Source of the DNA: an uncultured Planctomycetales bacterium
Lineage (GTDB): Bacteria > Planctomycetota > Phycisphaerae > UBA1845 > PWPN01
Length of the DNA: 64,000 bases
Assembly: GCA_964401335.1 (NCBI GenBank)
Contig: CAYNYK010000005.1
Span: 8,362 to 72,361 of the forward strand
Direction: 5' to 3'
The position numbers and the translations under genes were made by a program. This document shows, piece by piece, positions 1 through 64,000 of this stretch (positions are counted from its first letter, which is position 1; every line of letters starts with the position of its first letter). Below the pieces are notes generated by a model that had not been told where the DNA came from, ran no database searches, and saw only the letters and a program-made list of their open reading frames with translations.

Positions 1-1
1 G

Positions 2-781
2 CGTATTCAGCACCAACGACTGGCCTTGGTATTCATTTCGTTGGCGGGAGCCATCGCTCTGCTGCCGATCGATGCACGTAAATGGGCCGAGTACCGGCGA
101 GGTCGCGCTCAATCCGCTCCGGTTGGCGTACAACTTGATTGGCCTGGCGCAGACGTACCTTTGCTGGGGCGGCGAGTGGCGTTAATCGGAGTCAGCGCCG
201 ACGAGGCGTTGATGTGGCCCGCTTCGCAAATGACCAATGTTGAGGTTATGCCTCTGGCAAGTTCCTGGTCATCCGCTCGGCCGCCGGTCCATCTCTCGAA
301 TCACGTGATCTCCTGGGGTGACAGCGCCTTGCGCCGTTTTCGATACGATCGAAGTCTCTACAATCTGATCTATCAGCGATGTCGCTCCGCTCCGTGTTTA
401 ACGCGTTTCGCGGAATATTCCGATGAATGGCTTGTTCTTCTGGCCGCTCATGTTGCCTCGGGCGGCCAGGTGATCGTGGATGTGCCGATTAACGGGTTGA
501 ACGCCGAAGCGGTGGGCGTCATCGCCGCCACGTTTCGGCAAGCCATGCCCGGTCCGGTCGGTTGGACCCTGGTACAAACCGAGCAAACCTATTTACGTCT
601 CATGGCGCTGATGGGTGATCGGGCACATTCCATTCCCTCGCTGAAGGGTCTATGGATGCCGCTGGATCGAATTCTGACCGAAGATGGCCGCCCCCATTCG
701 ATACGCCGGGACCGTATAACACAGCGGCTCTCAATCAAGGGCCTGAAACCGGTGGCTTGGGAGGACATGCTGAAACCTTGA
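2..781 (+). CDS. Hypothetical protein, 5'-partial (frame is open to the window edge); C-terminal part faintly resembles spermidine-synthase/methyltransferase-fold proteins
   Basis: Frame of ORF 26..781 stays open back to nt 2. GC-rich codon usage is consistent with its neighbours. No diagnostic motif seen. Confidence 0.45.
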   Translation, partial: RIQHQRLALVFISLAGAIALLPIDARKWAEYRRGRAQSAPVGVQLDWPGADVPLLGRRVALIGVSADEALMWPASQMTNVEVMPLASSWSSARPPVHLSNHVISWGDSALRRFRYDRSLYNLIYQRCRSAPCLTRFAEYSDEWLVLLAAHVASGGQVIVDVPINGLNAEAVGVIAATFRQAMPGPVGWTLVQTEQTYLRLMALMGDRAHSIPSLKGLWMPLDRILTEDGRPHSIRRDRITQRLSIKGLKPVAWEDMLKP

Positions 782-984
782 AACGGCCACCTTGGTTGAG
801 CAGCGCTGCCGGAGATCACCATTTGTCCCGCGCGGGTTTCAGTATGAGAAAACACACCGTCTGACTTTTATTATCCTTACCCCCCCAGGATATCGCCTAT
901 TGGTTATCGGAACACGACTCCCCGGCCGTCATTTCCTTGGAATCGATAACATAAGTTGCCCTCGCCGCTTTCCGATACAGAGGG

Positions 985-1524
985 ATGCGGTTTATCTCCA
1001 GAAAACCCTTTGTTTCATCATGGTCCCCGGCGTTGACGGCCTCGGATCATAGTGAAACTCCGCTACAACTGATCGATTCCTTCGCTAAACGTGGATGGAC
1101 CATCGTGGAGGTGCTCATCGTGATTATTGTGCTGGGCATCGTGGCGTTCACGGTGGTGCCGCGCTTTACGAGGGCCGAGGAGAGCGCCGAGGAAAGCCAA
1201 TTGAAAAAACACCTTGAGGTGGTTCGCCGCCAAATCGAGTTGTATCGCATTGAGCACGGCGGGCAATATCCTTCGGCAACGACCGAGGAAGCGTTTCTTC
1301 AACAGATGGTTCAACAGAACAAGTTCGATATTTCGGAGAACGAACCGGCCTTGTCGGCTTCGGATCACGGCCCCTATTTGCCAGGTATTCCCATCAATCC
1401 GTACACGGGCGGAAAGCGGATCACATGTGGCGGCCGTCCGGGCGAAAAGGCCGGCGATTGGTACTACGACCCGGCCACGGGCGATTTCCGGGCAAACCGC
1501 CCAGCGGAAAAAATCCCCTATTAG
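985..1524 (+). CDS. Prepilin-type N-terminal cleavage/methylation domain protein (pseudopilin-like)
   Basis: KRG|WTIVEVLIVIIVLGIVA is a class III signal: G, then a hydrophobic helix with E at +5. The true start is uncertain because the leader would be 37 aa from the first ATG. Confidence 0.7.
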   Translation: MRFISRKPFVSSWSPALTASDHSETPLQLIDSFAKRGWTIVEVLIVIIVLGIVAFTVVPRFTRAEESAEESQLKKHLEVVRRQIELYRIEHGGQYPSATTEEAFLQQMVQQNKFDISENEPALSASDHGPYLPGIPINPYTGGKRITCGGRPGEKAGDWYYDPATGDFRANRPAEKIPY

Positions 1525-1563
1525 TTCGTCAAATCTTTTGGAAAACGACACTATCGGGCTCGT

Positions 1564-1602
1564 CAGACCGTCAGGGGGGAACGGTCTGGCGTCCCGTTTT
1601 TT
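1564..1602 (+). terminator. Intrinsic terminator downstream of the pseudopilin gene
   Basis: Stem cagaccgt/acggtctg, with an alternative stem ggga(a)cg/cgtccc, followed by T6 (1597-1602). Confidence 0.55.
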
Positions 1603-1686
1603 ATGGCCGGCGCATCCTTATGGAAAGGCCGGGCAGCGACACCCGCCCATATCCCGATGTTTTTTGCAGGATGGACGCAAAAGCGT

Positions 1687-2838
1687 ATGATGTCGCCGAT
1701 GTTTGGTTTTGAGATCATACAGGGTGAACCGGGCGGGGCGGCACGGTGTGGGCGGGTGGTGACGCCGCACGGGGCAATCCGCACGCCGGCGTTCATGCCC
1801 GTGGGCACGCAGGGGGCGGTCAAGGGGTTGTGGCCTCGGCAGGTCCGCGAGAGCGGGACGGATATCATTCTGGCCAACACGTACCATCTGGCGTTGCGGC
1901 CGGGGGCGGAGTTGGTCGAGCAGTTGGGTGGACTGCATAAGTTCATGGGTTGGGACGGGCCGATCCTGACGGACAGCGGCGGGTATCAGGTTTTTTCGCT
2001 GGCCGAGCTGCGTAAGATCGATGATGACGGGGTGACGTTTCGCTCGCATATCGACGGGCAGTGGCTACATCTCGATCCCGAATCGGCGACCAGGGTGCAG
2101 AACCGGCTGGGGGCGGACATCATCATGGCGTTCGACGAGTGTCCGCCTGGTGATGCGGAGCGAGAGGTTGTGGCCCGGGCGGTCGAGCGGACGGTGCGGT
2201 GGGCCGAGCGATGCAGGAGATTTCACCAATGCCAGGAGCAAGCCTTGTTCGGTATCGTGCAGGGTGGGGTTTTCCACGACCTGCGGGCGTTGTGCGCCGA
2301 GCGGCTGATGGCTTTGGATTTTCCGGGTTACGCGATCGGGGGGCTTTCGGTGGGCGAGCCGCACGAAAAAATGGTCGAGGTGCTGGGCGAACTGGTACAT
2401 CGGCTACCGGTGGACCGGCCGCGGTATTTGATGGGCGTGGGCATGCCCCGGGACATTCTGGCGGCGGTCCGGGCGGGGGTGGATATGTTCGATTGCGTGT
2501 TGCCCACCCGTAACGGCCGTAATGCTTATGCCTTTACCGCCCGGGCCCCGATCCGGCTTCGTAATGAGCAATATCGGGCCGACGAGCGGCCTTTGGAGAC
2601 CGATTGCTCCTGTCCGACCTGCCGGCAGTTCAGCCGGGCGTACCTGCGGCATCTGTTCATGGCGCGGGAGATGCTTGGCCCGATCCTCGTTTCCCTGCAT
2701 AATATATGCTTCTACCAGCGGTTCATGAGCCGCTTGCGAGACTTGATTCCGACCAGCGATTGGGCGACCATGCTGGCGGAGTTCCCTGTGGCCGGCGCGG
2801 GCGGCGGGGACCATGGCGTATTTAATGGAGACACATAG
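1687..2838 (+). CDS. tgt: Queuine tRNA-ribosyltransferase
   Basis: [53 protein letters not shown], and a CxCxxC zinc site (CSCPTC). Start moved to the internal ATG at 1687. Confidence 0.95.
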
Positions 2839-3164
2839 TGTTCAACATATTTAATCTGACCATTCTGGCCCAGCAAAACCCGAACACCATCTGGTTCGGC
2901 TTGCTGTTGATGATCGTGGTGTTTTACGTTTTTGTGATCTTCGGCAGCCGCAAGGACAAAAAGAAACGCCAGGATATGCTGGCCGCGATCAAGAAAAACG
3001 ATCGCGTCATGACCATCGGCGGAATTATCGGTTCGGTGGTATCGACCACGGATCATGAAGTGGTTCTCAAGGTCGACGAGTCCGCCAACGTCAAGATCAC
3101 GGTCATCCGCAGCGCGATCCAGAAGGTACTCAGCGAGGGCGAGAAGCCCGGCGAGGGTAATTGA
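2838..3164 (+). CDS. yajC: Preprotein translocase subunit YajC
   Basis: Single N-terminal TM helix, then RKDKKKRQDML..IKKNDRVMTIGGIIGSVV..VVLKVD. Conserved tgt-yajC synteny. GTG start overlaps the tgt stop by 1 nt. Confidence 0.9.
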   Translation: MFNIFNLTILAQQNPNTIWFGLLLMIVVFYVFVIFGSRKDKKKRQDMLAAIKKNDRVMTIGGIIGSVVSTTDHEVVLKVDESANVKITVIRSAIQKVLSEGEKPGEGN

Positions 3165-3221
3165 CGTCCCTGAGGGCGCAGCAGTCGGACGTAATACGAA
3201 TCGGGTAGCCGGCAGGGGCAT

Positions 3222-3274
3222 GCACGGGCAGGTTTAACCCCGTTTTTGTCAAACGGGGTTAAACCTGTCCATGC
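3222..3274. terminator. Long hairpin between convergent genes (probable bidirectional terminator)
   Basis: Perfect 15-bp arms ggtttaaccccgttt (3231-3245) / aaacggggttaaacc (3251-3265), extendable to ~24 bp with one mismatch and one G-U pair. There is no classic T-run outside the stem. Confidence 0.55.
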
Positions 3275-3366
3275 CACCCAATACATTTGCTTATGACACC
3301 CAGCAGAGCTGTCCATGCTACTCAATACAACGGCATATGCCCTTTAGGGCGGGGGATTGATCCAGG

Positions 3367-4140
3367 CTATTTGCAGAAGACGAGCCAGCCGAACTTTTCC
3401 GGGCGGTGGAAATTGATGATACCCGGCGGCGACCAGGCGGTGTATTCATCAATCTGTTTGTCCGCCGGCCGATCGATGCGGTACAGGTTCCAGCGCCAGC
3501 GATCGCCGGCAACCGGGGGGTGGTTCGGGGCCTGAGCAAACTCGCCGAAGGGGATGGCGATTTCGACCGACCAGCGTTTGCACCCGGCCGGGTTCGAACC
3601 GCGCTGGTTACCAACAGTGCCTTCGACAGCGACGGCCGAGTGCAGTCCCTCGCAGGTGTATTCCTTAATGAAGAATTTGATCCATTTGCCCTGTCCGGCA
3701 TTGAGCACGTAGGCGTCAAACACCGTGTTGTTCGGGCTGATTTCCAATTCGAGATAAGATTTACCATCGGCGTTGTCGTCGATGAAAACCTCGACCACCT
3801 CATGCTTGAAAATCGATGCATCCCGTTCGGTTTCGCTGGCCCAGATATCGTCATCGATGCAGTCGAAGGCGACAAACAGGTGTTTGTCGGACCATAAGGC
3901 CCGCGCGGTTACCGGCTGGCGGGGTGGCCGCCCCGTGTCGGCCAGGACCAGATTGACCACTTGGGCTTTTTGCCAGACCGCGTCGTTGAGACGCCCGTCA
4001 ATCACCGGCGATTGCTCGGTGTATTGACAACGGTAAACCGGACCCGCCAGAGGGGCTTGCTGGCAACCGGCGGCGAGGAAAATAGACACACAACCCGTTA
4101 TAAACAATCCAAACTTGATGTTCATGATCCGCTCCTTCAT
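3367..4140 (-). CDS. Lipoprotein with carbohydrate-binding family 9 / DOMON-like domain
   Basis: Lipobox FLAAGC. IDGRLND.VW..A, LWSD..L.VAF.C.D, EVFID, and W..EIAIPF are typical of CBM9-like domains. Confidence 0.65.
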   Translation of the reverse strand: MKERIMNIKFGLFITGCVSIFLAAGCQQAPLAGPVYRCQYTEQSPVIDGRLNDAVWQKAQVVNLVLADTGRPPRQPVTARALWSDKHLFVAFDCIDDDIWASETERDASIFKHEVVEVFIDDNADGKSYLELEISPNNTVFDAYVLNAGQGKWIKFFIKEYTCEGLHSAVAVEGTVGNQRGSNPAGCKRWSVEIAIPFGEFAQAPNHPPVAGDRWRWNLYRIDRPADKQIDEYTAWSPPGIINFHRPEKFGWLVFCK

Positions 4141-4154
4141 GTTCTTGAACTATA

Positions 4155-5099
4155 TCAATCACCCGGCCGACAGGCCCGGATAATATCCTCGGCCCCGGCG
4201 GCGCGGAGGTCGGCCACCACGTTGTTCACTAATCCTACCATATCCGAAACCGGTTGGTGAGAGGAGGCCCGGGCCTCTTTTTGAGCTTTGGGATCGATGA
4301 CCAGGGCATCGCAGTATAACTGTCCACCTTCGACACGCACGTAGACCGCGACGGGGGCCCGGCATCCAGCGTCGAGTTCGGCCAGAATCCGCCGCTCGCA
4401 ATTGACGGCCGTTGCCGTCGGCTCATCATGTATGGGGCTGAGAATCTCGGCTAGTCGGCCATCGTCACATCGGCCTTCGAGGGCCAAGGCCCCTTGCCCC
4501 GGCGCCGGCAGCATCAGCGACAGATCGAGCACCTGCGTTATTTCGCTTTCCAGGCCGACTCGTTTCAGGCCGGCGACCGCCAGGATCGCGCCCGCACAAT
4601 CTCCACGGCGGACCTTGCGGATGCGCGTGTCCACGTTGCCGCGCAAGGCGACGAAACTCAAATCGCCGCGCCGTCGGAGCAATTGGGCCTGACGCCGCAG
4701 GCTGGTCGTGCCCACCTTGCCGCCCCCGGGCAGTTCCTCAAAGGGACGGCCGTCGGCGGAGATAAAGGTGTCGCGTGGATCCTCGCGCGCCGGCCAAGCG
4801 AGGACGGCCAATCCATCATGAAGCTTTGTGGGCAGATCCTTGGCCGAATGCACCGCCAGGTCGATCGAGCCGTTGAGCAGGGCCTCTTGAAGCTCTTCGG
4901 TGAACAATCCCTTGCCGCCAATTTCAGGCAGCGGGCGGCCGCGCAGCCGATCACCCGTGGTGGTGATGATCTGTTGACGGATTCGCAGGCGAGGATGGAC
5001 TTCGGTCAGCCGGTCGATCACCCATTGGGTCTGGGCGATGGCCAGCTTCGAGCCGCGCGTCCCGACGACGAGCGTATCACTATGGCCGGTTGTGCTCAC
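4155..5099 (-). CDS. hemC: Porphobilinogen deaminase (hydroxymethylbilane synthase)
   Basis: VVGTRGSKLAIAQT, GDR..........GGKGLFTEEL, RGNVDTR, LPAPGQGALA. GTGA overlap with the upstream dehydrogenase gene. Confidence 0.93.
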   Translation of the reverse strand: MSTTGHSDTLVVGTRGSKLAIAQTQWVIDRLTEVHPRLRIRQQIITTTGDRLRGRPLPEIGGKGLFTEELQEALLNGSIDLAVHSAKDLPTKLHDGLAVLAWPAREDPRDTFISADGRPFEELPGGGKVGTTSLRRQAQLLRRRGDLSFVALRGNVDTRIRKVRRGDCAGAILAVAGLKRVGLESEITQVLDLSLMLPAPGQGALALEGRCDDGRLAEILSPIHDEPTATAVNCERRILAELDAGCRAPVAVYVRVEGGQLYCDALVIDPKAQKEARASSHQPVSDMVGLVNNVVADLRAAGAEDIIRACRPGD

Positions 5100-6106
5100 T
5101 TGAGTTTCCGAATGATCGCCTCGGTGAACTGGTCGGTGGTGGCCCGGCCGCCGATGTCCGCGGTGAGCTGGGCCGGATCACCTTCGGTCAGAACGGCGTC
5201 GTACGCATCGCGAATACGGTCGGCGGCCTGATTTTCGTCGAGGTGGCGAAGCATCATCACGCCGCTCATGATGCAGGCCAGCGGATTGGCCAGCCCCTTG
5301 CGGGCGATGTCCGGAGCGGAGCCGTGCACCGGTTCAAAAACGGCACAACCGGTGCCGAAATTCGCCCCCGGTACCACACCCAATCCGCCAACCAAGCCGG
5401 CGGCCATGTCACTGACGATGTCGCCGTAGAGGTTTTCAAGCAGCAGAATATCAAACCGGCCGGGGTCGCGGACCATCTGCATGCAACCGTTGTCGATAAT
5501 CAGTTGGTCGTAAGCCACGCGGCCGACATAATCACGGTGTACTTTTTGGGCGCAACGCAGGAAAAGCCCGTCGGACATTTTCATGATATTAGCCTTGTGG
5601 AAGACGGTGACGTTCTGACGCTTGCGGGAGACGGCGTAATCGAAGGCGAAACGGGCGATTCGCAAGCAGGCCTCCTCGGTGGCGATCTTGAGGCTCTGGA
5701 CCACGCCGGGGATGATCTCGTTTTCGATGCCGGAATAGAGACCCTCGGTATTCTCGCGAATGATGACCATATCGACGTTATCGAAGCGGGTCTTGATGCC
5801 GGGCAGGTTGCGCACGGGGCGGACGGCCGCGAAGAGTTTGAGACGTTTGCGGAGCTGCACGTTGACGCTGGCATGGCCGCGACCGATGGGCGTGGTGACC
5901 GGACCCTTCAGGGCGACGCCGTGTCCGGCGATGGCCGCGATCGTCCGCTCGGGAAGCACCGAGCCGCAGAATTCGACAGCCGTCTCGCCGATCGGCAGCG
6001 ATACCCACTCGATATCCACCCCCGCCGCCTCGATTACCCGCTTGGTCGCCCCGATTACCTCCGGGCCGATGCCGTCACCGGGCAACAAGCAAACCGTATG
6101 GGCCAT
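5096..6106 (-). CDS. Isocitrate/isopropylmalate dehydrogenase family enzyme, most like NAD-dependent isocitrate (or homoisocitrate) dehydrogenase
   Basis: LPGDGIGPEV, IRENTEGLYSG, NLYGDIVSD, FEPVHGSAPDIA. The 335-aa length fits the short IDH3/HICDH-like subgroup. Confidence 0.85.
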   Translation of the reverse strand: MAHTVCLLPGDGIGPEVIGATKRVIEAAGVDIEWVSLPIGETAVEFCGSVLPERTIAAIAGHGVALKGPVTTPIGRGHASVNVQLRKRLKLFAAVRPVRNLPGIKTRFDNVDMVIIRENTEGLYSGIENEIIPGVVQSLKIATEEACLRIARFAFDYAVSRKRQNVTVFHKANIMKMSDGLFLRCAQKVHRDYVGRVAYDQLIIDNGCMQMVRDPGRFDILLLENLYGDIVSDMAAGLVGGLGVVPGANFGTGCAVFEPVHGSAPDIARKGLANPLACIMSGVMMLRHLDENQAADRIRDAYDAVLTEGDPAQLTADIGGRATTDQFTEAIIRKLK

Positions 6107-6520
6107 TGTTGTACCTTTCGTTCATGGAAGAGGCCGACAGGACGGCCTGGCGTTTACACGACGCTACCTGCGATTCGCAACGATTTTCCGATTATAACCG
6201 GTCGGCGTCTGGGAGCAACGTAAAGCAGGGCCGTTCGGTTATAACGGCATAGCGGGTTGCCGGTTAGCCCTGTAGCATGCCTGTGAAATATGCAAATGTA
6301 ACAGGGGTCAGAGTGGCATGGGCAGGCCCTTGTCGCGCCCGGCGGGACAAGGGTTTGCCCGTGTTTCTCCGGTAATTCAATGATGGGGTGACCTCACCAA
6401 GCCATTCGGAACATACCTGTGCCATTGTTTTCGTATGTAACCCGAGAAAACAACGATGAACCGCTTGGCAACGTTCGTGATAACCAGCATAATAACAATG
6501 CCTGAAATATGGAGGCGGCG

Positions 6521-7447
6521 ATGAAGATCAAACCGGACCAGATTATTAATGGCGATTGCGTAAAGGGCATGGGGCAGATCGAGCCCGGCTCGGTGGACTT
6601 GGCGTTCGCGGACCCGCCGTTCAATATCGGTTACAAGTACGACGTGTACGACGACGAGCGCGGCGACGATGAATATCTCAACTGGTCGCGGTCGTGGATG
6701 GGCGCGGTGGTGAGGGCGCTCAAACCCAGCGGCACATTCTGGCTGGCGATCGGCGACGAATACGCGGCCGAGCTGAAAGTAATCGCCACGAAGGAACTGC
6801 ACCTGATCTGCCGAAGCTGGGTGGTGTGGTATTACACGTTCGGGGTGAACTGCGTGCGAAAATTCAGCCGCAGCCACGCCCACCTTTTCTATTTCATCAA
6901 AGATCCGAATAATTTCACCTTCAATGCCGACGACCCGGCCATTCGGATTCCCTCGGCCCGGCAACTGGTTTACGCCGACGCCCGGGCCAATCCCAAGGGA
7001 CGACTGCCCGACGACACTTGGATACTGCGTCCGCAGGACCTGCCGGACGGCTTTGGGCCGGAGCAGGATACGTGGTATTTCCCGCGGGTGTGCGGTACGT
7101 TCAAGGAGCGTAAAGGCTGGCACGGCTGCCAGATGCCCGAGCAGTTACTCGGCCGCATCATTCGGGCGTGCTCCAATCCAGGAGAACTGGTCCTGGATCC
7201 CTTCGCTGGCAGTGGGACGACGTTATCGGTGGCCAAGAAACTGGGGCGTCAGTATCTGGGTTTTGAATTATCGAAGGAGTATGCCGAGCAGGTTCGCAAT
7301 CGCCTGGCCTCGATCAAGACCGGCGACCCGCTCGACGGGACCGCCGAGCCCCTGCGTAGTGTCCCGGCCACACCGGAGCAGCCGAGGCAGCGACGGCGAC
7401 AAATCACGAGTAAACCGGATTCGTTGTCGCAAAGTTTGTTTGCGTGA
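6521..7447 (+). CDS. Site-specific DNA methyltransferase, beta-class (N6-adenine or N4-cytosine), orphan
   Basis: Motif IV DPPFN comes before motif [10 protein letters not shown], which is the beta permutation. INGDC..G leader as in ParB-less CcrM/M.HinfI-like enzymes. No nuclease gene is adjacent. Confidence 0.85.
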
Positions 7448-7452
7448 GAAAG

Positions 7453-7473
7453 CGGATCAGCATTCAGCGGTCA
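7453..7473 (-). repeat. Phased heptanucleotide repeat (TGANNGC)x3, minus-strand orientation
   Basis: TCA at 7457, 7464 and 7471 (period 7). Reverse-complement units are tgaccgc/tgaatgc/tgatccg. The array starts 6 nt after the methyltransferase stop. Confidence 0.7.
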
Positions 7474-7664
7474 GCTTGCAGTAATCGGCGTTCGGCATTG
7501 CGGGAATGTTCATGAGCTTGGGGAACACGAAGCGGAAGTTGCTCCCGGTCGCCAGCGCGGTATAGTGCATGGTGTTCACCAGCTTTCACGGAGTTTCGGG
7601 GCCTCCGCGCAAGCGGCCGTTACGGCCTCCATATTCCCGCCCCGGCCAGTAGAAAGGTGGAACC

Positions 7665-7991
7665 ATGCGTCTCTTATCCTACATCTTCGTTGGCGTTCTG
7701 ATCGGCAGTCTTGTATGCGTCGTTGGTTGCAAGAAGGAAGAGGAGAAACCGGCGTCAACCATAGGCGGTGCGTTGGAAAAGGCCACCGGCGAAATCGAGA
7801 AGGCTTCCGAGAAAGCCGTCGAGCAGGCCGAGAAGAATCTCGAAGCCGTCACCCAGGCCATCAAGGACGGCAATCATGATGCCGCCGAGAAAACCCTCAA
7901 GACGCTGGAAGACATCAAGAACACCTTGCCGGAGTCATTGCAGAAGAAGATTGACGACACCCGCAAGGCGTTGAACGACGCGAAGAAATAA
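7665..7991 (+). CDS. Small secreted lipoprotein, Lys/Glu-rich helical
   Basis: Signal peptide plus lipobox VVGC. RBS aaaggtgg upstream. Low-complexity E/K/A-rich mature part. Confidence 0.6.
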   Translation: MRLLSYIFVGVLIGSLVCVVGCKKEEEKPASTIGGALEKATGEIEKASEKAVEQAEKNLEAVTQAIKDGNHDAAEKTLKTLEDIKNTLPESLQKKIDDTRKALNDAKK

Positions 7992-8067
7992 GTCGTCCGA
8001 CCGGGGACTCTCGGAACGTCAATACCGAGCGAAGGGGTGCTAGTTACCGTTGTCGGCAAATCGGTGT

Positions 8068-8346
8068 TCATCTGGGCAGTTCGTACAACCCCTGACCCGC
8101 ATAACGAAGCTTGCCTTGTTGGACAAGGGCGTCCCACACGATCTTGGGATATTGATTGGGTGGTTGGATGGCCTGGATGCTCGACTTGCCCCCGCTGCTC
8201 ATGGCTCCACGTCCGAGACTTGATTCATCATCAAGACGGGTGAGCTTGAGCCGTTTCTTGAAAGCGTGATACGCCTTTTTTATTTGCTCGGGGGGAATGC
8301 TCGATTCCGATTGATCCCGGTTTTCAGGTTGATCCATGTTCATCAA
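8068..8346 (-). CDS. Hypothetical protein (92 aa)
   Basis: ORF of reasonable composition, co-oriented with 8391..8579. No recognisable motif. Confidence 0.45.
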   Translation of the reverse strand: MMNMDQPENRDQSESSIPPEQIKKAYHAFKKRLKLTRLDDESSLGRGAMSSGGKSSIQAIQPPNQYPKIVWDALVQQGKLRYAGQGLYELPR

Positions 8347-8390
8347 TCGCTTTCCTTGGCGAGCAGGGTAACTTCCTCGTCGTCAAAGCA

Positions 8391-8579
8391 TCATGTTGCC
8401 TTTGTGATCTGTTCTATCTTTACGTTGCGATAGAATCCCTCCGCGATGATTTTATCGTGTTCCACCCTTGCCTCGGCCTCGGTGTCGTACTTGCCAAGCG
8501 TCACGATCTTATTGTCTGATGAACGGCCTCGGATACGCCAATGCCAGACCTTCGGTTCGCCCTTTGGTCGAATAATCAT
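8391..8579 (-). CDS. Small protein with AP2-like DNA-binding signature (tentative)
   Basis: WHWRIRGRSSDNKIVTLGKYDTEAEARVEHD resembles the AP2/ERF core W.ARI...GK...LG.F.T.EEAA.AYD. Confidence 0.4.
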   Translation of the reverse strand: MIIRPKGEPKVWHWRIRGRSSDNKIVTLGKYDTEAEARVEHDKIIAEGFYRNVKIEQITKAT

Positions 8580-8667
8580 GAAATCCTCAATTCAAGCCCA
8601 GATACTCAGTCGCAGGTTGCCGATTTTTCCCGCAGTAAACGGTCTTCGCCCCCCTATTCTACCAGAA

Positions 8668-8696
8668 TTGACTCAAGAAGGCACATCGGGTATTAT
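8668..8696 (+). promoter_or_regulatory. Sigma70-type promoter for the RRM protein gene
   Basis: TTGACT (8668-8673), 17-nt spacer, TATTAT (8691-8696). It predicts a ~150-nt 5'UTR before the ATG at 8854. Confidence 0.45.
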
Positions 8697-8853
8697 ACGG
8701 TTCGGTTGGTTCGTCGAAAGAGCCGGATACGACCATCGTCGCACCCTTCTCGTTCGTCTTCCTGCCATACCGGGTTGAATGTCAGCCCCTTTCCACTTGG
8801 ACCCGGAAAGCAAAATGCGGGTTCCCCAAGCCATTCACACAGGAGATCGACGA

Positions 8854-9165
8854 ATGGGCAAAAAATTATACGTTGGAAACCTGACCTATGACATGACCAG
8901 TTCCGCCCTTGAAACGCTGTTTACGGAGCATGGAACCGTGCAGAGCGCGGAAGTCATCATGGACCGTTCGACGGGACGAAGCAAGGGCTTCGGCTTTGTT
9001 GAAATGGGTTCGGATCAAGAGGCTCAGGCGGCCATCTCGGCACTGAACGGCCAAGACCATGGCGGGCGAGCCCTAACGGTCAATGAAGCCAAGCCTCGCG
9101 AATCCCGCGGCGGCGGTGGCGGCGGCGGTCGTGGTGGTTACGGCGGCGGTCGTAGCCGCTATTAG
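8854..9165 (+). CDS. RRM-type RNA-binding protein with Gly-rich tail
   Basis: RNP2 LYVGNL and RNP1 KGFGFVEM. C-terminal GGGGGGRGGYGGGR. RBS aggaga 8 nt upstream of the ATG at 8854. Confidence 0.9.
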   Translation: MGKKLYVGNLTYDMTSSALETLFTEHGTVQSAEVIMDRSTGRSKGFGFVEMGSDQEAQAAISALNGQDHGGRALTVNEAKPRESRGGGGGGGRGGYGGGRSRY

Positions 9166-9197
9166 ACCATAGTAATCCGTCAGACTATGAAACCACG

Positions 9198-9222
9198 GGG
9201 CCACGGAAGTGGCCCTTTTTTA
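9198..9222 (+). terminator. Intrinsic terminator
   Basis: gggccac-ggaa-gtggccc followed by T6. Confidence 0.75.
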
Positions 9223-9554
9223 TTGGGAGTGAACGAGGGGCGTCGCCGGAGTCGGTAGTCGAACGATTCGTGCCCCGCCTCGACCGGATTTACGAGTTAC
9301 AACAAATGTCCAAGTCCTCACGGGTAGCATGAGACGCTGCCGCCCATGGACGGCCTGGCAAACGAATTACTGGATCATGTAAGGGCATGCCATCGGGGGG
9401 GCTACCTATTTCGATGACCATTTGATTTTCCAGCTTGGGTTTCTCGGTACCAAGAGTGCATTTCCCACGTCAACCAACTTTTTGAGGTATCTGTACCCAT
9501 TTTTCCGTCGCCTATATGATGGGAGATGAGGAAAGGATATTGGGAGGCGTTGGG

Positions 9555-11522
9555 ATGAAGGTTGTGGATATTTTCGCGAATGGCGGGTTGATTGCCCGTC
9601 GGCTGGAGCGTTACGAAGCGCGGCCTCAACAGTTGGAGATGGCCGCCGCCGTCGAACAGGCGTTCGGCCAATCGCGGCACCTGCTGGTCGAGGCGGGCAC
9701 GGGGGTGGGCAAGAGCTTTGCCTACCTCGTACCGGCTATTCAACGGGCTGTCCACGCCAAAGAGCGCGTGCTTATCAGTACGCATACCATCGCATTGCAG
9801 GAGCAATTGATCGATCGGGACATTCCTTTCCTGGCGGCGGTATGGCCGGACGAATTTTCGGCCGTCCTTATCAAGGGCCGACACAATTACCTTTGCATCC
9901 GCCGTCTGCGCCAGGTAAGTGAACGGCAAAAGACGCTCTTTGCCGAGCAGGAGCAGTACGATGATCTGTGGCGGATCGAGGACTGGGCGTACAAAACCAC
10001 CGAGGGGTCGCTGAGCGAGCTTTCGCCGGCGCCGGACCCGGCGGTATGGGAAACAGTCCGCAGCGAGCATGGCAACTGCCTGGGGCGCAAATGCGCGTCC
10101 TATGAAAAATGCTTTTATCAGCGGGCCCACCGGCGGGCCCAGAACGCGCAGATCCTGGTGGTCAATCATGCCCTGTTGTTGTCGGACCTGGCCTTGCGAC
10201 GGGAGGGAAGCGCCCTGCTGCCGGATTATGAGCTGGTGGTGATCGACGAGGCCCACAGTTTCGAGAACGTGGCGGCGGAGCATTTTGGCCGACGGGTTTC
10301 CGAAGGGCAGGTGCGATATCTGCTGAACGGCTTGTATAACGACCGCACCGGCCGGGGTTTACTGATCGGTTATGAGGACCTCAAGGCAATCAAGGCGGTC
10401 GGTGCGGCCCGCAACATCTCCAAGAACTTCTGGAAACGGCTGCTCGAATGGCATCGGCAGCACGGGCGGCCGAACGGACGGATTACCGAGCGGGTACCCG
10501 TGCCGAATCCGTTAAGCGAAGCCCTGAGCACGTTGAAGGCAACCTTGCGGGCGATGCGGAAGAAGCTTAAGACGGAGGAGGAAGTATACGAGGTTACCAG
10601 TTATGCGGAACGGGCGGGCGCGCTGGGCGACGAGCTACGCAAGTTGTTGGAGCAGGAGCGGGCCGACGCGGTACACTGGCTGGAGGTTGATAACGGTCCA
10701 CGCGGGCAGATTGCTTTGTGCGAAGCGCCGATTACGGTAGGTGATGAATTACGGACCGCACTATTCGACGAAGTGCGCAGCGTGGTGTTGACCAGCGCGA
10801 CGTTATCGGTAGGGGGGAGAGACGGGTTTGCTTACATCCGGGCGCGATTGGGGCTGGAGGAGGCGGATGAACTGCAGTTAGGCTCGCCATTTGACTATGC
10901 CCGGCAGGCGGAATTGCACATCGAGGCCGGTATGCCGGATCCCAGCGACAGCGGGGCGTTTGTGGCGGCGGCGACGGAAGCGATTGAACGGCATGTCATG
11001 GAAACCGCCGGGCGGGCGTTCGTGCTGTTTACCAGTTACGAGATGATGCGGCAGGTGGCCGAGCGGCTGCGCGAACGACTGGAGCAGGCGGACTTGGGTT
11101 TGATGGTCCAAGGCGAGGGCGTGCCGCGGACACTGATGCTTGAGCGATTCCGCGGGACGGCGACGCTGGGGGAGAACCGATATCGCGGCTGGGTACTGTT
11201 CGGTACGGACAGTTTCTGGCAGGGAGTGGATGTTCCCGGAGAAGCGCTCAGCAACGTGATCATCGTCAAGTTGCCCTTCGCGGTGCCGGATCGTCCGTTG
11301 ATCGAGGCCCGGGTGGAGCATATCCGCTCGGCGGGCGGCAATCCGTTCATGGATTACCAGGTACCCGAGGCAATCCTGAAATTCAAGCAGGGTTTCGGGC
11401 GCTTGATCCGGACGGCCACCGACCGGGGGCGCGTAGTCGTGCTCGACCCGCGGATCAAGACCAAACGCTACGGGAGGATGTTTCTCGACGCGGTTCCCCG
11501 CTGCCGGGTAGTGACCCATTGA
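9555..11522 (+). CDS. dinG: ATP-dependent DNA helicase, DinG/XPD (Rad3) family
   Basis: Walker [14 protein letters not shown] box (VIDEAHSF). Fe-S Cys cluster C..(N)..[13 protein letters not shown]-terminal motif FWQGVD..G. RBS gggagg before the ATG at 9555. Confidence 0.9.
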
Positions 11523-11601
11523 TGAAAATGCACCACATAGAGAAAGACGTGAATCAATGGAGTCTATCGTGGACGCGGGTTTCCCTGCGAGTATGGCGGG
11601 A

Positions 11602-12366
11602 TCAGGGACTAGTGTAAATCAACCCCTTACGGCTGCGACTGTGGGTTATCAGGCCGGTATCTCCCGAATGCAACAGCCAGTATTTGCGACGCAGAGGGAA
11701 ATACGCCAATTCAATCTGATCGTTGCTATTCGGTATCCGGTCGAACTTGGGCGACTTCGGATCGGGGCCGACGCTCCAGACCGCGTAGGCAACCGGGCTT
11801 TTCTCCCGATCATTGTAGAAATCCTGATAATCCGCGCGCGGGGCCTTGTGGCAGTTGGGATAATCGTCGGGCACGAAAAGATAGGAACCTTTCTTCGAGT
11901 AACTGCTCCCTTCGTTAAGAAAGAGACCACCGGGCGCACGATATTTATACGTCGAGTCCGGATCAAAAACATCCGGCATGTCCGCCTGGGGAGCAATTCC
12001 CTGCTTTTTTGGAAGCCAGCGATTCTTAACCAGTTCGACAGGCAACTGATGGCAAACCCAGGTGTTGCAACTTTCGCGCGTGGGGGGGAACTCATCCTTG
12101 TTTATCAAGGCATAACCGTCCAGGGCGATGGTGATCTGGCGGAGGTCGTGATGAGCTTTAACCACCCGGGCCTGCATCCGGGCTCTATGCAACGAAGGGA
12201 GTAGCAGGGATAGAAGCAAAGCGACGATGGCCACCACCACCAGCACCTCGATCATGGTGAAGCCGGCCAAGAACTTGGAGGCGCATCCATTATGGCACGA
12301 CGGCCGACAGGAATGTCGACCGTCGCGCCGCAGGAATCCACCTTCGATTGAGCCGCGCATTTTCAT
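11602..12366 (-). CDS. Prepilin-type N-terminal cleavage/methylation domain protein (pseudopilin-like)
   Basis: LAG|FTMIEVLVVVAIVALLLSLLLP class III signal. Its start lies 5 nt downstream of the stop of the upstream dockerin-protein gene on the minus strand, so the two are probably an operon. Confidence 0.75.
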   Translation of the reverse strand: MKMRGSIEGGFLRRDGRHSCRPSCHNGCASKFLAGFTMIEVLVVVAIVALLLSLLLPSLHRARMQARVVKAHHDLRQITIALDGYALINKDEFPPTRESCNTWVCHQLPVELVKNRWLPKKQGIAPQADMPDVFDPDSTYKYRAPGGLFLNEGSSYSKKGSYLFVPDDYPNCHKAPRADYQDFYNDREKSPVAYAVWSVGPDPKSPKFDRIPNSNDQIELAYFPLRRKYWLLHSGDTGLITHSRSRKGLIYTSP

Positions 12367-12371
12367 GGTAC

Positions 12372-13775
12372 TTAATGAAACAAGTATGCCTTTGTTGTGG
12401 ATAAGTCCAGAGTATTGATAATGCCATCAACAAAGACGTCACAGTTGAAATTTGTCGATGTCAACGGTTGAAATAGCTGAGATTTAACGACGGACAAGTC
12501 AAGAGTATTGACATGATCGTCAGCGTTAACGTTACCGGTATGAACCTGGATCGTCAGGTCATCGTCGCCGCTTAGCGGGTTATCGACCAGGTCGGTAATT
12601 CCGTTGAGCGTAATAGTCAACAACGAAGGAGAGGGTACCCCTGAAATAGCGAGGCGCATCTCCGCCCCGTCGACTTCGGCCGCGAGCAGCGTGCCGCTCG
12701 ACAAGCTTATTTCCGATCCATCGAGATGGCCGTCGGCGGGCTGCACGGCTTTACTGAACGTGAGGACGACCTCGGTTGGTCCACCCACGCGACACTCGAT
12801 CGCCGGTGTACCGCTTAAGGGCAAATCCAGATCAAATACGCCCGCCGACCCGTGAGTTTTACGGGATACCGCGCTGAGCAGCATCAGCTCGGAATTATAC
12901 TCCACGATATCCGCCATCCGCAGCACCCATAGCCGATAACCACTCGTGTAGTCCGAAGATTCCTGATCGAAGATGCCCAGGACATCAAAGCTGCCGGCCG
13001 GCGGTGCATAGTCATTGAAATCACCCATAACAGACAAGAGCATGGAGAGGTTGGCCGTCCCGTCGCTGATGGTCAAGGTCTGGCCGGCACCCCAGGTACC
13101 GCCGACAATCTGCGCTTTGTTGATGCGAACCCAAGTAGCTTGGTAATACTCCGCGCCGGTCAATCGCGTCGAGTCAAATACGACAGCTTGGGCCAAGCTG
13201 GGAATCACCGCCGGCGCGGGACGCCCCACGCCGGCCTCAAGAAGAATCACATCGAAGTTGTTGGCCGGATCATTGCTATGCGCCTCGTTGATATTGGTTT
13301 TGCCTTTATTGAAGAGACCCGGCACGCGGGCCCGGACCTCGACCAAATCGCCTTTGCGGAAATGATGCCCCGTCGCTGGATCATAATTCACCCGGAGCAT
13401 CTCGGCTTCCCATTGTTCGTCGGTATAGCGTAGGGGTAGCGGAGCGATGGGGGGGGCCTGTCCCATCCAACAGGCGGTCCCGCCCCAATCGCCCGATTCA
13501 ACGGCCTGGATATAAATCTGCCACTGTCCTTTTACGACACCGGGGGCCCCCGCCGACATGTTGAGCATATCTTCCGGATTATTCAGGATGATACCTTTCA
13601 TACGGATAGGCGGAGAGGGTAAAAATGTGCCGAATCCGGTGGCATCGACAGCCTGATAGGCGGAGTGGGCGGTATAGGGCAGGGTTTCCCAGTCGGGATC
13701 GTCGGCAAAAGCTAAAGAACCCGACAAAATAACCCCCCAAACCACGACCGTAATTAACCAAGGATTTCGCTGCAT
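12372..13775 (-). CDS. Secreted protein with C-terminal dockerin-type repeats
   Basis: Signal peptide (..SLAFADD). The C-terminus carries two Ca-binding-loop-like repeats, NADDHVNTLDLSVVKSQL and DVFVDGIINTLDLSTTKAYL. RBS ggggag. Confidence 0.7.
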   Translation of the reverse strand: MQRNPWLITVVVWGVILSGSLAFADDPDWETLPYTAHSAYQAVDATGFGTFLPSPPIRMKGIILNNPEDMLNMSAGAPGVVKGQWQIYIQAVESGDWGGTACWMGQAPPIAPLPLRYTDEQWEAEMLRVNYDPATGHHFRKGDLVEVRARVPGLFNKGKTNINEAHSNDPANNFDVILLEAGVGRPAPAVIPSLAQAVVFDSTRLTGAEYYQATWVRINKAQIVGGTWGAGQTLTISDGTANLSMLLSVMGDFNDYAPPAGSFDVLGIFDQESSDYTSGYRLWVLRMADIVEYNSELMLLSAVSRKTHGSAGVFDLDLPLSGTPAIECRVGGPTEVVLTFSKAVQPADGHLDGSEISLSSGTLLAAEVDGAEMRLAISGVPSPSLLTITLNGITDLVDNPLSGDDDLTIQVHTGNVNADDHVNTLDLSVVKSQLFQPLTSTNFNCDVFVDGIINTLDLSTTKAYLFH

Positions 13776-13817
13776 GATTCATTCTCCCCAAAAAAACCAA
13801 AAACCTCATTCGATGAC

Positions 13818-13846
13818 ATTATTACGATTTTGATAATCGTAATAAT
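13818..13846. promoter_or_regulatory. 29-bp near-perfect AT-rich palindrome, candidate NikR-type operator
   Basis: attattacgattttgataatcgtaataat has 13 of 14 symmetric pairs. Outer hexamers are ATTATT-N17-AATAAT. It lies 43-71 nt upstream of the start of 12372..13775 and 79 nt downstream of the nikR stop. Confidence 0.45.
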
Positions 13847-13924
13847 TTCATAGCATAACTAGTTTTCGGGGAGGTTCAAGAGGAAAAGGGGATAAAAACA
13901 AAAAATTTTTAGATTGGCGAGGGT

Positions 13925-14341
13925 CTATGTTAGGTCGGTCCCGGTGCTGGCCATGGCTAATTCGGCGTGCAGGACGCCTTTTTGCTGCCGCAAGCGGTCG
14001 GCCAGGTGCTCGATTTCCCGGGCCTTGGCCTTGAGCAGGACGACCTCCGCGCAAAGGTGCTTATCCAGATGCACATGGGTGGTGGCCAGCACGGCGCCAT
14101 GATGATGGTGCTGGAGGTCGATCAGTTTCTCGCTGAGATTGCGGGCGTGGTGGTCGTAGACCAGGGTGACGGTGCCGACGACGGTTTCGTTGGCCTCCCA
14201 CTGGCGTTTGACCAGGTGAGCGCGGATCAGGTCGCGGACGAATTCGGAGCGGTTTGTATAACCGCTAGCCTGGACCATTTTTTCGAGACGATCGTAAAGC
14301 GGTTTCTCGATGGACAAACTGAGGCGAACGAGTTGCGGCAT
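13925..14341 (-). CDS. nikR: Nickel-responsive transcriptional regulator NikR (RHH + ACT-like Ni-binding domain)
   Basis: N-terminal RHH (RLSLSIEKPLYDRLE) and high-affinity site pattern QHHHHGAVLATTHVHLDKHLC, compared with E. coli [21 protein letters not shown]. Start set at MPQLVRL. Confidence 0.9.
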   Translation of the reverse strand: MPQLVRLSLSIEKPLYDRLEKMVQASGYTNRSEFVRDLIRAHLVKRQWEANETVVGTVTLVYDHHARNLSEKLIDLQHHHHGAVLATTHVHLDKHLCAEVVLLKAKAREIEHLADRLRQQKGVLHAELAMASTGTDLT

Positions 14342-14518
14342 GGGTGAAGTCCTCAAAAAAGTCAGCATCAAACGGGTACGTGGCAACATCAAACTATAGG
14401 GTATGTATGATAAGGCAAAAGATGTGGTTACCCAAGGGCTGAAAGGTCAGAGCTCTGCTTCGAGCATCACACGATCATGTCCTGTAGTCCGAAGGGCGGA
14501 TTTGTTTATAATGCCGGC

Positions 14519-15325
14519 ATGGACGAAATTTACCAATTGCCCATACCTGATTGGGGGCTGCGTTGCCCGCATTGTCGCACCCTTCTGGCCGGTATGCATG
14601 GCTATTTCTGTGACAATTGTCGAAAGGGATTCGACATCTTGCATCTTTTAGCCGAGCACAAACCCATTGCTCCTGTCGGATTGACCTGCCCTTTCTGCGA
14701 ATATTCGCTGACCGGTTTAACGCTTAATCGCTGCCCGGAATGCGGCCATCCGTTTTCCGTGCGTGTAATGCTTGAAAAGAGAGTGCGGTGGGCGAGGGAT
14801 CCGTCCGGGGGAATTGTCGAGTACGACCACCATCTGAAAAAACGCGAACCCTCGTTCACCGGCCGCGAGCGGCCGTTACCGGATTTCGGATTGATCTGTA
14901 CTTCCTGCGGAGCGCCGCTGGCCGGCGCGGAAGACGACCGTTGTCCGGCATGTAATCAACCCTTTGATATCCACAATATTGGACAACAGGACGACTGGGT
15001 GGACATCAGCCCCTACGTGTCGCCGAGAATGGTACCAGTGGTTCGTACGGTCCTTTACGATGCTAAGGTTCCTTACGTTGTCGACGACGCGAGTTTGCAC
15101 CGATTGTATGGAGGTCTTGTATCCATAGGTTCCGCCGCCATCCGGGTGCCCCGCGAGTTTATTCTCGACGCGCTTTATGCGCTTAGTTTTGCTGCCAAAC
15201 CACCCTCCCTTTATGTCGATCAGGCCTGGTCTTGTCCGAATTGCGGCCAGCAGGTTCCCGCGGGCTTTGAAATCTGCTGGAACTGCAACGCGGCCTGTCC
15301 GGATTTGGGGGATGCGGAGACATGA
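14519..15325 (+). CDS. Triple zinc-ribbon protein with DUF2007-like C-terminal domain and terminal rubredoxin-like knuckle
   Basis: Three repeats of CPxC-x10-12-CxxC-x3-F: CPHC..CDNC, CPFC..CPEC, CTSC..CPAC. The protein ends WSCPNCG..FEICWNCN. Confidence 0.6.
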   Translation: MDEIYQLPIPDWGLRCPHCRTLLAGMHGYFCDNCRKGFDILHLLAEHKPIAPVGLTCPFCEYSLTGLTLNRCPECGHPFSVRVMLEKRVRWARDPSGGIVEYDHHLKKREPSFTGRERPLPDFGLICTSCGAPLAGAEDDRCPACNQPFDIHNIGQQDDWVDISPYVSPRMVPVVRTVLYDAKVPYVVDDASLHRLYGGLVSIGSAAIRVPREFILDALYALSFAAKPPSLYVDQAWSCPNCGQQVPAGFEICWNCNAACPDLGDAET

Positions 15326-16203
15326 ATACGCCGACCGATTCGTTGCCTGAACGCCCACAGCGACGCGCACTACGCAAACGCCTCTGGTTTCGTTTACTGG
15401 TGTACGCGGCCGGGTTCTATGTTGCCTGGTGTACGGTCTTGTATTTCTATCAGGACCGGCTGGTTTTTCCGGCCGACGCCGCGCCTGCACCGCTGTCCAA
15501 GCCTTTCAGCAATGACGCGGTGGTTACAACCTTGCCTCTCCCCGATGGCGGACAGGTGGAATCCTGGTTCTTCCCCGCCGCCTCGGCCGGCATGGATAGT
15601 CCCCGCCCGCTGGTCATCTTCTTTCACGGCAACGCCGAATTGATCGATCAGCAGGAGGACATCGTAAGCTTGTTTCGTTCCTTCGGTTGCTCGGTCCTAC
15701 TGCCGGAATATCGCGGCTACGGCCGGGCCGACGGCGTGCCTTCGCAAGCGGGTATCGTCGAAGATTGCGTGCGCTTCTATGACGAGATCGTTAAACGCGA
15801 GGACGTGGATGCAAGGCGGATCGTGTTTTACGGCCGCTCGCTCGGCGGCGGGGTGGCCGCCCAGGTTGCCGCTTGCCGAAAGCCCGCGGCCATGATTCTC
15901 GAATGTACTTTCGCGAGCGCGGCGTCCATGGCTCGCGGTTACTGGGCCCCCGAATTCCTGGCCAAACATCCGTTCCGCACCGATCGCGTATTGCCGAGCT
16001 TGGATATTCCCATCCTGATTTTTCACGGCCGACACGATACGATCATCCCCGTCGAGCATGGCCGAAGACTGCACAAGTTGACGCCGCGCAGTGTCTATGT
16101 GGAATACGATTGCGGACACAACGACTTTCCGGGATCAGCCAATCCTGATGATTATTATGATCGGTTAAGAGCTTTTCTTGTCGATTCGGGGATTTTGGAG
16201 TGA
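15322..16203 (+). CDS. Alpha/beta hydrolase (serine aminopeptidase S33/BAAT-like), N-terminal TM anchor
   Basis: HGNAE oxyanion region, nucleophile elbow GRSLGG, and C-terminal D..H (HGRHD, GHND). ATGA overlap with the upstream gene. Confidence 0.8.
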   Translation: MNTPTDSLPERPQRRALRKRLWFRLLVYAAGFYVAWCTVLYFYQDRLVFPADAAPAPLSKPFSNDAVVTTLPLPDGGQVESWFFPAASAGMDSPRPLVIFFHGNAELIDQQEDIVSLFRSFGCSVLLPEYRGYGRADGVPSQAGIVEDCVRFYDEIVKREDVDARRIVFYGRSLGGGVAAQVAACRKPAAMILECTFASAASMARGYWAPEFLAKHPFRTDRVLPSLDIPILIFHGRHDTIIPVEHGRRLHKLTPRSVYVEYDCGHNDFPGSANPDDYYDRLRAFLVDSGILE

Positions 16204-16274
16204 TGGCGGATGGGCTTGAGTCGATGTTCCGCGAAGATCTATGAGCTGGCCATGGTGTGGTTGGAGGATAAGGC

Positions 16275-17129
16275 ATGACCTCTGGTTCCGTTCCGTCCAT
16301 GACCGCCGAGGAGCTTGCTCAAGGATGGCATCCCCTGCGCGTGGGTCGGCGGATCGAAGTCTATGCGGAGGTGTCCAGCACCAATACGGTTGCCTTGGAG
16401 GCGGCGGATAAAAGCGACGTCGACGGATTGGTCGTGCTGGCCGACTATCAGACCAGTGGCCGTGGACGTTTGGGGCGATCGTGGCAGTCTCCGCGGCGGG
16501 CCAGTGTCTTGTGCAGCGTGTTGCTCTTAATGGATGACCCATCGCTCCGCACCTCGGGCGGTAAACAAGACCGTGTGGCTTCAGCGGATGATCCCGGGAT
16601 CGGCGGCAGATTGACCCTGTTGGCGGCTGTCAGTGTTTGTGCTGCCGTGCGCCAGGCCACGGAAATCACCCCGAGCATCAAGTGGCCTAACGACGTGCTT
16701 ATCAATGGCCGTAAAGTGGGCGGTATTCTTATCGAATCGCGGGCCCTGAACAATTGCTTGCGGGCCTGGGTGATCGGGATCGGCCTCAATTGTCATCAGC
16801 AGGCGGGCCATTTTCCGCCGGAGTTGCGTGAGACGGCCACTTCGCTTGACCTGGCGGCCTCGCACCCTATCGATCAGACGGCCGTTGCCCGGGAGTTGCT
16901 CCGCGCGTTGGATGCACGGTTGGTTGATCCGGGAAAACCTTCCGACCGGGAACTGCATGATGAATGGAGTCGCTATGCCGAGCCCATCGGCCGGCGTGTA
17001 CGGCTCCGCTGCGACGGCCGGGAATACGCCGGCCAGACGTTGGCGGTCGAACCGCACGGTGGGTTGATCGTCCAATGTGACGGGGGTGTGCGCAAATGGT
17101 TCGATCCGTTGCGTACCACCCTGTTATAG
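16275..17129 (+). CDS. birA: Biotin--[acetyl-CoA-carboxylase] ligase
   Basis: QTSGRGRLGRSWQSP, KWPNDV...GRKVGGIL. No N-terminal HTH, so it is a group I BPL. Confidence 0.88.
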   Translation: MTSGSVPSMTAEELAQGWHPLRVGRRIEVYAEVSSTNTVALEAADKSDVDGLVVLADYQTSGRGRLGRSWQSPRRASVLCSVLLLMDDPSLRTSGGKQDRVASADDPGIGGRLTLLAAVSVCAAVRQATEITPSIKWPNDVLINGRKVGGILIESRALNNCLRAWVIGIGLNCHQQAGHFPPELRETATSLDLAASHPIDQTAVARELLRALDARLVDPGKPSDRELHDEWSRYAEPIGRRVRLRCDGREYAGQTLAVEPHGGLIVQCDGGVRKWFDPLRTTLL

Positions 17130-17195
17130 GCGTCGGCTCCGCCAGCTTTCCAGCGATGCGTTTTTTTCGATTCACGCCGATGCGTCATAAGGTGG

Positions 17196-17223
17196 CCCAT
17201 CCTTTGCGTCAGCAAAGGGTGGG
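17196..17223. terminator. Hairpin between convergent birA and the SWIM gene
   Basis: cccatcctttgc-gtca-gcaaagggtggg (12 bp, one mismatch). No T-run. Confidence 0.4.
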
Positions 17224-17299
17224 TCTCGTTGTCGTCAATGTAGCAATCCGTGATTCTCGAAACGCATCCGGAGAAATATATTGCTACGCGAATCCTATA

Positions 17300-18205
17300 C
17301 TACGTCTTTTGCTTCTTTTTTCGGACAGCGGTTTTTACTTTGGGGTGTTTTGCTATACCGGTTGTATCTGCTTTGGGTTGTCTTGTCGCGACCGGGCGTT
17401 TGCGTGGCGAAGTAGTTGCCGTTTTTGTCAGTTGACGACGCGGCTTGGTTTTTGCGGCCTCGACCTCCACCTCGGCCACCGGGACCGGTGCCAAATCGAT
17501 GTCGAAAACCTCAGCCAACTCGCCCTCATCCAGCGTCCTTCGGTCGGTTTTTCTGGCTTTAGACACGACACTCTTGGCGGCATCCTCCATAACCAGTTCC
17601 TGGTGATCGACTCCCCTCAGCAGAAACAGCAGTTCGGGTTTCTCGTCCAGCCGTGCCCCGATGCCATACATCGCCGCGGCGACATGTTTGCACATGACCG
17701 CCCAGTCCGGGCAGGAGCATTTCAGGCTGATTTCGCCGGGCAGGGGAAACAACCCCTGATTTTTATCCGTAACCACGTTCATGACATGGTCGGATAACCG
17801 CCCTTGGAGTAACTCAAGAAGCGAACCCACGCGACCGGTACAGGCATCCTTGAGCCGTTGCCACTTGTTCTTGGGCAAAGGCTTGATCGCTATCCGAATA
17901 TCATAGATATCCGACCCGCTGACCTTCGCCTCGATCATGCCTTTCTGGATATCCAAGTGACAGACCGAGCCGTTCCGTACATACGTACGGCCGCGCGGCA
18001 AACGGTTTGCGTAATCGCTGAATTTCTCGAGATGCTCGCACCAGGCCTGTCCCCAAAACGTATGGGCGATTCGGCGTCCTTCCACTTTGACCGGCTGAAT
18101 GTTCATGCCCTTCTTGCGCAGCTTCTCCATTTTCTTCTGCGCCTGAGCTCGCCGCTTCCATACCGGTACATAAGGCCGCCAGCCCCAACCCCATCTATGA
18201 TACAT
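17300..18205 (-). CDS. SWIM zinc-finger protein
   Basis: CSCPDWAVMCKHVAAAMY (CxC..CxH SWIM motif). Basic K/R/T-rich C-terminal tail. Follows the SNF2 gene with a 3-nt gap. Confidence 0.8.
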   Translation of the reverse strand: MYHRWGWGWRPYVPVWKRRAQAQKKMEKLRKKGMNIQPVKVEGRRIAHTFWGQAWCEHLEKFSDYANRLPRGRTYVRNGSVCHLDIQKGMIEAKVSGSDIYDIRIAIKPLPKNKWQRLKDACTGRVGSLLELLQGRLSDHVMNVVTDKNQGLFPLPGEISLKCSCPDWAVMCKHVAAAMYGIGARLDEKPELLFLLRGVDHQELVMEDAAKSVVSKARKTDRRTLDEGELAEVFDIDLAPVPVAEVEVEAAKTKPRRQLTKTATTSPRKRPVATRQPKADTTGIAKHPKVKTAVRKKKQKT

Positions 18206-18208
18206 GAG

Positions 18209-20929
18209 TTATTCCTCCATCGCTTTGTTTATATCCAGTCGAACCAAATCAAGCAATTCGTCGTCACTCATTTCGGTGACCAGTTGCGGTACGCCGTCTT
18301 CCAGGATTTCGCCGGCCAAGGCCGTCTTATCCCGGATCAAGGTGTCGATCTTCTCCTCAATCGTACCCTGGCAGACAAATTTATGCACCATGACCTTGCG
18401 GGTCTGGCCGATGCGAAACGCCCGGTCGGTAGCCTGATTCTCGACGGCCGGGTTCCACCAGCGGTCGAAATGGATCACGTGGGTGGCGGCGGTCAGGTTC
18501 AAACCCGTGCCGCCGGCCTTGAGCGACAGGACCATGAACGGCGGGCCGTCCTCGCGCTGGAAGGCATCGACAATCTGTTTACGTTTGCCGACCACTGTGC
18601 CGCCGTGCAACAGGAGGCCGGAGCGGCCGAAGACCTTTTCCAAAAAAGCGGCCAATGGCGCGGTGACCTCGCGGAACTGGGTGAAGACGAGGGCCTTTTC
18701 CTGCCGCTCGGCGATTTCCTCGCACAGTTCGCGCAGGCGATGAAACTTGCCGCTGTCGTCCGGAGCGTAATCGCCGGACCCCAACCACTGGTCGGGATGG
18801 TTGCAAATCTGCTTGAACCGCATGATAAACGCCAGAATAAGCCCGCGACGGGCGATACCGGCTTCCTGTTCTTTCAATGCCTGGCTCAAGGCCCGCACGG
18901 ATTCCTCGTAAAGCACCGCCTGCTTCTTACGCAAGTGGCAAAACGCCTGCAATTCCACTTTATCCGGCAGGTCGGCGATGATCGACTTGTCCGTCTTCAT
19001 GCGTCGCAGAATGTACGGGGCCACCAGACGGCGGAGCGGGCCGTATTGGTCTGTCGTCCGTCGCTGAAGACGCTTGACGAACCCTCCGAACGTCTGGACC
19101 GAGCCGAGTAACCCGGGGCAAAGGAAATCGAAGATCGACCACAGGTCGGTCAGCCGGTTTTCCACGGGTGTGCCGGTCAGAACGATCCTGGCGTCCGCTT
19201 TCAGTTGTTTGACCGCCCGGGTCTGGCGGGCCGCCGGATTCTTGATGGCCTGGGCCTCGTCCAGGATGGCCAATGACCAGTCGATGGATGTGAGCCATTC
19301 CAGCCGGGTCAACATCGAATAGGTCGTTAAAACCGCATCCACGCCGTCCACGGCACGTTGGGGATTTTTAGCCAATGCTTTCAAGCGCTCCACCCTGCTC
19401 TGGGAGGGGTGAACGAACAGACAGCGCAGCGATGGCGCGAACCGTTCGATTTCCGCCTTCCAATTGGCCAGCAGCGACGCCGGAAGAACCAGCAAAGCCG
19501 GACGAGTCTCGTCGGTTGAATGTTCCTTCTTAAGCATCAACAGCAGGGTAAGAACCTGAATCGTTTTACCAAGCCCCATGTCGTCGGCCAGGCATGATCC
19601 CAGACGCAACCTGCTCAGCAGCCACAACCACCGGACGCCGATCTGTTGATAGGGTCGTAGCGTCGCCCTCAATTCCGGCGGAGGCACGGCGACGCTGACG
19701 TGATCCGGCCGGCGAATCTGGCGAAGATGATCCTCCAACCATGTGCCGGCCCGAACCTCCGACCAGTTGGCGACGTGTTCGTCCAAAAGCGTCGTGTCCC
19801 GGGCGTCGATAGGCGCTCCCGCCAACAGACGCATCCCTTGCAGAAAAGAAATGCCGTCCGAACCGACGGACTTCTCGACTTGTTCCCAATGCTGCAACGC
19901 TTGTTGGAGTTTCTCCTTGTCCACCTCCACCCAACGTCCCTTGAGGAACGCCAGCCCGCTCGATCCTTCCAGGATGCTCCGCCATTCTTCGGAGGTGAGT
20001 TTTTCACCATCAAGGGTTAACTCCACTTGGAAGTCCAGCATGGCGTCCGCCCCAAACCGGGCCGGCCCTTTCTGGCCGATGGCGACCCCCACGGCAACTC
20101 GGGCGGCCCGTTTCGTCCACCAGTTTGGCACGCGAACCAGTAAGCCGCAGTCTTCCAGCAGCGGCAGGTCGCGCAGCAAGCGGTGGGCTTCGCTGGGCGT
20201 CCAGGCCAGCGGCGCAAACACCTGTCCGCTTTCCACCAAATCTTTCACCCAGGTACAGCGCTCCGCCGCCCGTTGCACCGGACTAAGCAGATGGATGAGC
20301 CTTTGCTTGTTCCTGGCCCCCGCGTACTCCTGCAAGGCCCTACCAAGCGGTTGATACTGTACCCGCCCGCCATCCAGCATCTTGGGAGCGTAGGTTGCCA
20401 GAAAGGCGAACGGGTATTCCGTATCTCGTTTATTTTCGGCCAGATGAAAACAAACTCGACCCACGCGGTGCCACAGCGGGCTCCGTCGCTTAAGCCATTC
20501 GCCCAGCCCGCCGGCCTGGGTGGCAATTTCGCCGCGCACCATGCGGTCCAATTCCTCCCACAGGGCCGTCAATGTTTCGGCTCGCAGATATTCTCCCCCG
20601 CGCATGGGTGGGGCGGCGAAGACCATCTCCGCGAAATCGTCAAGGGGGGCGCTCAGCGGTTGCGTCAGGTTTTCCGCCGGTTCAGGAATATGACACAGCT
20701 CGGTCAAATATAATTCGCTCAAACTTCGCCAGAACATAAAAACGGGGGGAAGCGCGGACTTGTCCCGAAGGGTCGCCAGACATAGCAGAAGTTCACTCTG
20801 GCCTTTATTGAATGCGGCGCGAAGCGAATCGATCACCGCTTCCGGCAGGGCCGACGAGATTTCTCCCTCGACAACAACGGTATCGATCAAGTTCAAATGG
20901 CCGCTTGGTGTCAGTGTGATATCCAGCAA
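18209..20929 (-). CDS. SNF2-family helicase/translocase with large N-terminal bacterial SNF2-associated domain
   Basis: LADDMGLGKTIQ (motif I), ILDEAQAIKN (DEAQ box), TGTPVEN, LSLKAGGTGLNL, WWNPAVENQATDRAFRIGQ (motifs V-VI). Confidence 0.9.
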   Translation of the reverse strand: MLDITLTPSGHLNLIDTVVVEGEISSALPEAVIDSLRAAFNKGQSELLLCLATLRDKSALPPVFMFWRSLSELYLTELCHIPEPAENLTQPLSAPLDDFAEMVFAAPPMRGGEYLRAETLTALWEELDRMVRGEIATQAGGLGEWLKRRSPLWHRVGRVCFHLAENKRDTEYPFAFLATYAPKMLDGGRVQYQPLGRALQEYAGARNKQRLIHLLSPVQRAAERCTWVKDLVESGQVFAPLAWTPSEAHRLLRDLPLLEDCGLLVRVPNWWTKRAARVAVGVAIGQKGPARFGADAMLDFQVELTLDGEKLTSEEWRSILEGSSGLAFLKGRWVEVDKEKLQQALQHWEQVEKSVGSDGISFLQGMRLLAGAPIDARDTTLLDEHVANWSEVRAGTWLEDHLRQIRRPDHVSVAVPPPELRATLRPYQQIGVRWLWLLSRLRLGSCLADDMGLGKTIQVLTLLLMLKKEHSTDETRPALLVLPASLLANWKAEIERFAPSLRCLFVHPSQSRVERLKALAKNPQRAVDGVDAVLTTYSMLTRLEWLTSIDWSLAILDEAQAIKNPAARQTRAVKQLKADARIVLTGTPVENRLTDLWSIFDFLCPGLLGSVQTFGGFVKRLQRRTTDQYGPLRRLVAPYILRRMKTDKSIIADLPDKVELQAFCHLRKKQAVLYEESVRALSQALKEQEAGIARRGLILAFIMRFKQICNHPDQWLGSGDYAPDDSGKFHRLRELCEEIAERQEKALVFTQFREVTAPLAAFLEKVFGRSGLLLHGGTVVGKRKQIVDAFQREDGPPFMVLSLKAGGTGLNLTAATHVIHFDRWWNPAVENQATDRAFRIGQTRKVMVHKFVCQGTIEEKIDTLIRDKTALAGEILEDGVPQLVTEMSDDELLDLVRLDINKAMEE

Positions 20930-21035
20930 TCCCTTGCCTCCGCCAATTCATAATAAACGTGACCATCATAATACATATTTCTGGTGGCGGGAAAGGCCCT
21001 GAAGTAAAACGTAAGTGGATATGACAATTAACCGT

Positions 21036-22985
21036 TCACGCCGATTCGCCGGCCTTGGCCTCCCAGGCGGCGTTGAGGGCGGACAGTTCCGCGCGGAGCA
21101 GATCGACCTGTTGCCGAAGCGCTTTGGCCCGCTCAGCGTCGCGATAAATGTTCGGATCGGAGAACTGGTGTTCGACGGCCGCCACCTGTTCTTCGCGCTC
21201 GATGATCTCCTCCTCCAGCCGCGCCAGCGACCAGCGGGCGTAAGGCGCGTCATTGCTGGATTGCGTGTCGGCTTTCGACTTTGCCTTCTGTTTCTGACGC
21301 TGGCGATTGGCCCGGCGGGCGTCGGCCCGGGCTTGTTCGGCGGCGGCCCGCCTGGCGGTTTCGCGGTCGGCCAGACGCTGCTCGTACGTGCTCCAGTTGC
21401 CGGGAAGCAATTCGTATTTGGCTCGTTCCGGCAGCACAAGCAGCTTGTTCACCACGCGATCGAGGAAATACCGATCGTGGCTGACCAGCAGAATAGCCCC
21501 CTCGTAAGCGATTAAGGCCTCTTCGAGGGCTTCCTTGCCGGGAATGTCGAGATGGTTGGTCGGCTCGTCAAGAACCAGCACCTGCGGGTTTCGCCAGACC
21601 AAGGCGGCCAGGGTGATCCGGCTCTGCTCGCCGCCGGACAGGTCGCCCACTCGCTTGAACACCTCGTCACCGGTGAATAGAAACGCCGCCAGAAACGAGC
21701 GGATTTGTTTCTCCTGCGCGCTGGTATACCGCGGAGCGATGGTCTGAATGACGGTCAATTCGCGATCGAGATCGGCCATCTCCTGATCGTAGTAGCCGAT
21801 CTGAAGATTCTCGTAGAGTCGGATTTCACCGCTGTCCGGCTCCAGTCGGCGCATGGCCATCTTGAGCAGAGTGGTCTTGCCCACGCCGTTGGGGCCGATG
21901 ATCCCGATCTTCTCGCCGCGGCAGATTTCCAGATCAAGATTGTCGAACAGTACAATCTCGCCGAAAGCTTTTCGCAGATTGCGACAACGCAGCACCATAT
22001 CGCCCGCCCGCGTGGCGGGGGTAAAATCGATGGCCATTTTGCGACGATGATGCACCGGTCCCTCGATGATTTTGCCGTCGCGTTCCATGCGTTCGAGCAT
22101 CCGCAGGCGGCCGCGCGCTTGCTTGGCCCGCGATTTGTCGGCCTTGACCCGCTCGGCATATTCGCGCTGGTGGGCGAGCCAGACTTGCTGCTTTTCATAT
22201 TCGCGCTGCCCGGTGAGTTCACGGATCCGTTTGCTTTCCGCGTAATCCGAATAGCCGCAGGAATAGACGGTGATGCGTTTCCTGTCGAGATCGGCGATCT
22301 TGTCGGCCACTCGGTCAAGCAGGTAACGGTCGTGGGAGACCACGATGACCGTGCCGTGATAATCCGCCAGATATTGTTCAAGAAAGCGGGTGGCCTCGAT
22401 ATCCAGGTGGTTGGTCGGCTCATCGAGCAGGAGCAGGTCGGCCTCCTGCAGCAGCAACTTAGCCAGTGCGGCCCGGCATTTCTGCCCGCCGGAAAACGTG
22501 GCGATCGGTTGGTCGAGGTCGGCCGGAGAAAAGCCCAGCCCCCCGAGAACTTCCTTGACCAGCGTTTCGTAGCGATAGCCGCCGGCCGCCTCAAGCCGAT
22601 GGTGCAACTCGTCGTACTCGGCCATCAGTTCGTCCAGCCGATCCGTGTCGTGATGCTCGGCAATTTCCTGGCCGATATGGCTCAGCCGCTCCTCTAATTG
22701 TTGCAGATTGGCGAACGTGCCGCGCACCTCGTCGAAGAGGGTGGCCTGACTGTCCAGTTCCGGTTCCTGTGACAGGTAGGCGATCTGCAGGCCGCGGGAC
22801 CGGGTAACCTGCCCGATCTGCGGCTTGATCTCATTGAGGATCAGGCGGAACAGAGTCGTCTTACCCGAACCGTTGGGTCCGACCAGCCCGACTTTCTCGC
22901 CACGCTGGATCTCCCAATCGAGCCCGTCCAGCACCACCTGGGGGCCAAAACTGACCTGAATATCTTTTAACGCCACCAGTGACAT
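21036..22985 (-). CDS. ABC-F family ATPase (Uup/YheS-like) with C-terminal coiled coil
   Basis: Two ABC cassettes: GPNGSGKTT/LSGGQ and GPNGVGKTT/LSGGE. No TM domain. Arg/Ala-rich C-terminal helix. Start moved to MSLVALKD. Confidence 0.92.
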   Translation of the reverse strand: MSLVALKDIQVSFGPQVVLDGLDWEIQRGEKVGLVGPNGSGKTTLFRLILNEIKPQIGQVTRSRGLQIAYLSQEPELDSQATLFDEVRGTFANLQQLEERLSHIGQEIAEHHDTDRLDELMAEYDELHHRLEAAGGYRYETLVKEVLGGLGFSPADLDQPIATFSGGQKCRAALAKLLLQEADLLLLDEPTNHLDIEATRFLEQYLADYHGTVIVVSHDRYLLDRVADKIADLDRKRITVYSCGYSDYAESKRIRELTGQREYEKQQVWLAHQREYAERVKADKSRAKQARGRLRMLERMERDGKIIEGPVHHRRKMAIDFTPATRAGDMVLRCRNLRKAFGEIVLFDNLDLEICRGEKIGIIGPNGVGKTTLLKMAMRRLEPDSGEIRLYENLQIGYYDQEMADLDRELTVIQTIAPRYTSAQEKQIRSFLAAFLFTGDEVFKRVGDLSGGEQSRITLAALVWRNPQVLVLDEPTNHLDIPGKEALEEALIAYEGAILLVSHDRYFLDRVVNKLLVLPERAKYELLPGNWSTYEQRLADRETARRAAAEQARADARRANRQRQKQKAKSKADTQSSNDAPYARWSLARLEEEIIEREEQVAAVEHQFSDPNIYRDAERAKALRQQVDLLRAELSALNAAWEAKAGESA

Positions 22986-23223
22986 GCCGGGATGATATGC
23001 AAGATACCAGGCGATTGCCAATCCCTTGTTCACGATCGGTTTATACAGAGGGGAACGGGCTGTTATCACGGTTGGGTACACCCGAAATAGAGCGGCAGGG
23101 TGGCATGAGCGGGGTCCGGTACTCCGGATTCTGCCCGTGTGATACAGTAAAGCTCACCCTTTCCCCTTCACCCCTCATTCTTCATCTCTTCAAGAGCAAA
23201 CAAGGGTTTGGCCGTGCTTTTAA

Positions 23224-23694
23224 GGCCGCGCTGGCGAGCAAAAACAATCCCAAGTAAGTCGGAATCCGCCGCGCTATCTTTCCTCGGTTGCACCCGATGG
23301 CGGTCCGCACGGGCTAGGGTATATCCACGGGATCAAAAAAGTCGATCCCGACGAATGGTTCTTCAAGGCCCATTTCTATCAGGATCCCGTCTGCCCCGGC
23401 TCGCTCGGCCTGGAATCGTTTCTGCAGCTGCTCAAGATCGTCGCCTTGGAAAAATGGGGCTCTACGCTGAACGCTACCCATCGCTTCACGCCGATCCTGC
23501 TCGGCGCCGCCCACCGCTGGCAGTATCGAGGCCAGATCCTTCCCACCGGCAAGCTCGTGGAAGTCGAGGCCATCATCACCGAAATGCGCGAACAACCCTC
23601 GCCACTGATCAAAGCCGACGGTTTCCTCAAAATCGATGGCACCATAATCTACGAAATGCTTGATTTCGGGATCGCGATGGTTCCCGCGGAGTAA
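23224..23694 (+). pseudogene. 5'-truncated FabA-type (PKS/PUFA-synthase-like) dehydratase hot-dog domain remnant
   Basis: The in-frame translation reads ..APDGGPHGLGYIHGIKKVDPDEWFFKAHFYQDPVCPGSLGLESFLQL.., which is the FabA active-site motif. The frame opens right after a TAA at 23221. There is no ATG, GTG or TTG before the TTG at 23446, which lies downstream of the catalytic His. Confidence 0.55.
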
Positions 23695-23844
23695 TGGCCG
23701 ATCGGATTTAAGTCCACTGTAGGCAGAACCTACGGGCTTGTGCGCCTATGATTTGTAAACCCTTGCCAGTCAATCATCTATGAGTCCTTCCCGCTTCTCC
23801 CGGGATAATGTTATAAAAAAGGAACGAAAATACGAAAACCTTCG

Positions 23845-23873
23845 TTGCTTTTACGAAGAACTTCGTATATATT
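23845..23873 (+). promoter_or_regulatory. Predicted blaI promoter with dyad operator in the spacer
   Basis: TTGCTT (23845-50), 17 nt, TATATT (23868-73). The spacer contains the perfect dyad TACGAAG-aa-CTTCGTA (23852-23867). A second weaker dyad, acgaa-aacc-ttcgt, lies at 23832-23845. Confidence 0.5.
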
Positions 23874-23880
23874 AAAGATA

Positions 23881-23908
23881 GCTTTCAGGGGTCAGTAGTC
23901 AGCACTCA
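23881..23908 (-). repeat. Phased heptanucleotide repeat (TGANNGC)x4, minus-strand orientation
   Basis: TCA at 23885, 23892, 23899 and 23906 (period 7). Reverse-complement units are tgagtgc/tgactac/tgacccc/tgaaagc. Confidence 0.7.
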
Positions 23909-24068
23909 GTGATTTACGGAGGCCGGCAATAGCGGATAAGCAGGATCGGGGGTTTGAAAGTGGGAGGCATCAGAATACGGGGTTCTTCCCCCCGTCTCCC
24001 ATCGCCCCCTAATAAACGGCGAACGCGTTGTTTGTCGCCGCGTAAAGAACTCAAGGAGTAAAAGGAAG

Positions 24069-24443
24069 ATGCCTAAACAGAAACTCCCCCGGCCGACCGA
24101 CGCCGAGTTGGCGATTCTTCGTGTCCTCTGGCAGCGCGGCCCCAGTACCGTGCGTCAGGTGCAGGAGACACTCAACGGCGATCGGCCTACCGGTTACACG
24201 ACGGTGCTCAAATTCCTGCAGATTATGACTGATAAGGGTCTGGTCCAACGTGACGAAACGCAGCGCACACACGTCTACGCCGCTCAACTCAGCGAGGAAC
24301 AGACCCAGCGGCAGCTCGTCGGCGACCTGCTCGATCGGGCGTTCGGTGGCTCGGCCCAAAAACTGATCATGCAGGCCCTGGCCAGCAAAAAAACCTCGCC
24401 CAAGGAACTGGCGGAAATAAAAACCATGTTGGAAGAATATTAG
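24069..24443 (+). CDS. BlaI/MecI/CopY-family winged-helix transcriptional repressor
   Basis: LT.AELAILRVLWQRGPSTVRQVQETL.....GYTTVLKFLQIMTDKGLV.R and the family-typical 124-aa length. Directly upstream of an M56 sensor gene. Confidence 0.9.
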   Translation: MPKQKLPRPTDAELAILRVLWQRGPSTVRQVQETLNGDRPTGYTTVLKFLQIMTDKGLVQRDETQRTHVYAAQLSEEQTQRQLVGDLLDRAFGGSAQKLIMQALASKKTSPKELAEIKTMLEEY

Positions 24444-24570
24444 GAGAATGCGTAACGCGTATCACCTGCCAGCCCGAAGCGCAAGCGAGGGAAACATCCC
24501 AGAGGTAAACGAGGGGGCGAAAGGGAGACAAGGAGAGGGGGACATGACCAACACAGGATAAGCCGAATAC

Positions 24571-24608
24571 TGAATGCGATTGGCTGATTGCTGACATCTG
24601 TCAACTGA
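24571..24608 (+). repeat. Phased heptanucleotide repeat (TGANNGC)x5-6, plus-strand orientation
   Basis: TGA at 24571, 24585, 24592 and 24606, with degenerate units at 24578 and 24599 (period 7). Located in the blaI-blaR1 spacer. Confidence 0.7.
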
Positions 24609-24632
24609 AGGCTCTTTCGAAAGGGAAGCACA

Positions 24633-27600
24633 ATGGACACTTTCGCATCGATGTTGACGCATCCGCTGGTGCAGCGCCTGGGGTGGGCCTTGCTGCACTC
24701 GCTCTGGCAGGGGCTGTTGGCGAGCCTGTTACTGGGATTTTTCCTTTTCTTCGTGCGCCGCCGGTCGGCCGGCGCGCGTTATCTCTGCTCGTGTGCGGCC
24801 TTGATGCTGTCCCTGGCCATGCCGACGGCCACCCTATTCCTCGTCCACGTTCCGCACCATGCGGGGTGGATATCGCCCGCTCCTTCTGAACTCCCCTTGC
24901 CAAGCGAGGCACCCAATGAAACTCCGGCATACAGCCCCGGGATGATTGAGGCGAGTATTCCGCCCCGCGCAATGCCGCCATCGGCCGTCATACCGGTTAC
25001 ACCAACAACGCCTTCGTCGGTGGGTATCTCCGAACGTCTCGAACCGTACCTGCCCTGGGCGGTCTTGCTCTGGCTGGTTGGCGTGTGCATTTTATCGCTG
25101 CGCTTGCTCGGCGGTTGGGTCAAGGTCCAGCGGATCAAGCGGCGTTGCGTGCAGCCGGCCGCCGCCCAATGGCAGGAAATGCTCGATAATCTGATGCACC
25201 AGTTGCGAATTTCGCGTCCCGTGCGGCTGCTGGAATCTGCGCTCGTGCAGGCCCCGGCCGCCATCGGTTGGCTCAAGCCGGTCATTCTCCTGCCCGCCTG
25301 CGCCCTGTCCGGCCTGACGCCCGATCAATTGCGGATGATCCTGGCTCACGAACTGGCCCACATCCGCCGTTACGATTACCTCGTCAATCTGCTCCAGACG
25401 GTCATCGAGACTCTGCTGTTTTATCACCCGGCCGTCTGGTGGATTTCCCGCCGTATCCGCGCCGAGCGGGAAAACTGCTGTGACGACATCGCCGTCGCCG
25501 CCGGCGGCCGCCCGCTCGACTACGCCCGGGCACTTACCGAGTTGGAATCCCTTCGCGGCCCGTCCCCGTCCCTGGTCGCCGCCGCCTCCGGCGGCTCGCT
25601 GCTGGAACGCATCCGACGCATCCTGAATCTCCCCTCCGCCGGTCACAATTATCTCAGCCGCTCGCTGGCCGGCTTGTTATTAATCTCCATCATACTCACC
25701 GCAACCATCAGCCTGCATCTCTATTCCGATGTAGGATGGGCATCGGAAGTCCCATCCACCACCCGGCCGACCAACGACGACCCCTCTTCCGAACAGGTCC
25801 TAAACGTGACCTTTCGAGACGCCGGCGACCTCAACCAACTGGTCCGCAGCGGCGGCAACTGGAAAATCAAAAACAACGAACTGCTCGGCACCTGCGGCGG
25901 CGATCAAAGCTGGGCCACCTGTCGCACCTCCTTCAAACGGATTTCTTCGGTCCTGATTCGCGGGCAAATCGTGCCGCCAAGTACGCAGAATTTCCGTGTC
26001 TGGGTCGGTCCGATTCACCTGATTTTCAACTGGGAAATGGCCGACCAGAACCATTACCGCACCAACCAGGAACTGACCGTGACCCAACCCCACGCTTTGA
26101 CCGCGGGGCAATGGCACGATATCGAGTTTAAGCAGAATGATAACAAGGTGGTTGTTACGGTCGATGGAAAAACCGTCTACCAGACCACGGCCGAGTTGGC
26201 CGGCACAATCTCCGTGCAGTCCGCCTGGAACTCCACCATCGCTGTTCAACAAATACGCATCGTCGGCGTACCTGACCCGGCCGTCAGGGTGGAGCCGCTG
26301 GCCAAACCACTTCCTGATGCCGCCCCACTTACGCGCCAACCAGACGCGGTCGCGCGCAAGCCCAAGCCTGATCTATCGAAATGCGGAACCCTCACCACCA
26401 AGGTGACCGATCGCGACGGCCAACCCGCGGAGGATGTGAGCGTATTTATCATTTCCGCGGACCAGTCCGCCGGGCTCGTACAAACAAACCAGGAGGGTAT
26501 CTTCAGTTCGGATCATGCTCCGGCCGGCCGTTACACCGTCGTGGCTTTCAAAGGCAACAGGCCTCCGGCCAAGGGATGGAAAGATCATCAGGGATACCTC
26601 ATGGGCGCGAAGCGCGACGTGCAGGTCACGGCCGGCGAAACCACCACCGTGCAGTTGCAGCCGCCCGGGACGGCCAACCTGGATGTCACCTTGGCCAAAC
26701 CCGATCCTTACCACCTGGAGTGGGGCATTGTGTTGCTGGCTCTCTCGCCCATCGAACTGCCTACCGGGCAGACGGGGAAAGCCGCCGCTTTTCCGATACC
26801 CGCCGATCTGCTGGGTATGTTTTTCGTCGAGCCGGGCAAGCCCTGCACCATCCACAACCTGCCCGAAGGCCTGATTCACGTCCGGGCCACTCCTTCCGAT
26901 CCCGGCCCGATGGACTTCTCGTCAAATATCGCCATCACAATCCGAGCCGGGCAGAAGAATACGCTCGACCTGCAACTGACGCCCCGTAACCGCTTCGAGG
27001 GCAAACTGGAGTTCGATAAGGATGTTAAGATCGGCTTATCCGCTCCGGCGGGGGACACGAAAGACGGGGTTTCTCTGTTGACGATGAAATTCAGCAGGCG
27101 GGATAACCAACTGTCCGCGGAGATGAAATTGGGCGTCATTTCCTGGCCTAAAACGAAGTGGCGATTCACGGTGGATCTGCTGGACAGTCAAGGCAAGGTG
27201 CTGAAATCAATCCAAAATATCTTTGAAAACAGCGGGATTGCATTAGGTTTCGCTTTGTTGGGCTCCGAAAAACTTGAATTAAATCTGGGCCCCTGGTCGG
27301 ATGTCTCCGCCGCCACGCGCTTCGCGGTCAGCATCGAGCAAATCAGTTCACAAACCCCCACCCGGCCGGCGGCCGTTCCCGCCGAATTCGACTTAAATCA
27401 AAAAGAGCTATTTTTCCACGGCCTTGATCTGAGTAAGGCGCCGGTTGAAACAAATGTTCGGCGACTGCCGGACTTGTGGCATGCAGTCCCGCCCGGTAGT
27501 GGATCCTACGAAAGACGGCCGGAAGTGCAACTATTCGGTTCTGGTTTGGACGGTGTTGTGTATTGGCTACCAGACCAGAACATGTTCTATGTTCAACATG

Positions 27601-28337
27601 ATCATTTGGGTTCAAGCATTTTACATTACTATGGTCCATTCCGCGGTGATCCGCGCAAGATTCTCAACCTGCCTTCCACTACGCAACCGACGACCACTAC
27701 GGATGAACCGCTATGGGGCGAAGCAGTCGAAGGCGCCCAAATCCGGTTACAGCCCGAGAAAAAAACATGGAAGACCGGCGAGACCCCGACCTTTCGTGTC
27801 GATGCGCGAAATACGGGAGCACGTGTATTTGTGTTCGATGATGAGAGTCACTGGAATGAAATCGAGATCGATGGTCAATGGTATAAACCCGAGAAGGCCA
27901 TTGAAGCCGGCACGCGTATTACGCTTTCGGCCATCAGTACCCCTATAACTTTAGCCGGTGAATGGGAACCTTTAAGCGACAAGGAAGTCGCGGAATATGC
28001 GCTCCGTCATTCGCAAAGCACATCTCGAGTAATCGATCCGGAAAAAAGGGTAAACCTGACGCTGTCTCCCGGCCGGCATACTATTCGTGTGGCCTACATT
28101 GCCATGCCCGCAAGGGCCAATACCGGCGACCCCGTCCGCGTGGTCAGCAACTCCGTCGAGATCGAAGTCCTGTCCAACGATCCCGCTAACTCCACCACCC
28201 AGCCCCGCACGGAGCTCCCACGTCCTGCCGTCAACAAGCCCTTTCTACCTCCGCCCGCGCCACCCAAGGACGAAGGGGCCATGAATGCAAATGACGGGGC
28301 GGCCTCCGCCACCCAACCGAGCACACAAATTAGATAG
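24633..28337 (+). CDS. BlaR1-type M56 peptidase sensor with ~850-aa extracytoplasmic extension
   Basis: Four or more N-terminal TM helices. HELAHIRRYD zinc motif (M56). Downstream lie a LamG/DUF1080-like segment (NWKIKNNELLG...), a carboxypeptidase-regulatory-like segment (KVTDRDGQPAEDVSV..GRYTVVAF) and a Pro-rich tail. Confidence 0.85.
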   Translation: MDTFASMLTHPLVQRLGWALLHSLWQGLLASLLLGFFLFFVRRRSAGARYLCSCAALMLSLAMPTATLFLVHVPHHAGWISPAPSELPLPSEAPNETPAYSPGMIEASIPPRAMPPSAVIPVTPTTPSSVGISERLEPYLPWAVLLWLVGVCILSLRLLGGWVKVQRIKRRCVQPAAAQWQEMLDNLMHQLRISRPVRLLESALVQAPAAIGWLKPVILLPACALSGLTPDQLRMILAHELAHIRRYDYLVNLLQTVIETLLFYHPAVWWISRRIRAERENCCDDIAVAAGGRPLDYARALTELESLRGPSPSLVAAASGGSLLERIRRILNLPSAGHNYLSRSLAGLLLISIILTATISLHLYSDVGWASEVPSTTRPTNDDPSSEQVLNVTFRDAGDLNQLVRSGGNWKIKNNELLGTCGGDQSWATCRTSFKRISSVLIRGQIVPPSTQNFRVWVGPIHLIFNWEMADQNHYRTNQELTVTQPHALTAGQWHDIEFKQNDNKVVVTVDGKTVYQTTAELAGTISVQSAWNSTIAVQQIRIVGVPDPAVRVEPLAKPLPDAAPLTRQPDAVARKPKPDLSKCGTLTTKVTDRDGQPAEDVSVFIISADQSAGLVQTNQEGIFSSDHAPAGRYTVVAFKGNRPPAKGWKDHQGYLMGAKRDVQVTAGETTTVQLQPPGTANLDVTLAKPDPYHLEWGIVLLALSPIELPTGQTGKAAAFPIPADLLGMFFVEPGKPCTIHNLPEGLIHVRATPSDPGPMDFSSNIAITIRAGQKNTLDLQLTPRNRFEGKLEFDKDVKIGLSAPAGDTKDGVSLLTMKFSRRDNQLSAEMKLGVISWPKTKWRFTVDLLDSQGKVLKSIQNIFENSGIALGFALLGSEKLELNLGPWSDVSAATRFAVSIEQISSQTPTRPAAVPAEFDLNQKELFFHGLDLSKAPVETNVRRLPDLWHAVPPGSGSYERRPEVQLFGSGLDGVVYWLPDQNMFYVQHDHLGSSILHYYGPFRGDPRKILNLPSTTQPTTTTDEPLWGEAVEGAQIRLQPEKKTWKTGETPTFRVDARNTGARVFVFDDESHWNEIEIDGQWYKPEKAIEAGTRITLSAISTPITLAGEWEPLSDKEVAEYALRHSQSTSRVIDPEKRVNLTLSPGRHTIRVAYIAMPARANTGDPVRVVSNSVEIEVLSNDPANSTTQPRTELPRPAVNKPFLPPPAPPKDEGAMNANDGAASATQPSTQIR

Positions 28338-28442
28338 TCCGCTTTGCGTTGTGTAATGATTCGGGACACAATATCATAATGGTATGGACGTAAACGAACC
28401 GGCCTGACCGGACCTGTTTCATGCAATCGCGAGAAGCGACCC

Positions 28443-28760
28443 ATGGTGAGCGAGCAAATTCTGCAGGAAGCGACGCGTCAGCTGATCGAACGGTTTCGAC
28501 CCGAACAGATCATCCTGTTCGGTTCTCAGGCCCGGGGGACCGCCGATCGGCGAAGCGATGTCGATCTGCTGGTGGTCTGTCCGTTTACGGGTAAACGCCG
28601 GGATCTGATGGTGGCCATGGACCGGGTCCTGGGCGGATTGGGAATCGCCCGGGATATTATCGTGTTGACGCCGGAGGAATTTGAACGCGACCGCCACATC
28701 CCCGGCACGGTGGCCCGCCCCGCCTGGCGGGAAGGCAGACGTCTCTATGGACAAACCTGA
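28443..28760 (+). CDS. Nucleotidyltransferase (MNT-type, minimal pol-beta fold), antitoxin-like
   Basis: ILFGSQARGTADRRSDVDLLVV (GS-x9-10-DxD motif). 105 aa. Confidence 0.8.
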   Translation: MVSEQILQEATRQLIERFRPEQIILFGSQARGTADRRSDVDLLVVCPFTGKRRDLMVAMDRVLGGLGIARDIIVLTPEEFERDRHIPGTVARPAWREGRRLYGQT

Positions 28761-29023
28761 TCCATGTCGGCCAGCCAACATAAGGTGATATAACGGATTC
28801 GTATGCTAATGGGCAACGCGGACTTTTCGTTTCCGTCACCCCTTACGGGGTTCATTCTTCGCGGGGTATGATAACCCCGGGTTTCGCTGCGCTTCACCCG
28901 GGGCTGAAATACAGGGCCCTTCCAGGGCCGTAGCGTCTCAGCGCGCAAGCTACACGACCTTGGGGATTTCCATGAATCGAGAACCGCTGTGCCGAAAATC
29001 TTTTCTCGGCACAACGATTAAGT

Positions 29024-29686
29024 TTAAGGAGCGGGAGACTCGTCGGAGACGGGTGGTTCAAGGGTTTCGTATTTCGCCACGATCGCATTGATCAGCTTGC
29101 GTTCAAACTCAGCATCGCGGCCGAGGAGGACGCGGTAGCCGGAGTCCTCGGCCCTTTCCATCTGGCCGCTGACCGTCGGGGCGGCGCTGCTGAACAGTCG
29201 CATGGCCGCCGCGGAATTGTCGATCTGTCGTTCCTCCAAGCCGTAGCGATAACGATCCACCTGTACGTCCAGTTCAAGAAGATCTTCCTTATCGGTCGAG
29301 CGAAGCGTGACCGTGGCCTGCCGCTGGATGGTCTGGAAATTGGATTCGGCCCAGTAATAGGCGGGCGCAGGTTGCGTGTGCCAGAATTCGAACCAACTGG
29401 CCGACGTATCCGGGAAGGTCGTGATCACCCCGGCCAGACGGTCCTGCCGGTCCAGCTCGAAGTTATATTTTCGCAGGGTGTCGCCGGCCGCTTCGAATAA
29501 CAGATCGCGATCGTGCGACGCATCCGCGCGCACATAAGCGATGGCCGGCCCTTCCGGCTGTGCCGGCGCCTGGCAACCGGTAGCCGCCAGAATTGCCATG
29601 AGCGGCAACAAGCCCAACCGCGCGAATCCGCCGACGATAAACTTCCGGATCGACAAGCGTAATGTCTCCCGATAAGCGTTCTGCAT
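29024..29686 (-). CDS. Hypothetical lipoprotein
   Basis: Signal plus lipobox LAATGC. No recognisable domain. Confidence 0.55.
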   Translation of the reverse strand: MQNAYRETLRLSIRKFIVGGFARLGLLPLMAILAATGCQAPAQPEGPAIAYVRADASHDRDLLFEAAGDTLRKYNFELDRQDRLAGVITTFPDTSASWFEFWHTQPAPAYYWAESNFQTIQRQATVTLRSTDKEDLLELDVQVDRYRYGLEERQIDNSAAAMRLFSSAAPTVSGQMERAEDSGYRVLLGRDAEFERKLINAIVAKYETLEPPVSDESPAP

Positions 29687-29693
29687 GACATAT

Positions 29694-30563
29694 TTATAAT
29701 CGACGCCGGCGGGTTTGGCCAGAGGCCCGCCGCCGGGGCACCGGCTGGCAGCGGGGGCAGATAAAGGTACCCCGACCGGCGACGGTTATCCGTTTGATCC
29801 TCGACCGGCACCGCCGACAGGGTTGGCCTGTTCGCTGGTAAACGCGCAACTTGCGCTGGTACCAGCCGGTGGCATTGTCCGCCCCCCGGTAGTCGCTGAC
29901 CGTGGTGCCCCCGGCGGCTATCGAATCGTTGAGCACCCGGCGGAGGGCTCGCCAAAGTCGCCCGGCCGCCGCCGCATTCAGGTCGGCCGCCCGGGTACGT
30001 GGGTGAATTCCCGACCGGTACAGGGCTTCATCGCAATAAATGTTTCCGACCCCGCTCAAAGGCTGTTGATCGAGCAGTAACGCTTTGATCTGCCGGTCGC
30101 GGTTCAGCAGTTCCCGAAAATCGGCCAGAGTGATCCGCAACGGGTCGGCGGCCACCGGCGGCGGACGACGGCCGATCCATGGCCGCCCCGGCTCGGCATC
30201 CACCATCAACCAGATTCTGCCGAACCGCCGCGGGTCGACAAAACGCAGTTCGATCCGCCGTCGCCGGAACGTCAGCCGAAGGTGAGTATGTTGGGCGATC
30301 GGGTCGTCCCGGTCGGCAATCAGCAGCTTGCCGGTCATCCCAAGATGTACGATCAACCGGCCGCCCCCGCTCAGATCCAGGTGTACCTGCTTGCCCCGCC
30401 GGACCACCTGCCGCACGCACCGGCCGCGCAAGGCCGCACACAACGGTGCGGGGTCTCCATAAACGATATCACTCCGTCCCAGATGTACCCATTCGACGGT
30501 GAGGCCGGCAATGTGCCGCCCCACCCCTCGCGCTACCGTTTCCACTTCGGGTAATTCAGGCAT
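29694..30563 (-). CDS. mutM: Formamidopyrimidine-DNA glycosylase
   Basis: N-terminal MPELPEVE, H2TH region, and C-terminal zinc finger CRRC..(N16)..CPRC. The ORF-track N-terminal extension (to 30881) is rejected. Confidence 0.92.
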   Translation of the reverse strand: MPELPEVETVARGVGRHIAGLTVEWVHLGRSDIVYGDPAPLCAALRGRCVRQVVRRGKQVHLDLSGGGRLIVHLGMTGKLLIADRDDPIAQHTHLRLTFRRRRIELRFVDPRRFGRIWLMVDAEPGRPWIGRRPPPVAADPLRITLADFRELLNRDRQIKALLLDQQPLSGVGNIYCDEALYRSGIHPRTRAADLNAAAAGRLWRALRRVLNDSIAAGGTTVSDYRGADNATGWYQRKLRVYQRTGQPCRRCRSRIKRITVAGRGTFICPRCQPVPRRRASGQTRRRRL

Positions 30564-30673
30564 GATGTTCCCATAGCTGTAACCTTCGCTTCCGCTATGA
30601 TCCGCAAGGCGAAGGTACCATCGGCATCCGTCCGTATCAATAAGCTTGCGAAAGAGACCGACGAACCGATCGG

Positions 30674-31564
30674 TCAATCCGCCTGCGGCAGGGTGATGGT
30701 GAAGGTGGTGCCGGAGCCGGGGCGGCTTTCGACGTCGATGTCGCCGCCGAGTTCCTCGATAAGGTCGCGGCAAATGGACAGACCAAGCCCCAACCCGCGC
30801 TTGTCGGGTTTGTCGGCGTTCTTCTTGGTGGTGAAAAACGGCTCGAAAATGTGCGGAAGGTTTTCCGGCGGGATGCCGCATCCGGTGTCGCGCACGTTGA
30901 TCATGACCCGGCCTTCATGCGTGGGGGCGGCATCAATGGTCAGGCGGCCGGCGCGGCCAAGCATCGCCTGACGAGCGTTTATGACCATATTGAACAGAAC
31001 CTGCAGAAGTTGATTCTCGTTGGCCCGGACGGCCAGTTCGGGATCGATCTGCAAATGAACCGTGATATTGTCCTTCTGCGGATCACGCATCAAACAGCCA
31101 ATCGCATTCTGGGCGACTTTCAGTACATGAACCGTCTGGATCACGCTGCTATCCTGACGGGCCAGCCCCACCAGCCGGTCGGCCATCTCCCGCACCGCGT
31201 CCGTACCCTGAAGCGTCTTGGTCAGCGCTTTACGCATCATGTCCACGTCATCGGTGTCCAGGGCGTGTTTGGCATAGGCGACCACCGGGGCGAACAGATT
31301 ATTAAACTCGTGAGCGAGCATGGCGGCCGTCGTACCGATGCTGGCCAGCTTCTGGGCCTGGCGTAACTGGGCCTTGAGCTCCTCGAACCGGCCAGCTAGC
31401 TGCTCAATCTGTTCTTGCAGAAGGTAAGCATCATTGGCTACAGTACCGGGAACGGGCGGCGGGAGAGGCAAAGTCCGCGACGTTGATGGCGACGGATTCG
31501 CCGGCCGTCTCTCCATCGGCGGCGGCGGTACCCGTGTAGGTGCTGACTGGGATCGCAAAGGCAT
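30674..31564 (-). CDS. Soluble histidine kinase (coiled coil + HisKA + HATPase_c)
   Basis: H-box MLAHEFNNLF, N-box LFNMVINARQA, G-boxes DTGCGI and GLGLSI. Start chosen at 31564 so as not to overlap the divergent gene. Confidence 0.8.
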   Translation of the reverse strand: MPLRSQSAPTRVPPPPMERRPANPSPSTSRTLPLPPPVPGTVANDAYLLQEQIEQLAGRFEELKAQLRQAQKLASIGTTAAMLAHEFNNLFAPVVAYAKHALDTDDVDMMRKALTKTLQGTDAVREMADRLVGLARQDSSVIQTVHVLKVAQNAIGCLMRDPQKDNITVHLQIDPELAVRANENQLLQVLFNMVINARQAMLGRAGRLTIDAAPTHEGRVMINVRDTGCGIPPENLPHIFEPFFTTKKNADKPDKRGLGLGLSICRDLIEELGGDIDVESRPGSGTTFTITLPQAD

Positions 31565-31635
31565 CAAAACTCCTGGTACTGACGGTCCGTGCCTGCAATA
31601 TCGGCACTGATAGAGCGATAACTTGAGGGATCGCG

Positions 31636-31905
31636 ATGGATCTTTCCTCTCGTATGGAATATTTATTAACATTGGCTGAACAAATGGGTGTCGAAGTTCG
31701 CGCCGAGCCGATGGGCGGAGAAGGTGGGGGGCTGTGCAAGCTCCGTGGCCAACATGTCCTTTTCGTGGACATCGCCGCCGATCTAGCCTCTCGCTATGAC
31801 CGGACCTGCGCCGCCTTGGCCACACTCCCCGGTCTTGACGAGCATTACCTTCTGCCCGAAATCCGGGCCGACCTCGACCGCGCCCGTGCTCAGAGTGAAA
31901 CATAA
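31636..31905 (+). CDS. Hypothetical protein (89 aa)
   Basis: ORF with protein-like composition, upstream of and co-oriented with the thioesterase gene. Confidence 0.45.
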   Translation: MDLSSRMEYLLTLAEQMGVEVRAEPMGGEGGGLCKLRGQHVLFVDIAADLASRYDRTCAALATLPGLDEHYLLPEIRADLDRARAQSET

Positions 31906-31999
31906 TATCGGGTTAATATAGGACACCAGATGACGGATTTTCGTCCCTATAATGAAGGTCTTCCCTTCAGGGCGACTGGCCGGTATTATATGCGGCCTT

Positions 32000-32422
32000 A
32001 TGGCGACGATTGAGCAGAAAATCGAACCCCATCGTACGCAGTGTCGGCTGGACGTGCGCGTCCGGTACGCCGAGTGTGACCCGATGGGGTATCTGCACCA
32101 TGCCAAGTATTTCGAGTATTTCGAGATGGCCCGGACCGAACTGCTCCGGACGGCCGGAATTCGCTACAGGGACATGGAGGAAAGAGGCTTCTTTTTCGTG
32201 GTGGTTCGCACCGAGTGCCGCTTCCTTCGCCCTGCCCGTTACGACGACGATCTTAACATCGAGGTCTGCCTGGAGCGCATGACCCGGGCCCGGATCGACC
32301 ATACGTACAAAATTTACCGCGAAGGCCTCGTCCTGTGCGAGGCCACAACCACGCTGGCCTGCGTCAATCGTCAGGGCCGGCCCATCCCCATACCCCCCGA
32401 GATCAGCCACTGCGAGGAATAA
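32000..32422 (+). CDS. Acyl-CoA thioesterase, YbgC/4HBT hot-dog family
   Basis: VRVRYAECDPMGYLHHAKYFEYFE.AR.E is the catalytic Asp context typical of YbgC/FcoT. Confidence 0.85.
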   Translation: MATIEQKIEPHRTQCRLDVRVRYAECDPMGYLHHAKYFEYFEMARTELLRTAGIRYRDMEERGFFFVVVRTECRFLRPARYDDDLNIEVCLERMTRARIDHTYKIYREGLVLCEATTTLACVNRQGRPIPIPPEISHCEE

Positions 32423-33478
32423 ATGCCCCTGTTCTGTCAGCTTGCCGACCCGGTCGGTTATCGTATTTCCGATTGGAACATCGCCGCCGATCCACGCGAT
32501 CGCGACTATTGGATCGGCCTGTTCGATAACTTTCCGAGCCATATTCAGGCCCAGATCGTTCGCGATGGGCTGGACGGCGACCACTTCCCCGCGCGTTGGT
32601 CGGCGTTCCAGCGTGAATACGAGGCGGGGATGCGCATCATTCGCGACAAGGTCGAGCGCACCGGTACCTTGTCAACCATTGAACTGGTCCGGCACCGGCA
32701 GGCATTGCTCAAGAAATTCGACTTTCCCGACCCCTACCGAGCGGTCAAAAGGCGCGAGAACGATGCCGCCGCCCGGTTATATCCGCAGGTTATCCAGCAA
32801 CTCGACCAGACCCCCGACGGCGAGCGTTGGCCGGCACTCTTCCTTAGCTTGCTGGCCGGCAATATGTTTGACCTTGGCGCACCCAAGACCATCGATCTAT
32901 TCAAACGGGGGCAGACCGATTTCTTCGCCACTCTTGAACGCGTCGCGGGCCAAAGCTGGTTTATTGACCATTCCGCGATGCTGATTGAACGACTGACGAA
33001 CGGTTCGCCCTGGAAGCAGATTTTATTTTTCGTGGATAACGCCGGTTCGGACATTGTACTGGGGGTACTACCTCTTGCCCGCGAGATGGCCCGCGGCGGC
33101 GCGCGCGTCGTGTTGGCCGCCAATGCCGAGCCGGCGCTCAACGATATTACGTACCCCGAGTTGAACTGTCTGCTCGACAAATTACGCAATCAGGATCCTC
33201 TATTGTCGGAACTGCTTGACGCCGGCCGCCTGGCCACAGTCGATGCGGGCAACGACACCCCCCTGCTTGATTTCTCCATCATCACGAACGCATGCAACGC
33301 GGTGGCGGCCGATAGTGATCTGATCGTTCTCGAAGGCATGGGGCGGGCGATCGAAAGCAACTGGCATGTCAACTTGAAATGCGACTGCTGGCGGGTGGCT
33401 CTGCTCAAGGACGAGGCCGTCGTCCGCTGGCTCGGGGCCAAGCTCTGGCAACCGGTCAGTCGATTTGATGCCGTTTGA
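32423..33478 (+). CDS. Damage-control phosphatase, DUF89/ARMT1 family
   Basis: FFVDNAGSDIVLGVLPLAREM and LEGMGRAIESN match the DUF89 metal-site motifs (DNAG..D, GMGR..N). The ATG follows the thioesterase TAA directly. Confidence 0.75.
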   Translation: MPLFCQLADPVGYRISDWNIAADPRDRDYWIGLFDNFPSHIQAQIVRDGLDGDHFPARWSAFQREYEAGMRIIRDKVERTGTLSTIELVRHRQALLKKFDFPDPYRAVKRRENDAAARLYPQVIQQLDQTPDGERWPALFLSLLAGNMFDLGAPKTIDLFKRGQTDFFATLERVAGQSWFIDHSAMLIERLTNGSPWKQILFFVDNAGSDIVLGVLPLAREMARGGARVVLAANAEPALNDITYPELNCLLDKLRNQDPLLSELLDAGRLATVDAGNDTPLLDFSIITNACNAVAADSDLIVLEGMGRAIESNWHVNLKCDCWRVALLKDEAVVRWLGAKLWQPVSRFDAV

Positions 33479-33515
33479 AGCAGGATGGGCCGGGCCTGAA
33501 CAAAAAAGATCGCGA

Positions 33516-33728
33516 TCAATTGACCGGGGTCAAATGATAGACTTTGGCCAATTTCCTAGCCGTGTTGAGGTCAGTCTTCTTCAGGGCGGTACGCACACTG
33601 TCGAGTTTGCCGGCATCTTGTAACGAAAGATAGGGGCCCCATCCGTCGGGATCATCGATCAATTCGACTTCGACTTCCGCTACGTAATCGCCTTCCTTAA
33701 CCAGCTTGATAGAACGTCGATTACTCAT
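33516..33728 (-). CDS. Small acidic partner protein (putative antitoxin) of the DUF4258 gene
   Basis: 70 aa. ATGA start/stop overlap with the upstream DUF4258 gene. Confidence 0.5.
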   Translation of the reverse strand: MSNRRSIKLVKEGDYVAEVEVELIDDPDGWGPYLSLQDAGKLDSVRTALKKTDLNTARKLAKVYHLTPVN

Positions 33729-34048
33729 AAGCGTCTCCTCTTGAAGCCTTCTTCCCAGCGCTGAGGATCAGGACAATAAGCCGTGACCAACACCGCTGGT
33801 TCGCTCTTCCCGGCTGGAACGCCCCAAACGGCATGAATCGGTTGCCCTCTACTACCCCATTGTAACACAAGAACGCATGGGCCTTTTGGGTAATCCGGAT
33901 AATCCTCAATAATCTCCGCCTTCTCCAGAGCGGCAAGTATTTCCACCACGGTTAAATCATCATCCGCTAACTCATCGTAACCGTGTTCGGATACCTTCAC
34001 TTTTCCCTCGGCCGCAAGTTTTTTGATTAACTCGAATGTTTGATTCAT
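33725..34048 (-). CDS. DUF4258-family protein (putative toxin)
   Basis: SEHGYDELADDDL....I......II.DYPDYPKGPCVLVL........PIHAVW......VLVTAYCPDP..W fits my recollection of the DUF4258 pattern. Start set at MNQTFEL. Confidence 0.65.
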   Translation of the reverse strand: MNQTFELIKKLAAEGKVKVSEHGYDELADDDLTVVEILAALEKAEIIEDYPDYPKGPCVLVLQWGSRGQPIHAVWGVPAGKSEPAVLVTAYCPDPQRWEEGFKRRRL

Positions 34049-34125
34049 GCCTGTTGACCTCTGCTTGTCATATAGCCTACAGAATATCTTGCGGTCAAGC
34101 CCCCAGGCAAAATTATGCAGCGGTA

Positions 34126-35121
34126 TTACAACCGAGACAAATGCTCTCGCAGGACACGTCGGACACAACACAGACTTTCTCTAAGCATTCCAAGGAACTG
34201 AGGCAGATAGCGTCGAGGGCGGGCCAGGCTGAGGGTCAAGAGAAACAGGGCGATGGTCGCCAGGCTGTAACCGATAACCACGCGATCGCCGAGGCGGGTC
34301 AGTCCGTTACGCCGCATGATCCGGGTGTAATTGCGGACGATCATACGGCCGAAGGCAAAAGGCTCCGGCCGTTGGCACGGATCGTGGTGATGAACAGCTC
34401 GAGCGTTAAGGCTACGGGCAAGCCGGCCGCGCAGGTAAAGACGATAAGACATGTCACGATCTTCGCCAAGCGCGTAACCGCTCAATCCCTCGTCGAAGGG
34501 GTTTTGCACCAGTACTTCGCGACGAAACGACATGGTAGCGCCGACAATGTTTCGGGTGGGAACGATATACGATCGCAAGCGGGCAAATACCGGCGGCGCA
34601 GGCGGCCGTGGACCGTGCGGGGGCAGGGCCCACCAGCCGGCCAGAGAATAAACCAGATCGAACAGCCGCGCAGCCCCGGAAGCTCGTCGCGGCTCGATTA
34701 AAGTGCCCTCCACACCAAGCAGAAGACCTTCGGTATCCGTCGCGTAGACTGCAAGAATTTCCCGCAGAAACCCCTGATCGAGAACCACGTCATCATCGAG
34801 AAATTGCACAATCGCGCCGCGGGCATGGCGGACAGCCAGATTGCGCGAGGCAGGCAGGCCCGGAGGATCCTTACGCAGATAGACAAAGGGGATGGCCGCG
34901 GAATGACAAAGATTGTTCAAATAATCACGATCGGCCTCGGTGAGGCATCCGTCGTCAACGACGATCAGCTCGATCGGCCGCAGGCTCTGACATGTCACGG
35001 AACGTACGCAATTTTTCAGCACATCCGGGCGATCGCGCGTACAAATCACCACGGAACAGTCCGGCCGCGCCGAGGAAGCGGGGGGTATCGGATAGGTTGT
35101 TGAAGGATCGAAGGTGTACAT
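34126..35121 (-). CDS. Family 2 glycosyltransferase
   Basis: SVVICTRDRP..L..C..S...Q......ELIVVDDG and the FLDDD (DxD) motif. Confidence 0.85.
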   Translation of the reverse strand: MYTFDPSTTYPIPPASSARPDCSVVICTRDRPDVLKNCVRSVTCQSLRPIELIVVDDGCLTEADRDYLNNLCHSAAIPFVYLRKDPPGLPASRNLAVRHARGAIVQFLDDDVVLDQGFLREILAVYATDTEGLLLGVEGTLIEPRRASGAARLFDLVYSLAGWWALPPHGPRPPAPPVFARLRSYIVPTRNIVGATMSFRREVLVQNPFDEGLSGYALGEDRDMSYRLYLRGRLARSLNARAVHHHDPCQRPEPFAFGRMIVRNYTRIMRRNGLTRLGDRVVIGYSLATIALFLLTLSLARPRRYLPQFLGMLRESLCCVRRVLREHLSRL

Positions 35122-35132
35122 GGCGTCACCGA

Positions 35133-36707
35133 TTAAACCATCCCCTTCGACAACATGGCCCGTATTCTACGGTAGCCGTCACCAAGCAACTGCCGCAGTT
35201 TTTGCTTACCCTCGATGGTGAATATGACGTTACTCATCCAAGCCAGGACACACAGAACAAGCATGACCGCGATAAACAAATAGATCGGGCCGGCCAAGGC
35301 ATAGGTAGCGGCGATTAACAACACCGTGCCGAAATCAACAGGCCGACGTTCGATCCATATCAGAAAGAAGGCTACCAACACGGCAGCGCTAACTCCCAGG
35401 ATACCCGACCAGACGGCCGCCTGCAGGGCTTGAGCGGGAGTCAGGCCGGGCAGCACCAGCCATCGGCCGGCGACAATGCCGGCCAGCAGTCCGGCGGTCC
35501 AGGGCACAAAAAGGTGCCAAGGACACTCGATCAAACTGAAATGAATGGCCAGAAAGCCCAGGTGCCCGCTGATCATGAAGAACAGCAGCAGGCTGGAAAC
35601 GATGCGCGCGCCTTCCGCGTAATCGCGGGGGAACAGACGGACAAGGACATCGGACAAACCGGCGATCAAGGCACAAAGGACGAGCAGAGTAAGGGCCGTG
35701 GTCTTGAAGGCCAAAGCCAGTTTTCGATCGGCGGCGGGCGGACCCTCGGCTTCCCAAGTTTTCGTAACCGAGGTTTGCACGACGGTGACGACGGCCACGG
35801 AAATAATCAATACGGCCTGGGTCAGCAGCCGGACGCCGCCGAAAACGGCGGTCACCTCGGGTCCGTACACTTTTTGAAGATACCACATCGGATAAAACTG
35901 AAGAGTCTGCCACACGATGGCGGCCAGGGCAACCCAAACCCCGAAGCGCATCAGTCGCTCGACAACCCGATGCATGGAGCCATCGGTGCTCAAAGCCGTC
36001 AGCGACACCTGATCGGGAACCGCCCGGAGCGTCCGACCCAAACCGGGAACAACCAAAAGGGCCGAAGCGAGCAGCGTGAAACCGTAACAAACCAGCATGG
36101 CCACGGCGGTATTTCGGCCGGCCAGAGCAACCAGAACGGCCGTCGCCATGAAAGTCACGTTGCTGACCAGTTCCAGCAAACTGACGGCCCGAAACATACG
36201 CAGACCCTTGAGAATACCCATCAGCAAATAGTAGATCATCAGGGTCAGAGTCACCCCGGTGGCGATACGCGTTAACATAGTGCAAGCTTGAGGTTCCACC
36301 CCGGCGCCGTCGCGGCTCAAGGTGGCAAAAAGGAACCGGCCGATAGGTTCAGCACATAAAGCGACCACGGCGGTCAAACCAAGCCCCACGGCAAGAATCA
36401 GGATTACCGCGCGACGAAGGAATGCCCGCAGGGCCTGTTTCGTTTCATACTGGGGAACATAACGGGCGAGGGCCTCGTTCAGACCCAGGCTGCAAAAGGG
36501 ATCGAGAATATTGACGACGATCAGGGCAATCTGTAATAGACCAAACTCGCCAGTGGTCAACAGCCAGGCAAGCACGACTCCGCGCACCAAACCGATGAAC
36601 CGCGAAGCGAACACGGTTGGCAGGTATACGCTCAGCGATTCACTAATGGTTTCAGACCGAAAAAGAAACGGCCTGCGGACAAGATTGGTACCGGCGGAAA
36701 TGGTCAA
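35133..36707 (-). CDS. Polysaccharide flippase (Wzx/MOP superfamily)
   Basis: ~14 predicted TM helices, 524 aa, EPS-locus context. Confidence 0.75.
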   Translation of the reverse strand: MTISAGTNLVRRPFLFRSETISESLSVYLPTVFASRFIGLVRGVVLAWLLTTGEFGLLQIALIVVNILDPFCSLGLNEALARYVPQYETKQALRAFLRRAVILILAVGLGLTAVVALCAEPIGRFLFATLSRDGAGVEPQACTMLTRIATGVTLTLMIYYLLMGILKGLRMFRAVSLLELVSNVTFMATAVLVALAGRNTAVAMLVCYGFTLLASALLVVPGLGRTLRAVPDQVSLTALSTDGSMHRVVERLMRFGVWVALAAIVWQTLQFYPMWYLQKVYGPEVTAVFGGVRLLTQAVLIISVAVVTVVQTSVTKTWEAEGPPAADRKLALAFKTTALTLLVLCALIAGLSDVLVRLFPRDYAEGARIVSSLLLFFMISGHLGFLAIHFSLIECPWHLFVPWTAGLLAGIVAGRWLVLPGLTPAQALQAAVWSGILGVSAAVLVAFFLIWIERRPVDFGTVLLIAATYALAGPIYLFIAVMLVLCVLAWMSNVIFTIEGKQKLRQLLGDGYRRIRAMLSKGMV

Positions 36708-38224
36708 AGGGCGTTCTCCGCACCGACAGGCTGAACGCGATCAAACCGCGTGACCGGCTTTCCAACGACGGCGGGCGCCTGCGGTCGAATCGGCTGCGGA
36801 CGTAACAGGTAATCCAGGGCAACAATAACTCCGCCAAAACCGAAAAACAAAGCATTGGTGAATGGATACACGCTGGTCTCACGAAACATGCCATCGATGA
36901 AGAAGACGACAAAGAGCACCCAGAATAAAACGATGATGTCCCGATCGATCAACCCCTCGGCGCAGGCGGGCAGTCGGCTGTACAACCGCAGACTGATCCG
37001 GAGCAAGGCAACCAGGAGGGCCACGAAAAGCAGCAGACCGATCAGGCCGGTCTCGGCCAGAAGACTGAGAAAGTTGTTATGCTCCATCGCCTGGGAGGCG
37101 AACCGGTAGTAGGGGCTTTGAATATCGCGCGCGTAGCGGGGGGCGACATCGCGAAAATGCCCGAACCCAATGCCCACGAAGGGGTGGTCGAGCCAGATGT
37201 CCCGGCTGAGCAAAGCCAGACCGATGCGCATGGTAATCGGATCGGTATCCATAACGCCGCCCTGGGAACGCCTGGCGGAACGGAACCCTTCCTCGTTAAT
37301 GAAAAACGCAAGGATGGCCGCCACCGTGAGCAAACAAACGGCCGCCGTCCGACTCCAACGCCGACGGGTGTAGATGAGCCAGACCATCGTGCCGAGAATC
37401 AAACCGAGCCAGACGCTACGGGTATGGGTCCAAAAAATCACCGGCAGCATGGCCAGGCACACCATGTACAACACCATGCGGGCGGGTCTATGCACCTTGC
37501 GAATCAGAACAAGATTGTTGAAAAAACAAAAAAGCAAGGCCACTCCCATGGCCGGGCTGACCAGAAACGGTCCGCGAACCCGACCCCAGTGGATGCCCTT
37601 GGTGGGGTCGGCAATAAATCGGGGAAAAACCAAGGACCAGAGTTTCAGGTGCTCGCACCAGCCAATGAAGGTGAGATAGAGGCTGACCAGCAGGAAGAAA
37701 ATCAACAAGTGGCGGAAATGGGCTTCATGATGTACGGCATGCAGAACAAGAAAAAAGACCATGAAGGCAAACCAGTATCCGCCGATCAGGCGATAATGGA
37801 CCGTGGCCACGGCGACGGTTTGGAACCCGCTGACGGCGGCGGAAAGCGTGAAATAGCCCAAAATCATCGCCATCAGCCAATACACCGCTCCGGCCGGCCG
37901 AATACGCGAGCGACCAAGAAGCCACATGGCCATCCAAAGCAAAAACACCACCACGATGGCAATCCGATCGATTGTCAAGGCGAAAAAGAAGGGTACGCGC
38001 ACGCGCCATAATTCCTCGTGCAAGGCGATAACCGTAACGAACCAGAGCAGAACGGCAATCAGAAGGTCGCCCAGTACGGCCCAGGCCGCAAAGAGGCCCA
38101 AACCCGCGGCGGCGGCCAGCACCACCAAAAAGTAAGGCGCGGGGGTCAACAAGATGGCGACGACCAACAGGACCGTCGCCAGCAACATCACTGCATCCAA
38201 TCTTCGTTCCGCCAGTAGTTGCAT
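36704..38224 (-). CDS. O-antigen ligase/polymerase-like membrane protein (Wzy_C family)
   Basis: Polytopic membrane protein with a TRSVWLG...-type loop and a large periplasmic loop. EPS-locus context. 4-nt overlap with the flippase gene. Confidence 0.7.
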   Translation of the reverse strand: MQLLAERRLDAVMLLATVLLVVAILLTPAPYFLVVLAAAAGLGLFAAWAVLGDLLIAVLLWFVTVIALHEELWRVRVPFFFALTIDRIAIVVVFLLWMAMWLLGRSRIRPAGAVYWLMAMILGYFTLSAAVSGFQTVAVATVHYRLIGGYWFAFMVFFLVLHAVHHEAHFRHLLIFFLLVSLYLTFIGWCEHLKLWSLVFPRFIADPTKGIHWGRVRGPFLVSPAMGVALLFCFFNNLVLIRKVHRPARMVLYMVCLAMLPVIFWTHTRSVWLGLILGTMVWLIYTRRRWSRTAAVCLLTVAAILAFFINEEGFRSARRSQGGVMDTDPITMRIGLALLSRDIWLDHPFVGIGFGHFRDVAPRYARDIQSPYYRFASQAMEHNNFLSLLAETGLIGLLLFVALLVALLRISLRLYSRLPACAEGLIDRDIIVLFWVLFVVFFIDGMFRETSVYPFTNALFFGFGGVIVALDYLLRPQPIRPQAPAVVGKPVTRFDRVQPVGAENAL

Positions 38225-38269
38225 GAATGAACCAGTGAATTAACCGAGAGCCTGTCCGAGCCTCGGCCT

Positions 38270-39208
38270 TTACATGCGGCGATAGAGGAAACCGGGGATC
38301 GGAAACCGCCGCTGATTCAGCACGAGGCCGATCACCTTGCCGTGGGCCAGTTCGACCCGTTTTCTGGCCTCGGCCACGGACTCGCGACGGGTCACGGTGG
38401 CCTTGGTGACCAGCAGGACACCGTCAGTACAGCCGGCCAAGGCCTGGACCGTCGCCTGGGTATTGACCGGCGGGGCATCGATGATCACATGGTCATACGC
38501 CGCCGCCAGATCGCGAACCAAATTGCCGATGTTCTGGCGTTGCATCAGGGAGGAAACGGCGCCCTGAACCTGGCCCGCGACCAGTACACTAAGCCGACCT
38601 TCCTCCAGTTGTTGGGCGGCCGTGACCAAAGTCTTCTGGCCGGCCAGTACCTCCACCACGCCGGGCGCCGATTGCAGACCCAGAATCCGGTGGAGCATGG
38701 GACGACGAAGGTTGAAATCCACCAAGGCGATCCGCAGTCCGCGCTCGGCGGCGCAGCCGGCCAAGGCCAAGGCCACGGCAATCTGACTGACGCCTTCGCG
38801 CGGCTCGGCCGCCGTCACCACTACCGATTTCGGAGCGATTTGTCCCGGGGCAAAGAAGACCGACGCCCAGAGCTGATCCACGGCGTCGCGAGCCCCATGA
38901 CGCAAGGTCGCGGAACGCCCGGCGGTCGAGCGCGAGGCCCTCGGCGCCGAAACGGTAACCGACGACGCGGACTTTTCGGATACGGACCTCCGCGACTGGG
39001 CCAACTCCTCCTCGGATAATTTCACATCGTCGGAGGGCCCCAGGCCGGCACCTTCGGGCAAGGCAAGGTCTTCCTCATCCGGTATCAATAAGTCTTCTTG
39101 CTCGCCGGAAGAGCGCCCCTCGGAGGGCGTCGGCCGGGAAGACTCATCTTCCGACCAGTCGTTCTCGCCGTTCGCGGGATCCCAATCGTTTCCTTTGTCG
39201 CGGACCAT
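38270..39208 (-). CDS. BY-kinase (CpsD/CapB/Wzc C-terminal)-like P-loop protein with degenerate Walker A
   Basis: Walker B VIIDAPPV and A'-like LVDFNLRRP are present. The Walker A position reads AAEPREGVSQ, with no GK[ST]. The N-terminal 110 aa are acidic and disordered. Confidence 0.7.
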   Translation of the reverse strand: MVRDKGNDWDPANGENDWSEDESSRPTPSEGRSSGEQEDLLIPDEEDLALPEGAGLGPSDDVKLSEEELAQSRRSVSEKSASSVTVSAPRASRSTAGRSATLRHGARDAVDQLWASVFFAPGQIAPKSVVVTAAEPREGVSQIAVALALAGCAAERGLRIALVDFNLRRPMLHRILGLQSAPGVVEVLAGQKTLVTAAQQLEEGRLSVLVAGQVQGAVSSLMQRQNIGNLVRDLAAAYDHVIIDAPPVNTQATVQALAGCTDGVLLVTKATVTRRESVAEARKRVELAHGKVIGLVLNQRRFPIPGFLYRRM

Positions 39209-39215
39209 AATATCC

Positions 39216-40946
39216 TCAGGTTATCAGTCGGCCGCCACATTTGGGCACCGAACCAACCACGGGAACGCCCAAATAGCGCTCGGCCTCCTCAATGGACTTG
39301 AATGTGTGGTCGAAGTGATCGGCCACGAATGCATACGCCACGGCCAGCAACAAGCCGACACAAGCGGCGATCACGGTATACAACAGCGGCTTGGGGAACG
39401 CCGGCCGGCTCACATCCGGCAGTTGGGCCTCCTCGATAATCATGATGGTGATACCCTCGGCCTCCTGTTCCCGCCCGGCCTTGGCCGAGGCCAGGTCCTT
39501 GGAGGCCTGCTCATACTCCGAACGCGCCAGATTCATTTCGTATGCTAGCGACTGGTATTCAAAGAGCTTACCGGTCACTCGGTTCAACTGTTCCTGCAAG
39601 CGATCCAAATCCGCCCGGGTTTCCTTCTGGCGAGCGGAAAGAATGGCGATGGGGATATGCAGAGTCCGGGCCTCGCCGACCAGTTCCTTGAGAATAAGGC
39701 GGCGAGTCTTGGCGATCTCGGTGCGTTTCTTCTGAACTTCATCATAATCTTCGCTGTAATCTACCCGCAGACGATTAAGATCGGTAAGCAAGGTCACTTC
39801 GGCGGTCTTGAGCTGCCTGATTACCACGTTGCTGGCCATCGTTTTTTCCGGAATGGTGGTCACCATGTCGGTCAACAACGGATCGGTATCGGTCATTTGA
39901 TCGACCACGGCGTAATCCGGCACCGTCAGCAAGCCCTCGGCATCGGTGCGCGGTTTGTCCCCCCACAAGGCCGCGGGCAATTGCTCCAGAAGCTGCTGCT
40001 GAAGCTGACGCAGCTCGGCCAGCTCGCCGGAGCGGGCCAGCATGTCCTCGTGCAGGCCCCGTACCAGAATCTGCTTGCCGGCCTCGGTACCGGAGCGGGT
40101 GAGTTGTTCAAGAATCCCCAGATCGGAAGGTTCATCGAGTTTTTCGACGAAGGCGGTCAAGGCCTTCTGAGCCGTTTCCACGCGTTCCTGCTTGAGCGAC
40201 AGGGTCCGTACATTCATCATCTCAACGGTATCCTTGCTGCTCAGCCACTGCAATTGACGGTAGCGATCAAGGTAATTGCGGGCCACCATGTCGGCGGCCA
40301 TCTGGGCCTGGGTCACCGGCTCCGGCTGGGTCACCGTAACGGTAAGGGCTTCCGTCAGGGAGATCTCCTCGCCACCCTCGCCGGCCTCCACCTTGACGCT
40401 CCTGGTAAACCGGCGGATCTGCTCCATGAACTCCGATCCCTCGGAGCTCCGTTTCTTGTTCTCGATCAGTTTGTCCAGCTCCGCCAGGATGCCGTTGAAT
40501 TTATCCCACCGGTTCTTGCTATTGCCGTTCGTCAGGAACTGACTCTCTCCCCATTCGCGACGCGCCTCCTGCCAACGCTTGTAAAATTCATCATCCTTTT
40601 GGGACATCTGCATCAACAGGAAAGCCCGAGCCAGGACCGGCTCGGAGGTAATCAATTCCTGCTGGCTTTTAATAAAAACCTGAAGCGAGCGGTCGGAGGA
40701 GACTTCCCGGGCCACGGGATTACGCGGGCGTGGCTCGCGCATCTGGAACTTGACCGAGGAGCGGTAATGCTTTCGGGCGTTCGTGCAGGCCACCCACGTT
40801 CCCGCCGCGATCAGAACGACAATCAATAAACAAACCAGCCAGCGGGCAAAAAGCACACGGGCCAATTCACGCAACGATCTGGAGCCAATTGCATCGGCCA
40901 TAATATTATCCGTCTGCGAAGCCGTTCGCCCCGTCAGGAAAAACAT
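39216..40946 (-). CDS. Polysaccharide chain-length determinant / GumC-Wzz family (PCP) protein
   Basis: N- and C-terminal TM helices flank a long coiled-coil periplasmic region. Positioned between Wza-like and BY-kinase-like genes. Confidence 0.75.
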   Translation of the reverse strand: MFFLTGRTASQTDNIMADAIGSRSLRELARVLFARWLVCLLIVVLIAAGTWVACTNARKHYRSSVKFQMREPRPRNPVAREVSSDRSLQVFIKSQQELITSEPVLARAFLLMQMSQKDDEFYKRWQEARREWGESQFLTNGNSKNRWDKFNGILAELDKLIENKKRSSEGSEFMEQIRRFTRSVKVEAGEGGEEISLTEALTVTVTQPEPVTQAQMAADMVARNYLDRYRQLQWLSSKDTVEMMNVRTLSLKQERVETAQKALTAFVEKLDEPSDLGILEQLTRSGTEAGKQILVRGLHEDMLARSGELAELRQLQQQLLEQLPAALWGDKPRTDAEGLLTVPDYAVVDQMTDTDPLLTDMVTTIPEKTMASNVVIRQLKTAEVTLLTDLNRLRVDYSEDYDEVQKKRTEIAKTRRLILKELVGEARTLHIPIAILSARQKETRADLDRLQEQLNRVTGKLFEYQSLAYEMNLARSEYEQASKDLASAKAGREQEAEGITIMIIEEAQLPDVSRPAFPKPLLYTVIAACVGLLLAVAYAFVADHFDHTFKSIEEAERYLGVPVVGSVPKCGGRLIT

Positions 40947-40982
40947 TCCGACGAAGCGACGGTCTCCTGCTTCAAAAATTCC

Positions 40983-42521
40983 TCACGGCGTAAGGCCAAC
41001 ATTCACGTTGGGCCACGGACTGCGGTCCACTTTGCTCTTGCTCGGTTCGTTATGCAGTTCGTATCCGAAATTCAAACCCGTATAGAACTGGTACGGGAAC
41101 ACGCCGCGAATAATCCGTCCGAACACCTGATCCACCCAATCGCCGGTCGCGGCCAATCCGGAGGTCGGCACGTAAATAATGTCGCCGTCGGCCAGGAAGA
41201 AATCGAAACGCAGGTTGGCGAAATCCGGCTGGGGACCGGCCTTGGCCCGCGGACTCGGATTGCGCAGCCCCCGCAGATCCATGACGGTGGCCTCGGGTAC
41301 GGGCAAACCTTTGCGGCGAATGATCAGGATTTCCTTATCGCTGGCCCGCGGATTCACCCCCCCGGCGGCGGCGATGGCCTGGAAAACGGTCATGGGCATC
41401 ATCTCGGTGATCATTCCGGGGCCGTTGACCTCGCCGAGTACGAAGAATTTCTGCGGGGCCCACTGGTTCATCTGGACGGTGACGCTGATCTCCGGCAGAT
41501 CCACCTGGGCATAGGCGGTCTCGATATCGACCTTGAGCTGCTGGACCGTTTTCCCATAGGCCAGCACCTCGCCAATAAAAGGCAGATCGAGCGTGCCGTC
41601 GGGCTTGACCGGGATTAAACGCGACTGCCCACGAGGCGCGGTGGTAATGGCCGTTTTCAATTCGGCGATCTTGATGTTGGCCTGCTTGATTGTGACGGTG
41701 AGTTCCGGCTTGTTCAGATACTTGCCGTACAGCTCCTGCAATACGTCCTGCAATTTGCCCGCGGTCATCCCCGCCTGCTCGATGACGATAGGGCGGGTTT
41801 TCCAGCGCTGCTGGACCGCGTCGTATTCATAGCGTTCCCGGCGGGTCGCGGTTAACAGGGCATCGACAATACAGGGGTACAGCATTTCCCCGTTTTCGTT
41901 GGTCGGGACCATCTCCTCGAGCGGGGATTCCGTACCGTCGGAAGTTCGCTTGACCCAACGGCCGTCGAGCATGCGCATCACTTCAAAATCGCACGGCTCC
42001 CATTGTCTACCTTCCGGAGCGTCGGGCACATAGCGTTCCCAGTGCAGGTCCTTATCCTGTTGAAAATGGAACGGGCCCAGGCCTCGTTCGCCGCGCGTCA
42101 CCACGGGCACTTCGCCCACCAGTTGCAACCGGATGGTTCCGTCGCTGTTGACGGTAACCTCCTGATCGTATTTGGAATGGAATGGGAAATTAATGCTGAT
42201 AACGTCCTGGACCTTGAGCCGGTAGCGATCGATGGACACCTCGGTACGGACGTGATAGATGATTTCCAGCACGTCGCCGATGTTGAGCCGATAGTCGGGG
42301 AAAACGGTGCATACCGCCGGGTGGTAGGTACCGAATCCCGGTTTGACCGGATCCTCGGGCGCGGCCGCCGCCGGCCGATTGAAAGGCTGAGCAAATTCCC
42401 GCGGCTCAGAATTAGGCGTCTGCTGTTTTTCGGTACTGGCACAGGCTCCGATCCAGCAGGTCGCCGCCATAGTTGCGCACAGGACGACCCGCCGGCCGGT
42501 TTTATGGAATGATGAACGCAT
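40983..42521 (-). CDS. Polysaccharide export protein (Wza-like: Poly_export + SLBB)
   Basis: Lipobox WIGAC. YRLNIGDVLEIIY, DGTIRLQLVGEV, a second DGTLDLPFIGEV module, and SLBB FFVLGEVNGPG...AIAAAGG. Confidence 0.8.
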   Translation of the reverse strand: MRSSFHKTGRRVVLCATMAATCWIGACASTEKQQTPNSEPREFAQPFNRPAAAAPEDPVKPGFGTYHPAVCTVFPDYRLNIGDVLEIIYHVRTEVSIDRYRLKVQDVISINFPFHSKYDQEVTVNSDGTIRLQLVGEVPVVTRGERGLGPFHFQQDKDLHWERYVPDAPEGRQWEPCDFEVMRMLDGRWVKRTSDGTESPLEEMVPTNENGEMLYPCIVDALLTATRRERYEYDAVQQRWKTRPIVIEQAGMTAGKLQDVLQELYGKYLNKPELTVTIKQANIKIAELKTAITTAPRGQSRLIPVKPDGTLDLPFIGEVLAYGKTVQQLKVDIETAYAQVDLPEISVTVQMNQWAPQKFFVLGEVNGPGMITEMMPMTVFQAIAAAGGVNPRASDKEILIIRRKGLPVPEATVMDLRGLRNPSPRAKAGPQPDFANLRFDFFLADGDIIYVPTSGLAATGDWVDQVFGRIIRGVFPYQFYTGLNFGYELHNEPSKSKVDRSPWPNVNVGLTP

Positions 42522-43320
42522 CCGGATAACTCCGCTTCACGCGGTTCAGTCCCTGGACGGCCTCCCCGTAGGAGGGATAGCGACCGACCATGACGACCCA
42601 CAATGACTGGTTATTACGCGGCAGAAACTCCTGCACCGCGTTAAATCCTTTAGCCCGCAACTCCTGAACCTTGCTTTCCGCGCGATCAGCGCTGCTGTAA
42701 GCAGCAAGTTGTATCGCGTAATAATCGTGTCGCCAACTGGCCAACCGCCGGGCGTCGGCGGCCATCGGGCTGTCACGGAACTTACGCAGAATCTGACCAA
42801 ACTGAAACACCGCCTCGCGCCACTGACCATTGCGCTGCAAGGCGACGCCCGCGCAATAAAGCATCTTATCCTTGGGCGGCTGGTCGGGAAGGTCGGGCAG
42901 GGCCTGCACGTAAAGCTCACCCGCCCGGGCCCAATTTCCCGCCTGGTATGCGATAGCCGCCAATGAAGCACGGCAACGGGCGGTTAAATCCGTTCGCTGG
43001 CTTTTCTGGATCGCTCGCTCAAAATCCTGTTCCGCCTCGCGCGGCGACTTACTCATTAATCGGCAAAGACCTCGCAGATAATAAGCTTCCGATATTTCGA
43101 CGGCCTGATCGTAATCTTTGATAAGGCGGTCAAGTTCGGTGGCGGCGGCCCGGAATTCCCCGCGTTGATATAATCCTGCGGTCCGTTGTAACGCCTGTTT
43201 TTCAGCTTCCGGAAGACTGGTGCATCCAATAACGATAAGCAACAATACTGAAAAGCCGGTGATGCACAACCTGGAAAGCGCGAACGAATTAAACCATCGG
43301 CGGCTTTTCATGCGGATCAA
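42502..43320 (-). CDS. TPR-repeat protein with C-terminal SPOR domain
   Basis: Lipobox VIGC. TPR-like helices. C-terminal YAIQLAAYSSADRAESKVQELRAKGF....W.VMVGRYPSYGEA matches the SPOR RNP-like fold signature. Confidence 0.75.
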   Translation of the reverse strand: MIRMKSRRWFNSFALSRLCITGFSVLLLIVIGCTSLPEAEKQALQRTAGLYQRGEFRAAATELDRLIKDYDQAVEISEAYYLRGLCRLMSKSPREAEQDFERAIQKSQRTDLTARCRASLAAIAYQAGNWARAGELYVQALPDLPDQPPKDKMLYCAGVALQRNGQWREAVFQFGQILRKFRDSPMAADARRLASWRHDYYAIQLAAYSSADRAESKVQELRAKGFNAVQEFLPRNNQSLWVVMVGRYPSYGEAVQGLNRVKRSYPDAFIIP

Positions 43321-43454
43321 CCTTCTTCCCCAATTTCAAAGCAGCTTTTTCGAAAGCTTATCTATGTTCATAATTTATAGGAAAATCGTTGGACGTCCAA
43401 TAACTAATCCACTAAGATTTGTTTTTACATTTTCAAAGAGGCGAAAAACCGTCA

Positions 43455-44927
43455 ATGCTTATCAATATGCTTCTTGAACATACCCGTCGTCAGCCGAAGC
43501 GAATCGTCGCTCAGGATTCGTTCCGCAGTCTGACCAGTACGCAGCTATGCACATTTGCCCAGACCATGCGTTCCTTAATCCAGAGTGAAACCCGCTGTGA
43601 GCGTGTGGGTGTTATGTTGCCTGCCTCGGTTGCCGGTTTGGGAACCTTACTGGGTTGTCTGTGGGCCGGCAAAACCATCGTACCATTGAATTTTCTATTG
43701 AAACCAGAAGAATTGCGGGTCATTCTCCATGATGCAGAGATCGACCTTGTGATATCCACTGAACATTTCGCTTCTTTAGCTGAATCATTTCCCGTGCGTA
43801 CCCTCTTTCTGGAGTGTGCTGGTTTAAGACGACGTTATCTATGGTCCCGCGTACGCCGAACGCCTGATCCCCCCCTCAAGAAACCGCAAGACATCGCCGC
43901 GATCGTTTATACTTCCGGAACCAGCGGGCAACCGAAAGGCGTTTGTCTGACTTACGAGAATTTTCTGTCCAATTCACGGGCGGCGATTGAACACATGCGA
44001 ATGGGACCTGAAAACCATTTTCTAGGCGTGCTGCCGTCATTCCACGTTTTCGGGCTGACGGTTCTGATTTTTATACCGGTGGTTCTGGGGGCGTCGGTTA
44101 CCTTTGTGCCCCGCTTCTCCCCGCAAGCCGCGTACAAGGTAATCCGGGAGACGGATGTTTCCATCATCATGGCCGTTCCCAGTATGTTCGCGGCCATCGC
44201 CCGCCTCAAGGATCTTGATCGAAACGATTTCGGCCGTATCCGGCTGGCGGTCAGCGGCGGAGAACCTCTGTCAAGAGGTATATATGATCTGTTTGGTGAG
44301 CGCACCGGGCTGACCCTCCTGGAAGGTTACGGCATGACCGAGACCTCGCCGATCATCTCCGTGGACGTACCCTGGAACCATCGCGTCGGTACGGTGGGTA
44401 CCCCCTTGCCGGGAGTGGAAATCCAGGTTCGCGACAACGCCGGAAAGACTTTGGGAGCCGGCCGCGAGGGCGAACTTTTCGTCCGTGGTCCGCTGGTGAT
44501 GAAGGGTTATCACCACAAACCGTCCGAAACCGCCGAGATAATCGGTCCGGACGGGTGGTTACGCACGGGAGACATTGTCCGCATCGAGGAAGATCGTCAT
44601 ATCCGCATCACCGGCCGGGCCAAGGAACTCATTATCGTCGGCGGAGAGAACGTGTATCCACGTGAAGTGGAAAACGTGCTGGAGCGGCATCCGGCGGTGG
44701 CGGCGGCGGCCGTGGTCGGTCAGGCCGATAAAAGCCGCGGGGAAGCGGTGATCGCGTACGTAAGTCTGGAGGAAGGCGTTGAGACAACTCCCCAGGTCTT
44801 ACGCGAGTATTGCCGGGAACATCTGGCCGGTTACAAGGTACCTCGCGAAGTACATATCATCCGCGAGCTGCCCCGCGGCCCGACGGGGAAAATCCTCAAG
44901 CGTCAGCTCGGCCATATCGCGGAATGA
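43455..44927 (+). CDS. AMP-dependent acyl-CoA synthetase/ligase
   Basis: YTSGTSGQPKGV (AMP-binding motif), GYGMTET, TGD, GKILKR. Confidence 0.88.
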   Translation: MLINMLLEHTRRQPKRIVAQDSFRSLTSTQLCTFAQTMRSLIQSETRCERVGVMLPASVAGLGTLLGCLWAGKTIVPLNFLLKPEELRVILHDAEIDLVISTEHFASLAESFPVRTLFLECAGLRRRYLWSRVRRTPDPPLKKPQDIAAIVYTSGTSGQPKGVCLTYENFLSNSRAAIEHMRMGPENHFLGVLPSFHVFGLTVLIFIPVVLGASVTFVPRFSPQAAYKVIRETDVSIIMAVPSMFAAIARLKDLDRNDFGRIRLAVSGGEPLSRGIYDLFGERTGLTLLEGYGMTETSPIISVDVPWNHRVGTVGTPLPGVEIQVRDNAGKTLGAGREGELFVRGPLVMKGYHHKPSETAEIIGPDGWLRTGDIVRIEEDRHIRITGRAKELIIVGGENVYPREVENVLERHPAVAAAAVVGQADKSRGEAVIAYVSLEEGVETTPQVLREYCREHLAGYKVPREVHIIRELPRGPTGKILKRQLGHIAE

Positions 44928-45001
44928 GGCTTGACCAACGTTTCCTGTTGACAGCCCGGTAGGATATAATAGATTCAGCAAATGGAGGCTGAGCCGGCCG
45001 C

Positions 45002-45964
45002 ATGTCCTACTTGTTTCCCAAAGAGGAATTGGTTGCCACCCTTCGATGCCGCCATGGCGCGCTGCTACCCTGCAAGCTGGATTGGCCGGTGTATAAAATC
45101 TGCTATTGGAGCGGCGATCCGAGCGATGCACGGCCGCCGGGAGCCAACGAATGGAAAGACACCTGGGGTGTGACCTGGCGGAAGGAATCGCCGGACCCAG
45201 CCATGATGCCGTTTCCCGTCGCTCACCCCCTCGCCGATTCGCTGGATCTGCTGAACCGCCACCCGTGGCCGAATCCCGAGGATCCGCATCTGTTCGCCGA
45301 CCTAGCCAATCTTCGCCACCCGGACCATCAACTGTTGATTGGCGAGCACCGTTTTACGCTCTACGAGCGGGCCTGGCTGCTGACAGGCATGCAGCATCTG
45401 GCCGAGGCGGTTAATACGGACCCCGGCGGCGTGGATGAATTGTTTGACCGAATTGGGACTTTCGAATCAGTCATTGCCCGGCGATACATCCAGTTGGGTG
45501 TGGAGGCAGCCTGGATCATGGACGATTACGGTATGAGCTCCATGGCGAATTTCGCGCCCCAAACCTGGCGGCGGTATATCAAACCGCACCTGCGGAAAAT
45601 CGTGGAGTGCTATCATGAGGCGGGCATACTGGTCTTTTTGCACAGTTGCGGGAATGTCACTCCGCTCATTCATGATTTTCTGGAATTGGAAATCGATGCA
45701 CTTGATCCACTGCAACCGGCTTGCAATCGATTGGATCATATTCGCCGGCAGACCACCGGGCGGATGTGTCTGTGCGGAGGGGTCTCTTCGTCCGTGATGT
45801 TGGCCGACAACGTGGAACGTACAAAGGCCGACACGCTTCGACGGATTGAGGAACTGGGCGCGGAAGGCGGATATATTGTCGGGCCGGACGACGATTGGGA
45901 CTATCCGGCCTCGGCCCACCAGGCCATGTTGGCGGCGGTCGAGCATTATCGGTATCCGGAATAA
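45002..45964 (+). CDS. Uroporphyrinogen-decarboxylase-family (URO-D/MtaA-like) protein
   Basis: DDYGMSS....P..W..Y.KP....I......G..VFLHSCGN......D..E..IDALDPLQ is typical of the URO-D TIM barrel. Confidence 0.75.
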   Translation: MSYLFPKEELVATLRCRHGALLPCKLDWPVYKICYWSGDPSDARPPGANEWKDTWGVTWRKESPDPAMMPFPVAHPLADSLDLLNRHPWPNPEDPHLFADLANLRHPDHQLLIGEHRFTLYERAWLLTGMQHLAEAVNTDPGGVDELFDRIGTFESVIARRYIQLGVEAAWIMDDYGMSSMANFAPQTWRRYIKPHLRKIVECYHEAGILVFLHSCGNVTPLIHDFLELEIDALDPLQPACNRLDHIRRQTTGRMCLCGGVSSSVMLADNVERTKADTLRRIEELGAEGGYIVGPDDDWDYPASAHQAMLAAVEHYRYPE

Positions 45965-46021
45965 ACCCCCCGGCATCAGCCGGAGCAACGAGGACGGGAT
46001 GCAACCCGCGGGAGAACAAAA

Positions 46022-46474
46022 ATGGAACTGATCACGCAATTTTCGATCATGTTGGTGAACAAACCGGGCGTGCTGGCCCAGGTAACCCGGACCCTGGCTC
46101 AGGCGAGGATCAATATCGTAGCCATGACCATGATGGATTCGAGCGAGCACGGCGTGCTACGGGTCGTGGCGGAGGAGGTCAACCATGTGCGAACGGCCCT
46201 GGCCCCCCTCAACCTGCCGACGACCGAGACGGAAGTGTTATTGGTGGACATGTCCAACCGGGCGGGAGCTTTGGCGGACGTTTGTGGGAAGCTGGCCGAA
46301 GCTCATATCAACATTAATTACGCCTACTGCACCACGGGGGCCCGGGGCGGTAAGGCGACGGCCGTGTTCAAGGTATCGGATGTCAAAAAAGCAATGAAGG
46401 TGCTCAAACCGTCGCAGCGCAAGCTCAGCGACGAGAAGCATCGGCTGCGGCGGCCACCGGCGGGGCGCGGTTGA
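46022..46474 (+). CDS. Tandem ACT-domain protein
   Basis: Two repeats of the pattern (..NKPGVLAQVTRTLAQARINI.. and ..NRAGALADVCGKLAEAHININ..). Confidence 0.7.
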   Translation: MELITQFSIMLVNKPGVLAQVTRTLAQARINIVAMTMMDSSEHGVLRVVAEEVNHVRTALAPLNLPTTETEVLLVDMSNRAGALADVCGKLAEAHININYAYCTTGARGGKATAVFKVSDVKKAMKVLKPSQRKLSDEKHRLRRPPAGRG

Positions 46475-46508
46475 ACCGTCTGATCCGTATTCGACCGGCC
46501 GATTTCGA

Positions 46509-47219
46509 TCACGACAGCTCCTTGATGCGCAGGTTGCGGAATTCAACCCGATGATCGTGACCGCAGATGGCGATATGGCCGGTCTTGTTGTGCAGGCCGA
46601 CGAAATCATAACCGTGCATCTTCACCGGGCCGATGGTGTCCATGTCAACATCCAGAAGAAGAGTCCCGTTCAACGTCACCCGGACGCGCGAGCCTTTCGC
46701 CTCTATTTCCATGGCGTTCCACTCGCCCACGGGCTTCATGTGGCCGCGCTTGGCCGCCGCGGCCCCGTAAACCGAACCGTTAAACTGCTCCGGAGCGAGG
46801 TTCTGGTATTCGGGAAAGCTGTCGTCGAGGATTTGAATCTCCAGACCGGTCACGGCCGGCGGCAGCTTGTCGTCGATGGCCGCGCGGATGCCGACGCCGT
46901 TGTTGCCGCCCGGCTCCAGCCGGTATTCGAGGCGAAGAATGAAGTCGCTGTATTCCCGTTCGGTGTACAGAGCGTCGTGGGCGCTCTTTTTGCAGACAAG
47001 GATCCCGTCAACCGCTTCGTAATCCTCGGCCGGCCCCTGCCAGCCGTTCAGCGTTTTCCCGTCAAAGAGGCTGACAAAACCCTCCTCATCGGCTCCTGGC
47101 GATGCCTCCCGGCTGGCGGCAGGCGTAGGTTCCGGCGTGGGAACGGCCGGCTCTTCGCGACGGGAGCAGGCCGTACCGATCAACAATAACACGATCACGG
47201 TCATAGCATGGCGGTACAC
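46509..47219 (-). CDS. DUF1080 (3-keto-disaccharide hydrolase-like) lipoprotein
   Basis: Lipobox IGTAC. F.SLFDGKTLNGWQG, NNGVGIR, GH.I...H...VEFRNLRIKEL. Confidence 0.8.
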   Translation of the reverse strand: MYRHAMTVIVLLLIGTACSRREEPAVPTPEPTPAASREASPGADEEGFVSLFDGKTLNGWQGPAEDYEAVDGILVCKKSAHDALYTEREYSDFILRLEYRLEPGGNNGVGIRAAIDDKLPPAVTGLEIQILDDSFPEYQNLAPEQFNGSVYGAAAAKRGHMKPVGEWNAMEIEAKGSRVRVTLNGTLLLDVDMDTIGPVKMHGYDFVGLHNKTGHIAICGHDHRVEFRNLRIKELS

Positions 47220-47343
47220 GTGGCAATCCTCCTGTGCATAGATGAGTCTGGAAGGGGTTTATTCTCCACGGCAGGACAAAGCAAGGCAATTGTGGTCGGG
47301 CGGTGCGTACATTAGATGATCCACACGCGGTATACCCGCGGGT

Positions 47344-47382
47344 GGAGCGGAAAAACCGCCTCACCCGCGGGTAAACCATCAT
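47344..47382. terminator. Hairpin downstream of the HEAT-repeat gene
   Basis: acccgcgggtggagcgg-aaaaa-ccgcctcacccgcgggt (17-nt arms, 2 mismatches). Confidence 0.4.
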
Positions 47383-47394
47383 ACCGAAGCAGAT

Positions 47395-48162
47395 TCAAAG
47401 ACTCTGCAAAGCAAGTTCGGCCGCCTTTTTCTGGGCGGGGTGGTCGCATTTGCAGGCCTTGATCGCCTCGTAGATTTTTTTGGCGTCGGCTTTCTTGCCC
47501 GCTTTCGCCAGAGTCTCCGCCAGACGCACGCGGGCCTTGGCCGTCCGAGTCTTGGTCATCGGGCACGGGCACTGGGCCATGGCGACGATGAGCGCGTCGT
47601 TGGCCGGTTCGGGATAATTGGCCAACATCTCGACGGCCGCCAGACGTACTTCCGGATCATAGGTCTCGTCGTCGGCCAATTTTTGCAAGGCCGCCAATGC
47701 GTCCGGGCAATGCCGCCGGCCGAGCGAGCCGACCACGCCGATCAGAAATTCGGGACCGACCTCGCCAAGGGCATCAATCAAGGCCTTGGTGGCTGCCGGC
47801 GACGGGTTATACGCCAACGCGCAACGGGCGGCCTCACGTACCTCGAGTTTCTTCATGGCCTCGACAAGAAAGGGTATTTCCGCGTCGCCGGCCACGTATT
47901 GCAAAATACGAGTGATCGCCGTTCGTTGCACGGCGGCCGGATAGAGCGGCCTTTGTGTCGGCGGGCGGTTCGGCTTGGAAGGGGGAACTTCCACCGTGCG
48001 GGAAAGCTCCGCGCACACGGCGGCGGCCAGGGCGGCCCGTTCGTTTTCGGCGCCCGGCCGGGTGGCCTTCATCGCTTCCTGGACCTGCTCGAACAAAAGT
48101 TTGTACGCCTGCGATTCATCAGCGTCACGTAATTGGGTTAACAGTTGCTCAACGGATTGCAT
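47395..48162 (-). CDS. HEAT-repeat protein
   Basis: Repeated A..AL..LG....P.L helical pairs (..AATKALIDALGEVGPE.., ..ALAALQKLADDE..). Confidence 0.6.
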   Translation of the reverse strand: MQSVEQLLTQLRDADESQAYKLLFEQVQEAMKATRPGAENERAALAAAVCAELSRTVEVPPSKPNRPPTQRPLYPAAVQRTAITRILQYVAGDAEIPFLVEAMKKLEVREAARCALAYNPSPAATKALIDALGEVGPEFLIGVVGSLGRRHCPDALAALQKLADDETYDPEVRLAAVEMLANYPEPANDALIVAMAQCPCPMTKTRTAKARVRLAETLAKAGKKADAKKIYEAIKACKCDHPAQKKAAELALQSL

Positions 48163-48221
48163 GTTTTATTTCCTCATCTATAGGATTGGTTCATTTTCCT
48201 GTTTCCTGCACGACTTGTTTT

Positions 48222-49583
48222 TCACAGATGCCAGGGGGCGCGCATCGGCCGGCTCATCATCCGGTTGGCCTCGGCATCACCGACGAATTCCTCCTTCTGC
48301 GGATCCCATTGCAACGGCCGATGCAGCCGGGCGGAGATATTGCCGATATGACAGATGGACACCGAGCGATGCCCGATGGCCACGTCGCAGATGCATCTTT
48401 CACGGCTGCGGATGCAATCCAGCCAGTTCTGATGGTGGTCGTCGCTCTTGTAAAGGCGGATGTCGTTGCCGCCCAACTCGATTTTGAGCAATTCCGGATC
48501 GGAGGCCTGGATTTCAATGCGGCTGACGAAGATCCAGCCGTTGGTACCGGTGAACTTCACACCGTTGCCGAATTTCGTGCCGTCCTCGTAGGACTGTTCT
48601 TGAGTATGGCAGAACAAGTCGGTACCGTCGGCATATTTATAATGGATATCAAACTCACCGGCTACAGTGTGCGGCCCCTGGGCGTGGAAGGTCGCATTCG
48701 TGGCGTCGACATAAACCGGCCCGCTTTCGTCGGTGCCGAGACCCCACTGGGCAATATCGTTATGATGCGCGCCCCAATCGGTCAACACGCCGCCGGAATA
48801 ATCATACATCCAGCGGAACTGGTAGTGCACCAAATTCTGGTGATAATCAACATAAGGCGCCGGCCCGAGCCAGAAATCCCAATCCAACTCCGGCGGTGGG
48901 GTAGTGGCGGGTTTCCATTGGCCGGCGTCCACGCCGTGCAGAACGGTATCCACTCGTTTTATCTTGCCAATCTTGCCGTTGCGGACGAGTTCGCAGGCCT
49001 GGCGGAAGCGGGCGTCCGAACGCTGCTGACTGCCTGTCTGGAAAACGGTGCCATAACGCCGGGCGGCGGCAACCATGGCCTTGCCTTCCTCGATGGTCAG
49101 GGTCAGCGGCTTTTCGCAATACACATCCTTGCCGGCCTCCATAGCCGCTATGGCAATCAGCGCGTGCCAGTGATCGGGGGTGACGACAAAGACCCCGTCG
49201 ATATCCTTGCGATCGAGCAGGCGGCGAAAATCCTTGTAGACCCCAACGCGGCGCCCGGCCTTTGCCAGACATAAGCGGGCCGCCTCGTCCACGTGATTGC
49301 TGTCCACGTCGCAGACGGCGGCCACATCAATCTGGTCTTTCAGACGTTCGAGGCAATTGTTGTCCAGGTGATGCCGACGACCAAGGTCGCCGGTACCGAT
49401 GAATCCAACGACGATTTTTTCGCTTGGCAGTTTCGGTTTTTTATCATCCGCCATGACCAGCGCTCCTGTGCTTTGCACGGCCCGGGCATAGCCGGACAGG
49501 GCGGTGACGGCCGCCAATCCGCCGGCGGAATACTTGAGCAAATCCCTGCGGGCAATGGGTTTTTGTTCTTTCACGGATAGCAC
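48222..49583 (-). CDS. Gfo/Idh/MocA-family oxidoreductase with Tat signal
   Basis: RRDLLKYSAGGLAAV twin-arginine leader. Rossmann GFIGTGDLG. EKPLTLTIEEG. Confidence 0.88.
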   Translation of the reverse strand: MLSVKEQKPIARRDLLKYSAGGLAAVTALSGYARAVQSTGALVMADDKKPKLPSEKIVVGFIGTGDLGRRHHLDNNCLERLKDQIDVAAVCDVDSNHVDEAARLCLAKAGRRVGVYKDFRRLLDRKDIDGVFVVTPDHWHALIAIAAMEAGKDVYCEKPLTLTIEEGKAMVAAARRYGTVFQTGSQQRSDARFRQACELVRNGKIGKIKRVDTVLHGVDAGQWKPATTPPPELDWDFWLGPAPYVDYHQNLVHYQFRWMYDYSGGVLTDWGAHHNDIAQWGLGTDESGPVYVDATNATFHAQGPHTVAGEFDIHYKYADGTDLFCHTQEQSYEDGTKFGNGVKFTGTNGWIFVSRIEIQASDPELLKIELGGNDIRLYKSDDHHQNWLDCIRSRERCICDVAIGHRSVSICHIGNISARLHRPLQWDPQKEEFVGDAEANRMMSRPMRAPWHL

Positions 49584-49633
49584 TCCTTCTTTTGTAACAG
49601 TCCGCCCGGATCAAACCCGGGCATTGTCAGGTT

Positions 49634-50965
49634 TTACAGGTGCCATGGGGCTCGCATCGGACGGCCGACCATTTGGTTGGCCGCCTCGTCGCCGACTATT
49701 TGTTCCTTTTGCGGGTCCCACTTGATCGGCCGCGCGAGCCGAATCGAGATATTCCCCAAATGGCACACGGTGGCCGACCGATGCCCGATCTCGACGTCGC
49801 AGATGCAACGCTTGCGGCTCCGGATGCAATCAAAAAAATTGTTGTGATGATCTTCGCTGAAATAGACGGTTTTGTCGTTGCGGGTGAATTTGGCCCGCAA
49901 GACGGCCGGGTCCGACGCTTCAATCCGAGTACGGTTCACGAACAGCCAGCCGCTGTCACACTCGAAATGCACGCCGTCCTGAGGGGCCGTTCGGCAAGTC
50001 ACTTCTACACCGTTGGCATATTTGTACTTGATGACAAAGGTGTGCGGCACGTCGTAGGGTCCGTCGGTAAAAAATTCGCCCCGCCCGTCGATCTCGACCG
50101 GCCCGGAACCGTCCATGTCCAGGGCCCACTGAGCGATATCGTTATGATGCGCGCCCCAATCGGTCAACTTGCCACCGGAATAATCGTAGAACCAGCGAAA
50201 CGTATGATGCGAGCGAATGGGCATGTAATCGACATAAGGCCGCGGGCCTAGCCAGAAGTTCCAATCGAATCCGGCGGGTGGAGTCTGGACCGGCTGCCAT
50301 TCGCCCGGCCCGACCTGCCCGACACGCGTTTCGATTTTTTGAATATCGCCGAGTAACCGGTTGCGCATGATTTCGACGGCCAGCCGAAAACGCGGATGCG
50401 AGCGTTGCTGGCTGCCGGTTTGAAAGACGGTGCCGTAGCGTCGGGCGGCGGCGACGAGGGCTTGGCCTTCCTCGATGGTCAAGGTCAGCGGCTTTTCGCA
50501 ATAAACATCCTTGCCGGCCTCCATAGCCGCCAGAGCGGTGAGGGCGTGCCAGTGATCGGGTGTGGCGATCAGGACGGCGTCAATATCCTTCTGCTCCAGC
50601 AGCTTGCGGAAATCGTGGTACATCGGCACCTTGTGGCCGCGCTTGCGCAGGATGCTGCCGGCGGCCAGGGCCCGACGGTTTTCGTCCAAGTCACAGACCG
50701 CGCCGAACTCAACACGGTCGTCACGCATGAGCCGATCTTCCAGGTGCCAGCGACGGCCAAGCTCGCCCGTACCAATGACGGCCATCACCACCCGCTCGCT
50801 CGGTGGTGGTCCTTTTTTCGTGTCGGTCATGACCAACGGCGCCGCGTTGCGTGCGTTCCGCGCGCAACCGGCCAAGGTGGACGCTGCCGCCAACCCGGCC
50901 GTCGCGGTTCGGACGAAGGGTCGCCGATTGTTGGTTGGACGATCACTCACCGTGCAAACTCCCAT
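49634..50965 (-). CDS. Gfo/Idh/MocA-family oxidoreductase with Tat signal (tandem paralogue)
   Basis: NNRRPFVRTATAGLAAAS leader. The same EKPLTLTIEEG and TGSQQRS blocks as its neighbour. Start moved to 50965. Confidence 0.85.
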   Translation of the reverse strand: MGVCTVSDRPTNNRRPFVRTATAGLAAASTLAGCARNARNAAPLVMTDTKKGPPPSERVVMAVIGTGELGRRWHLEDRLMRDDRVEFGAVCDLDENRRALAAGSILRKRGHKVPMYHDFRKLLEQKDIDAVLIATPDHWHALTALAAMEAGKDVYCEKPLTLTIEEGQALVAAARRYGTVFQTGSQQRSHPRFRLAVEIMRNRLLGDIQKIETRVGQVGPGEWQPVQTPPAGFDWNFWLGPRPYVDYMPIRSHHTFRWFYDYSGGKLTDWGAHHNDIAQWALDMDGSGPVEIDGRGEFFTDGPYDVPHTFVIKYKYANGVEVTCRTAPQDGVHFECDSGWLFVNRTRIEASDPAVLRAKFTRNDKTVYFSEDHHNNFFDCIRSRKRCICDVEIGHRSATVCHLGNISIRLARPIKWDPQKEQIVGDEAANQMVGRPMRAPWHL

Positions 50966-51315
50966 AGGGTTGGGGTATGGCAACGTTTTCCGCGGTCGGC
51001 AATGCGGGGCCGAGCGATAAGCGCACTTTTCCCGGCCGCCACACCACCGCTTTCTCCCCCCTGGCTCGGGGGTCGGGCATTGTAACCCATCATGGCCCGG
51101 CAGAGCAAAACCGCCTGTCCGGCTCCGGAAAAGAGTGGTGACCGTTCCGGCGGGGCCGCGGCAATTTTTACCGGAATGCGAATTTCTCTTGGGACGCAAT
51201 TTCTCGCCGGATGTCATTTGCTGAATGGAGCTATGGCAAGGCGGTGCATTCCAATTGAGAGCATTGCTTCATCAAGATGTTTTCATGGAACAAAACATTT
51301 GGGTATAATGAATGT

Positions 51316-51648
51316 ATGAAATTGCCTGGTGCCGATCTGGCTATTGTCGAGGATCACAAGCTGCGGGAATATGTGCTCAATCCCAACCATCCCGTGGGAC
51401 GACACCACGCGGCGTTGTTTTCCATGCTCTTGGGCATCGATTTGAACAACGCACATCTATTAAAGAAAGCCCTCCTCGAAGCCGCAAAAGTTGCCGATGT
51501 GGATAAGGAGATAATGACAGGCTACGGGCGCAAGTATGAGATGCGTTTCACGATGTCCGGGCCGAGTGGGGATAAAACCGTGCGGGCGGTTTGGATCGTT
51601 AACGAAGGCAGTGATCGGCCTCGGCTGGTCACCTGCTTTGTGGAGTGA
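51316..51648 (+). CDS. DUF6883-like protein (toxin-like partner of the DUF4926 gene)
   Basis: KLREYVLNPNHPVGRHHAALF...LGID and RAVWIVNEGSDRPRLVTCF match my recollection of DUF6883. This needs an HMM check. Confidence 0.55.
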   Translation: MKLPGADLAIVEDHKLREYVLNPNHPVGRHHAALFSMLLGIDLNNAHLLKKALLEAAKVADVDKEIMTGYGRKYEMRFTMSGPSGDKTVRAVWIVNEGSDRPRLVTCFVE

Positions 51649-51651
51649 GCA

Positions 51652-51867
51652 ATGTTGAAAGAACATGATGTGGTAACCGTGACAACGGATGTGCCGGAGG
51701 AAAGGTTGTCGGCGGGCGACGTGGGTGCTATCGTTCACCGCTACCCGGAGAACGATGTCTATGAAGTCGATTTTGTCGATGAGCACGGCCGTGCCCGAGG
51801 CGTGGTAACCCTGAGCGGTTCTCAACTCCTGCGCCTGAACCTGTCATCTCTCCTGACGGCATCCTGA
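51652..51867 (+). CDS. DUF4926-like small protein
   Basis: DVV.....VPEE.L.AGDVGAIVH.Y...DVYEVDFVDEHGR...VVTLS..QL. Starts 3 nt after the upstream stop. Confidence 0.55.
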   Translation: MLKEHDVVTVTTDVPEERLSAGDVGAIVHRYPENDVYEVDFVDEHGRARGVVTLSGSQLLRLNLSSLLTAS

Positions 51868-51930
51868 TCCAACGCCTTTTTATCACGGACAGGGAAGCTT
51901 TCGTAGGTCGCCAGCCACCCTGTCACTCTG

Positions 51931-52032
51931 TCATCGCTCCCCCATCTCGAAACGAGGTGGGCCACCCGACTGAAGATCGGCCGGTTACGAAAGTTCATCA
52001 TCACTCCCCACATCTGAAGACATGGGCCCCCC
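51931..52032 (+). repeat. Dispersed hairpin-bearing repeat, two adjacent modules (copies A1 and A2)
   Basis: A1 (51931-51967) is tcatcgctccc-[hairpin ccatctcg-aaa-cgaggtgg]-gccaccc. A2 (51975-52032) is 52/60 identical to 55442-55500. Confidence 0.7.
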
Positions 52033-52037
52033 GACCA

Positions 52038-52241
52038 TCACAACAAGCTCTCATCATTGGGAATCAAAAACCACAAGGCCAGGTAGACCAGAATACCCGG
52101 GAAGGCGGCCGAGGCCACCGGGATGATGACATAAAGGAGCCGCACGCGGAAGGGAGATATGCCGTAATACTCGGCCAGCCCCCCGCAGACGCCGGCAATC
52201 ATACGATCATTCCGAGAACGGCGAAGATATTGTTGGGCCAT
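52038..52241 (-). CDS. PspC-domain membrane protein
   Basis: RSRNDRMIAGVCGGLAEYYGISPFRVRLLYVI.. Start set at MAQQYL. Confidence 0.8.
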   Translation of the reverse strand: MAQQYLRRSRNDRMIAGVCGGLAEYYGISPFRVRLLYVIIPVASAAFPGILVYLALWFLIPNDESLL

Positions 52242-52275
52242 AATGGGTTCCTCCGAAAAAGCGGCTCGTTGATTG

Positions 52276-53184
52276 TTACTTTTTCCGCAATCGGAATTCG
52301 ACCACACGCTCGTGCGGATCGCTGCAGTTGCGATGGGCCTTGACGTATTCCCAGCGGCCGGCGTCCTCGAAGATTTGCCGGACGGCCGCGTGCTGATCGT
52401 AACCGATCTCCGCCAGCAGCAAACCGCCATCAGCCAGAACGGCCGGGGCCTCGTTTGCCAGACGACGGTACATGCCCAAACCGTCGCCGCCGGGCGGGAC
52501 CAGGGCGATTCGCGGCTCATGCTCGCGCACGTTGGGCGGAAGCGTCGGCCATTGCTGCTCGCTGATATACGGCGGGTTGGTGGCAAGCACATCGAATCCG
52601 CCGGGTGGTACCACTTCGGCCGACAGGGTCACACCGTCGGCCTGGACCAGCCGCATACGATCGCCCACGTCATGCCGCTGCACGTTACCGGCCGTAACGG
52701 CCAGAGCGTCCGCGGAGATATCGCTGCCCACCACCCGGGCGTTGGCCGCGTATTTTGCGATGGCAACACCCACGCAACCGCTACCCGTACCCAGGTCCAA
52801 AATGTTCCACTCGCGCAAGGGCTCGGCCCGGCACAACTCGATTACCCGTTGCACAAGGGCCTCCGTCTCCGGCCGGGGAATCAGGACGGCCGGCGTTACG
52901 GTAAATTCCAACGAGTAAAACTCCCGCTGACCCAGCAGATAAGCGACCGGAGTATGTTCGCCGGCCTGGCGGACCAGTTCGCGAAACGCCGCCCGCTGTT
53001 CGTCCGTCGGCTCGGTTTCCCAGCGCGTGTACAGATCGATCTTCTTGCAGCCGCAGGCGCGGGCCAGAAGCAGTTCGGCCGTCAACCGCCCGCCCTCGAC
53101 CTGTCGCTCGTTAAACCATTGGGTCGTCCATTGCAGCAGACGGCCGACGGTCCAGGTGGTTTGTTGTTCTGACGTTTCGGACAT
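52276..53184 (-). CDS. prmC: Release-factor glutamine N5-methyltransferase
   Basis: ILDLGTGSGCVG (SAM motif I) and ATNPPYI (NPPY). Start moved to MSETSEQ. Confidence 0.88.
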   Translation of the reverse strand: MSETSEQQTTWTVGRLLQWTTQWFNERQVEGGRLTAELLLARACGCKKIDLYTRWETEPTDEQRAAFRELVRQAGEHTPVAYLLGQREFYSLEFTVTPAVLIPRPETEALVQRVIELCRAEPLREWNILDLGTGSGCVGVAIAKYAANARVVGSDISADALAVTAGNVQRHDVGDRMRLVQADGVTLSAEVVPPGGFDVLATNPPYISEQQWPTLPPNVREHEPRIALVPPGGDGLGMYRRLANEAPAVLADGGLLLAEIGYDQHAAVRQIFEDAGRWEYVKAHRNCSDPHERVVEFRLRKK

Positions 53185-53282
53185 AACCGTTACTATACCG
53201 AAGAACTCAAAAACCTTGCAATAACACAGCGTTCTTGCCGCGAACCCGATGTAATCCGCGGAATACGGCATGAGGGAGAGAC

Positions 53283-53429
53283 AGAGAGATGGAGAGAGGG
53301 AGAAAAATCAAAGATACCCCATTATTCTCGAAAGTAGATCCTCATAATTCGTCCCCCATCGCGAAAGTGTATGACATAGGATGCGCAGATACATTGAAAA
53401 TCATGGAACTTGGTTCTCTCCATCTCTCT
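53283..53429. repeat. 15-bp perfect inverted repeat pair separated by 117 bp
   Basis: agagagatggagaga (53283-53297) and tctctccatctctct (53415-53429). The intervening sequence contains a degenerate copy of the tcccccatc.cgaaa module. Confidence 0.6.
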
Positions 53430-53515
53430 ATCACTCCGTCTGCTTCCTTACAATCCCCATCTTTCCTTCGCTGGTGCCGGCTGCGTCGCGTTCTTCTTGA
53501 TCCGACAACTGGCGG

Positions 53516-55141
53516 TCATGGCGCGGCGGTCTCGGAGTCAGAGTGGTCGTCTTCGGCCTTGTCGACCGGCTTGGTCGCGGAACGCTGGGCTGGCGGCGTC
53601 GGCCGTGGTGGTGACATCCGAAGGATCGATTTCCAGGTATTGACATAACCCGGATTGGGTATCCGTTTGCCATCGATAAACAGAGACGGGGTGCTGTTGA
53701 CTTTCACGTACTCTAGCTCTTTTTCATCGACCTGATCCCGACCAAGGTTGGCCCCTTCTTCAGCATCGCGCTTGATCCGCGCCAAAACTTCATCGCCATT
53801 CATCGCGGCAACAAAAGCGTCCGCGTCAAGACCGATCCGCCGGGCGTATTCGACAAACAAGGCCGTATTCTTTACCCAATCCGCATGATGTTCAAACAAC
53901 AGGCCGTGCATTTTCCAAAAGGCGTCATCGCCGCCGAGCATCATCGCCGCCTCGGCGGCCCGGGCGGCTTGACAGGCTTTCGGATGCAGGTTGAAACTCA
54001 CGTTCGGATTGCATCCATCGGTACAGATCGGCCAGTGCTTGAAAACCACCCGCAGACCCCCGTTTTTCTCGCCTAACGGAACGACAGTATCATAGAACCA
54101 CTTCTCATATCTGCGACAGGACGGACACTGGAAATCGCTGAAGATCACGACCGTATGACGGGCATCGGCCGGCCCGAAGGTCGGACGGCCTTCGATGGGA
54201 ATATCCACCCGCGGAGCGATCTGCCAGGCGGTCGCCATGTGCTGCCAGGAACCCTCGTAACGCTGTTTAAGTTTCTGGTATCCCTGCTCGGTCCGGGCAA
54301 GATCACTCTCGTATTTTTCCAGACGCTTGGCGGCCTGCTTGATGGTTTCCTGATCCATTTTAAGCCGTATTTCCACCATGCGGCTTTCGTAGCCGCGCCA
54401 CAGGTACAGATGGGCAACCGCGAAGGTCAACAGGATTACCACCGGGGCGACGGCCAGCATCCACCAGTGCGGCCAGTCGCTCACCAATTCGGAAACGCGC
54501 ATCGCCGCGGAAGATTCAGGGGCGGCCGGCGCTTCGGGCAGCCGCCTCGGCCAAAGCAGCAGAACGCAGACAAACAGCAACAGGCTGATGACATGGCTGA
54601 CAAAACACCAAGGGCACCAGTAATCCAGTTGGGTAAACATCACCACGTCAAGGTAAACACTGACCGCCAGCCCGACGGCGGCCACCAGCACCAACAGCAG
54701 ATGGACCCACCAACGCGAGGGACTGACCTGTCCAACTAACACCAACCACCAGACCACCGCGATAAAATAAAACAGACCCAGTTGAGCGGTCGGAAGAGCG
54801 GCGGTCTCCGGTTGGCTGCCCAGCTTGATCTCCCCCCACTTGCTGAGGGCCACCTCTTCACAACTGGAGGTTTCAAACGCCTCGCAGACCTGTTCGAGAA
54901 GACCTTTTTCCTTTTCAGGCTTTTTGGCCTGATCGGATGAGGCTTTCGCCGCGTCCGGGCGGGTGGCCGGCGCGGTTGCCGGTTGCGTTGCGGCTTTTCG
55001 GGCTTCATCTACCGTTTGCTGGAAACGCTTGACTTTAATATCGAAGTGCTCGATCGTCAGCGCATAGCTGATCCATACACCGGCCACGCTCAACACGATG
55101 GCCAGTATCCATACAATCCATCGCCCCAATGGTGATCTCAC
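53516..55141 (-). CDS. VKOR-family membrane protein fused to a DsbA/thioredoxin-like domain
   Basis: N-terminal polytopic part with a Cys pair (CEAFETSSC) and CPWC. C-terminal domain with the CPSC active site (FSDFQCPSCRRYE). Confidence 0.75.
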   Translation of the reverse strand: MRSPLGRWIVWILAIVLSVAGVWISYALTIEHFDIKVKRFQQTVDEARKAATQPATAPATRPDAAKASSDQAKKPEKEKGLLEQVCEAFETSSCEEVALSKWGEIKLGSQPETAALPTAQLGLFYFIAVVWWLVLVGQVSPSRWWVHLLLVLVAAVGLAVSVYLDVVMFTQLDYWCPWCFVSHVISLLLFVCVLLLWPRRLPEAPAAPESSAAMRVSELVSDWPHWWMLAVAPVVILLTFAVAHLYLWRGYESRMVEIRLKMDQETIKQAAKRLEKYESDLARTEQGYQKLKQRYEGSWQHMATAWQIAPRVDIPIEGRPTFGPADARHTVVIFSDFQCPSCRRYEKWFYDTVVPLGEKNGGLRVVFKHWPICTDGCNPNVSFNLHPKACQAARAAEAAMMLGGDDAFWKMHGLLFEHHADWVKNTALFVEYARRIGLDADAFVAAMNGDEVLARIKRDAEEGANLGRDQVDEKELEYVKVNSTPSLFIDGKRIPNPGYVNTWKSILRMSPPRPTPPAQRSATKPVDKAEDDHSDSETAAP

Positions 55142-55441
55142 GCATTTGCTCCCATGCCTAAAGTATTAGCGAATCCTATCAACTTAATCCTGTCTCGACG
55201 CGACAGGCCTACCTTCTATGGACTGCGGTGTCTATGACATCGCTTTTTCTGGATGACGGAGAGGGTGCCAGGTGGCCCGCCTCCTCTGGAGGTGGGGGAG
55301 CGATGACCACGCCACGAAACCGAACATGCTTCATTCTCCTGGTAACACCATGTTGCTCTGTCGAGATTCCCCTCCCGCGTTACAGGGGAAAGGATTCCCC
55401 CATATGTCTGGATGCGAGAAAGGATTCTCGTACCAGCATAA

Positions 55442-55500
55442 GGTCGTCCGGTTACGAAAGTTCGTCATCGCTCCCGCACGTCTGAAGACGTGGGCCACCC
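55442..55500 (+). repeat. Dispersed hairpin-bearing repeat (copy B)
   Basis: ggtcgtccggttacgaaagttcgtcatcgctcccgcacgtctgaagacgtgggccaccc. Perfect 6-bp stem cacgtc-tgaa-gacgtg. Confidence 0.7.
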
Positions 55501-55693
55501 AATCCTCATCGCTCTTCGGTCTCACTCGGCCTTACCACCATAGGTCGCTCAACACATACGCCGCCGCTGGCGGTGCATTCCGTGAATTCATTTCGCCCCC
55601 CCCCACTTTCCCAACCAGCTACCGGCCCCCCCAACTGAGGCGGAGGCGGGCACATTTGCAGGCGAGGCGGTTCCCTTCTAAACTCTACCGGTT

Positions 55694-56476
55694 ATGAGTG
55701 CAATCAAAGTCCTTATTCTGCGTACCGCCGGCACTAACTGCGACGAGGAAACCGCTTATGCCTGGGAACTGGCCGGAGCGGTTACCGCTCGCGTGCATAT
55801 TCGCGAGCTGATGGATCGCCCCGCCCTGCTCGGCGATTATGGGATTTTAACCATTCCGGGCGGTTTCAGCTACGGTGACGATATTTCCGCCGGCAAGATA
55901 CTGGCCGTCCAGTTGGTCCACTACTTATCCGACGCTCTGCGGGATTTCGTTGCCGCCGGTAAGCTAATACTGGGGATCTGCAACGGATTTCAGGTATTGA
56001 TCAAGGCCGGTCTGCTGCCCCGAGCGGGCGAACAGAACGGCTCACGTCCCGCCATGACCCTGACCCAGAACGACTCCGCCCGTTTCGAGGATCGTTGGAT
56101 TCACCTGCGTTGTGGGGGAAGGCCAAACGCTTTTCTGCCGCCGGATCGGATTCTAGCCATGCCCATCGCCCACGGCGAGGGCAAACTGGTCGCGGCCGAC
56201 CGGGCCACGCTGGATCGCGTTATCGCCGGCGGACATGCCGCCCTGACCTACTGCGACGCCCAAGGCCACCCGGGCGGATATCCCATCAATCCCAACGGCA
56301 GCGAGGGCGATATCGCCGGGTTGATCGACGCTACCGGCCGCATCCTGGGCCTCATGCCCCACCCGGAGCGGCACATCCACGCCACGCAGCACCCGCAATG
56401 GACGCGACGAAAGGCCGATCGCGGCGATGGCCGTGTTTTATTCGAGACGGCCATCCAAACCGCCCGATCCAATTGA
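55694..56476 (+). CDS. purQ: Phosphoribosylformylglycinamidine synthase, glutaminase subunit
   Basis: PGGFSYGD, GICNGFQ (catalytic Cys), HGEG, NPNGS..DIAG, MPHPER. Confidence 0.85.
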   Translation: MSAIKVLILRTAGTNCDEETAYAWELAGAVTARVHIRELMDRPALLGDYGILTIPGGFSYGDDISAGKILAVQLVHYLSDALRDFVAAGKLILGICNGFQVLIKAGLLPRAGEQNGSRPAMTLTQNDSARFEDRWIHLRCGGRPNAFLPPDRILAMPIAHGEGKLVAADRATLDRVIAGGHAALTYCDAQGHPGGYPINPNGSEGDIAGLIDATGRILGLMPHPERHIHATQHPQWTRRKADRGDGRVLFETAIQTARSN

Positions 56477-56542
56477 TACCGGACACCCTTGCAGGAAAAG
56501 CACCGAACAGAGCCGGTCTTCCGTTGCGGAATGGTCGACCAC

Positions 56543-56577
56543 TGAATGCTGAGCACTGATTGCTGACCGCTGATTGC
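56543..56577 (+). repeat. Phased heptanucleotide repeat (TGANNGC)x5, plus-strand orientation
   Basis: TGA at 56543, 56550, 56557, 56564 and 56571. Units are tgaatgc/tgagcac/tgattgc/tgaccgc/tgattgc. Confidence 0.8.
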
Positions 56578-56586
56578 TATAAAAAA

Positions 56587-56620
56587 ACGAACGCCGATAT
56601 TCCTCGACGTTCGTCTTTTT
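56587..56620. terminator. Bidirectional intrinsic terminator
   Basis: A7 - acgaacg ... cgttcgt - T5. An inner cga/tcg pairing shortens the loop. Confidence 0.6.
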
Positions 56621-56807
56621 GCCTCTGGACACGCAATGATGTACCACAAGATACTTCCAGAGGTCATGTTGGTCCCGGCAAGCGGGGAGATAGCTTGCGG
56701 GAAAGGAATCCTGCCACCGCTTCCGGCTACCGTCGCGTCCCCCGCAACGAACGTGTTAACCTTTGCGGCGGCTTAACGACCGTCGCGTTTCCGGGCCGAG
56801 CATCGGC

Positions 56808-57074
56808 TCACGCTGAGCCGGCATCCTCCTCCAGCATCTTACGCAAACGCGCGTTCTCGCGGCGCGTGGCTTCCAGATCAAATAACAGATATTTGATGGA
56901 GAGGCGCAGAAAATCGATACTTTCGTGCAGGGTGTTGACCGTCTTTTTCAGCTCGCGATGACGCTGCTTGGTTTCCTCGGCCAGCATGGCCAGCCGCTGA
57001 CGCTCTTCCTCGGGCAACGTGTCGATTTCCGCGACCAATTCGCTTAGTTTCTTTTGAAATGTGGTTTCGTCCAT
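56808..57074 (-). CDS. Small coiled-coil protein (88 aa)
   Basis: RBS gggggag 8 nt upstream of MDETTF. Heptad-rich E/K/L/R sequence. No known motif. Confidence 0.5.
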   Translation of the reverse strand: MDETTFQKKLSELVAEIDTLPEEERQRLAMLAEETKQRHRELKKTVNTLHESIDFLRLSIKYLLFDLEATRRENARLRKMLEEDAGSA

Positions 57075-57423
57075 GAGCTTCTCCCCCAAAAAAAGTTGTT
57101 CATCACACCCCTCAAACCCGTGGCCGAGTTCGACGGGGTCACAACTGCCGATCCCAGATAAACCTCTTATCCTGCAACCGTGATGCCAGGGCCAACAGCG
57201 ATATCCAGGCAAGACGAGGTGCCTACAAAACACTTTGGCGCAAAGGTTTACATCGCGCGGCGGGACATACTCCCCACGAAGGTGCTCACTGCCGCCTGGG
57301 ACGGTATGTTGTTTTATTTCAACACGCGAACATTGTTCGCAGGCGACAATACATACAAGTTTTTGGCCTACATAAAGTTATGTTGCTCGTAAAAAGTCAA
57401 CTCCGATAACTTTTCCTAGGCCA

Positions 57424-58230
57424 TCAAGCCGACGTCCAGCCGATCAAGGCGGGGGCCAGTTTCTTCTTCTGCTCGAGGATCCATCGATAGTAGTTAGCCC
57501 GTTTAAGCTTGGAGCCGGCCTCCTCGTCCAGTATCACCAGAACGTCACGATGCAACTGAAGCGCGCTGGCGGTTACCTGCGAAGTGATCGGGCCTTCGAT
57601 AAACTCGGCCACGATATCGGCCTTCTTTTTTCCGTTGGCCACCAGGATAATCTTGCGGGCCTCAAGGATCGTGCCTACCCCCATGGTGATCGCAAAACGC
57701 GGGACCTCGTGCTCGCTGTCGAAGAAGCGCGCGTTGTCTTTAATGGTTTGCTCGGTCAGGGTTTTCAGGCGGGTACGCGAGCCAAGTGATGAACCGGGTT
57801 CGTTGAAGGCGATGTGCCCGTCGGCCCCGATGCCCAAAAGTTGGATATCGATGCCGCCGGCCTGGCGAATTTGTTCCTCATACCACTCACAGAATTCCAG
57901 AACGGACTCGGCCGCATGTCCATAAGGCACATGGATGTTGCGTTTGGCCACATTGATGTGGTTGAACAGGTGCTGATCCATGAAATAGCGGTAACTCTGC
58001 GGATGTGAAGGCGGCAGACCGAGGTATTCGTCCAAGTTAAACGTAATCGTTTTGGAGAAATCCAGGCCCTGTTCCTTGTGCAGGCGGATCAACTCATCAT
58101 AGGTGCTGATCGGCGTCGAGCCGGTGGCCAACCCGAGAACGGAGTTGGGCTTGCGCATCAACTGTTGGGCAATGATACTGGCGGCCAGTTTGCCCATTTC
58201 CTCGTATGACTTGGTGATAATAACTTCCAT
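57424..58230 (-). CDS. nagB: Glucosamine-6-phosphate deaminase
   Basis: LGLATGSTP, FNLDEY, GIGADGHIAFNEPGS. Confidence 0.92.
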   Translation of the reverse strand: MEVIITKSYEEMGKLAASIIAQQLMRKPNSVLGLATGSTPISTYDELIRLHKEQGLDFSKTITFNLDEYLGLPPSHPQSYRYFMDQHLFNHINVAKRNIHVPYGHAAESVLEFCEWYEEQIRQAGGIDIQLLGIGADGHIAFNEPGSSLGSRTRLKTLTEQTIKDNARFFDSEHEVPRFAITMGVGTILEARKIILVANGKKKADIVAEFIEGPITSQVTASALQLHRDVLVILDEEAGSKLKRANYYRWILEQKKKLAPALIGWTSA

Positions 58231-58671
58231 GAGTTTCTCCTCTTGGCTGAAATGTTCCGGTATGATCGATTTAACAGATAACCCTTGCCTACCACAACAT
58301 TGCTTACACGCTCGCTAACGCTCACGGCGAGTTTTTCTGGAAAACCTGAAAAGCGGGTCCATCCGCGTTCTTCGGGCGGGTCATAATAGCGCCTGGAATT
58401 GGGGATGTAAAGCGGAGCCGCGCATAGGGAATCGGTGGGGCGGCGGGAAGTTGCGAGCCGGTTGGCGGGCGGGTATAAGTAGGGGTCCCTAGGCACAAGG
58501 CGGTGCGGGATCGCGCGATTTGGCTAACCGAATGTTACTGCACGGATGCTTCTGGACCGGCCGGCGACCGTCGGCATGGCCGCCTTCACTTCACGGCGCC
58601 ATGGCAGAAGACCCGGCTTCGAGTTTTGGGTTGTCCCTGTGGCAGACGATCTGTCCGGTGGGAGGTTGTTC

Positions 58672-59946
58672 ATGAAACTGGTGATTTTTGAGGACGATCA
58701 AGCTGATCGTTTCTTTCCGATTTGCTTTGTCCGCGGCGTATTCGAGTTGAAATGCGGGGCAGCGAGTCTGGCCGACAAACTTGCCCGCGCCGCCGGCGGG
58801 CAAGTGGATGCCCTGCTGGTACGGGACTATCTCCGGCCGACCGTGGCCCGGCGTTACCCATCCGCCGCCGTTAATGATCTGAGCGGTTGCAAGGGGCAGG
58901 AAGTCCTGCTACTCAACGGGCGTATTTGCGGCACGGGTTTCAAGCCGCCCAAAGACGCCGTGGCCTTGTGGAAAGGCGGGCAATTGGCCGCCTGGCGAAC
59001 CACCGTCGATCTCAGCGGGGTTAAGGACTATGCGGGTCTTGTCGCGGCGGCCGCCAAAGCGCCGCGCGCCGAGTTTGAGGGCACCTGGTTCAACTACATC
59101 TGGGATGTCATGTTGGCCAGTCCGCACGAAATTACCGCTGACTTTCAGGCCGCGGGTAAAAAAGGTATCGAAGGCACGATGCACGAATCATCCGTTATCT
59201 TTGGTCCGCGCGACCAGGTTTTTATTGGCCAAGGTGCCGAGATTCACCCGTTCGTCTGTCTGGATACGCGCAACGGTCCGATCACCATCGAGCCGGGCTG
59301 CGAAATCCATCCTTACACCCGCGTCGAGGGGCCCTGTTATCTTGGAGCCAAGAGCATCCTCCTGGGGGCCAAGGTCCGCGAGGGGTGCAGCATCGGACCG
59401 ATGTGCCGGATCGGCGGCGAGGTGGAGGAGAGCGTCATTCACGGCTACTCCAACAAGTACCACGACGGCTTTCTCGGTCACGCCTACGTCGGCGAATGGG
59501 TCAACCTCGGGGCCCTGACCACCAACAGCGACCTGAAAAACGATTACACCACGGTCAGCATCAAGCTGGGTCACGAGACCATCGACACCGGTTCGACCAA
59601 GGTGGGCAGCTTCATCGGCGATCATGTCAAGACGAGCATCTGCACGCTGCTCAACACCGGTACGGTGGTGGGCACGATGGCCGTCCTGGTTGCCACCGGG
59701 GCCCCGCTGCCCAAGACGATTCCGCCGTTCGGCTGGTTCCTCAACGGCGTGGTCAGCAAGGGTTTCGGATTAGGCGCTCTGCTGAATACCGCCCGAACGG
59801 CCATGTCCCGGCGCAAGGTGCAAATGACCGAGGACGACGAAGCCCTTTACCGTTACTTGTTCAAACTGACCTCGGAGGACCGTATGGATTACGTCCGTCG
59901 AGGGCGGCGCATGCTGGCCCGTTCGTCGGAATCGTCCGGCGTCTGA
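58672..59946 (+). CDS. Putative sugar nucleotidyltransferase-like protein with left-handed beta-helix (GlmU-like, atypical N-terminus)
   Basis: MKLVIFEDDQADRFFPICFVRGVFELKCG N-terminus. The C-terminal half has hexapeptide-repeat character. RBS ggagg. Confidence 0.7.
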   Translation: MKLVIFEDDQADRFFPICFVRGVFELKCGAASLADKLARAAGGQVDALLVRDYLRPTVARRYPSAAVNDLSGCKGQEVLLLNGRICGTGFKPPKDAVALWKGGQLAAWRTTVDLSGVKDYAGLVAAAAKAPRAEFEGTWFNYIWDVMLASPHEITADFQAAGKKGIEGTMHESSVIFGPRDQVFIGQGAEIHPFVCLDTRNGPITIEPGCEIHPYTRVEGPCYLGAKSILLGAKVREGCSIGPMCRIGGEVEESVIHGYSNKYHDGFLGHAYVGEWVNLGALTTNSDLKNDYTTVSIKLGHETIDTGSTKVGSFIGDHVKTSICTLLNTGTVVGTMAVLVATGAPLPKTIPPFGWFLNGVVSKGFGLGALLNTARTAMSRRKVQMTEDDEALYRYLFKLTSEDRMDYVRRGRRMLARSSESSGV

Positions 59947-59997
59947 GCCCAGTGGCGGCGTATCATCAAGCACTTACCTCACTAGAATAGGAGATCG

Positions 59998-61383
59998 ATG
60001 ATGGCCAAGGAATACCCCCTTCGGGATATCGCGGAACCCAACCTGGTCGAAGAACATTTCCCCCATGTGCTGCCTCCGCTGATCAAGTTCACCGGCAAGT
60101 GGATGGAAAACATCGACGGCAAGACCGTCGAGTTTGATTCGGCCGCCCGAGTAAAAGAGGATATTCACATCACCGACACCACCTTCCGTGACGGGCAACA
60201 GGCCCGGCCGCCGTACACCGTCGAGCAGCAGGTGAAAATCTACGAGATGTTGGCCAAACTCGGCGGGCCCAAGGGCGTCATCCGTCAGACCGAGTTTTTC
60301 CTCTACACCAAGAACGACCGCGAGGCCCTCGATCAATGCCGCGCGCTGGGTTTCAAGTTCCCGGAGATCACCGGCTGGATCCGCGCGGTCAAGGGCGATT
60401 TCCGGCTGGTCAAGGAAGCCGGCCTGAAGGAATCGGGCATGCTCACCTCCAGCAGCGACTACCACATTTTCTACAAGCAGAAGCAGACCCGGCAGCAAGC
60501 CTTCGACCAATATATCGAGGTCGTCGAGGCCGCCCTGGAGACCGGCGTGCGTCCACGCTGCCATTTGGAGGACGTGACCCGGGCCGACTGGAAGGGGTTT
60601 GTATTCCCCTTCGTGCAGAAGCTGGCCCGCCTCAGCGAGCAGGTGCCGGACCATTTGAAGGTTAAGGTTCGGCTATGTGACACAATGGGTTTCGGTATCA
60701 GCTATCCGAATGCGGCCGAGCCGCGCTCCATCGCCAAACTGTGCTGGTACATGAACAATGAGTGCGGCATCTCCCCGCAGCGGCTGGAATGGCACGGGCA
60801 CAATGATTTCCACAAGGTGCATATCAACGGAACGACCGCCTGGTTGTGTGGCTGTAACGCCTTGAATGCGACCATGTTTGGTTACGGCGAGCGTACCGGC
60901 AATCCGCCGCTGGAGGGCGCAATCATGGAATATATCGCCCTCAAGGGCGACCTGTGCGGAATCGAGACGCGGATGATTACCGAGATCGCCCGATACATGC
61001 AGAGCATCGGTTTCGAGATTCCGGAGAATTATCCGTTTGCCGGCAAGCACTTCAATACCACGCGGGCGGGCATCCACGCCGGCGGCCTGCGCCGCGAGGA
61101 GCGGATTTATAACATCTTCGACACCACCACCCTGCTGGATCGCCCGCCGCAGGTGGCCATCACCGACAAGACCGGCACCGACGGCATCGCCTACTGGGTC
61201 AACGATTTCCTCGGCACCAAGGGCACGGCCGACGAGGTCAAGCTCACCCAGATCTTCAAGATCCAGAAGTGGGTGATGGACCAGTACAACGTCCACGGCC
61301 GCATGTCGGCCATCACCGACCACGAACTGGTCGAACAGGTGAAGATGCACCTGCCGGAGCTGTACGCGAAGTACAAAAAGTAA
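59998..61383 (+). CDS. HMGL-family aldolase-type synthase (homocitrate/isopropylmalate/Re-citrate synthase-like)
   Basis: ITDTTFRDGQQ, and metal ligands in the HGHND.H block (WHGHNDFHKVHINGTTA). TIM-barrel length of 461 aa. Confidence 0.8.
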   Translation: MMAKEYPLRDIAEPNLVEEHFPHVLPPLIKFTGKWMENIDGKTVEFDSAARVKEDIHITDTTFRDGQQARPPYTVEQQVKIYEMLAKLGGPKGVIRQTEFFLYTKNDREALDQCRALGFKFPEITGWIRAVKGDFRLVKEAGLKESGMLTSSSDYHIFYKQKQTRQQAFDQYIEVVEAALETGVRPRCHLEDVTRADWKGFVFPFVQKLARLSEQVPDHLKVKVRLCDTMGFGISYPNAAEPRSIAKLCWYMNNECGISPQRLEWHGHNDFHKVHINGTTAWLCGCNALNATMFGYGERTGNPPLEGAIMEYIALKGDLCGIETRMITEIARYMQSIGFEIPENYPFAGKHFNTTRAGIHAGGLRREERIYNIFDTTTLLDRPPQVAITDKTGTDGIAYWVNDFLGTKGTADEVKLTQIFKIQKWVMDQYNVHGRMSAITDHELVEQVKMHLPELYAKYKK

Positions 61384-61395
61384 GAAAAGGAAGGA

Positions 61396-61453
61396 GGCGA
61401 ATGCCGGGTCGGGGTCGGAAGTTGGGTGGGGATAGGAAGACCCGGCATTCGCC
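61396..61453. terminator. Perfect 15-bp inverted repeat between convergent genes (probable bidirectional terminator)
   Basis: ggcgaatgccgggtc (61396-61410) / gacccggcattcgcc (61439-61453), with a 28-nt G-rich loop. Confidence 0.65.
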
Positions 61454-61477
61454 TTGTACCGAAAATGGGATGTTCCG

Positions 61478-64000
61478 TTAAAACTCTTCTATATCCTTGC
61501 CCCCGCCGACCAGCACATGGGTCGAGTCCGGGGGGTCCGTCATATTCGCTGATCCTTTCGGGGCAGCGCTCTTCTCTACCTGTTCGAGGATCATCTTGAT
61601 GAGCTTCTTCCGGTCGATCGGCTTGGTGGCGTAGTCGTCGCAGCCGGCCTCAATGCACTTCTGTTGATCGCCGGCCATGGCGTGGGCGGTCAGGGCGACG
61701 ATCGGGCCAGCGTAACCCCGTTCGCGGAGGGCGGTGGTTGCTGAATATCCATCCATGACCGGCATCTGCATGTCCATCAAAATCGTGTCGAAGGGCAATC
61801 CGGCATCGCGTGCCGCCAAAGCAGCTTCCAGAGCCATTTGGCCGTTTTCGACGACCGTGACCCCTGCCCCGGCTTTTTCTAATAAGTGGGCAATCAGCCG
61901 TTGATTGTCCGGACCGTCCTCGGCCAGCAGGATGCGCAACCCGTCAAGTGGCTTCGCTTGGGCCTCCGGGGATGATAAGGACGTGGGAACCCTTTCGCGC
62001 TGGACAGTAACCGCCTCCTCGTTGAGGCCCCCCTCGAGCATCCGGACTCCCTCCAGCGACCCGATGGCCACCGTGGCCCGGAACCGCGTGCCCAATCCCG
62101 CCTGGCTTTCAACCAGAACCACGTCGCCACCCAGCATCCCAGCCAGACGTTTGCTGATGGTCAACCCCAGGCCGGTACCGCCATATCGCCGGGTCGTAGA
62201 AGCGTCCGCCTGACTGAACGGCTGGAAAATATTTTCGGCCTGCTCGGCGGTCATTCCGGCTCCGGTATCGATCACGTCGAATTGCAGACAGGGTTCGTCG
62301 TCGTCAGCGACCAGGCGTACCAGCAGCCTGATGCCGCCGGTATCCGTGAATTTGATTGCGTTGCCCAGAAGGTTGATCAGGATCTGCCGCAGGCGCAACG
62401 GGTCGGTCCTAATCGTTTCGGGAACGGGTCCGATGAACTCGGTGTTAAAGGCCAGTTTTTTGGCCTCGGTACGTACGCGTACCAACGAGGCCACCTCGGC
62501 GACGATGGCATGTGGCGAGGCGGAAACCATCTCGACGAGCAGCTTCCCGGCCTCGATTTTGGACAGATCAAGGATATCGTTGATGATTTCGAGGAGATGC
62601 CGGCCGTTGCGTTGCACCGTATCGAGCGCACTTCGTAACTCCTCGCAGCCATAAGCACACTGGCCGGGACAATTCTCCCCGATCAGGTCGGTATACCCCA
62701 GAATCGCGGTCATCGGCGTGCGAATCTCGTGACTCATGTTGGCCAGAAACTCGCTCTTGGCGATACTTGCCATCTCCGCCTGGACGGCCATCTCGTTAGC
62801 CCGGGCCGTGGCGACCTCCAGTTGCTGGTTGGTCTCCAACAACATCTCTTCCGCTCGCTTGCGCTCGGTGATGTCCACAATAGCGCCAACAAGTCCCTTG
62901 ATGGTGCCTGAGAAATCCGTCAGCGTGGCTTTGTGAAAAACGACATCCCGCAAATCCCCATACGCATTTTTCACCTGAGATTCATAAACCTGTGTAGTTA
63001 CTTCTTTGAATAATTCCAAATCCTTGGCGTGGTGTATTTTGGCCAGTTCAGGGGGATTAATATCAAATACCGAACAGCCCATCAATTCTGATCTCGTTTT
63101 GCCGAAAAAGGTTTCAAATGCTCTGTTAACACCTCTGTACCGCCCTTCAACATCTTTGTAAAAAACCGGCAAGGGTATGGATTCCAAAATGGTCTGGAGA
63201 AAACGTTCGCTTTCCTTCAGTTCTATTTCAAGCTGCTTACGCTCGGTGATGTCGATGCTTGTCGCTACGATTCTCTCGACGCCGTTGATGGTCAAGGGGC
63301 ACAGATGTACCTGTATCCAGAACGGCTCGCCAGTGATCTTTTGGCTGAGCCATTCAAATTGCTGTCTGCCTTGCAAAGCAGCCTTGCGTATCCAATCGAG
63401 GGCTTCCGCGAACGAATAGGGAGGGTCCAGCCATATATTGCTGTTTTTCAGGTCCTCCGCCGCGGCCAGGCCGAACATGGCGTATGCCGCTGGGTTGGCA
63501 TCGACAATAGCGCCCGTGTCCCGATCGTGGATAAGAATGGATATCGGCGAGTCCATGAACAACGACTTGAACTGCTTCTCGCTCTCATGCAGCGCCTTCT
63601 CGGCCCGCTTGATCTCAGTGATATCGCGCCAGACGCAATAAAGCAGGTTCCTGCCCTCATGAACAATAGGCGTCAGCGAGACTTCCACCGGGAAATCCTC
63701 GCCGTTGGCCCGACGGTGTATCCATTCGAACCGATGGAAGCCCCGCTCGAAGGCCAGCCGCATCATTTCCTCGGCCTTTTCAAATGAATCTCGCCCATCG
63801 GGCTGATGGGGCGGCGACAATACGGACGGATGGGTCTTCAGAAATTCCTCCCGTGTGGCGTAACCGAGCATCCGGGCGGTAGCTTCGTTGCAGTCGATGA
63901 ACGTGTTGTCGCCGATCAGCAGGATCGCATCTTCGGAAGTGTACAACACATCCCTGAAACGCTTTTCACTCTCCCGCAGTTTTTCCGCGGCCTGCTTCTG
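61478..64000 (-). CDS. Hybrid sensor histidine kinase (multiple PAS, HisKA, HATPase_c, C-terminal receiver), 5'-partial at the window edge
   Basis: At least three PAS modules separated by ..ITERK..E.. linkers. H-box [10 protein letters not shown]-boxes DTGAGM and GTGLGL. Receiver [11 protein letters not shown]...DMQMPVMDG...KP. The frame continues past nt 63949 with a typical PAS linker (..[15 protein letters not shown]..). Confidence 0.9.

Follow-up and report, generated by a model that had tools for sequence, protein, structure and literature searches.

The NikR operator of the E. coli nikABCDE operon reads GTATGA-N16-TCATAC, and the H. pylori NikR consensus is TATWATT-N11-AATWATA. Importers of the ZnuABC/AdcA/TroA type (cluster A-I), as far as members are known, transport Zn, Mn, or Fe, under the control of Zur, MntR, TroR, or Fur. 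Few families of Planctomycetota are as expanded and as poorly understood as the pilin-like, DUF1559-type proteins. Nickel is the only metal sensed by NikR, and the NikR proteins of E. coli and P. horikoshii repress nickel importers (PMC11672702). A box of deltaproteobacterial type, GTGTTAC-N13/14-GTAACAC, has been predicted upstream of nikMNQO and nikKMLQO (Rodionov et al. 2004, PMC545781); NikK and NikL (DUF4198 etc.) are additional periplasmic parts of NikMQO that are anchored in the membrane at the N-terminus and have a proposed role in nickel capture (PMC545781). A 2009 survey found no known nickel/cobalt transporter in three Planctomycetes genomes, one of which uses nickel (PMC2667541). 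Our literature search turned up no paper connecting NikR with pseudopilins, nor meaningfully with Planctomycetes.

The window, by which we mean the whole 64-kb stretch analyzed here, carries a nikR gene followed by a palindrome and by two genes, A and B; all three genes lie on the minus strand (Table 1). The nikR product matches the Pfam families RHH_1 (37 bits) and NikR_C (97 bits) and scores 158 bits against the NCBIfam NikR equivalog NF003381, for which the cutoff is 105. Among solved structures the product is closest to P. horikoshii NikR (2bj1, E 5e-36). The first-pass annotation had read a full high-affinity nickel site in this protein, and the alignment to P. horikoshii 2bj1 and H. pylori 2ca9 agrees: the His3Cys ligands (dlqH, tHvH, lC) are kept, with the His, His-x-His, and Cys positions falling on those of the solved structures. 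Among about 45 ORFs surveyed with Pfam across the window, none was assigned to a nickel enzyme or a known nickel transporter, in agreement with what had been claimed for the neighborhood of nikR; importer genes are likewise missing from the window.

Table 1. Features of the nikR-gene A-gene B region, in window positions
Feature	Position	Strand	Description	Basis
nikR	13925..14341	-	138 aa; ribbon-helix-helix plus C-terminal nickel-binding domain	Pfam, NCBIfam, structure alignment
-35-like hexamer TTGAAC	13874..13879	-	Inferred promoter of gene A	
-10-like hexamer TATGCT	13852..13857	-	Inferred; 16 nt past the -35-like hexamer	
Extended imperfect palindrome	13808..13856	.	22-nt arms, 86% complementary; core is the 29-bp palindrome	
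29-bp palindrome	13818-13846		ATTATTACGATT-TTGAT-AATCGTAATAAT; perfect 12-bp arms, 13/14 symmetric pairs	
NikR-box-type dyad	13819..13845	.	TTATTAC-N13-GTAATAA; 27 bp	No binding data
Half-sites of the dyad	13845..13839 and 13825..13819		Read on the gene strand	
Spacer of the dyad	13838..13826		Read on the gene strand	
Gene A	12372..13775	-	467 aa; signal peptide, two OB-like beta-barrels, middle beta domain, type I dockerin	
Gene A, signal peptide	13704-13775		Residues 1-24; Sec-like N-terminus	By inspection
Gene A, conserved N-terminal domain	12891-13703		Residues about 25-295; two OB-like beta-barrels	
Gene A, type I dockerin	12381-12530		Residues 416-465	Pfam Dockerin_1 (PF00404), 28.2 bits, cutoff 22.9
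Gene B	11602..12366	-	254 aa; pilin-like protein; begins 5 nt past the gene A stop codon	
Gene B, prepilin motif and hydrophobic helix	12196-12264		G35/F36-T-M-I-E40, then the helix	

Gene A belongs to a small family limited to Planctomycetota, whose C-terminal anchors vary among dockerin and PEP-CTERM. An AlphaFold2 model of the product has pLDDT >90 at residues 30-295 and low confidence over the dockerin region. A Foldseek search of the PDB with this model returned only weak OB-fold matches (HIN-200, POT1, RPA; E about 2e-3), and a profile search against the PDB added nothing. The product of gene B has a positively charged leader, the prepilin motif G35/F36-T-M-I-E40, a hydrophobic helix, and a conserved globular domain. 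It scores 23 bits against NCBIfam TIGR02532 (cutoff 16.3) and 19.3 against Pfam N_methyl, just under the cutoff of 21.2; the NCBIfam search describes its N-terminus as GspG-like. The gene B family profile matches the N-terminal helices of pilins (Geopilin, PilA) and of GspG at E 1e-13, and the AlphaFold2 model consists of a long N-terminal helix and a beta-sheet. For the globular domain, Foldseek found no significant match in the PDB, only a faint pilin match (best E 0.34). Because the structural matches are weak for gene A and faint for gene B, no function can be transferred to either gene from a solved protein. The first-pass annotation had described both products correctly in outline: gene A as a signal-peptide protein ending in dockerin repeats, with its Sec-like N-terminus and a Dockerin_1 match above the cutoff, and gene B as a prepilin-leader protein, with the motif in place and TIGR02532 above its cutoff. 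No match to DUF1559 (PF07596) was found in gene B of the window even at E = 1; its Pirellulales counterpart (L019) is a DUF1559 protein at 149 bits. Neither product contains a His/Cys-rich motif, and the conserved residues of this kind are one invariant His in the gene A family and two His and one Cys in the gene B family. With no such motif and so few conserved His and Cys residues, direct nickel binding by the two proteins is not evident.

The 29-bp palindrome was found as it had been described, with 13 of 14 pairs symmetric; it starts 78 nt past the nikR stop codon and lies 43-71 nt before the gene A ATG (13775), where the GC content falls to 0.32. A relaxed search of the 64-kb window gave one exact copy, against 0.16 expected by chance. 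The half-sites proposed earlier, ATTATT-N17-AATAAT, have to be replaced, as the element that is conserved is instead the 27-bp dyad TTATTAC-N13-GTAATAA. The window dyad fits the pattern [GT]T[AG]TTAC-N13-GTAA[CT]A[AC] with no mismatch; the outermost base of its half-sites is T where the consensus has G, as it also is in the close relatives L011 and L012. Sequence outside the dyad is not conserved in L011, and neither is the inner CGATT/AATCG, so that the extended 22-nt arms and this inner sequence were both rejected as the functional core. CG often adjoins the half-sites in the wider consensus, even though the inner sequence is not conserved in L011. No second NikR box was found in the 64-kb window, where the sole match with two mismatches (52273) lies inside a PrmC-like gene.

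Of the two published boxes to which the palindrome had been likened, neither fits. For an E. coli-type box the window offers only ATGA (13813-13816) and TCAT (13848-13851), 31 bp apart and not kept in L011 or L012. The nearest reading to the H. pylori type is ATTATTA-N15-TAATAAT, whereas the register kept in orthologs is N13 with terminal C/G. It is the deltaproteobacterial type that fits, in its geometry and at 5 of 7 bases per half-site.

The placement of the dyad is that expected of a repressor site, insofar as the promoter has been inferred correctly. It begins 6 nt downstream of the -10-like hexamer TATGCT. The -35-like hexamer is aligned as TTGAAC, TTGAAT, or TTGACA across the window, L011, and L012; it can only be inferred because it falls below the threshold of a strict sigma-70 scan, which found no promoter. 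At other loci, a TTGAC-N16/17 promoter core shares sequence with the dyad, and a site that adjoins or overlaps TTGAC-type -35 elements is what one expects of a repressor.

We examined the conservation of the dyad in 83 nonredundant Planctomycetota loci, mostly one genome per species, using a scan built on 12 sequences and counting dyads with at most one mismatch at 35-115 nt upstream of gene A. A perfect dyad stands there in 22 loci, and one with at most one mismatch in 36; the remaining 1.13 Mb of the 83 loci contains no perfect dyad and a single one with one mismatch. The consensus is GTATTACgatTtt...aatCGTAATAC. Gene A orthologs of 78%, 55%, 45%, and 41% identity keep the half-site sequence and the N13 spacing upstream, while the spacer and flanks vary among them. 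Within 8 kb, 23 of the 83 loci have a nikR gene, which takes one of three arrangements (upstream and co-oriented, divergent, or downstream); of 44 loci that have the dyad, 19 have nikR, and of 39 that lack it, 4 do (Fisher p = 0.001). Orthologous operons keep the dyad where nikR is divergent, as in L016 and L020, where it is downstream, as in L025, L027, and L029, and where the locus has no nikR, as in L015, L018, and many more. About 39 homologous loci, mainly of Pirellulales and Sedimentisphaerales, have no dyad, use other upstream signals, and have nikR nearby in only 4 cases; the gene A/B module is therefore not always under control of the dyad. Comparing the NikR beta-strand (R-x-S/T-x-S/A) with the variants of the box revealed no clear pattern of co-variation.

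At least 120 loci came out of a metagenome scan by sequence only, with the pattern GTATTACG-N11-CGTAATAC. A nikR homolog of 36-67% identity lies within 700 nt of the dyad in at least 15 of them. CbiM/NikM genes adjoin the dyad in at least 8 loci, TonB-dependent receptors in at least 5, with at least 3 further CarboxypepD_reg outer-membrane proteins, gene A in at least 6, and DUF1559 pilin-like genes in at least 12; DUF4198, NicO, CbiQ, and an ECF S-component also adjoin it among the matches listed. In L130 and L208, a DUF4198 gene comes after a DUF1559 pilin-like gene that is itself preceded by a NikR box. The dyad was also found at the promoters of seven vapBC-like modules with an AbrB-type antitoxin, and because of these sites sequence alone cannot prove that NikR is the binder.

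The neighborhood of the gene pair in relatives bears on the claim that the operon stands under NikR in place of a nickel transporter. While there is indeed none in the window, the wording is misleading, for about 30 relatives continue the gene pair into a ZnuA/ABC-3 importer. Gene B comes after gene A in 76 of the 83 loci, and 30 of the 83 contain a gene for a ZnuA-type binding protein, after which genes for an ABC ATPase and an ABC-3 permease usually come and before which an FmdE gene often stands. The order A-B-(FmdE)-ZnuA-ATPase-permease, with all genes on one strand and little space between them, recurs in about 30 species; a MacB-type variant of it occurs in L016 and L036. Among solved proteins, the nearest to the L016 binding protein is the zinc protein AdcA, with which its His-rich loop aligns; the L016 protein has Ala at the position of the first canonical His ligand. 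The ZnuA-like protein of L020 had no PDB sequence match at E 1e-5. A bioD gene adjoining FmdE in L012 and L013 was judged to be unrelated synteny.

Tested as an operator of NikR, the dyad meets the expectations of promoter location, co-occurrence with nikR, and cross-genome conservation. The earlier proposal, that a NikR operator governs the dockerin/pseudopilin operon as a new member of the regulon, thus has strong comparative support from conservation, the published box, and the metagenome scan, without binding data. In the absence of binding or expression data, we conclude from the comparison of sequences that NikR very probably does bind the palindrome and, by inference, represses a two-gene A/B unit from there.

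Two other explanations of the palindrome were considered. One is that it is mainly an intrinsic transcription terminator or attenuator of nikR, and the RNA of the spacer between nikR and gene A does fold into a long hairpin centered on the palindrome and followed by GUUUUUUU (-35.3 kcal/mol, z-score -4.0). Its stem is AT-rich, however, and a terminator scan gave no call at the palindrome; moreover, the AT-rich extended hairpin with its U7 occurs in the window only, both the U-run and the extended stem being missing in L011 and L012. What has been conserved is the two 7-bp half-sites and not base pairing (the inner stem is changed in L011), and the dyad persists whether nikR is divergent, downstream, or missing from the locus. 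We rejected a terminator on these grounds of conservation and consider it scarcely credible as the main role. It is also very unlikely, in our judgment, that the dyad is bound by a Zur-/Fur-type or AbrB-type regulator, with the module serving Zn/Mn uptake and the linkage to nikR incidental. ZnuA/ABC-3 is a family of Zn/Mn/Fe transporters, with AdcA nearest to the L016 protein, the words ATCGTAAT/ATTACGAT occur in the published Geobacter Zur box, and the AbrB-type vapBC modules have the dyad upstream. Against this, nikR is the sole regulator gene that adjoins recurrently, in all three arrangements, and it is enriched where the dyad is present; the metagenome scan gives nikR, NikM, NicO, CbiQ, and DUF4198, not zinc genes; and in the loci for which genes were listed, gene A has no Zur/Fur or AbrB gene beside it.

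A further possibility accepts control of the operon by NikR and denies genes A and B a part in nickel import, assigning them instead to surface remodelling, adhesion, carbohydrate binding, or extracellular nickel sequestration. The dockerin and the variable anchors of the gene A family do indicate surface display, OB-like barrels are generic ligand binders, an obvious nickel-binding motif is missing from both proteins, and no transporter is adjacent in the window. We regard a non-import role as unlikely all the same: the tight order of genes A and B with FmdE and the importer recurs across species, the placement of the box relative to the promoter is typical for nickel-repressed uptake genes, and the other genes that adjoin the dyad are mostly uptake components.

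The reading we prefer is that Ni-loaded NikR represses genes A and B and that these encode accessory, extracytoplasmic parts of a lineage-specific nickel-uptake route; we think this likely, with the binding, the nickel response, and the substrate all inferred. In this model the neighboring NikR would act on TTATTAC-N13-GTAATAA as its operator. With sufficient nickel, a tetramer of Ni-loaded NikR would set its two RHH dimers on the half-sites, two helical turns apart, and would block transcription of gene A and gene B because the dyad lies just downstream of, or overlaps, the inferred promoter of the A-B operon; the direction of the effect is likewise inferred. When nickel is scarce, the operon would be expressed. 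Gene A would then supply a secreted, surface-tethered protein of tandem beta-barrels and gene B a membrane-anchored pilin-like protein, and the two together may form the extracytoplasmic accessory parts of a nickel-acquisition route specific to Planctomycetota. In many relatives the genes of this route would share an operon with those of an FmdE-like protein and the ZnuA/ABC ATPase/ABC-3 permease importer; in the source genome the importer would have to sit elsewhere. More tentatively, and without being able to favor it, we suggest that the pilin-like proteins (the gene B family and at least part of the very large DUF1559 expansion) and their secreted tandem beta-barrel partner could be a hitherto unrecognized extracytoplasmic apparatus for the capture or delivery of nickel, feeding a ZnuABC-type importer recruited for nickel.

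NikR and this type of box were already known; the genes that they would control here are new. Genes A and B, with an optional FmdE and a ZnuABC-type importer, make up a candidate nickel-uptake system of Phycisphaerae and relatives. The module ties pilin-like, DUF1559-type proteins to metal acquisition in a form that yields a testable regulatory and functional hypothesis and, if the hypothesis is true, gives a first functional handle on DUF1559-like proteins. It would also provide a class of nickel transporter for a phylum in which the 2009 survey of three genomes found no known one (PMC2667541), extend the cluster A-I ABC importers to nickel, and mean that one type of operator sequence is common to the NikR regulons of deltaproteobacteria and Planctomycetota.

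Compared with known systems, gene B resembles type II secretion pseudopilins and type IV pilins in its G/F-T-x-I-E leader, its long hydrophobic N-terminal helix, and its helix-plus-sheet fold; it differs from them in lacking assembly genes nearby (no prepilin peptidase, assembly ATPase or platform, or other pilus or secretion genes were found among the about 45 ORFs of the window) and in belonging to a family encoded alongside a metal importer. The likeness to the Planctomycetota DUF1559 family runs through the Pirellulales counterpart, the domain being undetected in gene B of the window. Genes A and B have no homology to NikABCDE, Nik/CbiMNQO, NiCoT, or HupE/UreJ in Pfam, NCBIfam, and PDB profile searches. 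Like NikK and NikL, their products would be accessory extracytoplasmic proteins encoded, in relatives, at the front of an importer operon controlled by NikR, but they share no sequence similarity with these, and the leader of gene B is of the prepilin type and not a plain membrane anchor. With the ZnuABC/AdcA/TroA systems the relatives share the ZnuA, ABC ATPase, and ABC-3 permease genes downstream of A and B; unlike those systems, the Planctomycetota operon has a NikR box and a linkage to nikR, and in the window the importer genes do not accompany it.

With E. coli NikR and nikABCDE, the locus has in common the regulator family, the RHH domain and His3Cys nickel site, a promoter dyad extending over about two helical turns, and, by inference, repression of uptake under nickel-replete conditions (PMC11672702), whereas the half-site of the window differs and the target is not an ABC transporter of the peptide/nickel family. 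The closest parallel is the deltaproteobacterial NikR box, with its 7-bp half-sites ending in TTAC and starting with GTAA, its N13 spacing within a 27-28-bp inverted repeat, and its position upstream of uptake genes and near nikR. The genes regulated in Planctomycetota, A and B, are unrelated to NikMNQO; the TTATTAC/GTAATAA of the window agrees with the deltaproteobacterial box at 5 of 7 bases per half-site, and the Planctomycetota consensus GTATTAC (36 sites) at 6 of 7, with an extended CGAT/ATCG. At some Planctomycetota sites (L028, L046, and L054), the deltaproteobacterial GTGTTAC...GTAACAC is present exactly.

The window carries nikR, an AT-rich palindrome, a dockerin-protein gene (gene A) and a prepilin-leader-protein gene (gene B), and ORF calls, domain matches and repeat searching confirmed this arrangement as the first-pass annotation had described it. 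All three genes lie on the minus strand, and the unit ends after gene B at a convergent DinG-like helicase. The closest solved relative of the NikR protein is P. horikoshii NikR (E 5e-36), to which the high-affinity nickel site ligands (His, His-x-His, and Cys) are aligned and conserved. A Pfam survey of ∼45 ORFs across the 64 kb found no nickel enzyme, known nickel transporter, or pilus or secretion machinery. The palindrome begins 78 nt past the nikR stop codon, ends 43 nt ahead of the gene A ATG (13775), and is weakly extendable to 13808-13856; a relaxed search found it as a single copy in the window (0.16 expected by chance).

Coordinates of features in the window and in related loci (L-numbers)
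Feature	Position	Strand	Remarks
nikR	14341..13925	-	RHH_1 and NikR_C domains; above NCBIfam NikR equivalog cutoff
-35-like TTGAAC	13879-13874	-	inferred
-10-like TATGCT	13857-13852	-	inferred; 6 nt ahead of dyad
Inverted repeat	13818-13846		perfect 12-bp arms, 5-nt spacer; 13/14 symmetric pairs
Dyad	13819-13845		TTATTAC-N13-GTAATAA
nikR-gene A spacer RNA	13776-13924	-	long AT-rich hairpin, -35.3 kcal/mol, z = -4.0, then U7
Gene A	12372..13775	-	467 aa
Gene B	11602..12366	-	254 aa
Zinc-ribbon protein gene	14477-15325	+	282 aa; several double zinc-ribbon motifs; divergent from nikR
Sensor-like protein gene	24633-28337	+	1234 aa; BlaR1-type M56 peptidase sensor and CarboxypepD_reg domains
Capsule or exopolysaccharide cluster	34126-43320	-	
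FmdE-domain gene, L012	6714-7361		
FmdE-domain gene, L013	3674-4183		
FmdE-domain gene, L015	8218-8862		
FmdE-domain gene, L020	6471-7031		
ZnuA-type gene, L016	9106-10098		nikR-linked cluster
Sigma-54-type promoter, L019	7720-7760		TGGCAC-N5-TGCA
Genes at L019	5998-7605; 8001-10084		

Among the other genes of the window, the zinc-ribbon gene adjoins nikR only in contigs with an identical NikR protein (L001-L004 and L007) and not in the more distant L011-L013. The exopolysaccharide cluster encodes a GT2 glycosyltransferase, a Wzx-like flippase, a Wzy_C polymerase or ligase, a P-loop tyrosine-kinase-like ATPase, a Poly_export/SLBB protein, a TPR-SPOR protein, and a 576-aa protein without a Pfam match.

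Presence of the dyad upstream of orthologous operons had been set beforehand as a test. It was found, with nikR synteny, in three related loci, L011, L012, and L013, whose gene A orthologs are 78%, 55%, and 45% identical; the order nikR, gene A, gene B is kept while the flanking genes differ. Upstream of gene A, each has TTATTAC or GTATTAC, N13, and GTAATAA or GTAATAC, with a variable spacer sequence; the inner stem is changed in L011. The dyad also persists where nikR is divergent (L016 and L020) or absent from the locus (L015 and L018). Because half-sites and N13 spacing are kept across all these orthologs, we take the 27-bp dyad to be the functional unit; the element proposed initially, ATTATT-N17-AATAAT, was wrong.

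A scan for homologous loci, with one genome per species, yielded 80 further loci, all from Planctomycetota (Phycisphaerae, Sedimentisphaerales, Tepidisphaeraceae, Pirellulales, and Thermoguttaceae). Statistics were computed on 83 nonredundant loci with upstream sequence available, using the pattern [GT]T[AG]TTAC-N13-GTAA[CT]A[AC]. Perfect dyads occurred in 22 of the 83 and dyads with at most one mismatch in 36, positioned 35-115 nt ahead of gene A; the rest of the same loci (1.13 Mb) contained no perfect site and one single-mismatch site. The consensus is GTATTACgatTtt...aatCGTAATAC. Of these loci, 23 had nikR within 8 kb, in one of three arrangements, and it was commoner where the dyad was present (19/44 loci versus 4/39 without it; p = 0.001).

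As an independent test, metagenomes were scanned for GTATTACG-N11-CGTAATAC with no protein information, giving at least 120 loci. Among the matches listed, a nikR ORF started directly beside the dyad in seven, and a nikR homolog lay within 700 nt in 15; the homologs are 36-67% identical to the window protein and their loci span 42% to 70% GC, pointing to a variety of source organisms. Also beside listed dyads were genes for CbiM/NikM (8 loci), TonB-dependent receptors (5), CarboxypepD_reg outer-membrane proteins (3), and gene A (6), as well as DUF4198 (NikK-like), NicO, CbiQ, and ECF S-component genes. These neighbors are the known NikR regulon plus new members. DUF1559 pilin-like genes adjoined the dyad in 12 loci (L103, L112, L130, L136, L145, L158, L159, L178, L191, L208, L211, and L218), suggesting that pilin-like proteins are tied to the nickel regulon more widely. 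The dyad lies 9-38 nt ahead of the called DUF1559 start in ten of them, 203 nt in L103, and 273 nt in L211; a DUF4198 periplasmic protein gene directly follows in L130 and L208, and nikR is a neighbor in L145 and L218.

Seven of the listed matches (L114, L127, L152, L156, L160, L195, and L202) lie at vapBC-like promoters, with the dyad directly after a TTGAC -35-like element, followed by a small AbrB/SpoVT-type antitoxin gene (TLTSKGQVTVP) and a PIN-domain toxin gene. This unrelated module appears to use an operator indistinguishable from the NikR box, so the dyad sequence is not exclusive to NikR. Assignment to NikR rests on context, without experimental binding support; on that footing we consider it highly probable that the dyad is a NikR operator.

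The promoter blocks ahead of the window dyad are conserved in L011 and L012, and at other loci the dyad overlaps a TTGAC(A)-N16/17 core. A strict sigma-70 scan gave no match at the window site, so the promoter is only inferred. Dyad placement is consistent with repression: when nickel is replete, NikR would bind the dyad and occlude the promoter. For the NikR proteins of E. coli and P. horikoshii, no other mode is known (PMC11672702). The palindrome could instead serve mainly as a terminator, since the spacer RNA folds into a hairpin followed by a U-run. The extended hairpin and U7 occur in this species only, not in L011 or L012, the U-run and outer stem are unconserved, and the dyad persists without nikR upstream. 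We rejected this as the main role; termination is local and secondary at most, with the hairpin perhaps contributing some local termination or attenuation in addition to operator function.

Gene A encodes a signal peptide, an N-terminal domain (residues ∼25-295) modeled as two OB-like β-barrels (pLDDT >90), and a C-terminal type I dockerin. Structural matches were weak (HIN-200, POT1, and RPA; E ∼2e-3), and there was no sequence match in the PDB. With 214 clusters at E ≤1e-30 among 1.84 billion representative proteins, the family is a small one, and its C-terminal anchor varies between dockerin, PEP-CTERM, and none, pointing to a binding domain that is displayed at the surface or tethered to the envelope. 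Gene B starts 5 nt past the gene A stop codon; its product has a prepilin-type G|FTMIE motif and a pilin-type N-terminal helix, then a conserved globular domain without a solved relative. The Pirellulales counterpart is a DUF1559 protein. No nickel-binding motif was obvious in either protein.

Gene B follows gene A in 76 of 83 loci. In 30 of 83, the locus includes a ZnuA-type binding-protein gene, often with FmdE ahead of it and usually with ABC ATPase and ABC-3 permease genes after it; a MacB-type variant accompanies ZnuA in L016 and L036. The FmdE-domain protein, whose gene sits between gene B and that for the ZnuA-type protein in the tabulated loci and ∼20 more, is small and cytoplasmic-looking with an FHGHLG motif, and might assist the importer by handling metal; it is missing from the window. 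ZnuA-type proteins of nikR-linked clusters occur in L016, L017, and L024. In an alignment to AdcA, a zinc protein (7jj8; E 5e-27), that of L016 retains a His-rich loop and three of the ligand positions, but Ala takes the place of the first canonical His ligand, which might reflect altered metal specificity.

Some 39 homologous loci lack the dyad. Ten A-B-ZnuABC operons from Pirellulales and Sedimentisphaerales (L065, L078, L080, L083, L087, L088, L090, L092, L095, and L098) have neither inverted dyad nor nearby nikR; the 150 nt upstream of gene A contain a direct repeat, GTAGCACGAA ... GTA[GA]CACGA(A/T), ∼30 bp start to start, which is found in many loci of both groups. It flanks a -10-like TATTCT that follows a TTGAC -35 element, and its half-site is similar in sequence to the NikR-box arm GTAACAC. 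At L019 (Pirellulales), a sigma-54-type promoter adjoining a divergent GAF/sigma-54 activator gene precedes the gene A homolog and a DUF1559 protein gene, and no NikR box is present at that homolog. The A-B module can thus be wired to signals other than NikR.

Given the protein features and importer synteny, the reading we favor is that genes A and B encode extracytoplasmic accessory components of an ABC import route under NikR control, the importer itself being encoded elsewhere in this genome. Their products might serve to capture nickel, either free or as a chelate, or to pass it on to the binding protein. That the module acquires nickel is, taken alone, only somewhat favored, the substrate being without experimental support; overall, a nickel-uptake system that NikR represses and that has new components is a likely reading, although binding, direction of regulation, and substrate all lack such support.

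A 2009 survey of three Planctomycetes genomes reported no nickel or cobalt transporter of a known type (PMC2667541). In the literature searched, we found no paper linking NikR to pseudopilins and no substantive one linking it to Planctomycetes. The NikR signal published for deltaproteobacteria, GTGTTAC-N13/14-GTAACAC, is an inverted repeat of 27-28 bp that precedes nikMNQO (PMC545781). The window site has the same geometry and shares 5/7 half-site bases with it, and among the Planctomycetota sites several are identical to it. Neither the regulator nor the operator type is new; the regulated module is.

Follow-up and report, generated by a model that had tools for sequence, protein, structure and literature searches.

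A 64,000-nucleotide stretch of a Phycisphaerae (Planctomycetota) genome, hereafter the window, carries a short dispersed repeat built around a hairpin whose stem sequence differs between copies while its flanks stay constant. What kind of element is this, and does it act as mobile DNA or as RNA? The original prediction named both options, a REP/MITE-like family or a family of small structured RNAs specific to this lineage. Proteobacteria are the best-known hosts of systems that pair REP elements with a REP-associated tyrosine transposase (RAYT), and to our knowledge such systems of the PVC superphylum have been treated only in a brief catalogue entry. Here we find that the copies form a genuine family of short hairpin elements in DNA, namely REP elements, a known kind of bacterial repeat that occurs here in a little-studied planctomycete lineage and that stands, in relatives, on both sides of a RAYT gene.

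Four copies of a hairpin unit in two intergenic regions

In the repeat unit of about 47 nt, a 12-nt left flank (GTCATCGCTCCC) and a right flank (GGGCCACCC) reading (GGG)CCACCC enclose a hairpin of about 9 bp that has a CCC/GGG foot and a loop of 3-4 nt; the core of the unit comprises 37 nt with a 9-bp stem. A covariance model (R1) made from 12 copies recovered four copies when the entire window was scanned with filters off. Three of these (A1, A2 and B) lie where the original prediction had placed them, and a fourth full copy (C) had been missed. Copy A1 (51926-51972, plus strand; 65.1 bits, E 1.2e-15) comprises GTCATCGCTCCC, a stem of the class termed II below (CCCATCTCG-AAA-CGAGGTGGG) and CCACCC; its RNA fold is a 9-bp hairpin (z -2.0), and a GTGG tag stands 5' of the hairpin when the minus strand is read. 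The degenerate copy A2 (51993-52037, plus strand; 48.2 bits, E 3.5e-11), which stands in tandem with A1 as a head-to-tail (HT) dimer, comprises ATCATCACTCCC, a class-I stem (CACATC-TGAA-GACATG) and GGGCCCCC. Copy B (55460-55505, plus strand; 60.7 bits, E 1.7e-14) has GTCATCGCTCCC, the class-I stem (G)CACGTC-TGAA-GACGTG and GGGCCACCC, and copy C (55265-55311, minus strand; 63.0 bits, E 4.4e-15) has GTCATCGCTCCC, the class-II stem CCCACCTCC-AGA-GGAGGCGGG and CCACC. Copy C matches A1 as an inverted repeat (I1; 37 nt, 86%) and is the left half of an inverted (HH) dimer with B, in which the GTGG tags are outermost.

After these four copies (48-65 bits), the best R1 match in the window scores only 13.7 bits (E 0.046). 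It lies at 17191-17223 on the minus strand, in the gap between the long convergent ORFs 16275-17129 (plus) and 17300-18205 (minus), and forms a 12-bp hairpin (CCCACCCTTTGC-tgac-GCAAAGGATGGG) followed by CCACC, without the left flank, that is, without the GTCATCGC module. Stems of at least 8 bp followed by CCACC or GCACC occur at three sites in the window, compared with 0.47 +/- 0.67 in Markov simulations; the evidence for this fifth, atypical REP-like hairpin is weak, and it could be an unrelated one. The window thus holds four, perhaps five, copies per 64 kb, with the four strong ones all within 3.6 kb (51.9-55.5 kb). The 12-mer flank carries no significance alone, giving 10 window matches against 9.3 expected when two mismatches are allowed. 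Further fragments that had been proposed did not hold up: TAGGTCGC occurs twice against 1.27 times expected by chance, the fragment at 53355 was not recovered by R1 at E<=10, and those at 51904 and 55541 either do not exceed chance or likewise went unrecovered.

All four copies are extragenic. A1 and A2 occupy the gap at 51868-52037 between convergent genes for DUF4926 and PspC (52038-52243, minus strand); the gene for PrmC lies at 52276-53271 (minus strand). C and B lie in the gap at 55142-55693 between divergent genes for a VKOR-thioredoxin fusion (53516-55141, minus strand) and PurQ (55694-56476, plus strand). Genes for Gfo/Idh/MocA oxidoreductases, a DUF6883/DUF4926 pair and NagB are also found around the copies.

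Outside the unit itself, A2 and B have in common a 24-nt linker upstream of the core. The linker between A1 and A2 (AAGATCGGCCGGTTACGAAAGTTC; 51973-51996, plus strand) is the same as that preceding B (AAGGTCGTCCGGTTACGAAAGTTC; 55440-55463, plus strand), as seen in a direct repeat (D16) of 51973-52008 and 55440-55475 at 89% identity, and CCGGTTACGAAAGTTC matches exactly at both linkers (two matches versus 0.54 expected). The likeness between A2 and B that was originally described is real, and the claimed identity of 52/60 becomes 51 of 59 aligned columns with one 1-nt gap (51975-52032 versus 55442-55500). Five of the eight differences are an A in A2 against a G in B, four of them falling on a CpG of B and including a symmetric pair, one per stem arm; these counts agree with the original ones. 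The proposed cause, deamination at methylated CpG, finds no support in the composition of the window (CpG observed/expected 1.185, and no TpG/CpA excess at 0.985), and one strand carries all four CpG changes. In the stem, the two changes replace G-C by G.T pairs on the opposite strand, where the hairpin is therefore kept: what read as two mismatches (C.A and A.C) on the plus strand are G.T pairs on the minus strand. A2 is the most degenerate copy, and four events are too few for inferring a mutational process.

In the spacer of the C/B dimer (55312-55439), the outer parts (55289-55325 and 55446-55482) are mutually complementary (inverted repeat I7; 37 nt, 73%). Folded as single-stranded DNA, the whole dimer (55262-55508) reaches -56.1 kcal/mol (z -5.85), and none of 200 shuffles was as good.

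The unit recurs in related genomes

The unit is present in a Phycisphaerales MAG (loci L001 and L008), in a Planctomycetales MAG (L011 and L020) and in the metagenome contigs L041, L045, L050 and L058. Scans with a strict pattern returned mostly chance matches, there being no hairpin between the flanks in 26 of 30 loci from the genome_contigs set and in 19-20 of 24 loci from the metagenome_contigs set; in the genome collection, the strict pattern gave two matches in each of two related MAGs. L036 and possibly L058 are doubtful members. Seven copies stand within 10.6 kb at locus L063, including minus/plus dimers at 3304/3437 and 3821/3954. Among the collections scanned and the homologue loci, the family is seen in Phycisphaerae/Planctomycetota assemblies only, and the lineage specificity originally proposed is in that sense roughly right. 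The C/B spacer and the flanks of the window copies have no further copies in the loci examined.

These distributions bear on another account of the repeat, in which the four copies arose by local duplication within 3.6 kb, belong to no wider family and resemble one another in their hairpins by coincidence. The clustering of all four strong copies between 51.9 and 55.5 kb and the 24-nt linker that A2 and B share besides the core are what such a history would leave, but the copies occupy two separate intergenic regions in different orientations, their stems co-vary, and at least nine other assemblies hold the unit amid unrelated flanking sequence. The copies in other genomes refute a single local duplication, and we regard this account as having next to no chance of being correct.

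The hairpin is conserved through compensatory change

As the original prediction held, A1 keeps its flanks (GTCATCGCTCCC and GGGCCACC) around a stem of different sequence; the hairpin is supported by covariation. In 12 copies that were recovered via their flanks alone, 92.5% of stem cells pair, as opposed to 32-49% with slid partners, and six of the nine stem pairs change on both sides. When 28 distinct copies, taken from the window and from eleven related-genome loci, were aligned to the model, 94.4% of stem cells pair versus 32-51% in slid controls. The pairing percentage is partly circular because pattern matches were counted as real when they had a hairpin. The circularity is limited, as the compensatory changes, the taxonomic coherence of the copies and their independent recovery beside a transposase gene (see below) are unaffected by that selection. 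The hairpin is conserved through compensatory change.

The stems fall into two classes. Class I pairs CA[C/T]GTC(C) with (G)GAC[G/A]TG, and class II pairs CCA[C/T]CTC[C/G] with [C/G]GAG[G/A]TGG; in the window, A2 and B belong to the former and A1 and C to the latter. Dimers of the family join one stem of each class, as both window dimers do, and the difference between A1 and A2/B is one between two recurring stem classes, not free drift.

Among the 28 copies, 20 stem cells are not Watson-Crick pairs; 18 of these are transition-type and two are other mismatches. Twelve of the transition-type cells are G.T pairs on the strand that carries GTGG, and six are G.T pairs on the other strand, on which the unit is written here. 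We rejected an assignment of the acting strand (as RNA from the GTGG strand) from the C.A mismatches, the split of 12 to 6 not being significant; the sequences favor neither strand as the active one.

The family consensus agrees with the operational definition of a REP element

Read on the opposite strand, the unit runs from G-GTGG through a hairpin (9 bp, G+C foot, loop of 3-4 nt) to GGAGCGATGA[C/T]. By the published rule for REP elements, GTAG or GTGG lies 0-2 nt 5' of a stem that has 7 or more paired bp, closes a loop of 2-5 nt and stands on a G+C-rich foot, at least three of the first four stem bases being G or C (PMC6006769); the family consensus falls within this rule. The right-flank motif GGGCCACC becomes GGTGGCCC on this strand, so that GTGG abuts the CCC foot. 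CCACC, its complement side, is retained in 23 of 29 aligned copies, the exceptions being A2 (CCCCC), L045:1211 (ACACC) and four L063 copies (GCACC), and we infer that GTGG is the functional tag.

Perfect stems of 8-9 bp are found in many members (L001, L045, L050, L063 and L064). The window copies are less regular: transition-type mismatches number one each in A1 and C and two in A2, and in B there is a G.G or a bulge. On the REP strand, A1 retains an A.C mismatch and B a bulge, and C and A2 are fully paired if G.T is allowed; owing to these defects, not all window copies pass a strict rule of 7 fully paired bp. Their loops and CCC/GGG feet lie within the published limits, all four are short extragenic stem-loops between long ORFs, their 37-nt core comparing with the roughly 20-40 nt of REPs, and they form dimers of both described kinds, HH for C/B and HT for A1/A2. 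Their copy number looks low for REPs.

Two other readings of a short hairpin repeat can be set aside. A coding repeat is rejected because the distance from flank to flank varies (16, 17 or 18 nt), which breaks the reading frame. Intrinsic (Rho-independent) terminators are rejected as well: what comes after the hairpin is not a T-run but CCACCC on one strand or GGAGCG on the other, and none of six terminator-like sites between 51600 and 55800 overlaps a copy.

Related genomes encode a RAYT bracketed by the elements

The decisive result for the REP reading is the link to a transposase. Contig L045 contains three element copies, two of which bracket an ORF (1347-1928), one at 1291-1337 on the minus strand, 10 nt before the ATG, and the other at 1940-1986 on the plus strand, 12 nt after the stop. 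The product of this ORF is a 193-aa RAYT: it scores 81.6 bits against the NCBIfam model NF047646 REP_Tyr_transpos (cut-off 80) and 24.5 bits against Pfam Y1_Tnp (cut-off 23), and it aligns to the E. coli TnpArep structure PDB 4ER8 (E 1e-5), with PEHVHVM opposite PEHMHCI at the HUH motif and DYCHKNPV opposite DYIYINPV at the Tyr motif (Y-x3-NP). It thus has all the marks of RAYT membership, an HUH motif, a catalytic Tyr motif and a score above the curated cut-off. About 265 homologues exist, mostly of exactly 193 aa, and all those with a taxonomic name belong to Phycisphaerae, Phycisphaerales or Planctomycetes.

We fetched five further loci of RAYT homologues and scanned them with R1. In all six loci, copies lie no more than about 60 nt from the ends of the RAYT gene. 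At L059/60/61 (RAYT ORF 10001-10582), copies stand at 9943-9990 (minus), 10599-10646 (minus) and 10757-10804 (plus). At L063 (ORF 68-649) they stand at 9-57 (minus), 666-714 (minus) and 799-847 (plus), followed by the two further minus/plus dimers, and at L064 (ORF 506-1087) at 448-495 (minus) and 1099-1146 (plus). L065 (ORF 406-987) has a copy only upstream, at 347-395 (minus), as its contig ends after the gene, and L062, a more distant relative (ORF 10001-10582), has variant copies, two on each side in direct orientation. Copies thus bracket the gene on both sides in five of the six Phycisphaerae/Planctomycetota neighbourhoods, and in four of these five (L045, L059, L063 and L064) the outermost flanking copies are inverted with their CCACC ends facing outward. 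By tblastn, no RAYT was found in the window or at L001, L008, L011 or L020, so that the partnership is one shown in relatives. The REP-like reading of the original prediction is upheld by this association.

A transposase of this superfamily raises the question of whether the units could instead derive from an autonomous IS200/IS605-type insertion sequence, as its ends or remnants, or be a MITE mobilized by some other transposase, and not be REPs served by a domesticated RAYT. The Y1 HUH superfamily (Pfam Y1_Tnp) does include IS200 transposases, the flanking copies at L062 are direct, resembling the left and right ends of IS200/IS605 elements, and the copy number is low. Against this stand the scores of the protein itself, which passes the RAYT equivalog model and fails the IS200 model (19.1 bits, below the cut-off of 55); the inverted outermost copies at most both-flank loci; the dispersed copies without a nearby transposase gene, in the window and at L001, L008, L011 and L020; and the lack of any TnpB gene called beside the transposase gene in L059-L063. 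The boundaries of the window segments against a related genome (next section) likewise show neither terminal inverted repeats nor target duplications beyond the REP dimer. We consider an insertion-sequence or MITE origin very unlikely.

Elements are gained or lost between related species

The region around the copies has a syntenic counterpart (L068) in MAG GCA_964642815.1, the MAG that also contributed L011 and L020. The two regions are about 87% identical over 15.7 kb, and L068 contains no copy of the element. In place of window positions 51871-52032, which hold A1 and A2, L068 has 2.75 kb with two extra genes; window positions 55254-55632, which hold C and B, correspond to 65 nt; and 53200-53501, without an element copy, corresponds to 130 nt. 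The segments holding the four copies coincide exactly with stretches that are non-homologous to L068. The more distant purQ loci L066 and L067 have no element copies either. Phycisphaerae MAGs supply nearly all of the nearest PurQ homologues that carry a name (59-73% identity); two are labelled only Planctomycetes. The absence of copies at L068, L066 and L067 indicates that elements are acquired or lost within the time that separates related species, a behavior that fits mobile DNA and not a conserved regulatory RNA.

This comparison is one of several that weigh on the other half of the original prediction, that the unit is a structured RNA, either a small RNA or a cis-acting UTR element such as a protein-binding site or a 3'-end stabilizer, which would be kept for its hairpin and the single-stranded motifs beside it. 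Compensatory changes in the hairpin are expected of an RNA, as is a preponderance of transition-type stem cells (18 of 20), which would be G.U on one strand or the other; A1 and A2 also lie just downstream of two convergent genes, and B and C each point to the downstream gene in a divergent region. The wobble pairs, however, split 6 to 12 between the strands and point to no consistently transcribed one, and copies occur in both orientations, as inverted dimers and as tandem pairs, next to genes that vary from locus to locus. They also flank a transposase gene, on both sides at five of the six loci and upstream only at L065, are absent from the orthologous sites, have no T-run that would make them intrinsic terminators, and gave no Rfam match at gathering threshold in a scan of the whole window. 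Together, these observations leave a structured RNA improbable.

Discussion

Our data argue that the copies are very probably REP elements of a Phycisphaerae genome, arranged as dimers in the manner of BIMEs or REPINs. How such elements would move can be sketched by analogy with E. coli TnpArep and its REPs and with IS608 (PMC6006769). In this scheme, the RAYT would bind the hairpin while the DNA is single-stranded, probably at replication forks, recognizing the unpaired tag and flanks through their sequence and the stem through its shape; it would then cut and rejoin the DNA at the element, and this reaction may spread elements in intergenic DNA or remove them. We propose that such recognition would account for constancy in the flanks and at the foot of the stem alongside co-variation in its interior. 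More speculatively, the inserted hairpins at 51.9-52.0 kb may protect the 3' ends of the two convergent transcripts there.

Among the closest known systems are the REPs and BIMEs of E. coli. Both are short, G+C-footed extragenic hairpins whose 5' foot bears an unpaired GT[A/G]G tag, both come in two hairpin types of alternating orientation (Y and Z in E. coli, classes I and II here), and in both an HUH/Y1 transposase gene is bracketed by the elements, the Phycisphaerae protein aligning to 4ER8 at its HUH and Tyr motifs. Unlike E. coli REPs, the elements described here use GTGG in place of GTAG, have shorter and simpler stems (9 bp, loop of 3-4 nt) and carry an extra conserved 12-nt module (GGGAGCGATGAC) 3' of the hairpin, a tail that is not typical of described REPs. 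Their density also appears far lower than that of E. coli, with its hundreds of copies, and the RAYT is only distantly related to TnpArep. The REPIN-RAYT system of Pseudomonas fluorescens (PMC3116915, PMC3337134) offers parallels in that its transposase is encoded elsewhere and that presence or absence of elements differs between related genomes. REPIN halves are near-identical and separated by a short spacer, whereas the C/B dimer joins different stems across 148 nt, and the A1/A2 pair, unlike a REPIN, is tandem and not inverted.

Closer in taxonomy are the GTAG-tagged REPs of the PVC superphylum, to which Rhodopirellula baltica, with its REP families, and Opitutus terrae (GTAG-20), with GTGG tags, both belong; the text of that paper names no Phycisphaerae species (PMC3733652). 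Compared through this text description, the elements reported here resemble a GTGG variant from the same superphylum, with similar stems (6-9 bp) and loops that are likewise very short. The same paper (PMC3733652) sets out REP traits that are all found here: sub-families whose stems differ by complementary changes, G.T pairs, and two-hairpin dimers, both HH and HT. IS200/IS605 elements share the underlying chemistry, in that the TnpA of IS608 is a Y1 HUH enzyme that recognizes subterminal single-stranded hairpins together with a tetranucleotide at their foot. The present family departs from them in the failed IS200 model, in flanking hairpins that are inverted at most loci and in hairpins that disperse without the gene.

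A more tentative idea, which we think has a lesser though real chance of being right, is that these sequences represent a distinct, undescribed REP-RAYT lineage confined to Phycisphaerae, with two recognition modules, two obligatory stem classes and a very low copy number. The two modules could be the GTGG tag and the 12-nt GGGAGCGATGA[C/T] tail, and the transposase motifs (EHVH / WT / YCHKNP) fit no published TnpA-Y1 subclass consensus cleanly. If true, this lineage would serve as a natural experiment for separating what a RAYT reads as structure from what it reads as sequence, and would show how a REP population persists with a handful of copies.

For specialists in mobile DNA the finding holds little surprise, and the understanding of how REPs work is unchanged by it; its value, a modest one, is for the annotation and comparative genomics of Phycisphaerae. 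This class, known largely from metagenome bins, now has a defined REP family and a partner transposase family of some 265 homologues. The hairpins can be annotated as such, which avoids calling them small RNAs or terminators; they explain indels by which related genomes differ in intergenic DNA; and they flag sites at which short-read assemblies and synteny comparisons will differ.

An indel at the tandem A1/A2 pair

Comparison of the window with L068, the syntenic region of an 87%-identical relative, shows that the counterpart of the stretch holding the tandem A1/A2 elements (window 51871-52032) is L068 4075-6828. Because the relative holds 2.75 kb at this position, the A1/A2 REP pair marks an indel breakpoint. 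The 2.75-kb stretch encodes two genes, of 475 aa and 272 aa, neither of which has a match in Pfam. Immediately upstream of A1 lies a plus-strand gene pair (window 51277-51867) whose DUF6883 and DUF4926 domains were assigned through the L068 orthologues, and which we suspect to be toxin-antitoxin-like. Further upstream, on the minus strand, are two tandem paralogues of the Gfo/Idh/MocA oxidoreductase type (48222-49583 and 49634-51217), which share 71-80% identity across long stretches, as seen in repeat families D1-D3 and in the translations.

Sequences flanking the VKOR gene

The PrmC-VKOR intergenic region (53200-53501) is 302 nt long in the window, as compared to 130 nt in L068. Within it, a pair of 26-nt inverted repeats spans 53272-53440 (GAGGGAGAGACAGAGAGATGGAGAGA / TCTCTCCATCTCTCTATCACTCCGTC, 88% complementary); the arms enclose 117 nt. 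The stretch is possibly a small insertion, different in kind from the REP element, and no second copy of it was found in the window or in the compared loci of related genomes.

On the other side of the VKOR gene, the inverted C/B dimer is crossed by contig L032, where it is unchanged relative to the window. Three short-read Logan contigs from the same organism (L031, L033 and L034) all carry an identical purQ and begin just 41-79 nt upstream of that gene (window ~55596-55650), at sites that adjoin C-rich tracts immediately to the right of the dimer. These starts may be due to assemblies that broke off at homopolymers, or to differences between strains at the site.

Base composition at 34000-38300

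Elsewhere in the window, AT skew is strongly positive (0.24-0.37) between 34000 and 38300, the same stretch in which long genes on the minus strand, predicted to encode polytopic membrane proteins, adjoin a glycosyltransferase-like gene. The skew is in keeping with an ordinary effect of codon or amino-acid composition, and the gene group may be a polysaccharide cluster.

RAYT flanks and a second hairpin type

In L062, from a more distantly related member of the Phycisphaerales, two units of ~94 nt lie on each side of the RAYT gene (9707-9914 and 10635-10779), each with one element variant and all in one orientation; these direct flanking units differ from the inverted arrangement seen in closer relatives. 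A second hairpin type, either GCACTGCTC-aNa-GAGCAGTG followed by GCACC or CACTGGGTG-acaag-CACCCAGTG-GCACC, occurs in the metagenome contig L050 (~3075-3100) and in L062 (~11830-11860, ~15300-15330 and 15385-15415). Since this hairpin directly adjoins element copies in these two unrelated contigs, its placement suggests that there is another REP class, tagged GGTGC, together with mosaic (BIME-like) clusters.

Follow-up and report, generated by a model that had tools for sequence, protein, structure and literature searches.

Four arrays of a seven-nucleotide repeat, in which the tetranucleotide CTGA is followed by three variable bases, are present in the 64,000-nucleotide stretch of DNA that we analysed (hereafter the window). 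Judged by their sequence, these arrays are a degenerate planctomycete variant of the CTGA-core heptanucleotide repeat class. Our best explanation, put forward tentatively, is that such an array may be a phased platform for single-strand binding that was built by tandem duplication and carries UGA in three frames as a by-product. The host, known from metagenomes, is a Phycisphaerae-like planctomycete, as the best named relatives of its PurQ protein come from Phycisphaerae MAGs (66-73% identity); identical PurQ copies are found in several Logan assemblies.

Direct reading of the sequence bore out the claim of the initial annotation that phased arrays exist at four loci and in both orientations. 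The units, about 19 in all and four to six per array, follow each other head-to-tail with a period of exactly 7. Array A (56535..56583, + strand) consists of TCGACCA (56535-41), five exact units at 56542-56576 (CTGAATG, CTGAGCA, CTGATTG, CTGACCG, CTGATTG) and CTATAAA (56577-83). Array B (23875..23909, - strand) has four exact units at 23909-23882 (CTGAGTG, CTGACTA, CTGACCC, CTGAAAG), which are followed by CTATCTT. Array C (24563..24618, + strand) begins with CCGAATA and runs through six units at 24570-24611 (CTGAATG, CGATTGG, CTGATTG, CTGACAT, CTGTCAA, CTGAAGG) into CTCTTTC; a phased array of five to six units had been proposed here, and the phasing holds, but the count was slightly generous, with exact cores in 4/6 units. 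Array D (7454..7488, - strand) opens with CCGATTA and continues with four units at 7481-7454 (CTGCAAG, CTGACCG, CTGAATG, CTGATCC), three of them with exact cores and one with a near match. All cores of arrays A and B are CTGA, and the other three positions change in nearly each unit. The arrays have common end features, YCGAnnA at the 5' end and CTAT/CTAA at the 3' end, and no flank similarity was found between them beyond the heptads. The period of 7 does place TGA in all three reading frames, within three units, as had been noted. Relative to genes, A and C are in the sense orientation in known transcripts, and B and D are antisense.

Such strict phasing is unlikely to arise by chance, as had been supposed. 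The pattern (TGANNGC)x3, with up to two mismatches allowed, gave 7 matches at three loci of the window against 0.10 expected, and none of 100 shuffles reached 7. With a threshold of at least 14/16 core matches, exactly the loci A-D were recovered, compared with 0.05 arrays per whole-window Markov shuffle. In a greedy ORF map, intergenic DNA makes up 10.1% of the window and includes all four arrays, which agrees with the earlier statement that every array is intergenic, and shuffling of the intergenic part only gave 0.003 arrays versus the 4 observed. The arrays are thus far above chance, being neither as rare as in shuffled intergenic sequence nor equally common inside coding sequences, the two outcomes that the initial annotation had set against its own proposal. 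A motif-blind scan of the window for any 4-mer phased at least four times at periods 5-11 returned only four arrays: two were CTGA/TCAG arrays of period 7, and the others were a coding GCG repeat and a GAGA repeat of period 8. No 4-mer other than CTGA/TCAG shows the pattern of a fixed core and a variable rest in the window.

Folding of the arrays on both strands gave minimum free energies of -3.5 to -7.6 kcal/mol and z-scores of -0.7 to +0.3, confirming that they are not hairpins. Thus, REP/BIME elements, intrinsic terminators and other hairpin elements could be rejected, since the arrays form no stable stem-loop on either strand (z about 0), and so could a CRISPR array (repeats of about 24-48 nt with unique spacers of similar length), as the period here is 7 nt and the variable part 3 nt; the earlier exclusion of REP, CRISPR and terminator elements therefore stands. 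Selection for unusually low structure in the arrays alone was not supported either, since the array RNAs and shuffled versions of them fold about equally well (z about 0). No Rfam family matched at gathering score anywhere in the window, matches around the arrays at E up to 1 were at chance level, and no tRNA overlapping the arrays was found by ARAGORN.

Array A is located in the 3' untranslated region of purQ, 59 nt past the stop of this gene (56476), and is immediately followed by a bidirectional intrinsic terminator that it adjoins (56581..56620, unstranded; A-run, stem CGAACG...CGTTCG, T-run). This terminator lies between the convergent purQ (+) and an 88-aa gene (-), and its centroid fold is a hairpin with pairing of the A/U tracts. 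Array D begins 7 nt past the stop (7447) of a + strand DNA methylase gene; both neighbours of the array are + strand genes, to which it is antisense. The sole ORF that would make it sense-oriented (7457..7579, - strand, 40 aa), which ends in the array, was rejected, as a search found no homologs other than itself.

The other two arrays are found around blaI and blaR1. Array B is directed away from blaI, from which it is separated by 160 nt on the upstream side, and is antisense to the + strand genes on either side of it. It is followed on the minus strand, about 22 nt further downstream, by a terminator-like hairpin with a T-run (23829..23859, - strand; stem 23859-23839, tail TTTTCGTATT), which is part of an inverted repeat and doubles as the + strand terminator of a fabA-like gene. 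Array C is sense-oriented in the 189-nt blaI-blaR1 spacer, with its last exact core 24 nt before the ATG (24633) of the blaR1-like gene, and it is the only one of the four arrays that is both start-proximal and sense. Directly 3' of it lies the blaR1-like ribosome-binding region (24612..24635, + strand; CTCTTTCGAAAGGGAAGCACAATG), with an SD-like GGGAAG and a small hairpin seen in the minimum-free-energy fold; the segment GGGAAGCAC[A/C]ATG is conserved in the related loci L210, L211 and L212 despite a differing upstream spacer. The region 24540-24670 was less structured than 187 of 200 shuffles, a weak trend (z=+1.42). Arrays B and C form an inverted pair that flanks blaI (30 nt, 77% complementary). 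A BlaI operator or another blaI-specific element was nevertheless rejected, since arrays A and D are unrelated to blaI and the distant blaI-blaR1 loci L213-L216 have no arrays; the genes abut or overlap there.

Comparison with relatives indicated that the arrays are quickly gained and lost between related lineages and are constant within a population. Array A was identical in L001-L003, and arrays B and C in L217-L224 (8 population samples), with no copy-number variation in either set; unit number, whose conservation among strains the initial annotation had proposed to check, is therefore constant in these samples. In a relative with a 90% identical PurQ (L125), the 3' untranslated region aligns up to GACCACT and then contains no recognisable CTGA array, and no arrays were found in the relatives L126-L129; the synteny around array A is lost among PurQ relatives at 71-73% identity. 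Array C is present in L211 and L217-L224. In L210 (BlaI 98% identical) the blaI-blaR1 spacer is unlike that of the window, array C is absent, and homology resumes at TTCGAAAGGGAAGCACAATG. Compared with that of the window, array B of L210 is longer by a unit, and two of its cores are decayed (CTGAATT, CTGACTG, CTGACTA, CCGACCG, CTACAAG); in this single orthologous comparison with array B of the window, changes fell on 3/16 core positions and 2/12 variable positions. An array analogous to C is present in L212 (BlaI 82% identical), where CTGA heptads and a palindrome with a 15-bp stem, which is absent from the window, occur at both positions and make up inverted copies of about 90 nt around blaI. 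Array A has a higher-order period of 14 nt (3 copies, 85% matches; Tandem Repeats Finder), and this super-period together with the one-unit difference of array B from its ortholog points to growth by tandem duplication. In this respect the arrays are micro-satellite-like, as had been suggested, in part of their origin; in their behaviour they are not, as only 4/7 positions are common to the units and copy number is constant in the eight population samples.

One genome per species (596 Gb) was scanned for five phased CTGA cores (20 fixed bases), for which we calculate a chance expectation of about 1 match. At least 120 loci were found, and at least 120 more in a scan of a viral collection; since CTGA was part of the pattern in both scans, these numbers are not an unbiased measure of the taxonomic spread or of the rank of CTGA among cores. 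The matches listed come from Acidobacteriota, Planctomycetota (including Phycisphaerae), Verrucomicrobiota, Chloroflexota, Cyanobacteria, Bacteroidota, Gemmatimonadota and others, and include some perfect microsatellites, e.g. (CTGACCA)n, and others that are degenerate like the window arrays (defined as having at least 60% distinct units). Over 90 degenerate arrays outside the window the consensus was R-CTGA-Y-N, with a pyrimidine at position 5 in 73% and a purine at position 7 in 68%; the W after TGA in the consensus first given has no counterpart here, nor is there a W bias in the window.

Among the matches listed, a long ORF started within 40 nt downstream of 17/37 degenerate arrays in genomes, in comparison to 3/37 in the reverse control (p=0.0005), and of 27/53 in viral contigs, in comparison to 12/53 (p=0.0045). 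The perfect arrays served as an internal control and had no significant start bias among the matches listed (12/95 vs 11/95 and 30/100 vs 20/100). An SD-like motif was missing in 33/44 of the start-proximal cases listed, and the ATG was often 0-9 nt past the last unit. The downstream genes are ordinary and diverse, with translations that resemble recJ, rpoN, pheT, fmt, NAD kinase and others. Between co-directional genes, the degenerate arrays listed were sense rather than antisense in a ratio of 14:3 in genomes and 16:9 in viral contigs. This sense bias could equally be a replication-strand effect, acting on single-stranded DNA of the lagging template, as genes tend to be co-oriented with replication.

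The initial annotation had found no matching element type; however, heptanucleotide tandem repeats with the same CTGA core have already been described (PMC4679880). These are the TAACTGA (=CTGATAA) direct repeats of marine Beggiatoaceae, Cyanobacteria and a few Bacteroidetes (MacGregor 2015, PMC4679880), which are mostly forward, a few nucleotides from start codons and usually without a ribosome-binding site, are sometimes 'split' by related 7-mers, and for which binding of S1, Csp or a CsrA-like protein was proposed (PMC4679880). The window host, a Phycisphaerae-like planctomycete, belongs to a group outside that study. Both kinds of repeats have a 7-nt period, a CTGA core, short sets (2-6 units) and an almost entirely intergenic location, are unstructured as RNA, and, read forward, contain stop codons in every frame; the degenerate arrays that we surveyed are likewise forward and near a start, often without an SD, and array C is forward with its last exact core 24 nt before the ATG. 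They differ in that CTGATAA does not occur among the approximately 19 units of the window, in which the three non-core positions vary, and in that only 1/4 of the window arrays is start-proximal, two are antisense, and array C keeps its own SD-like segment. Our literature search found no paper that resolved the mechanism of heptamer repeats.

Of the roles listed in the initial annotation, a tandem binding array for a DNA- or RNA-binding protein would fit best, and the reading that we tentatively prefer runs as follows. Tandem duplication or slippage of units of 7 and 14 nt would create the arrays on the spot, in non-coding DNA, and the feature maintained would be one CTGA per 7 nt on one strand. 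An array may thereby present equally spaced sites of 4-6 nt to a putative single-strand-binding protein or to the ribosome; by analogy, the candidate binder could be of the S1, cold-shock-domain, KH or RRM type, or an oligomer with one short motif per subunit. Where a sense array lies just upstream of a start, as array C does at the blaR1-like gene, it may act as a weakly structured loading or standby platform on the mRNA, or as a repressor-binding one, and would so set translation initiation. As UGA would occur in all three frames with the motif itself, the stops are probably a by-product; they may additionally hinder ribosomes that arrive from upstream. The other three arrays (A, B and D) would be copies elsewhere, one in a 3' untranslated region before a terminator and two antisense, with no evident activity, if they have any. 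Transcription of the arrays, the binding of a factor and an effect on translation are all inferred. Four fixed and three free positions within an array would be hard to obtain by neutral decay, and the orientation and start-codon bias of degenerate arrays across phyla points to a strand-specific role, most simply at the level of the transcript. On the other hand, the fast turnover, the antisense position of B and D, which no known transcript carries in the CTGA sense, and the equal change of core and spacer with respect to the L210 ortholog count against a binding platform. So do the fold of the array RNAs, no weaker than that of shuffles, and the fact that among the four window arrays C alone is both start-proximal and sense, with a conserved SD-like segment of its own.

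A comparable arrangement is known for the oligomeric proteins HutP and TRAP, which read XAG or GAG triplets set apart by short spacers; the HutP model RNA, with XAG and a U4 spacer, has a period of 7 (PMC2425495). By analogy, the arrays would resemble HutP/TRAP sites in their short core, fixed spacing, free spacer bases and single-stranded RNA, and also in the position of A and B directly 5' of terminator hairpins. The core here is CUGA and not NAG, however, so a HutP/TRAP-type triplet-repeat RNA site was rejected and the resemblance is one of mechanism only; moreover, antitermination makes little sense at A and B, as their terminators end convergent genes. A wider form of the binding-platform reading, which we regard as somewhat unlikely, is that degenerate R-CUGA-Y-N arrays are a cross-phylum signal for SD-independent initiation or for ribosome or protein loading, which a putative conserved single-strand RNA-binding component would read at the 7-nt register, the window arrays being its Phycisphaerae version. 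This signal would span Planctomycetota, Acidobacteriota, Verrucomicrobiota, Chloroflexota, Cyanobacteria, Bacteroidota, Beggiatoaceae and many phages.

Alternatively, the arrays may be neutral or nearly neutral by-products of slipped-strand events, i.e. decaying heptanucleotide microsatellites that are tolerated in intergenic DNA and have no function here, a possibility that we consider doubtful. According to Mrazek 2007 (cited in PMC4679880), no class of long simple repeats is more abundant in prokaryotes than heptamers, and PMC4692102 notes that heptameric repeats are in excess in bacteria. In a sample chosen blind to arrays, 80 metagenome loci (713 kb) fetched via PurQ, we observed 20 phased arrays of period 7 as against 0-8 at other periods. 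Their cores varied (TCTG, TTCG, GCAAAC and others), with CTGA/TCAG in only 3/20, so that heptad phasing is general and the cores are partly lineage-specific; among independent loci, CTGA recurs more often than any other core. At the locus L163, a CTGA array ends 7 nt before the purQ ATG. At the threshold of at least 14/16, the sample held six CTGA arrays in 713 kb, or about 0.5 per 64 kb, versus four in the window, whose array density is thus about 7x that of the sample, an enrichment that speaks for the binding platform. Neutral slippage would also fit the 14-nt higher-order repeat of array A (85% identity), the one-unit indel of B, the differing presence of A and C between close relatives, the decay of B cores at the pace of the spacers, and the even orientation in the window, two sense and two antisense. 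However, a decay that randomises three positions should not spare the other four across 4-5 units, and no other 4-mer of the window does so. The degenerate arrays, moreover, are strongly biased in orientation and towards starts whereas the perfect, microsatellite-like ones are not, the CTGA core recurs across phyla and phages, and copy-number polymorphism is absent in the eight population samples.

Two further repeat types were rejected as well. The contingency loci include the H. influenzae hmw genes, which have 7-bp repeats in their promoters. The window arrays are like these in the 7-nt unit and in an apparent growth by slippage (the super-repeat of A, the one-unit indel of B); however, the repeats of contingency loci are perfect and hypervariable within populations, whereas the window arrays have imperfect units, sharing 4/7 positions, and are identical across L217-L224 (B and C) and across L001-L003 (A), so they are not a phase-variable simple sequence repeat. 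Heptanucleotide repeats have been on record in bacteria since the STRR sequences of cyanobacteria, which have the units CCCCAGT, TTGGTCA and CAACAGT. In Nostoc, heptamer repeats are found near start codons and promoters, and the effects of their deletion in reporters were modest (bioRxiv 10.1101/2022.06.06.494920). The window arrays share with them the tandem heptamers in non-coding DNA, often near starts or promoters, but STRR are long, near-perfect arrays of fixed units, whereas those of the window are short and keep only a 4-nt core; with degenerate units, 4-6 per array, and a Phycisphaerae-like host according to the PurQ relatives, they are not cyanobacterial STRR.

Another possibility, in our view unlikely, is that the arrays are heptad operators in double-stranded DNA, where a cooperative protein would bind one heptad per dimer and regulate promoters or organise the DNA, the orientation being of minor importance. 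A precedent is the operator of the omega repressor of inc18 plasmids, which is made of contiguous 7-bp heptads (WATCACW) bound by cooperative ribbon-helix-helix dimers. The reverse-strand units of the window (AATCAGC, GGTCAGC) are similar to the omega heptad AATCACA, and both systems have contiguous heptads, direct or inverted, in variable number; they differ at the key C/G position, and the window arrays are chromosomal, dispersed and often oriented with the transcript. The presence of both orientations in the window would be expected of such operators. The inverted pair of B and C that flanks blaI and recurs in L212 as inverted copies of about 90 nt also fits, as does a viral contig (L299) whose intergenic regions each hold two arrays in inverted arrangement, and at the loci L168 and L181 the -35 box of a leaderless purQ promoter is closely preceded by a heptad array with the core TCTG. 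Against this, the strand bias, and arrays that abut the ATG and leave no room for a promoter, favour a transcript-level role of the degenerate arrays. Furthermore, no ribbon-helix-helix or other candidate gene linked to the arrays was noticed in the window, and arrays are not general at blaI loci, being absent from L213-L216.

The initial annotation had also listed a three-frame translational stop pad, in which ribosomes that stray or read through would be halted by UGA, either ahead of a terminator (A, B) or shortly ahead of a start, where they would re-initiate (C and the arrays that abut starts). The UGA codons are indeed there in all frames, within three units, an intrinsic terminator follows both A and B, and many of the arrays listed end 0-9 nt before an ATG without SD. 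In a passage of PMC10666635 this is the range of distances over which termination-reinitiation coupling works. Still, we think it quite unlikely that this is what the arrays are for, as C1, Y5 and R7 are conserved and irrelevant to a stop codon, TAA or TAG units do not replace the degenerate ones, arrays run over 4-20 units where 3 would suffice, and no known local gene has the orientation of B or D. An array followed by a terminator, as A and B suggested, was rejected as a general architecture, being found in 1/114 cases forward versus 5/114 reverse. Nor did a fixed stop clearly predict start proximity among heptad arrays with cores other than CTGA (7/28 vs 61/340), and a long upstream co-directional ORF ended within 50 nt of about a quarter of the degenerate arrays (9/37), a number that is uninformative by itself and yet low for a stop pad.

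Finally, it is very improbable that the arrays belong to a small mobile or invertible element, be it as remnants, as termini or as target sites, with inverted arrays bounding a blaI cassette, because, in spite of the same 65-nt palindromic insert in each L212 array (the composite copies being inverted around blaI), the breakpoints of window/L210 homology at or near arrays and the common array ends, the palindrome is missing from the window, no transposase or invertase is nearby, no inversion or absence variant is seen in the eight population samples, A and D have no partner array, and the flanks are not similar beyond the heptads.

The CTGA-core form of heptamer repeats now extends to planctomycetes, many other phyla and phages, and it exists in a degenerate form in which only the phased core is kept and which, unlike the perfect form, is strand-biased and abuts start codons without a Shine-Dalgarno motif. 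If some factor reads the 7-nt register, as the binding-platform reading would have it, translation control in phyla with weak Shine-Dalgarno use would have a further, widespread layer that has gone unrecognised; if no such factor exists, the arrays are still a useful marker of fast intergenic turnover. The interest is moderate, in that the role of bacterial heptamer repeats becomes a more sharply testable question. As to coding potential within the arrays themselves, a mini-ORF starting at an internal ATG was rejected as a general feature, since ATG is not enriched among the variable triplets (6/90 arrays). In A and C, ORFs of six codons that end in ...D-C-stop do arise from the CTGAATG units.

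Among the 80 metagenome loci that had been fetched via PurQ, an array-blind sample of 713 kb, phased 4-mer arrays with a period of 7 were found 20 times, whereas periods of 5, 6 and 8-11 were far less frequent, with 0-8 arrays each. The cores of these arrays varied by lineage. In two of the loci, L168 (positions 93-127) and L181, a heptad array with a TCTG core was located directly 5' of a promoter close to the consensus (TTGACA, 16 nt, TATCCT), and the GTG start codon of purQ followed 8 nt past the -10 box. This arrangement suggests, at the level of sequence, that the purQ mRNA is leaderless in both loci and that the heptad array occupies the position of an UP element.

Arrays of the CTGA type were also carried by viral contigs. 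In L299 (7231 nt), each intergenic region contained an inverted pair of adjacent arrays, composed of the units CTGATTA, CTGATCA, CTGACCA and CTGGTTA, and in front of every gene the array in sense orientation lay immediately 5' of the SD and ATG. Such paired inverted arrays would form long hairpins. Three minus-strand arrays of viral contig L259 (3967-4008, 4862-4903 and 9336-9377) shared one layout, in which a short CCGGAATCCGG-like palindrome was followed by six CTGANNG units and then by CTA, an echo of the CTAT/CTAA endings of the arrays in the window.

In L212, a relative's locus whose BlaI is 82% identical to that of the window, blaI was flanked by two inverted composite elements of ~90 nt each (L212 3-94 and 635-725). 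In each, CTGA heptads lay on both sides of a palindrome that had perfect stems of 15 bp (CCCTTGACAAATTCC...GGAATTTGTCAAGGG) and enclosed two hairpins; the two copies were 84-94% complementary. In the window, the part of the blaI-blaR1 spacer 5' of array C, the heptad array within this spacer, was strikingly purine-rich (24444-24569, GAGGGAAAC...GAGGGGGCGAAAGGGAGACAAGGAGAGGGGGAC). The spacer of L210 (BlaI 98% identical) was 92 nt long and unrelated to it, and relatives with a BlaI identity of 75-76% lacked a spacer altogether. In the same region, the open frame of a FabA-like hot-dog domain at 23446-23694 (+) held only the C-terminal half (Pfam positions 78-137 of 138), which looks like an upstream frameshift or truncation.

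RNA folding against shuffled sequences indicated a very strong fold (-101.9 kcal/mol, z=-4.47; equalled by 0 of 200 shuffles) for the minus-strand stretch of ~190 nt, at 56578-56810, that separates the 88-aa coiled-coil gene on this strand (56808..57074) from the terminator shared with purQ. The predicted fold marks it out as a possible small RNA or structured 3'UTR; its single Rfam hint, an Ms1/6S-like match, was at chance level (E=0.14).

The minus-strand gene 52276..53271 had a purine-rich period-8 repeat, GAGGGAGA x4 (53272-53297), immediately adjoining its start codon, and a 26-nt partner of the repeat with 88% complementarity was located 117 nt away (53415-53440). In the mRNA, the repeat and its partner would pair into a long-range stem sequestering the CT-rich, SD-less leader.
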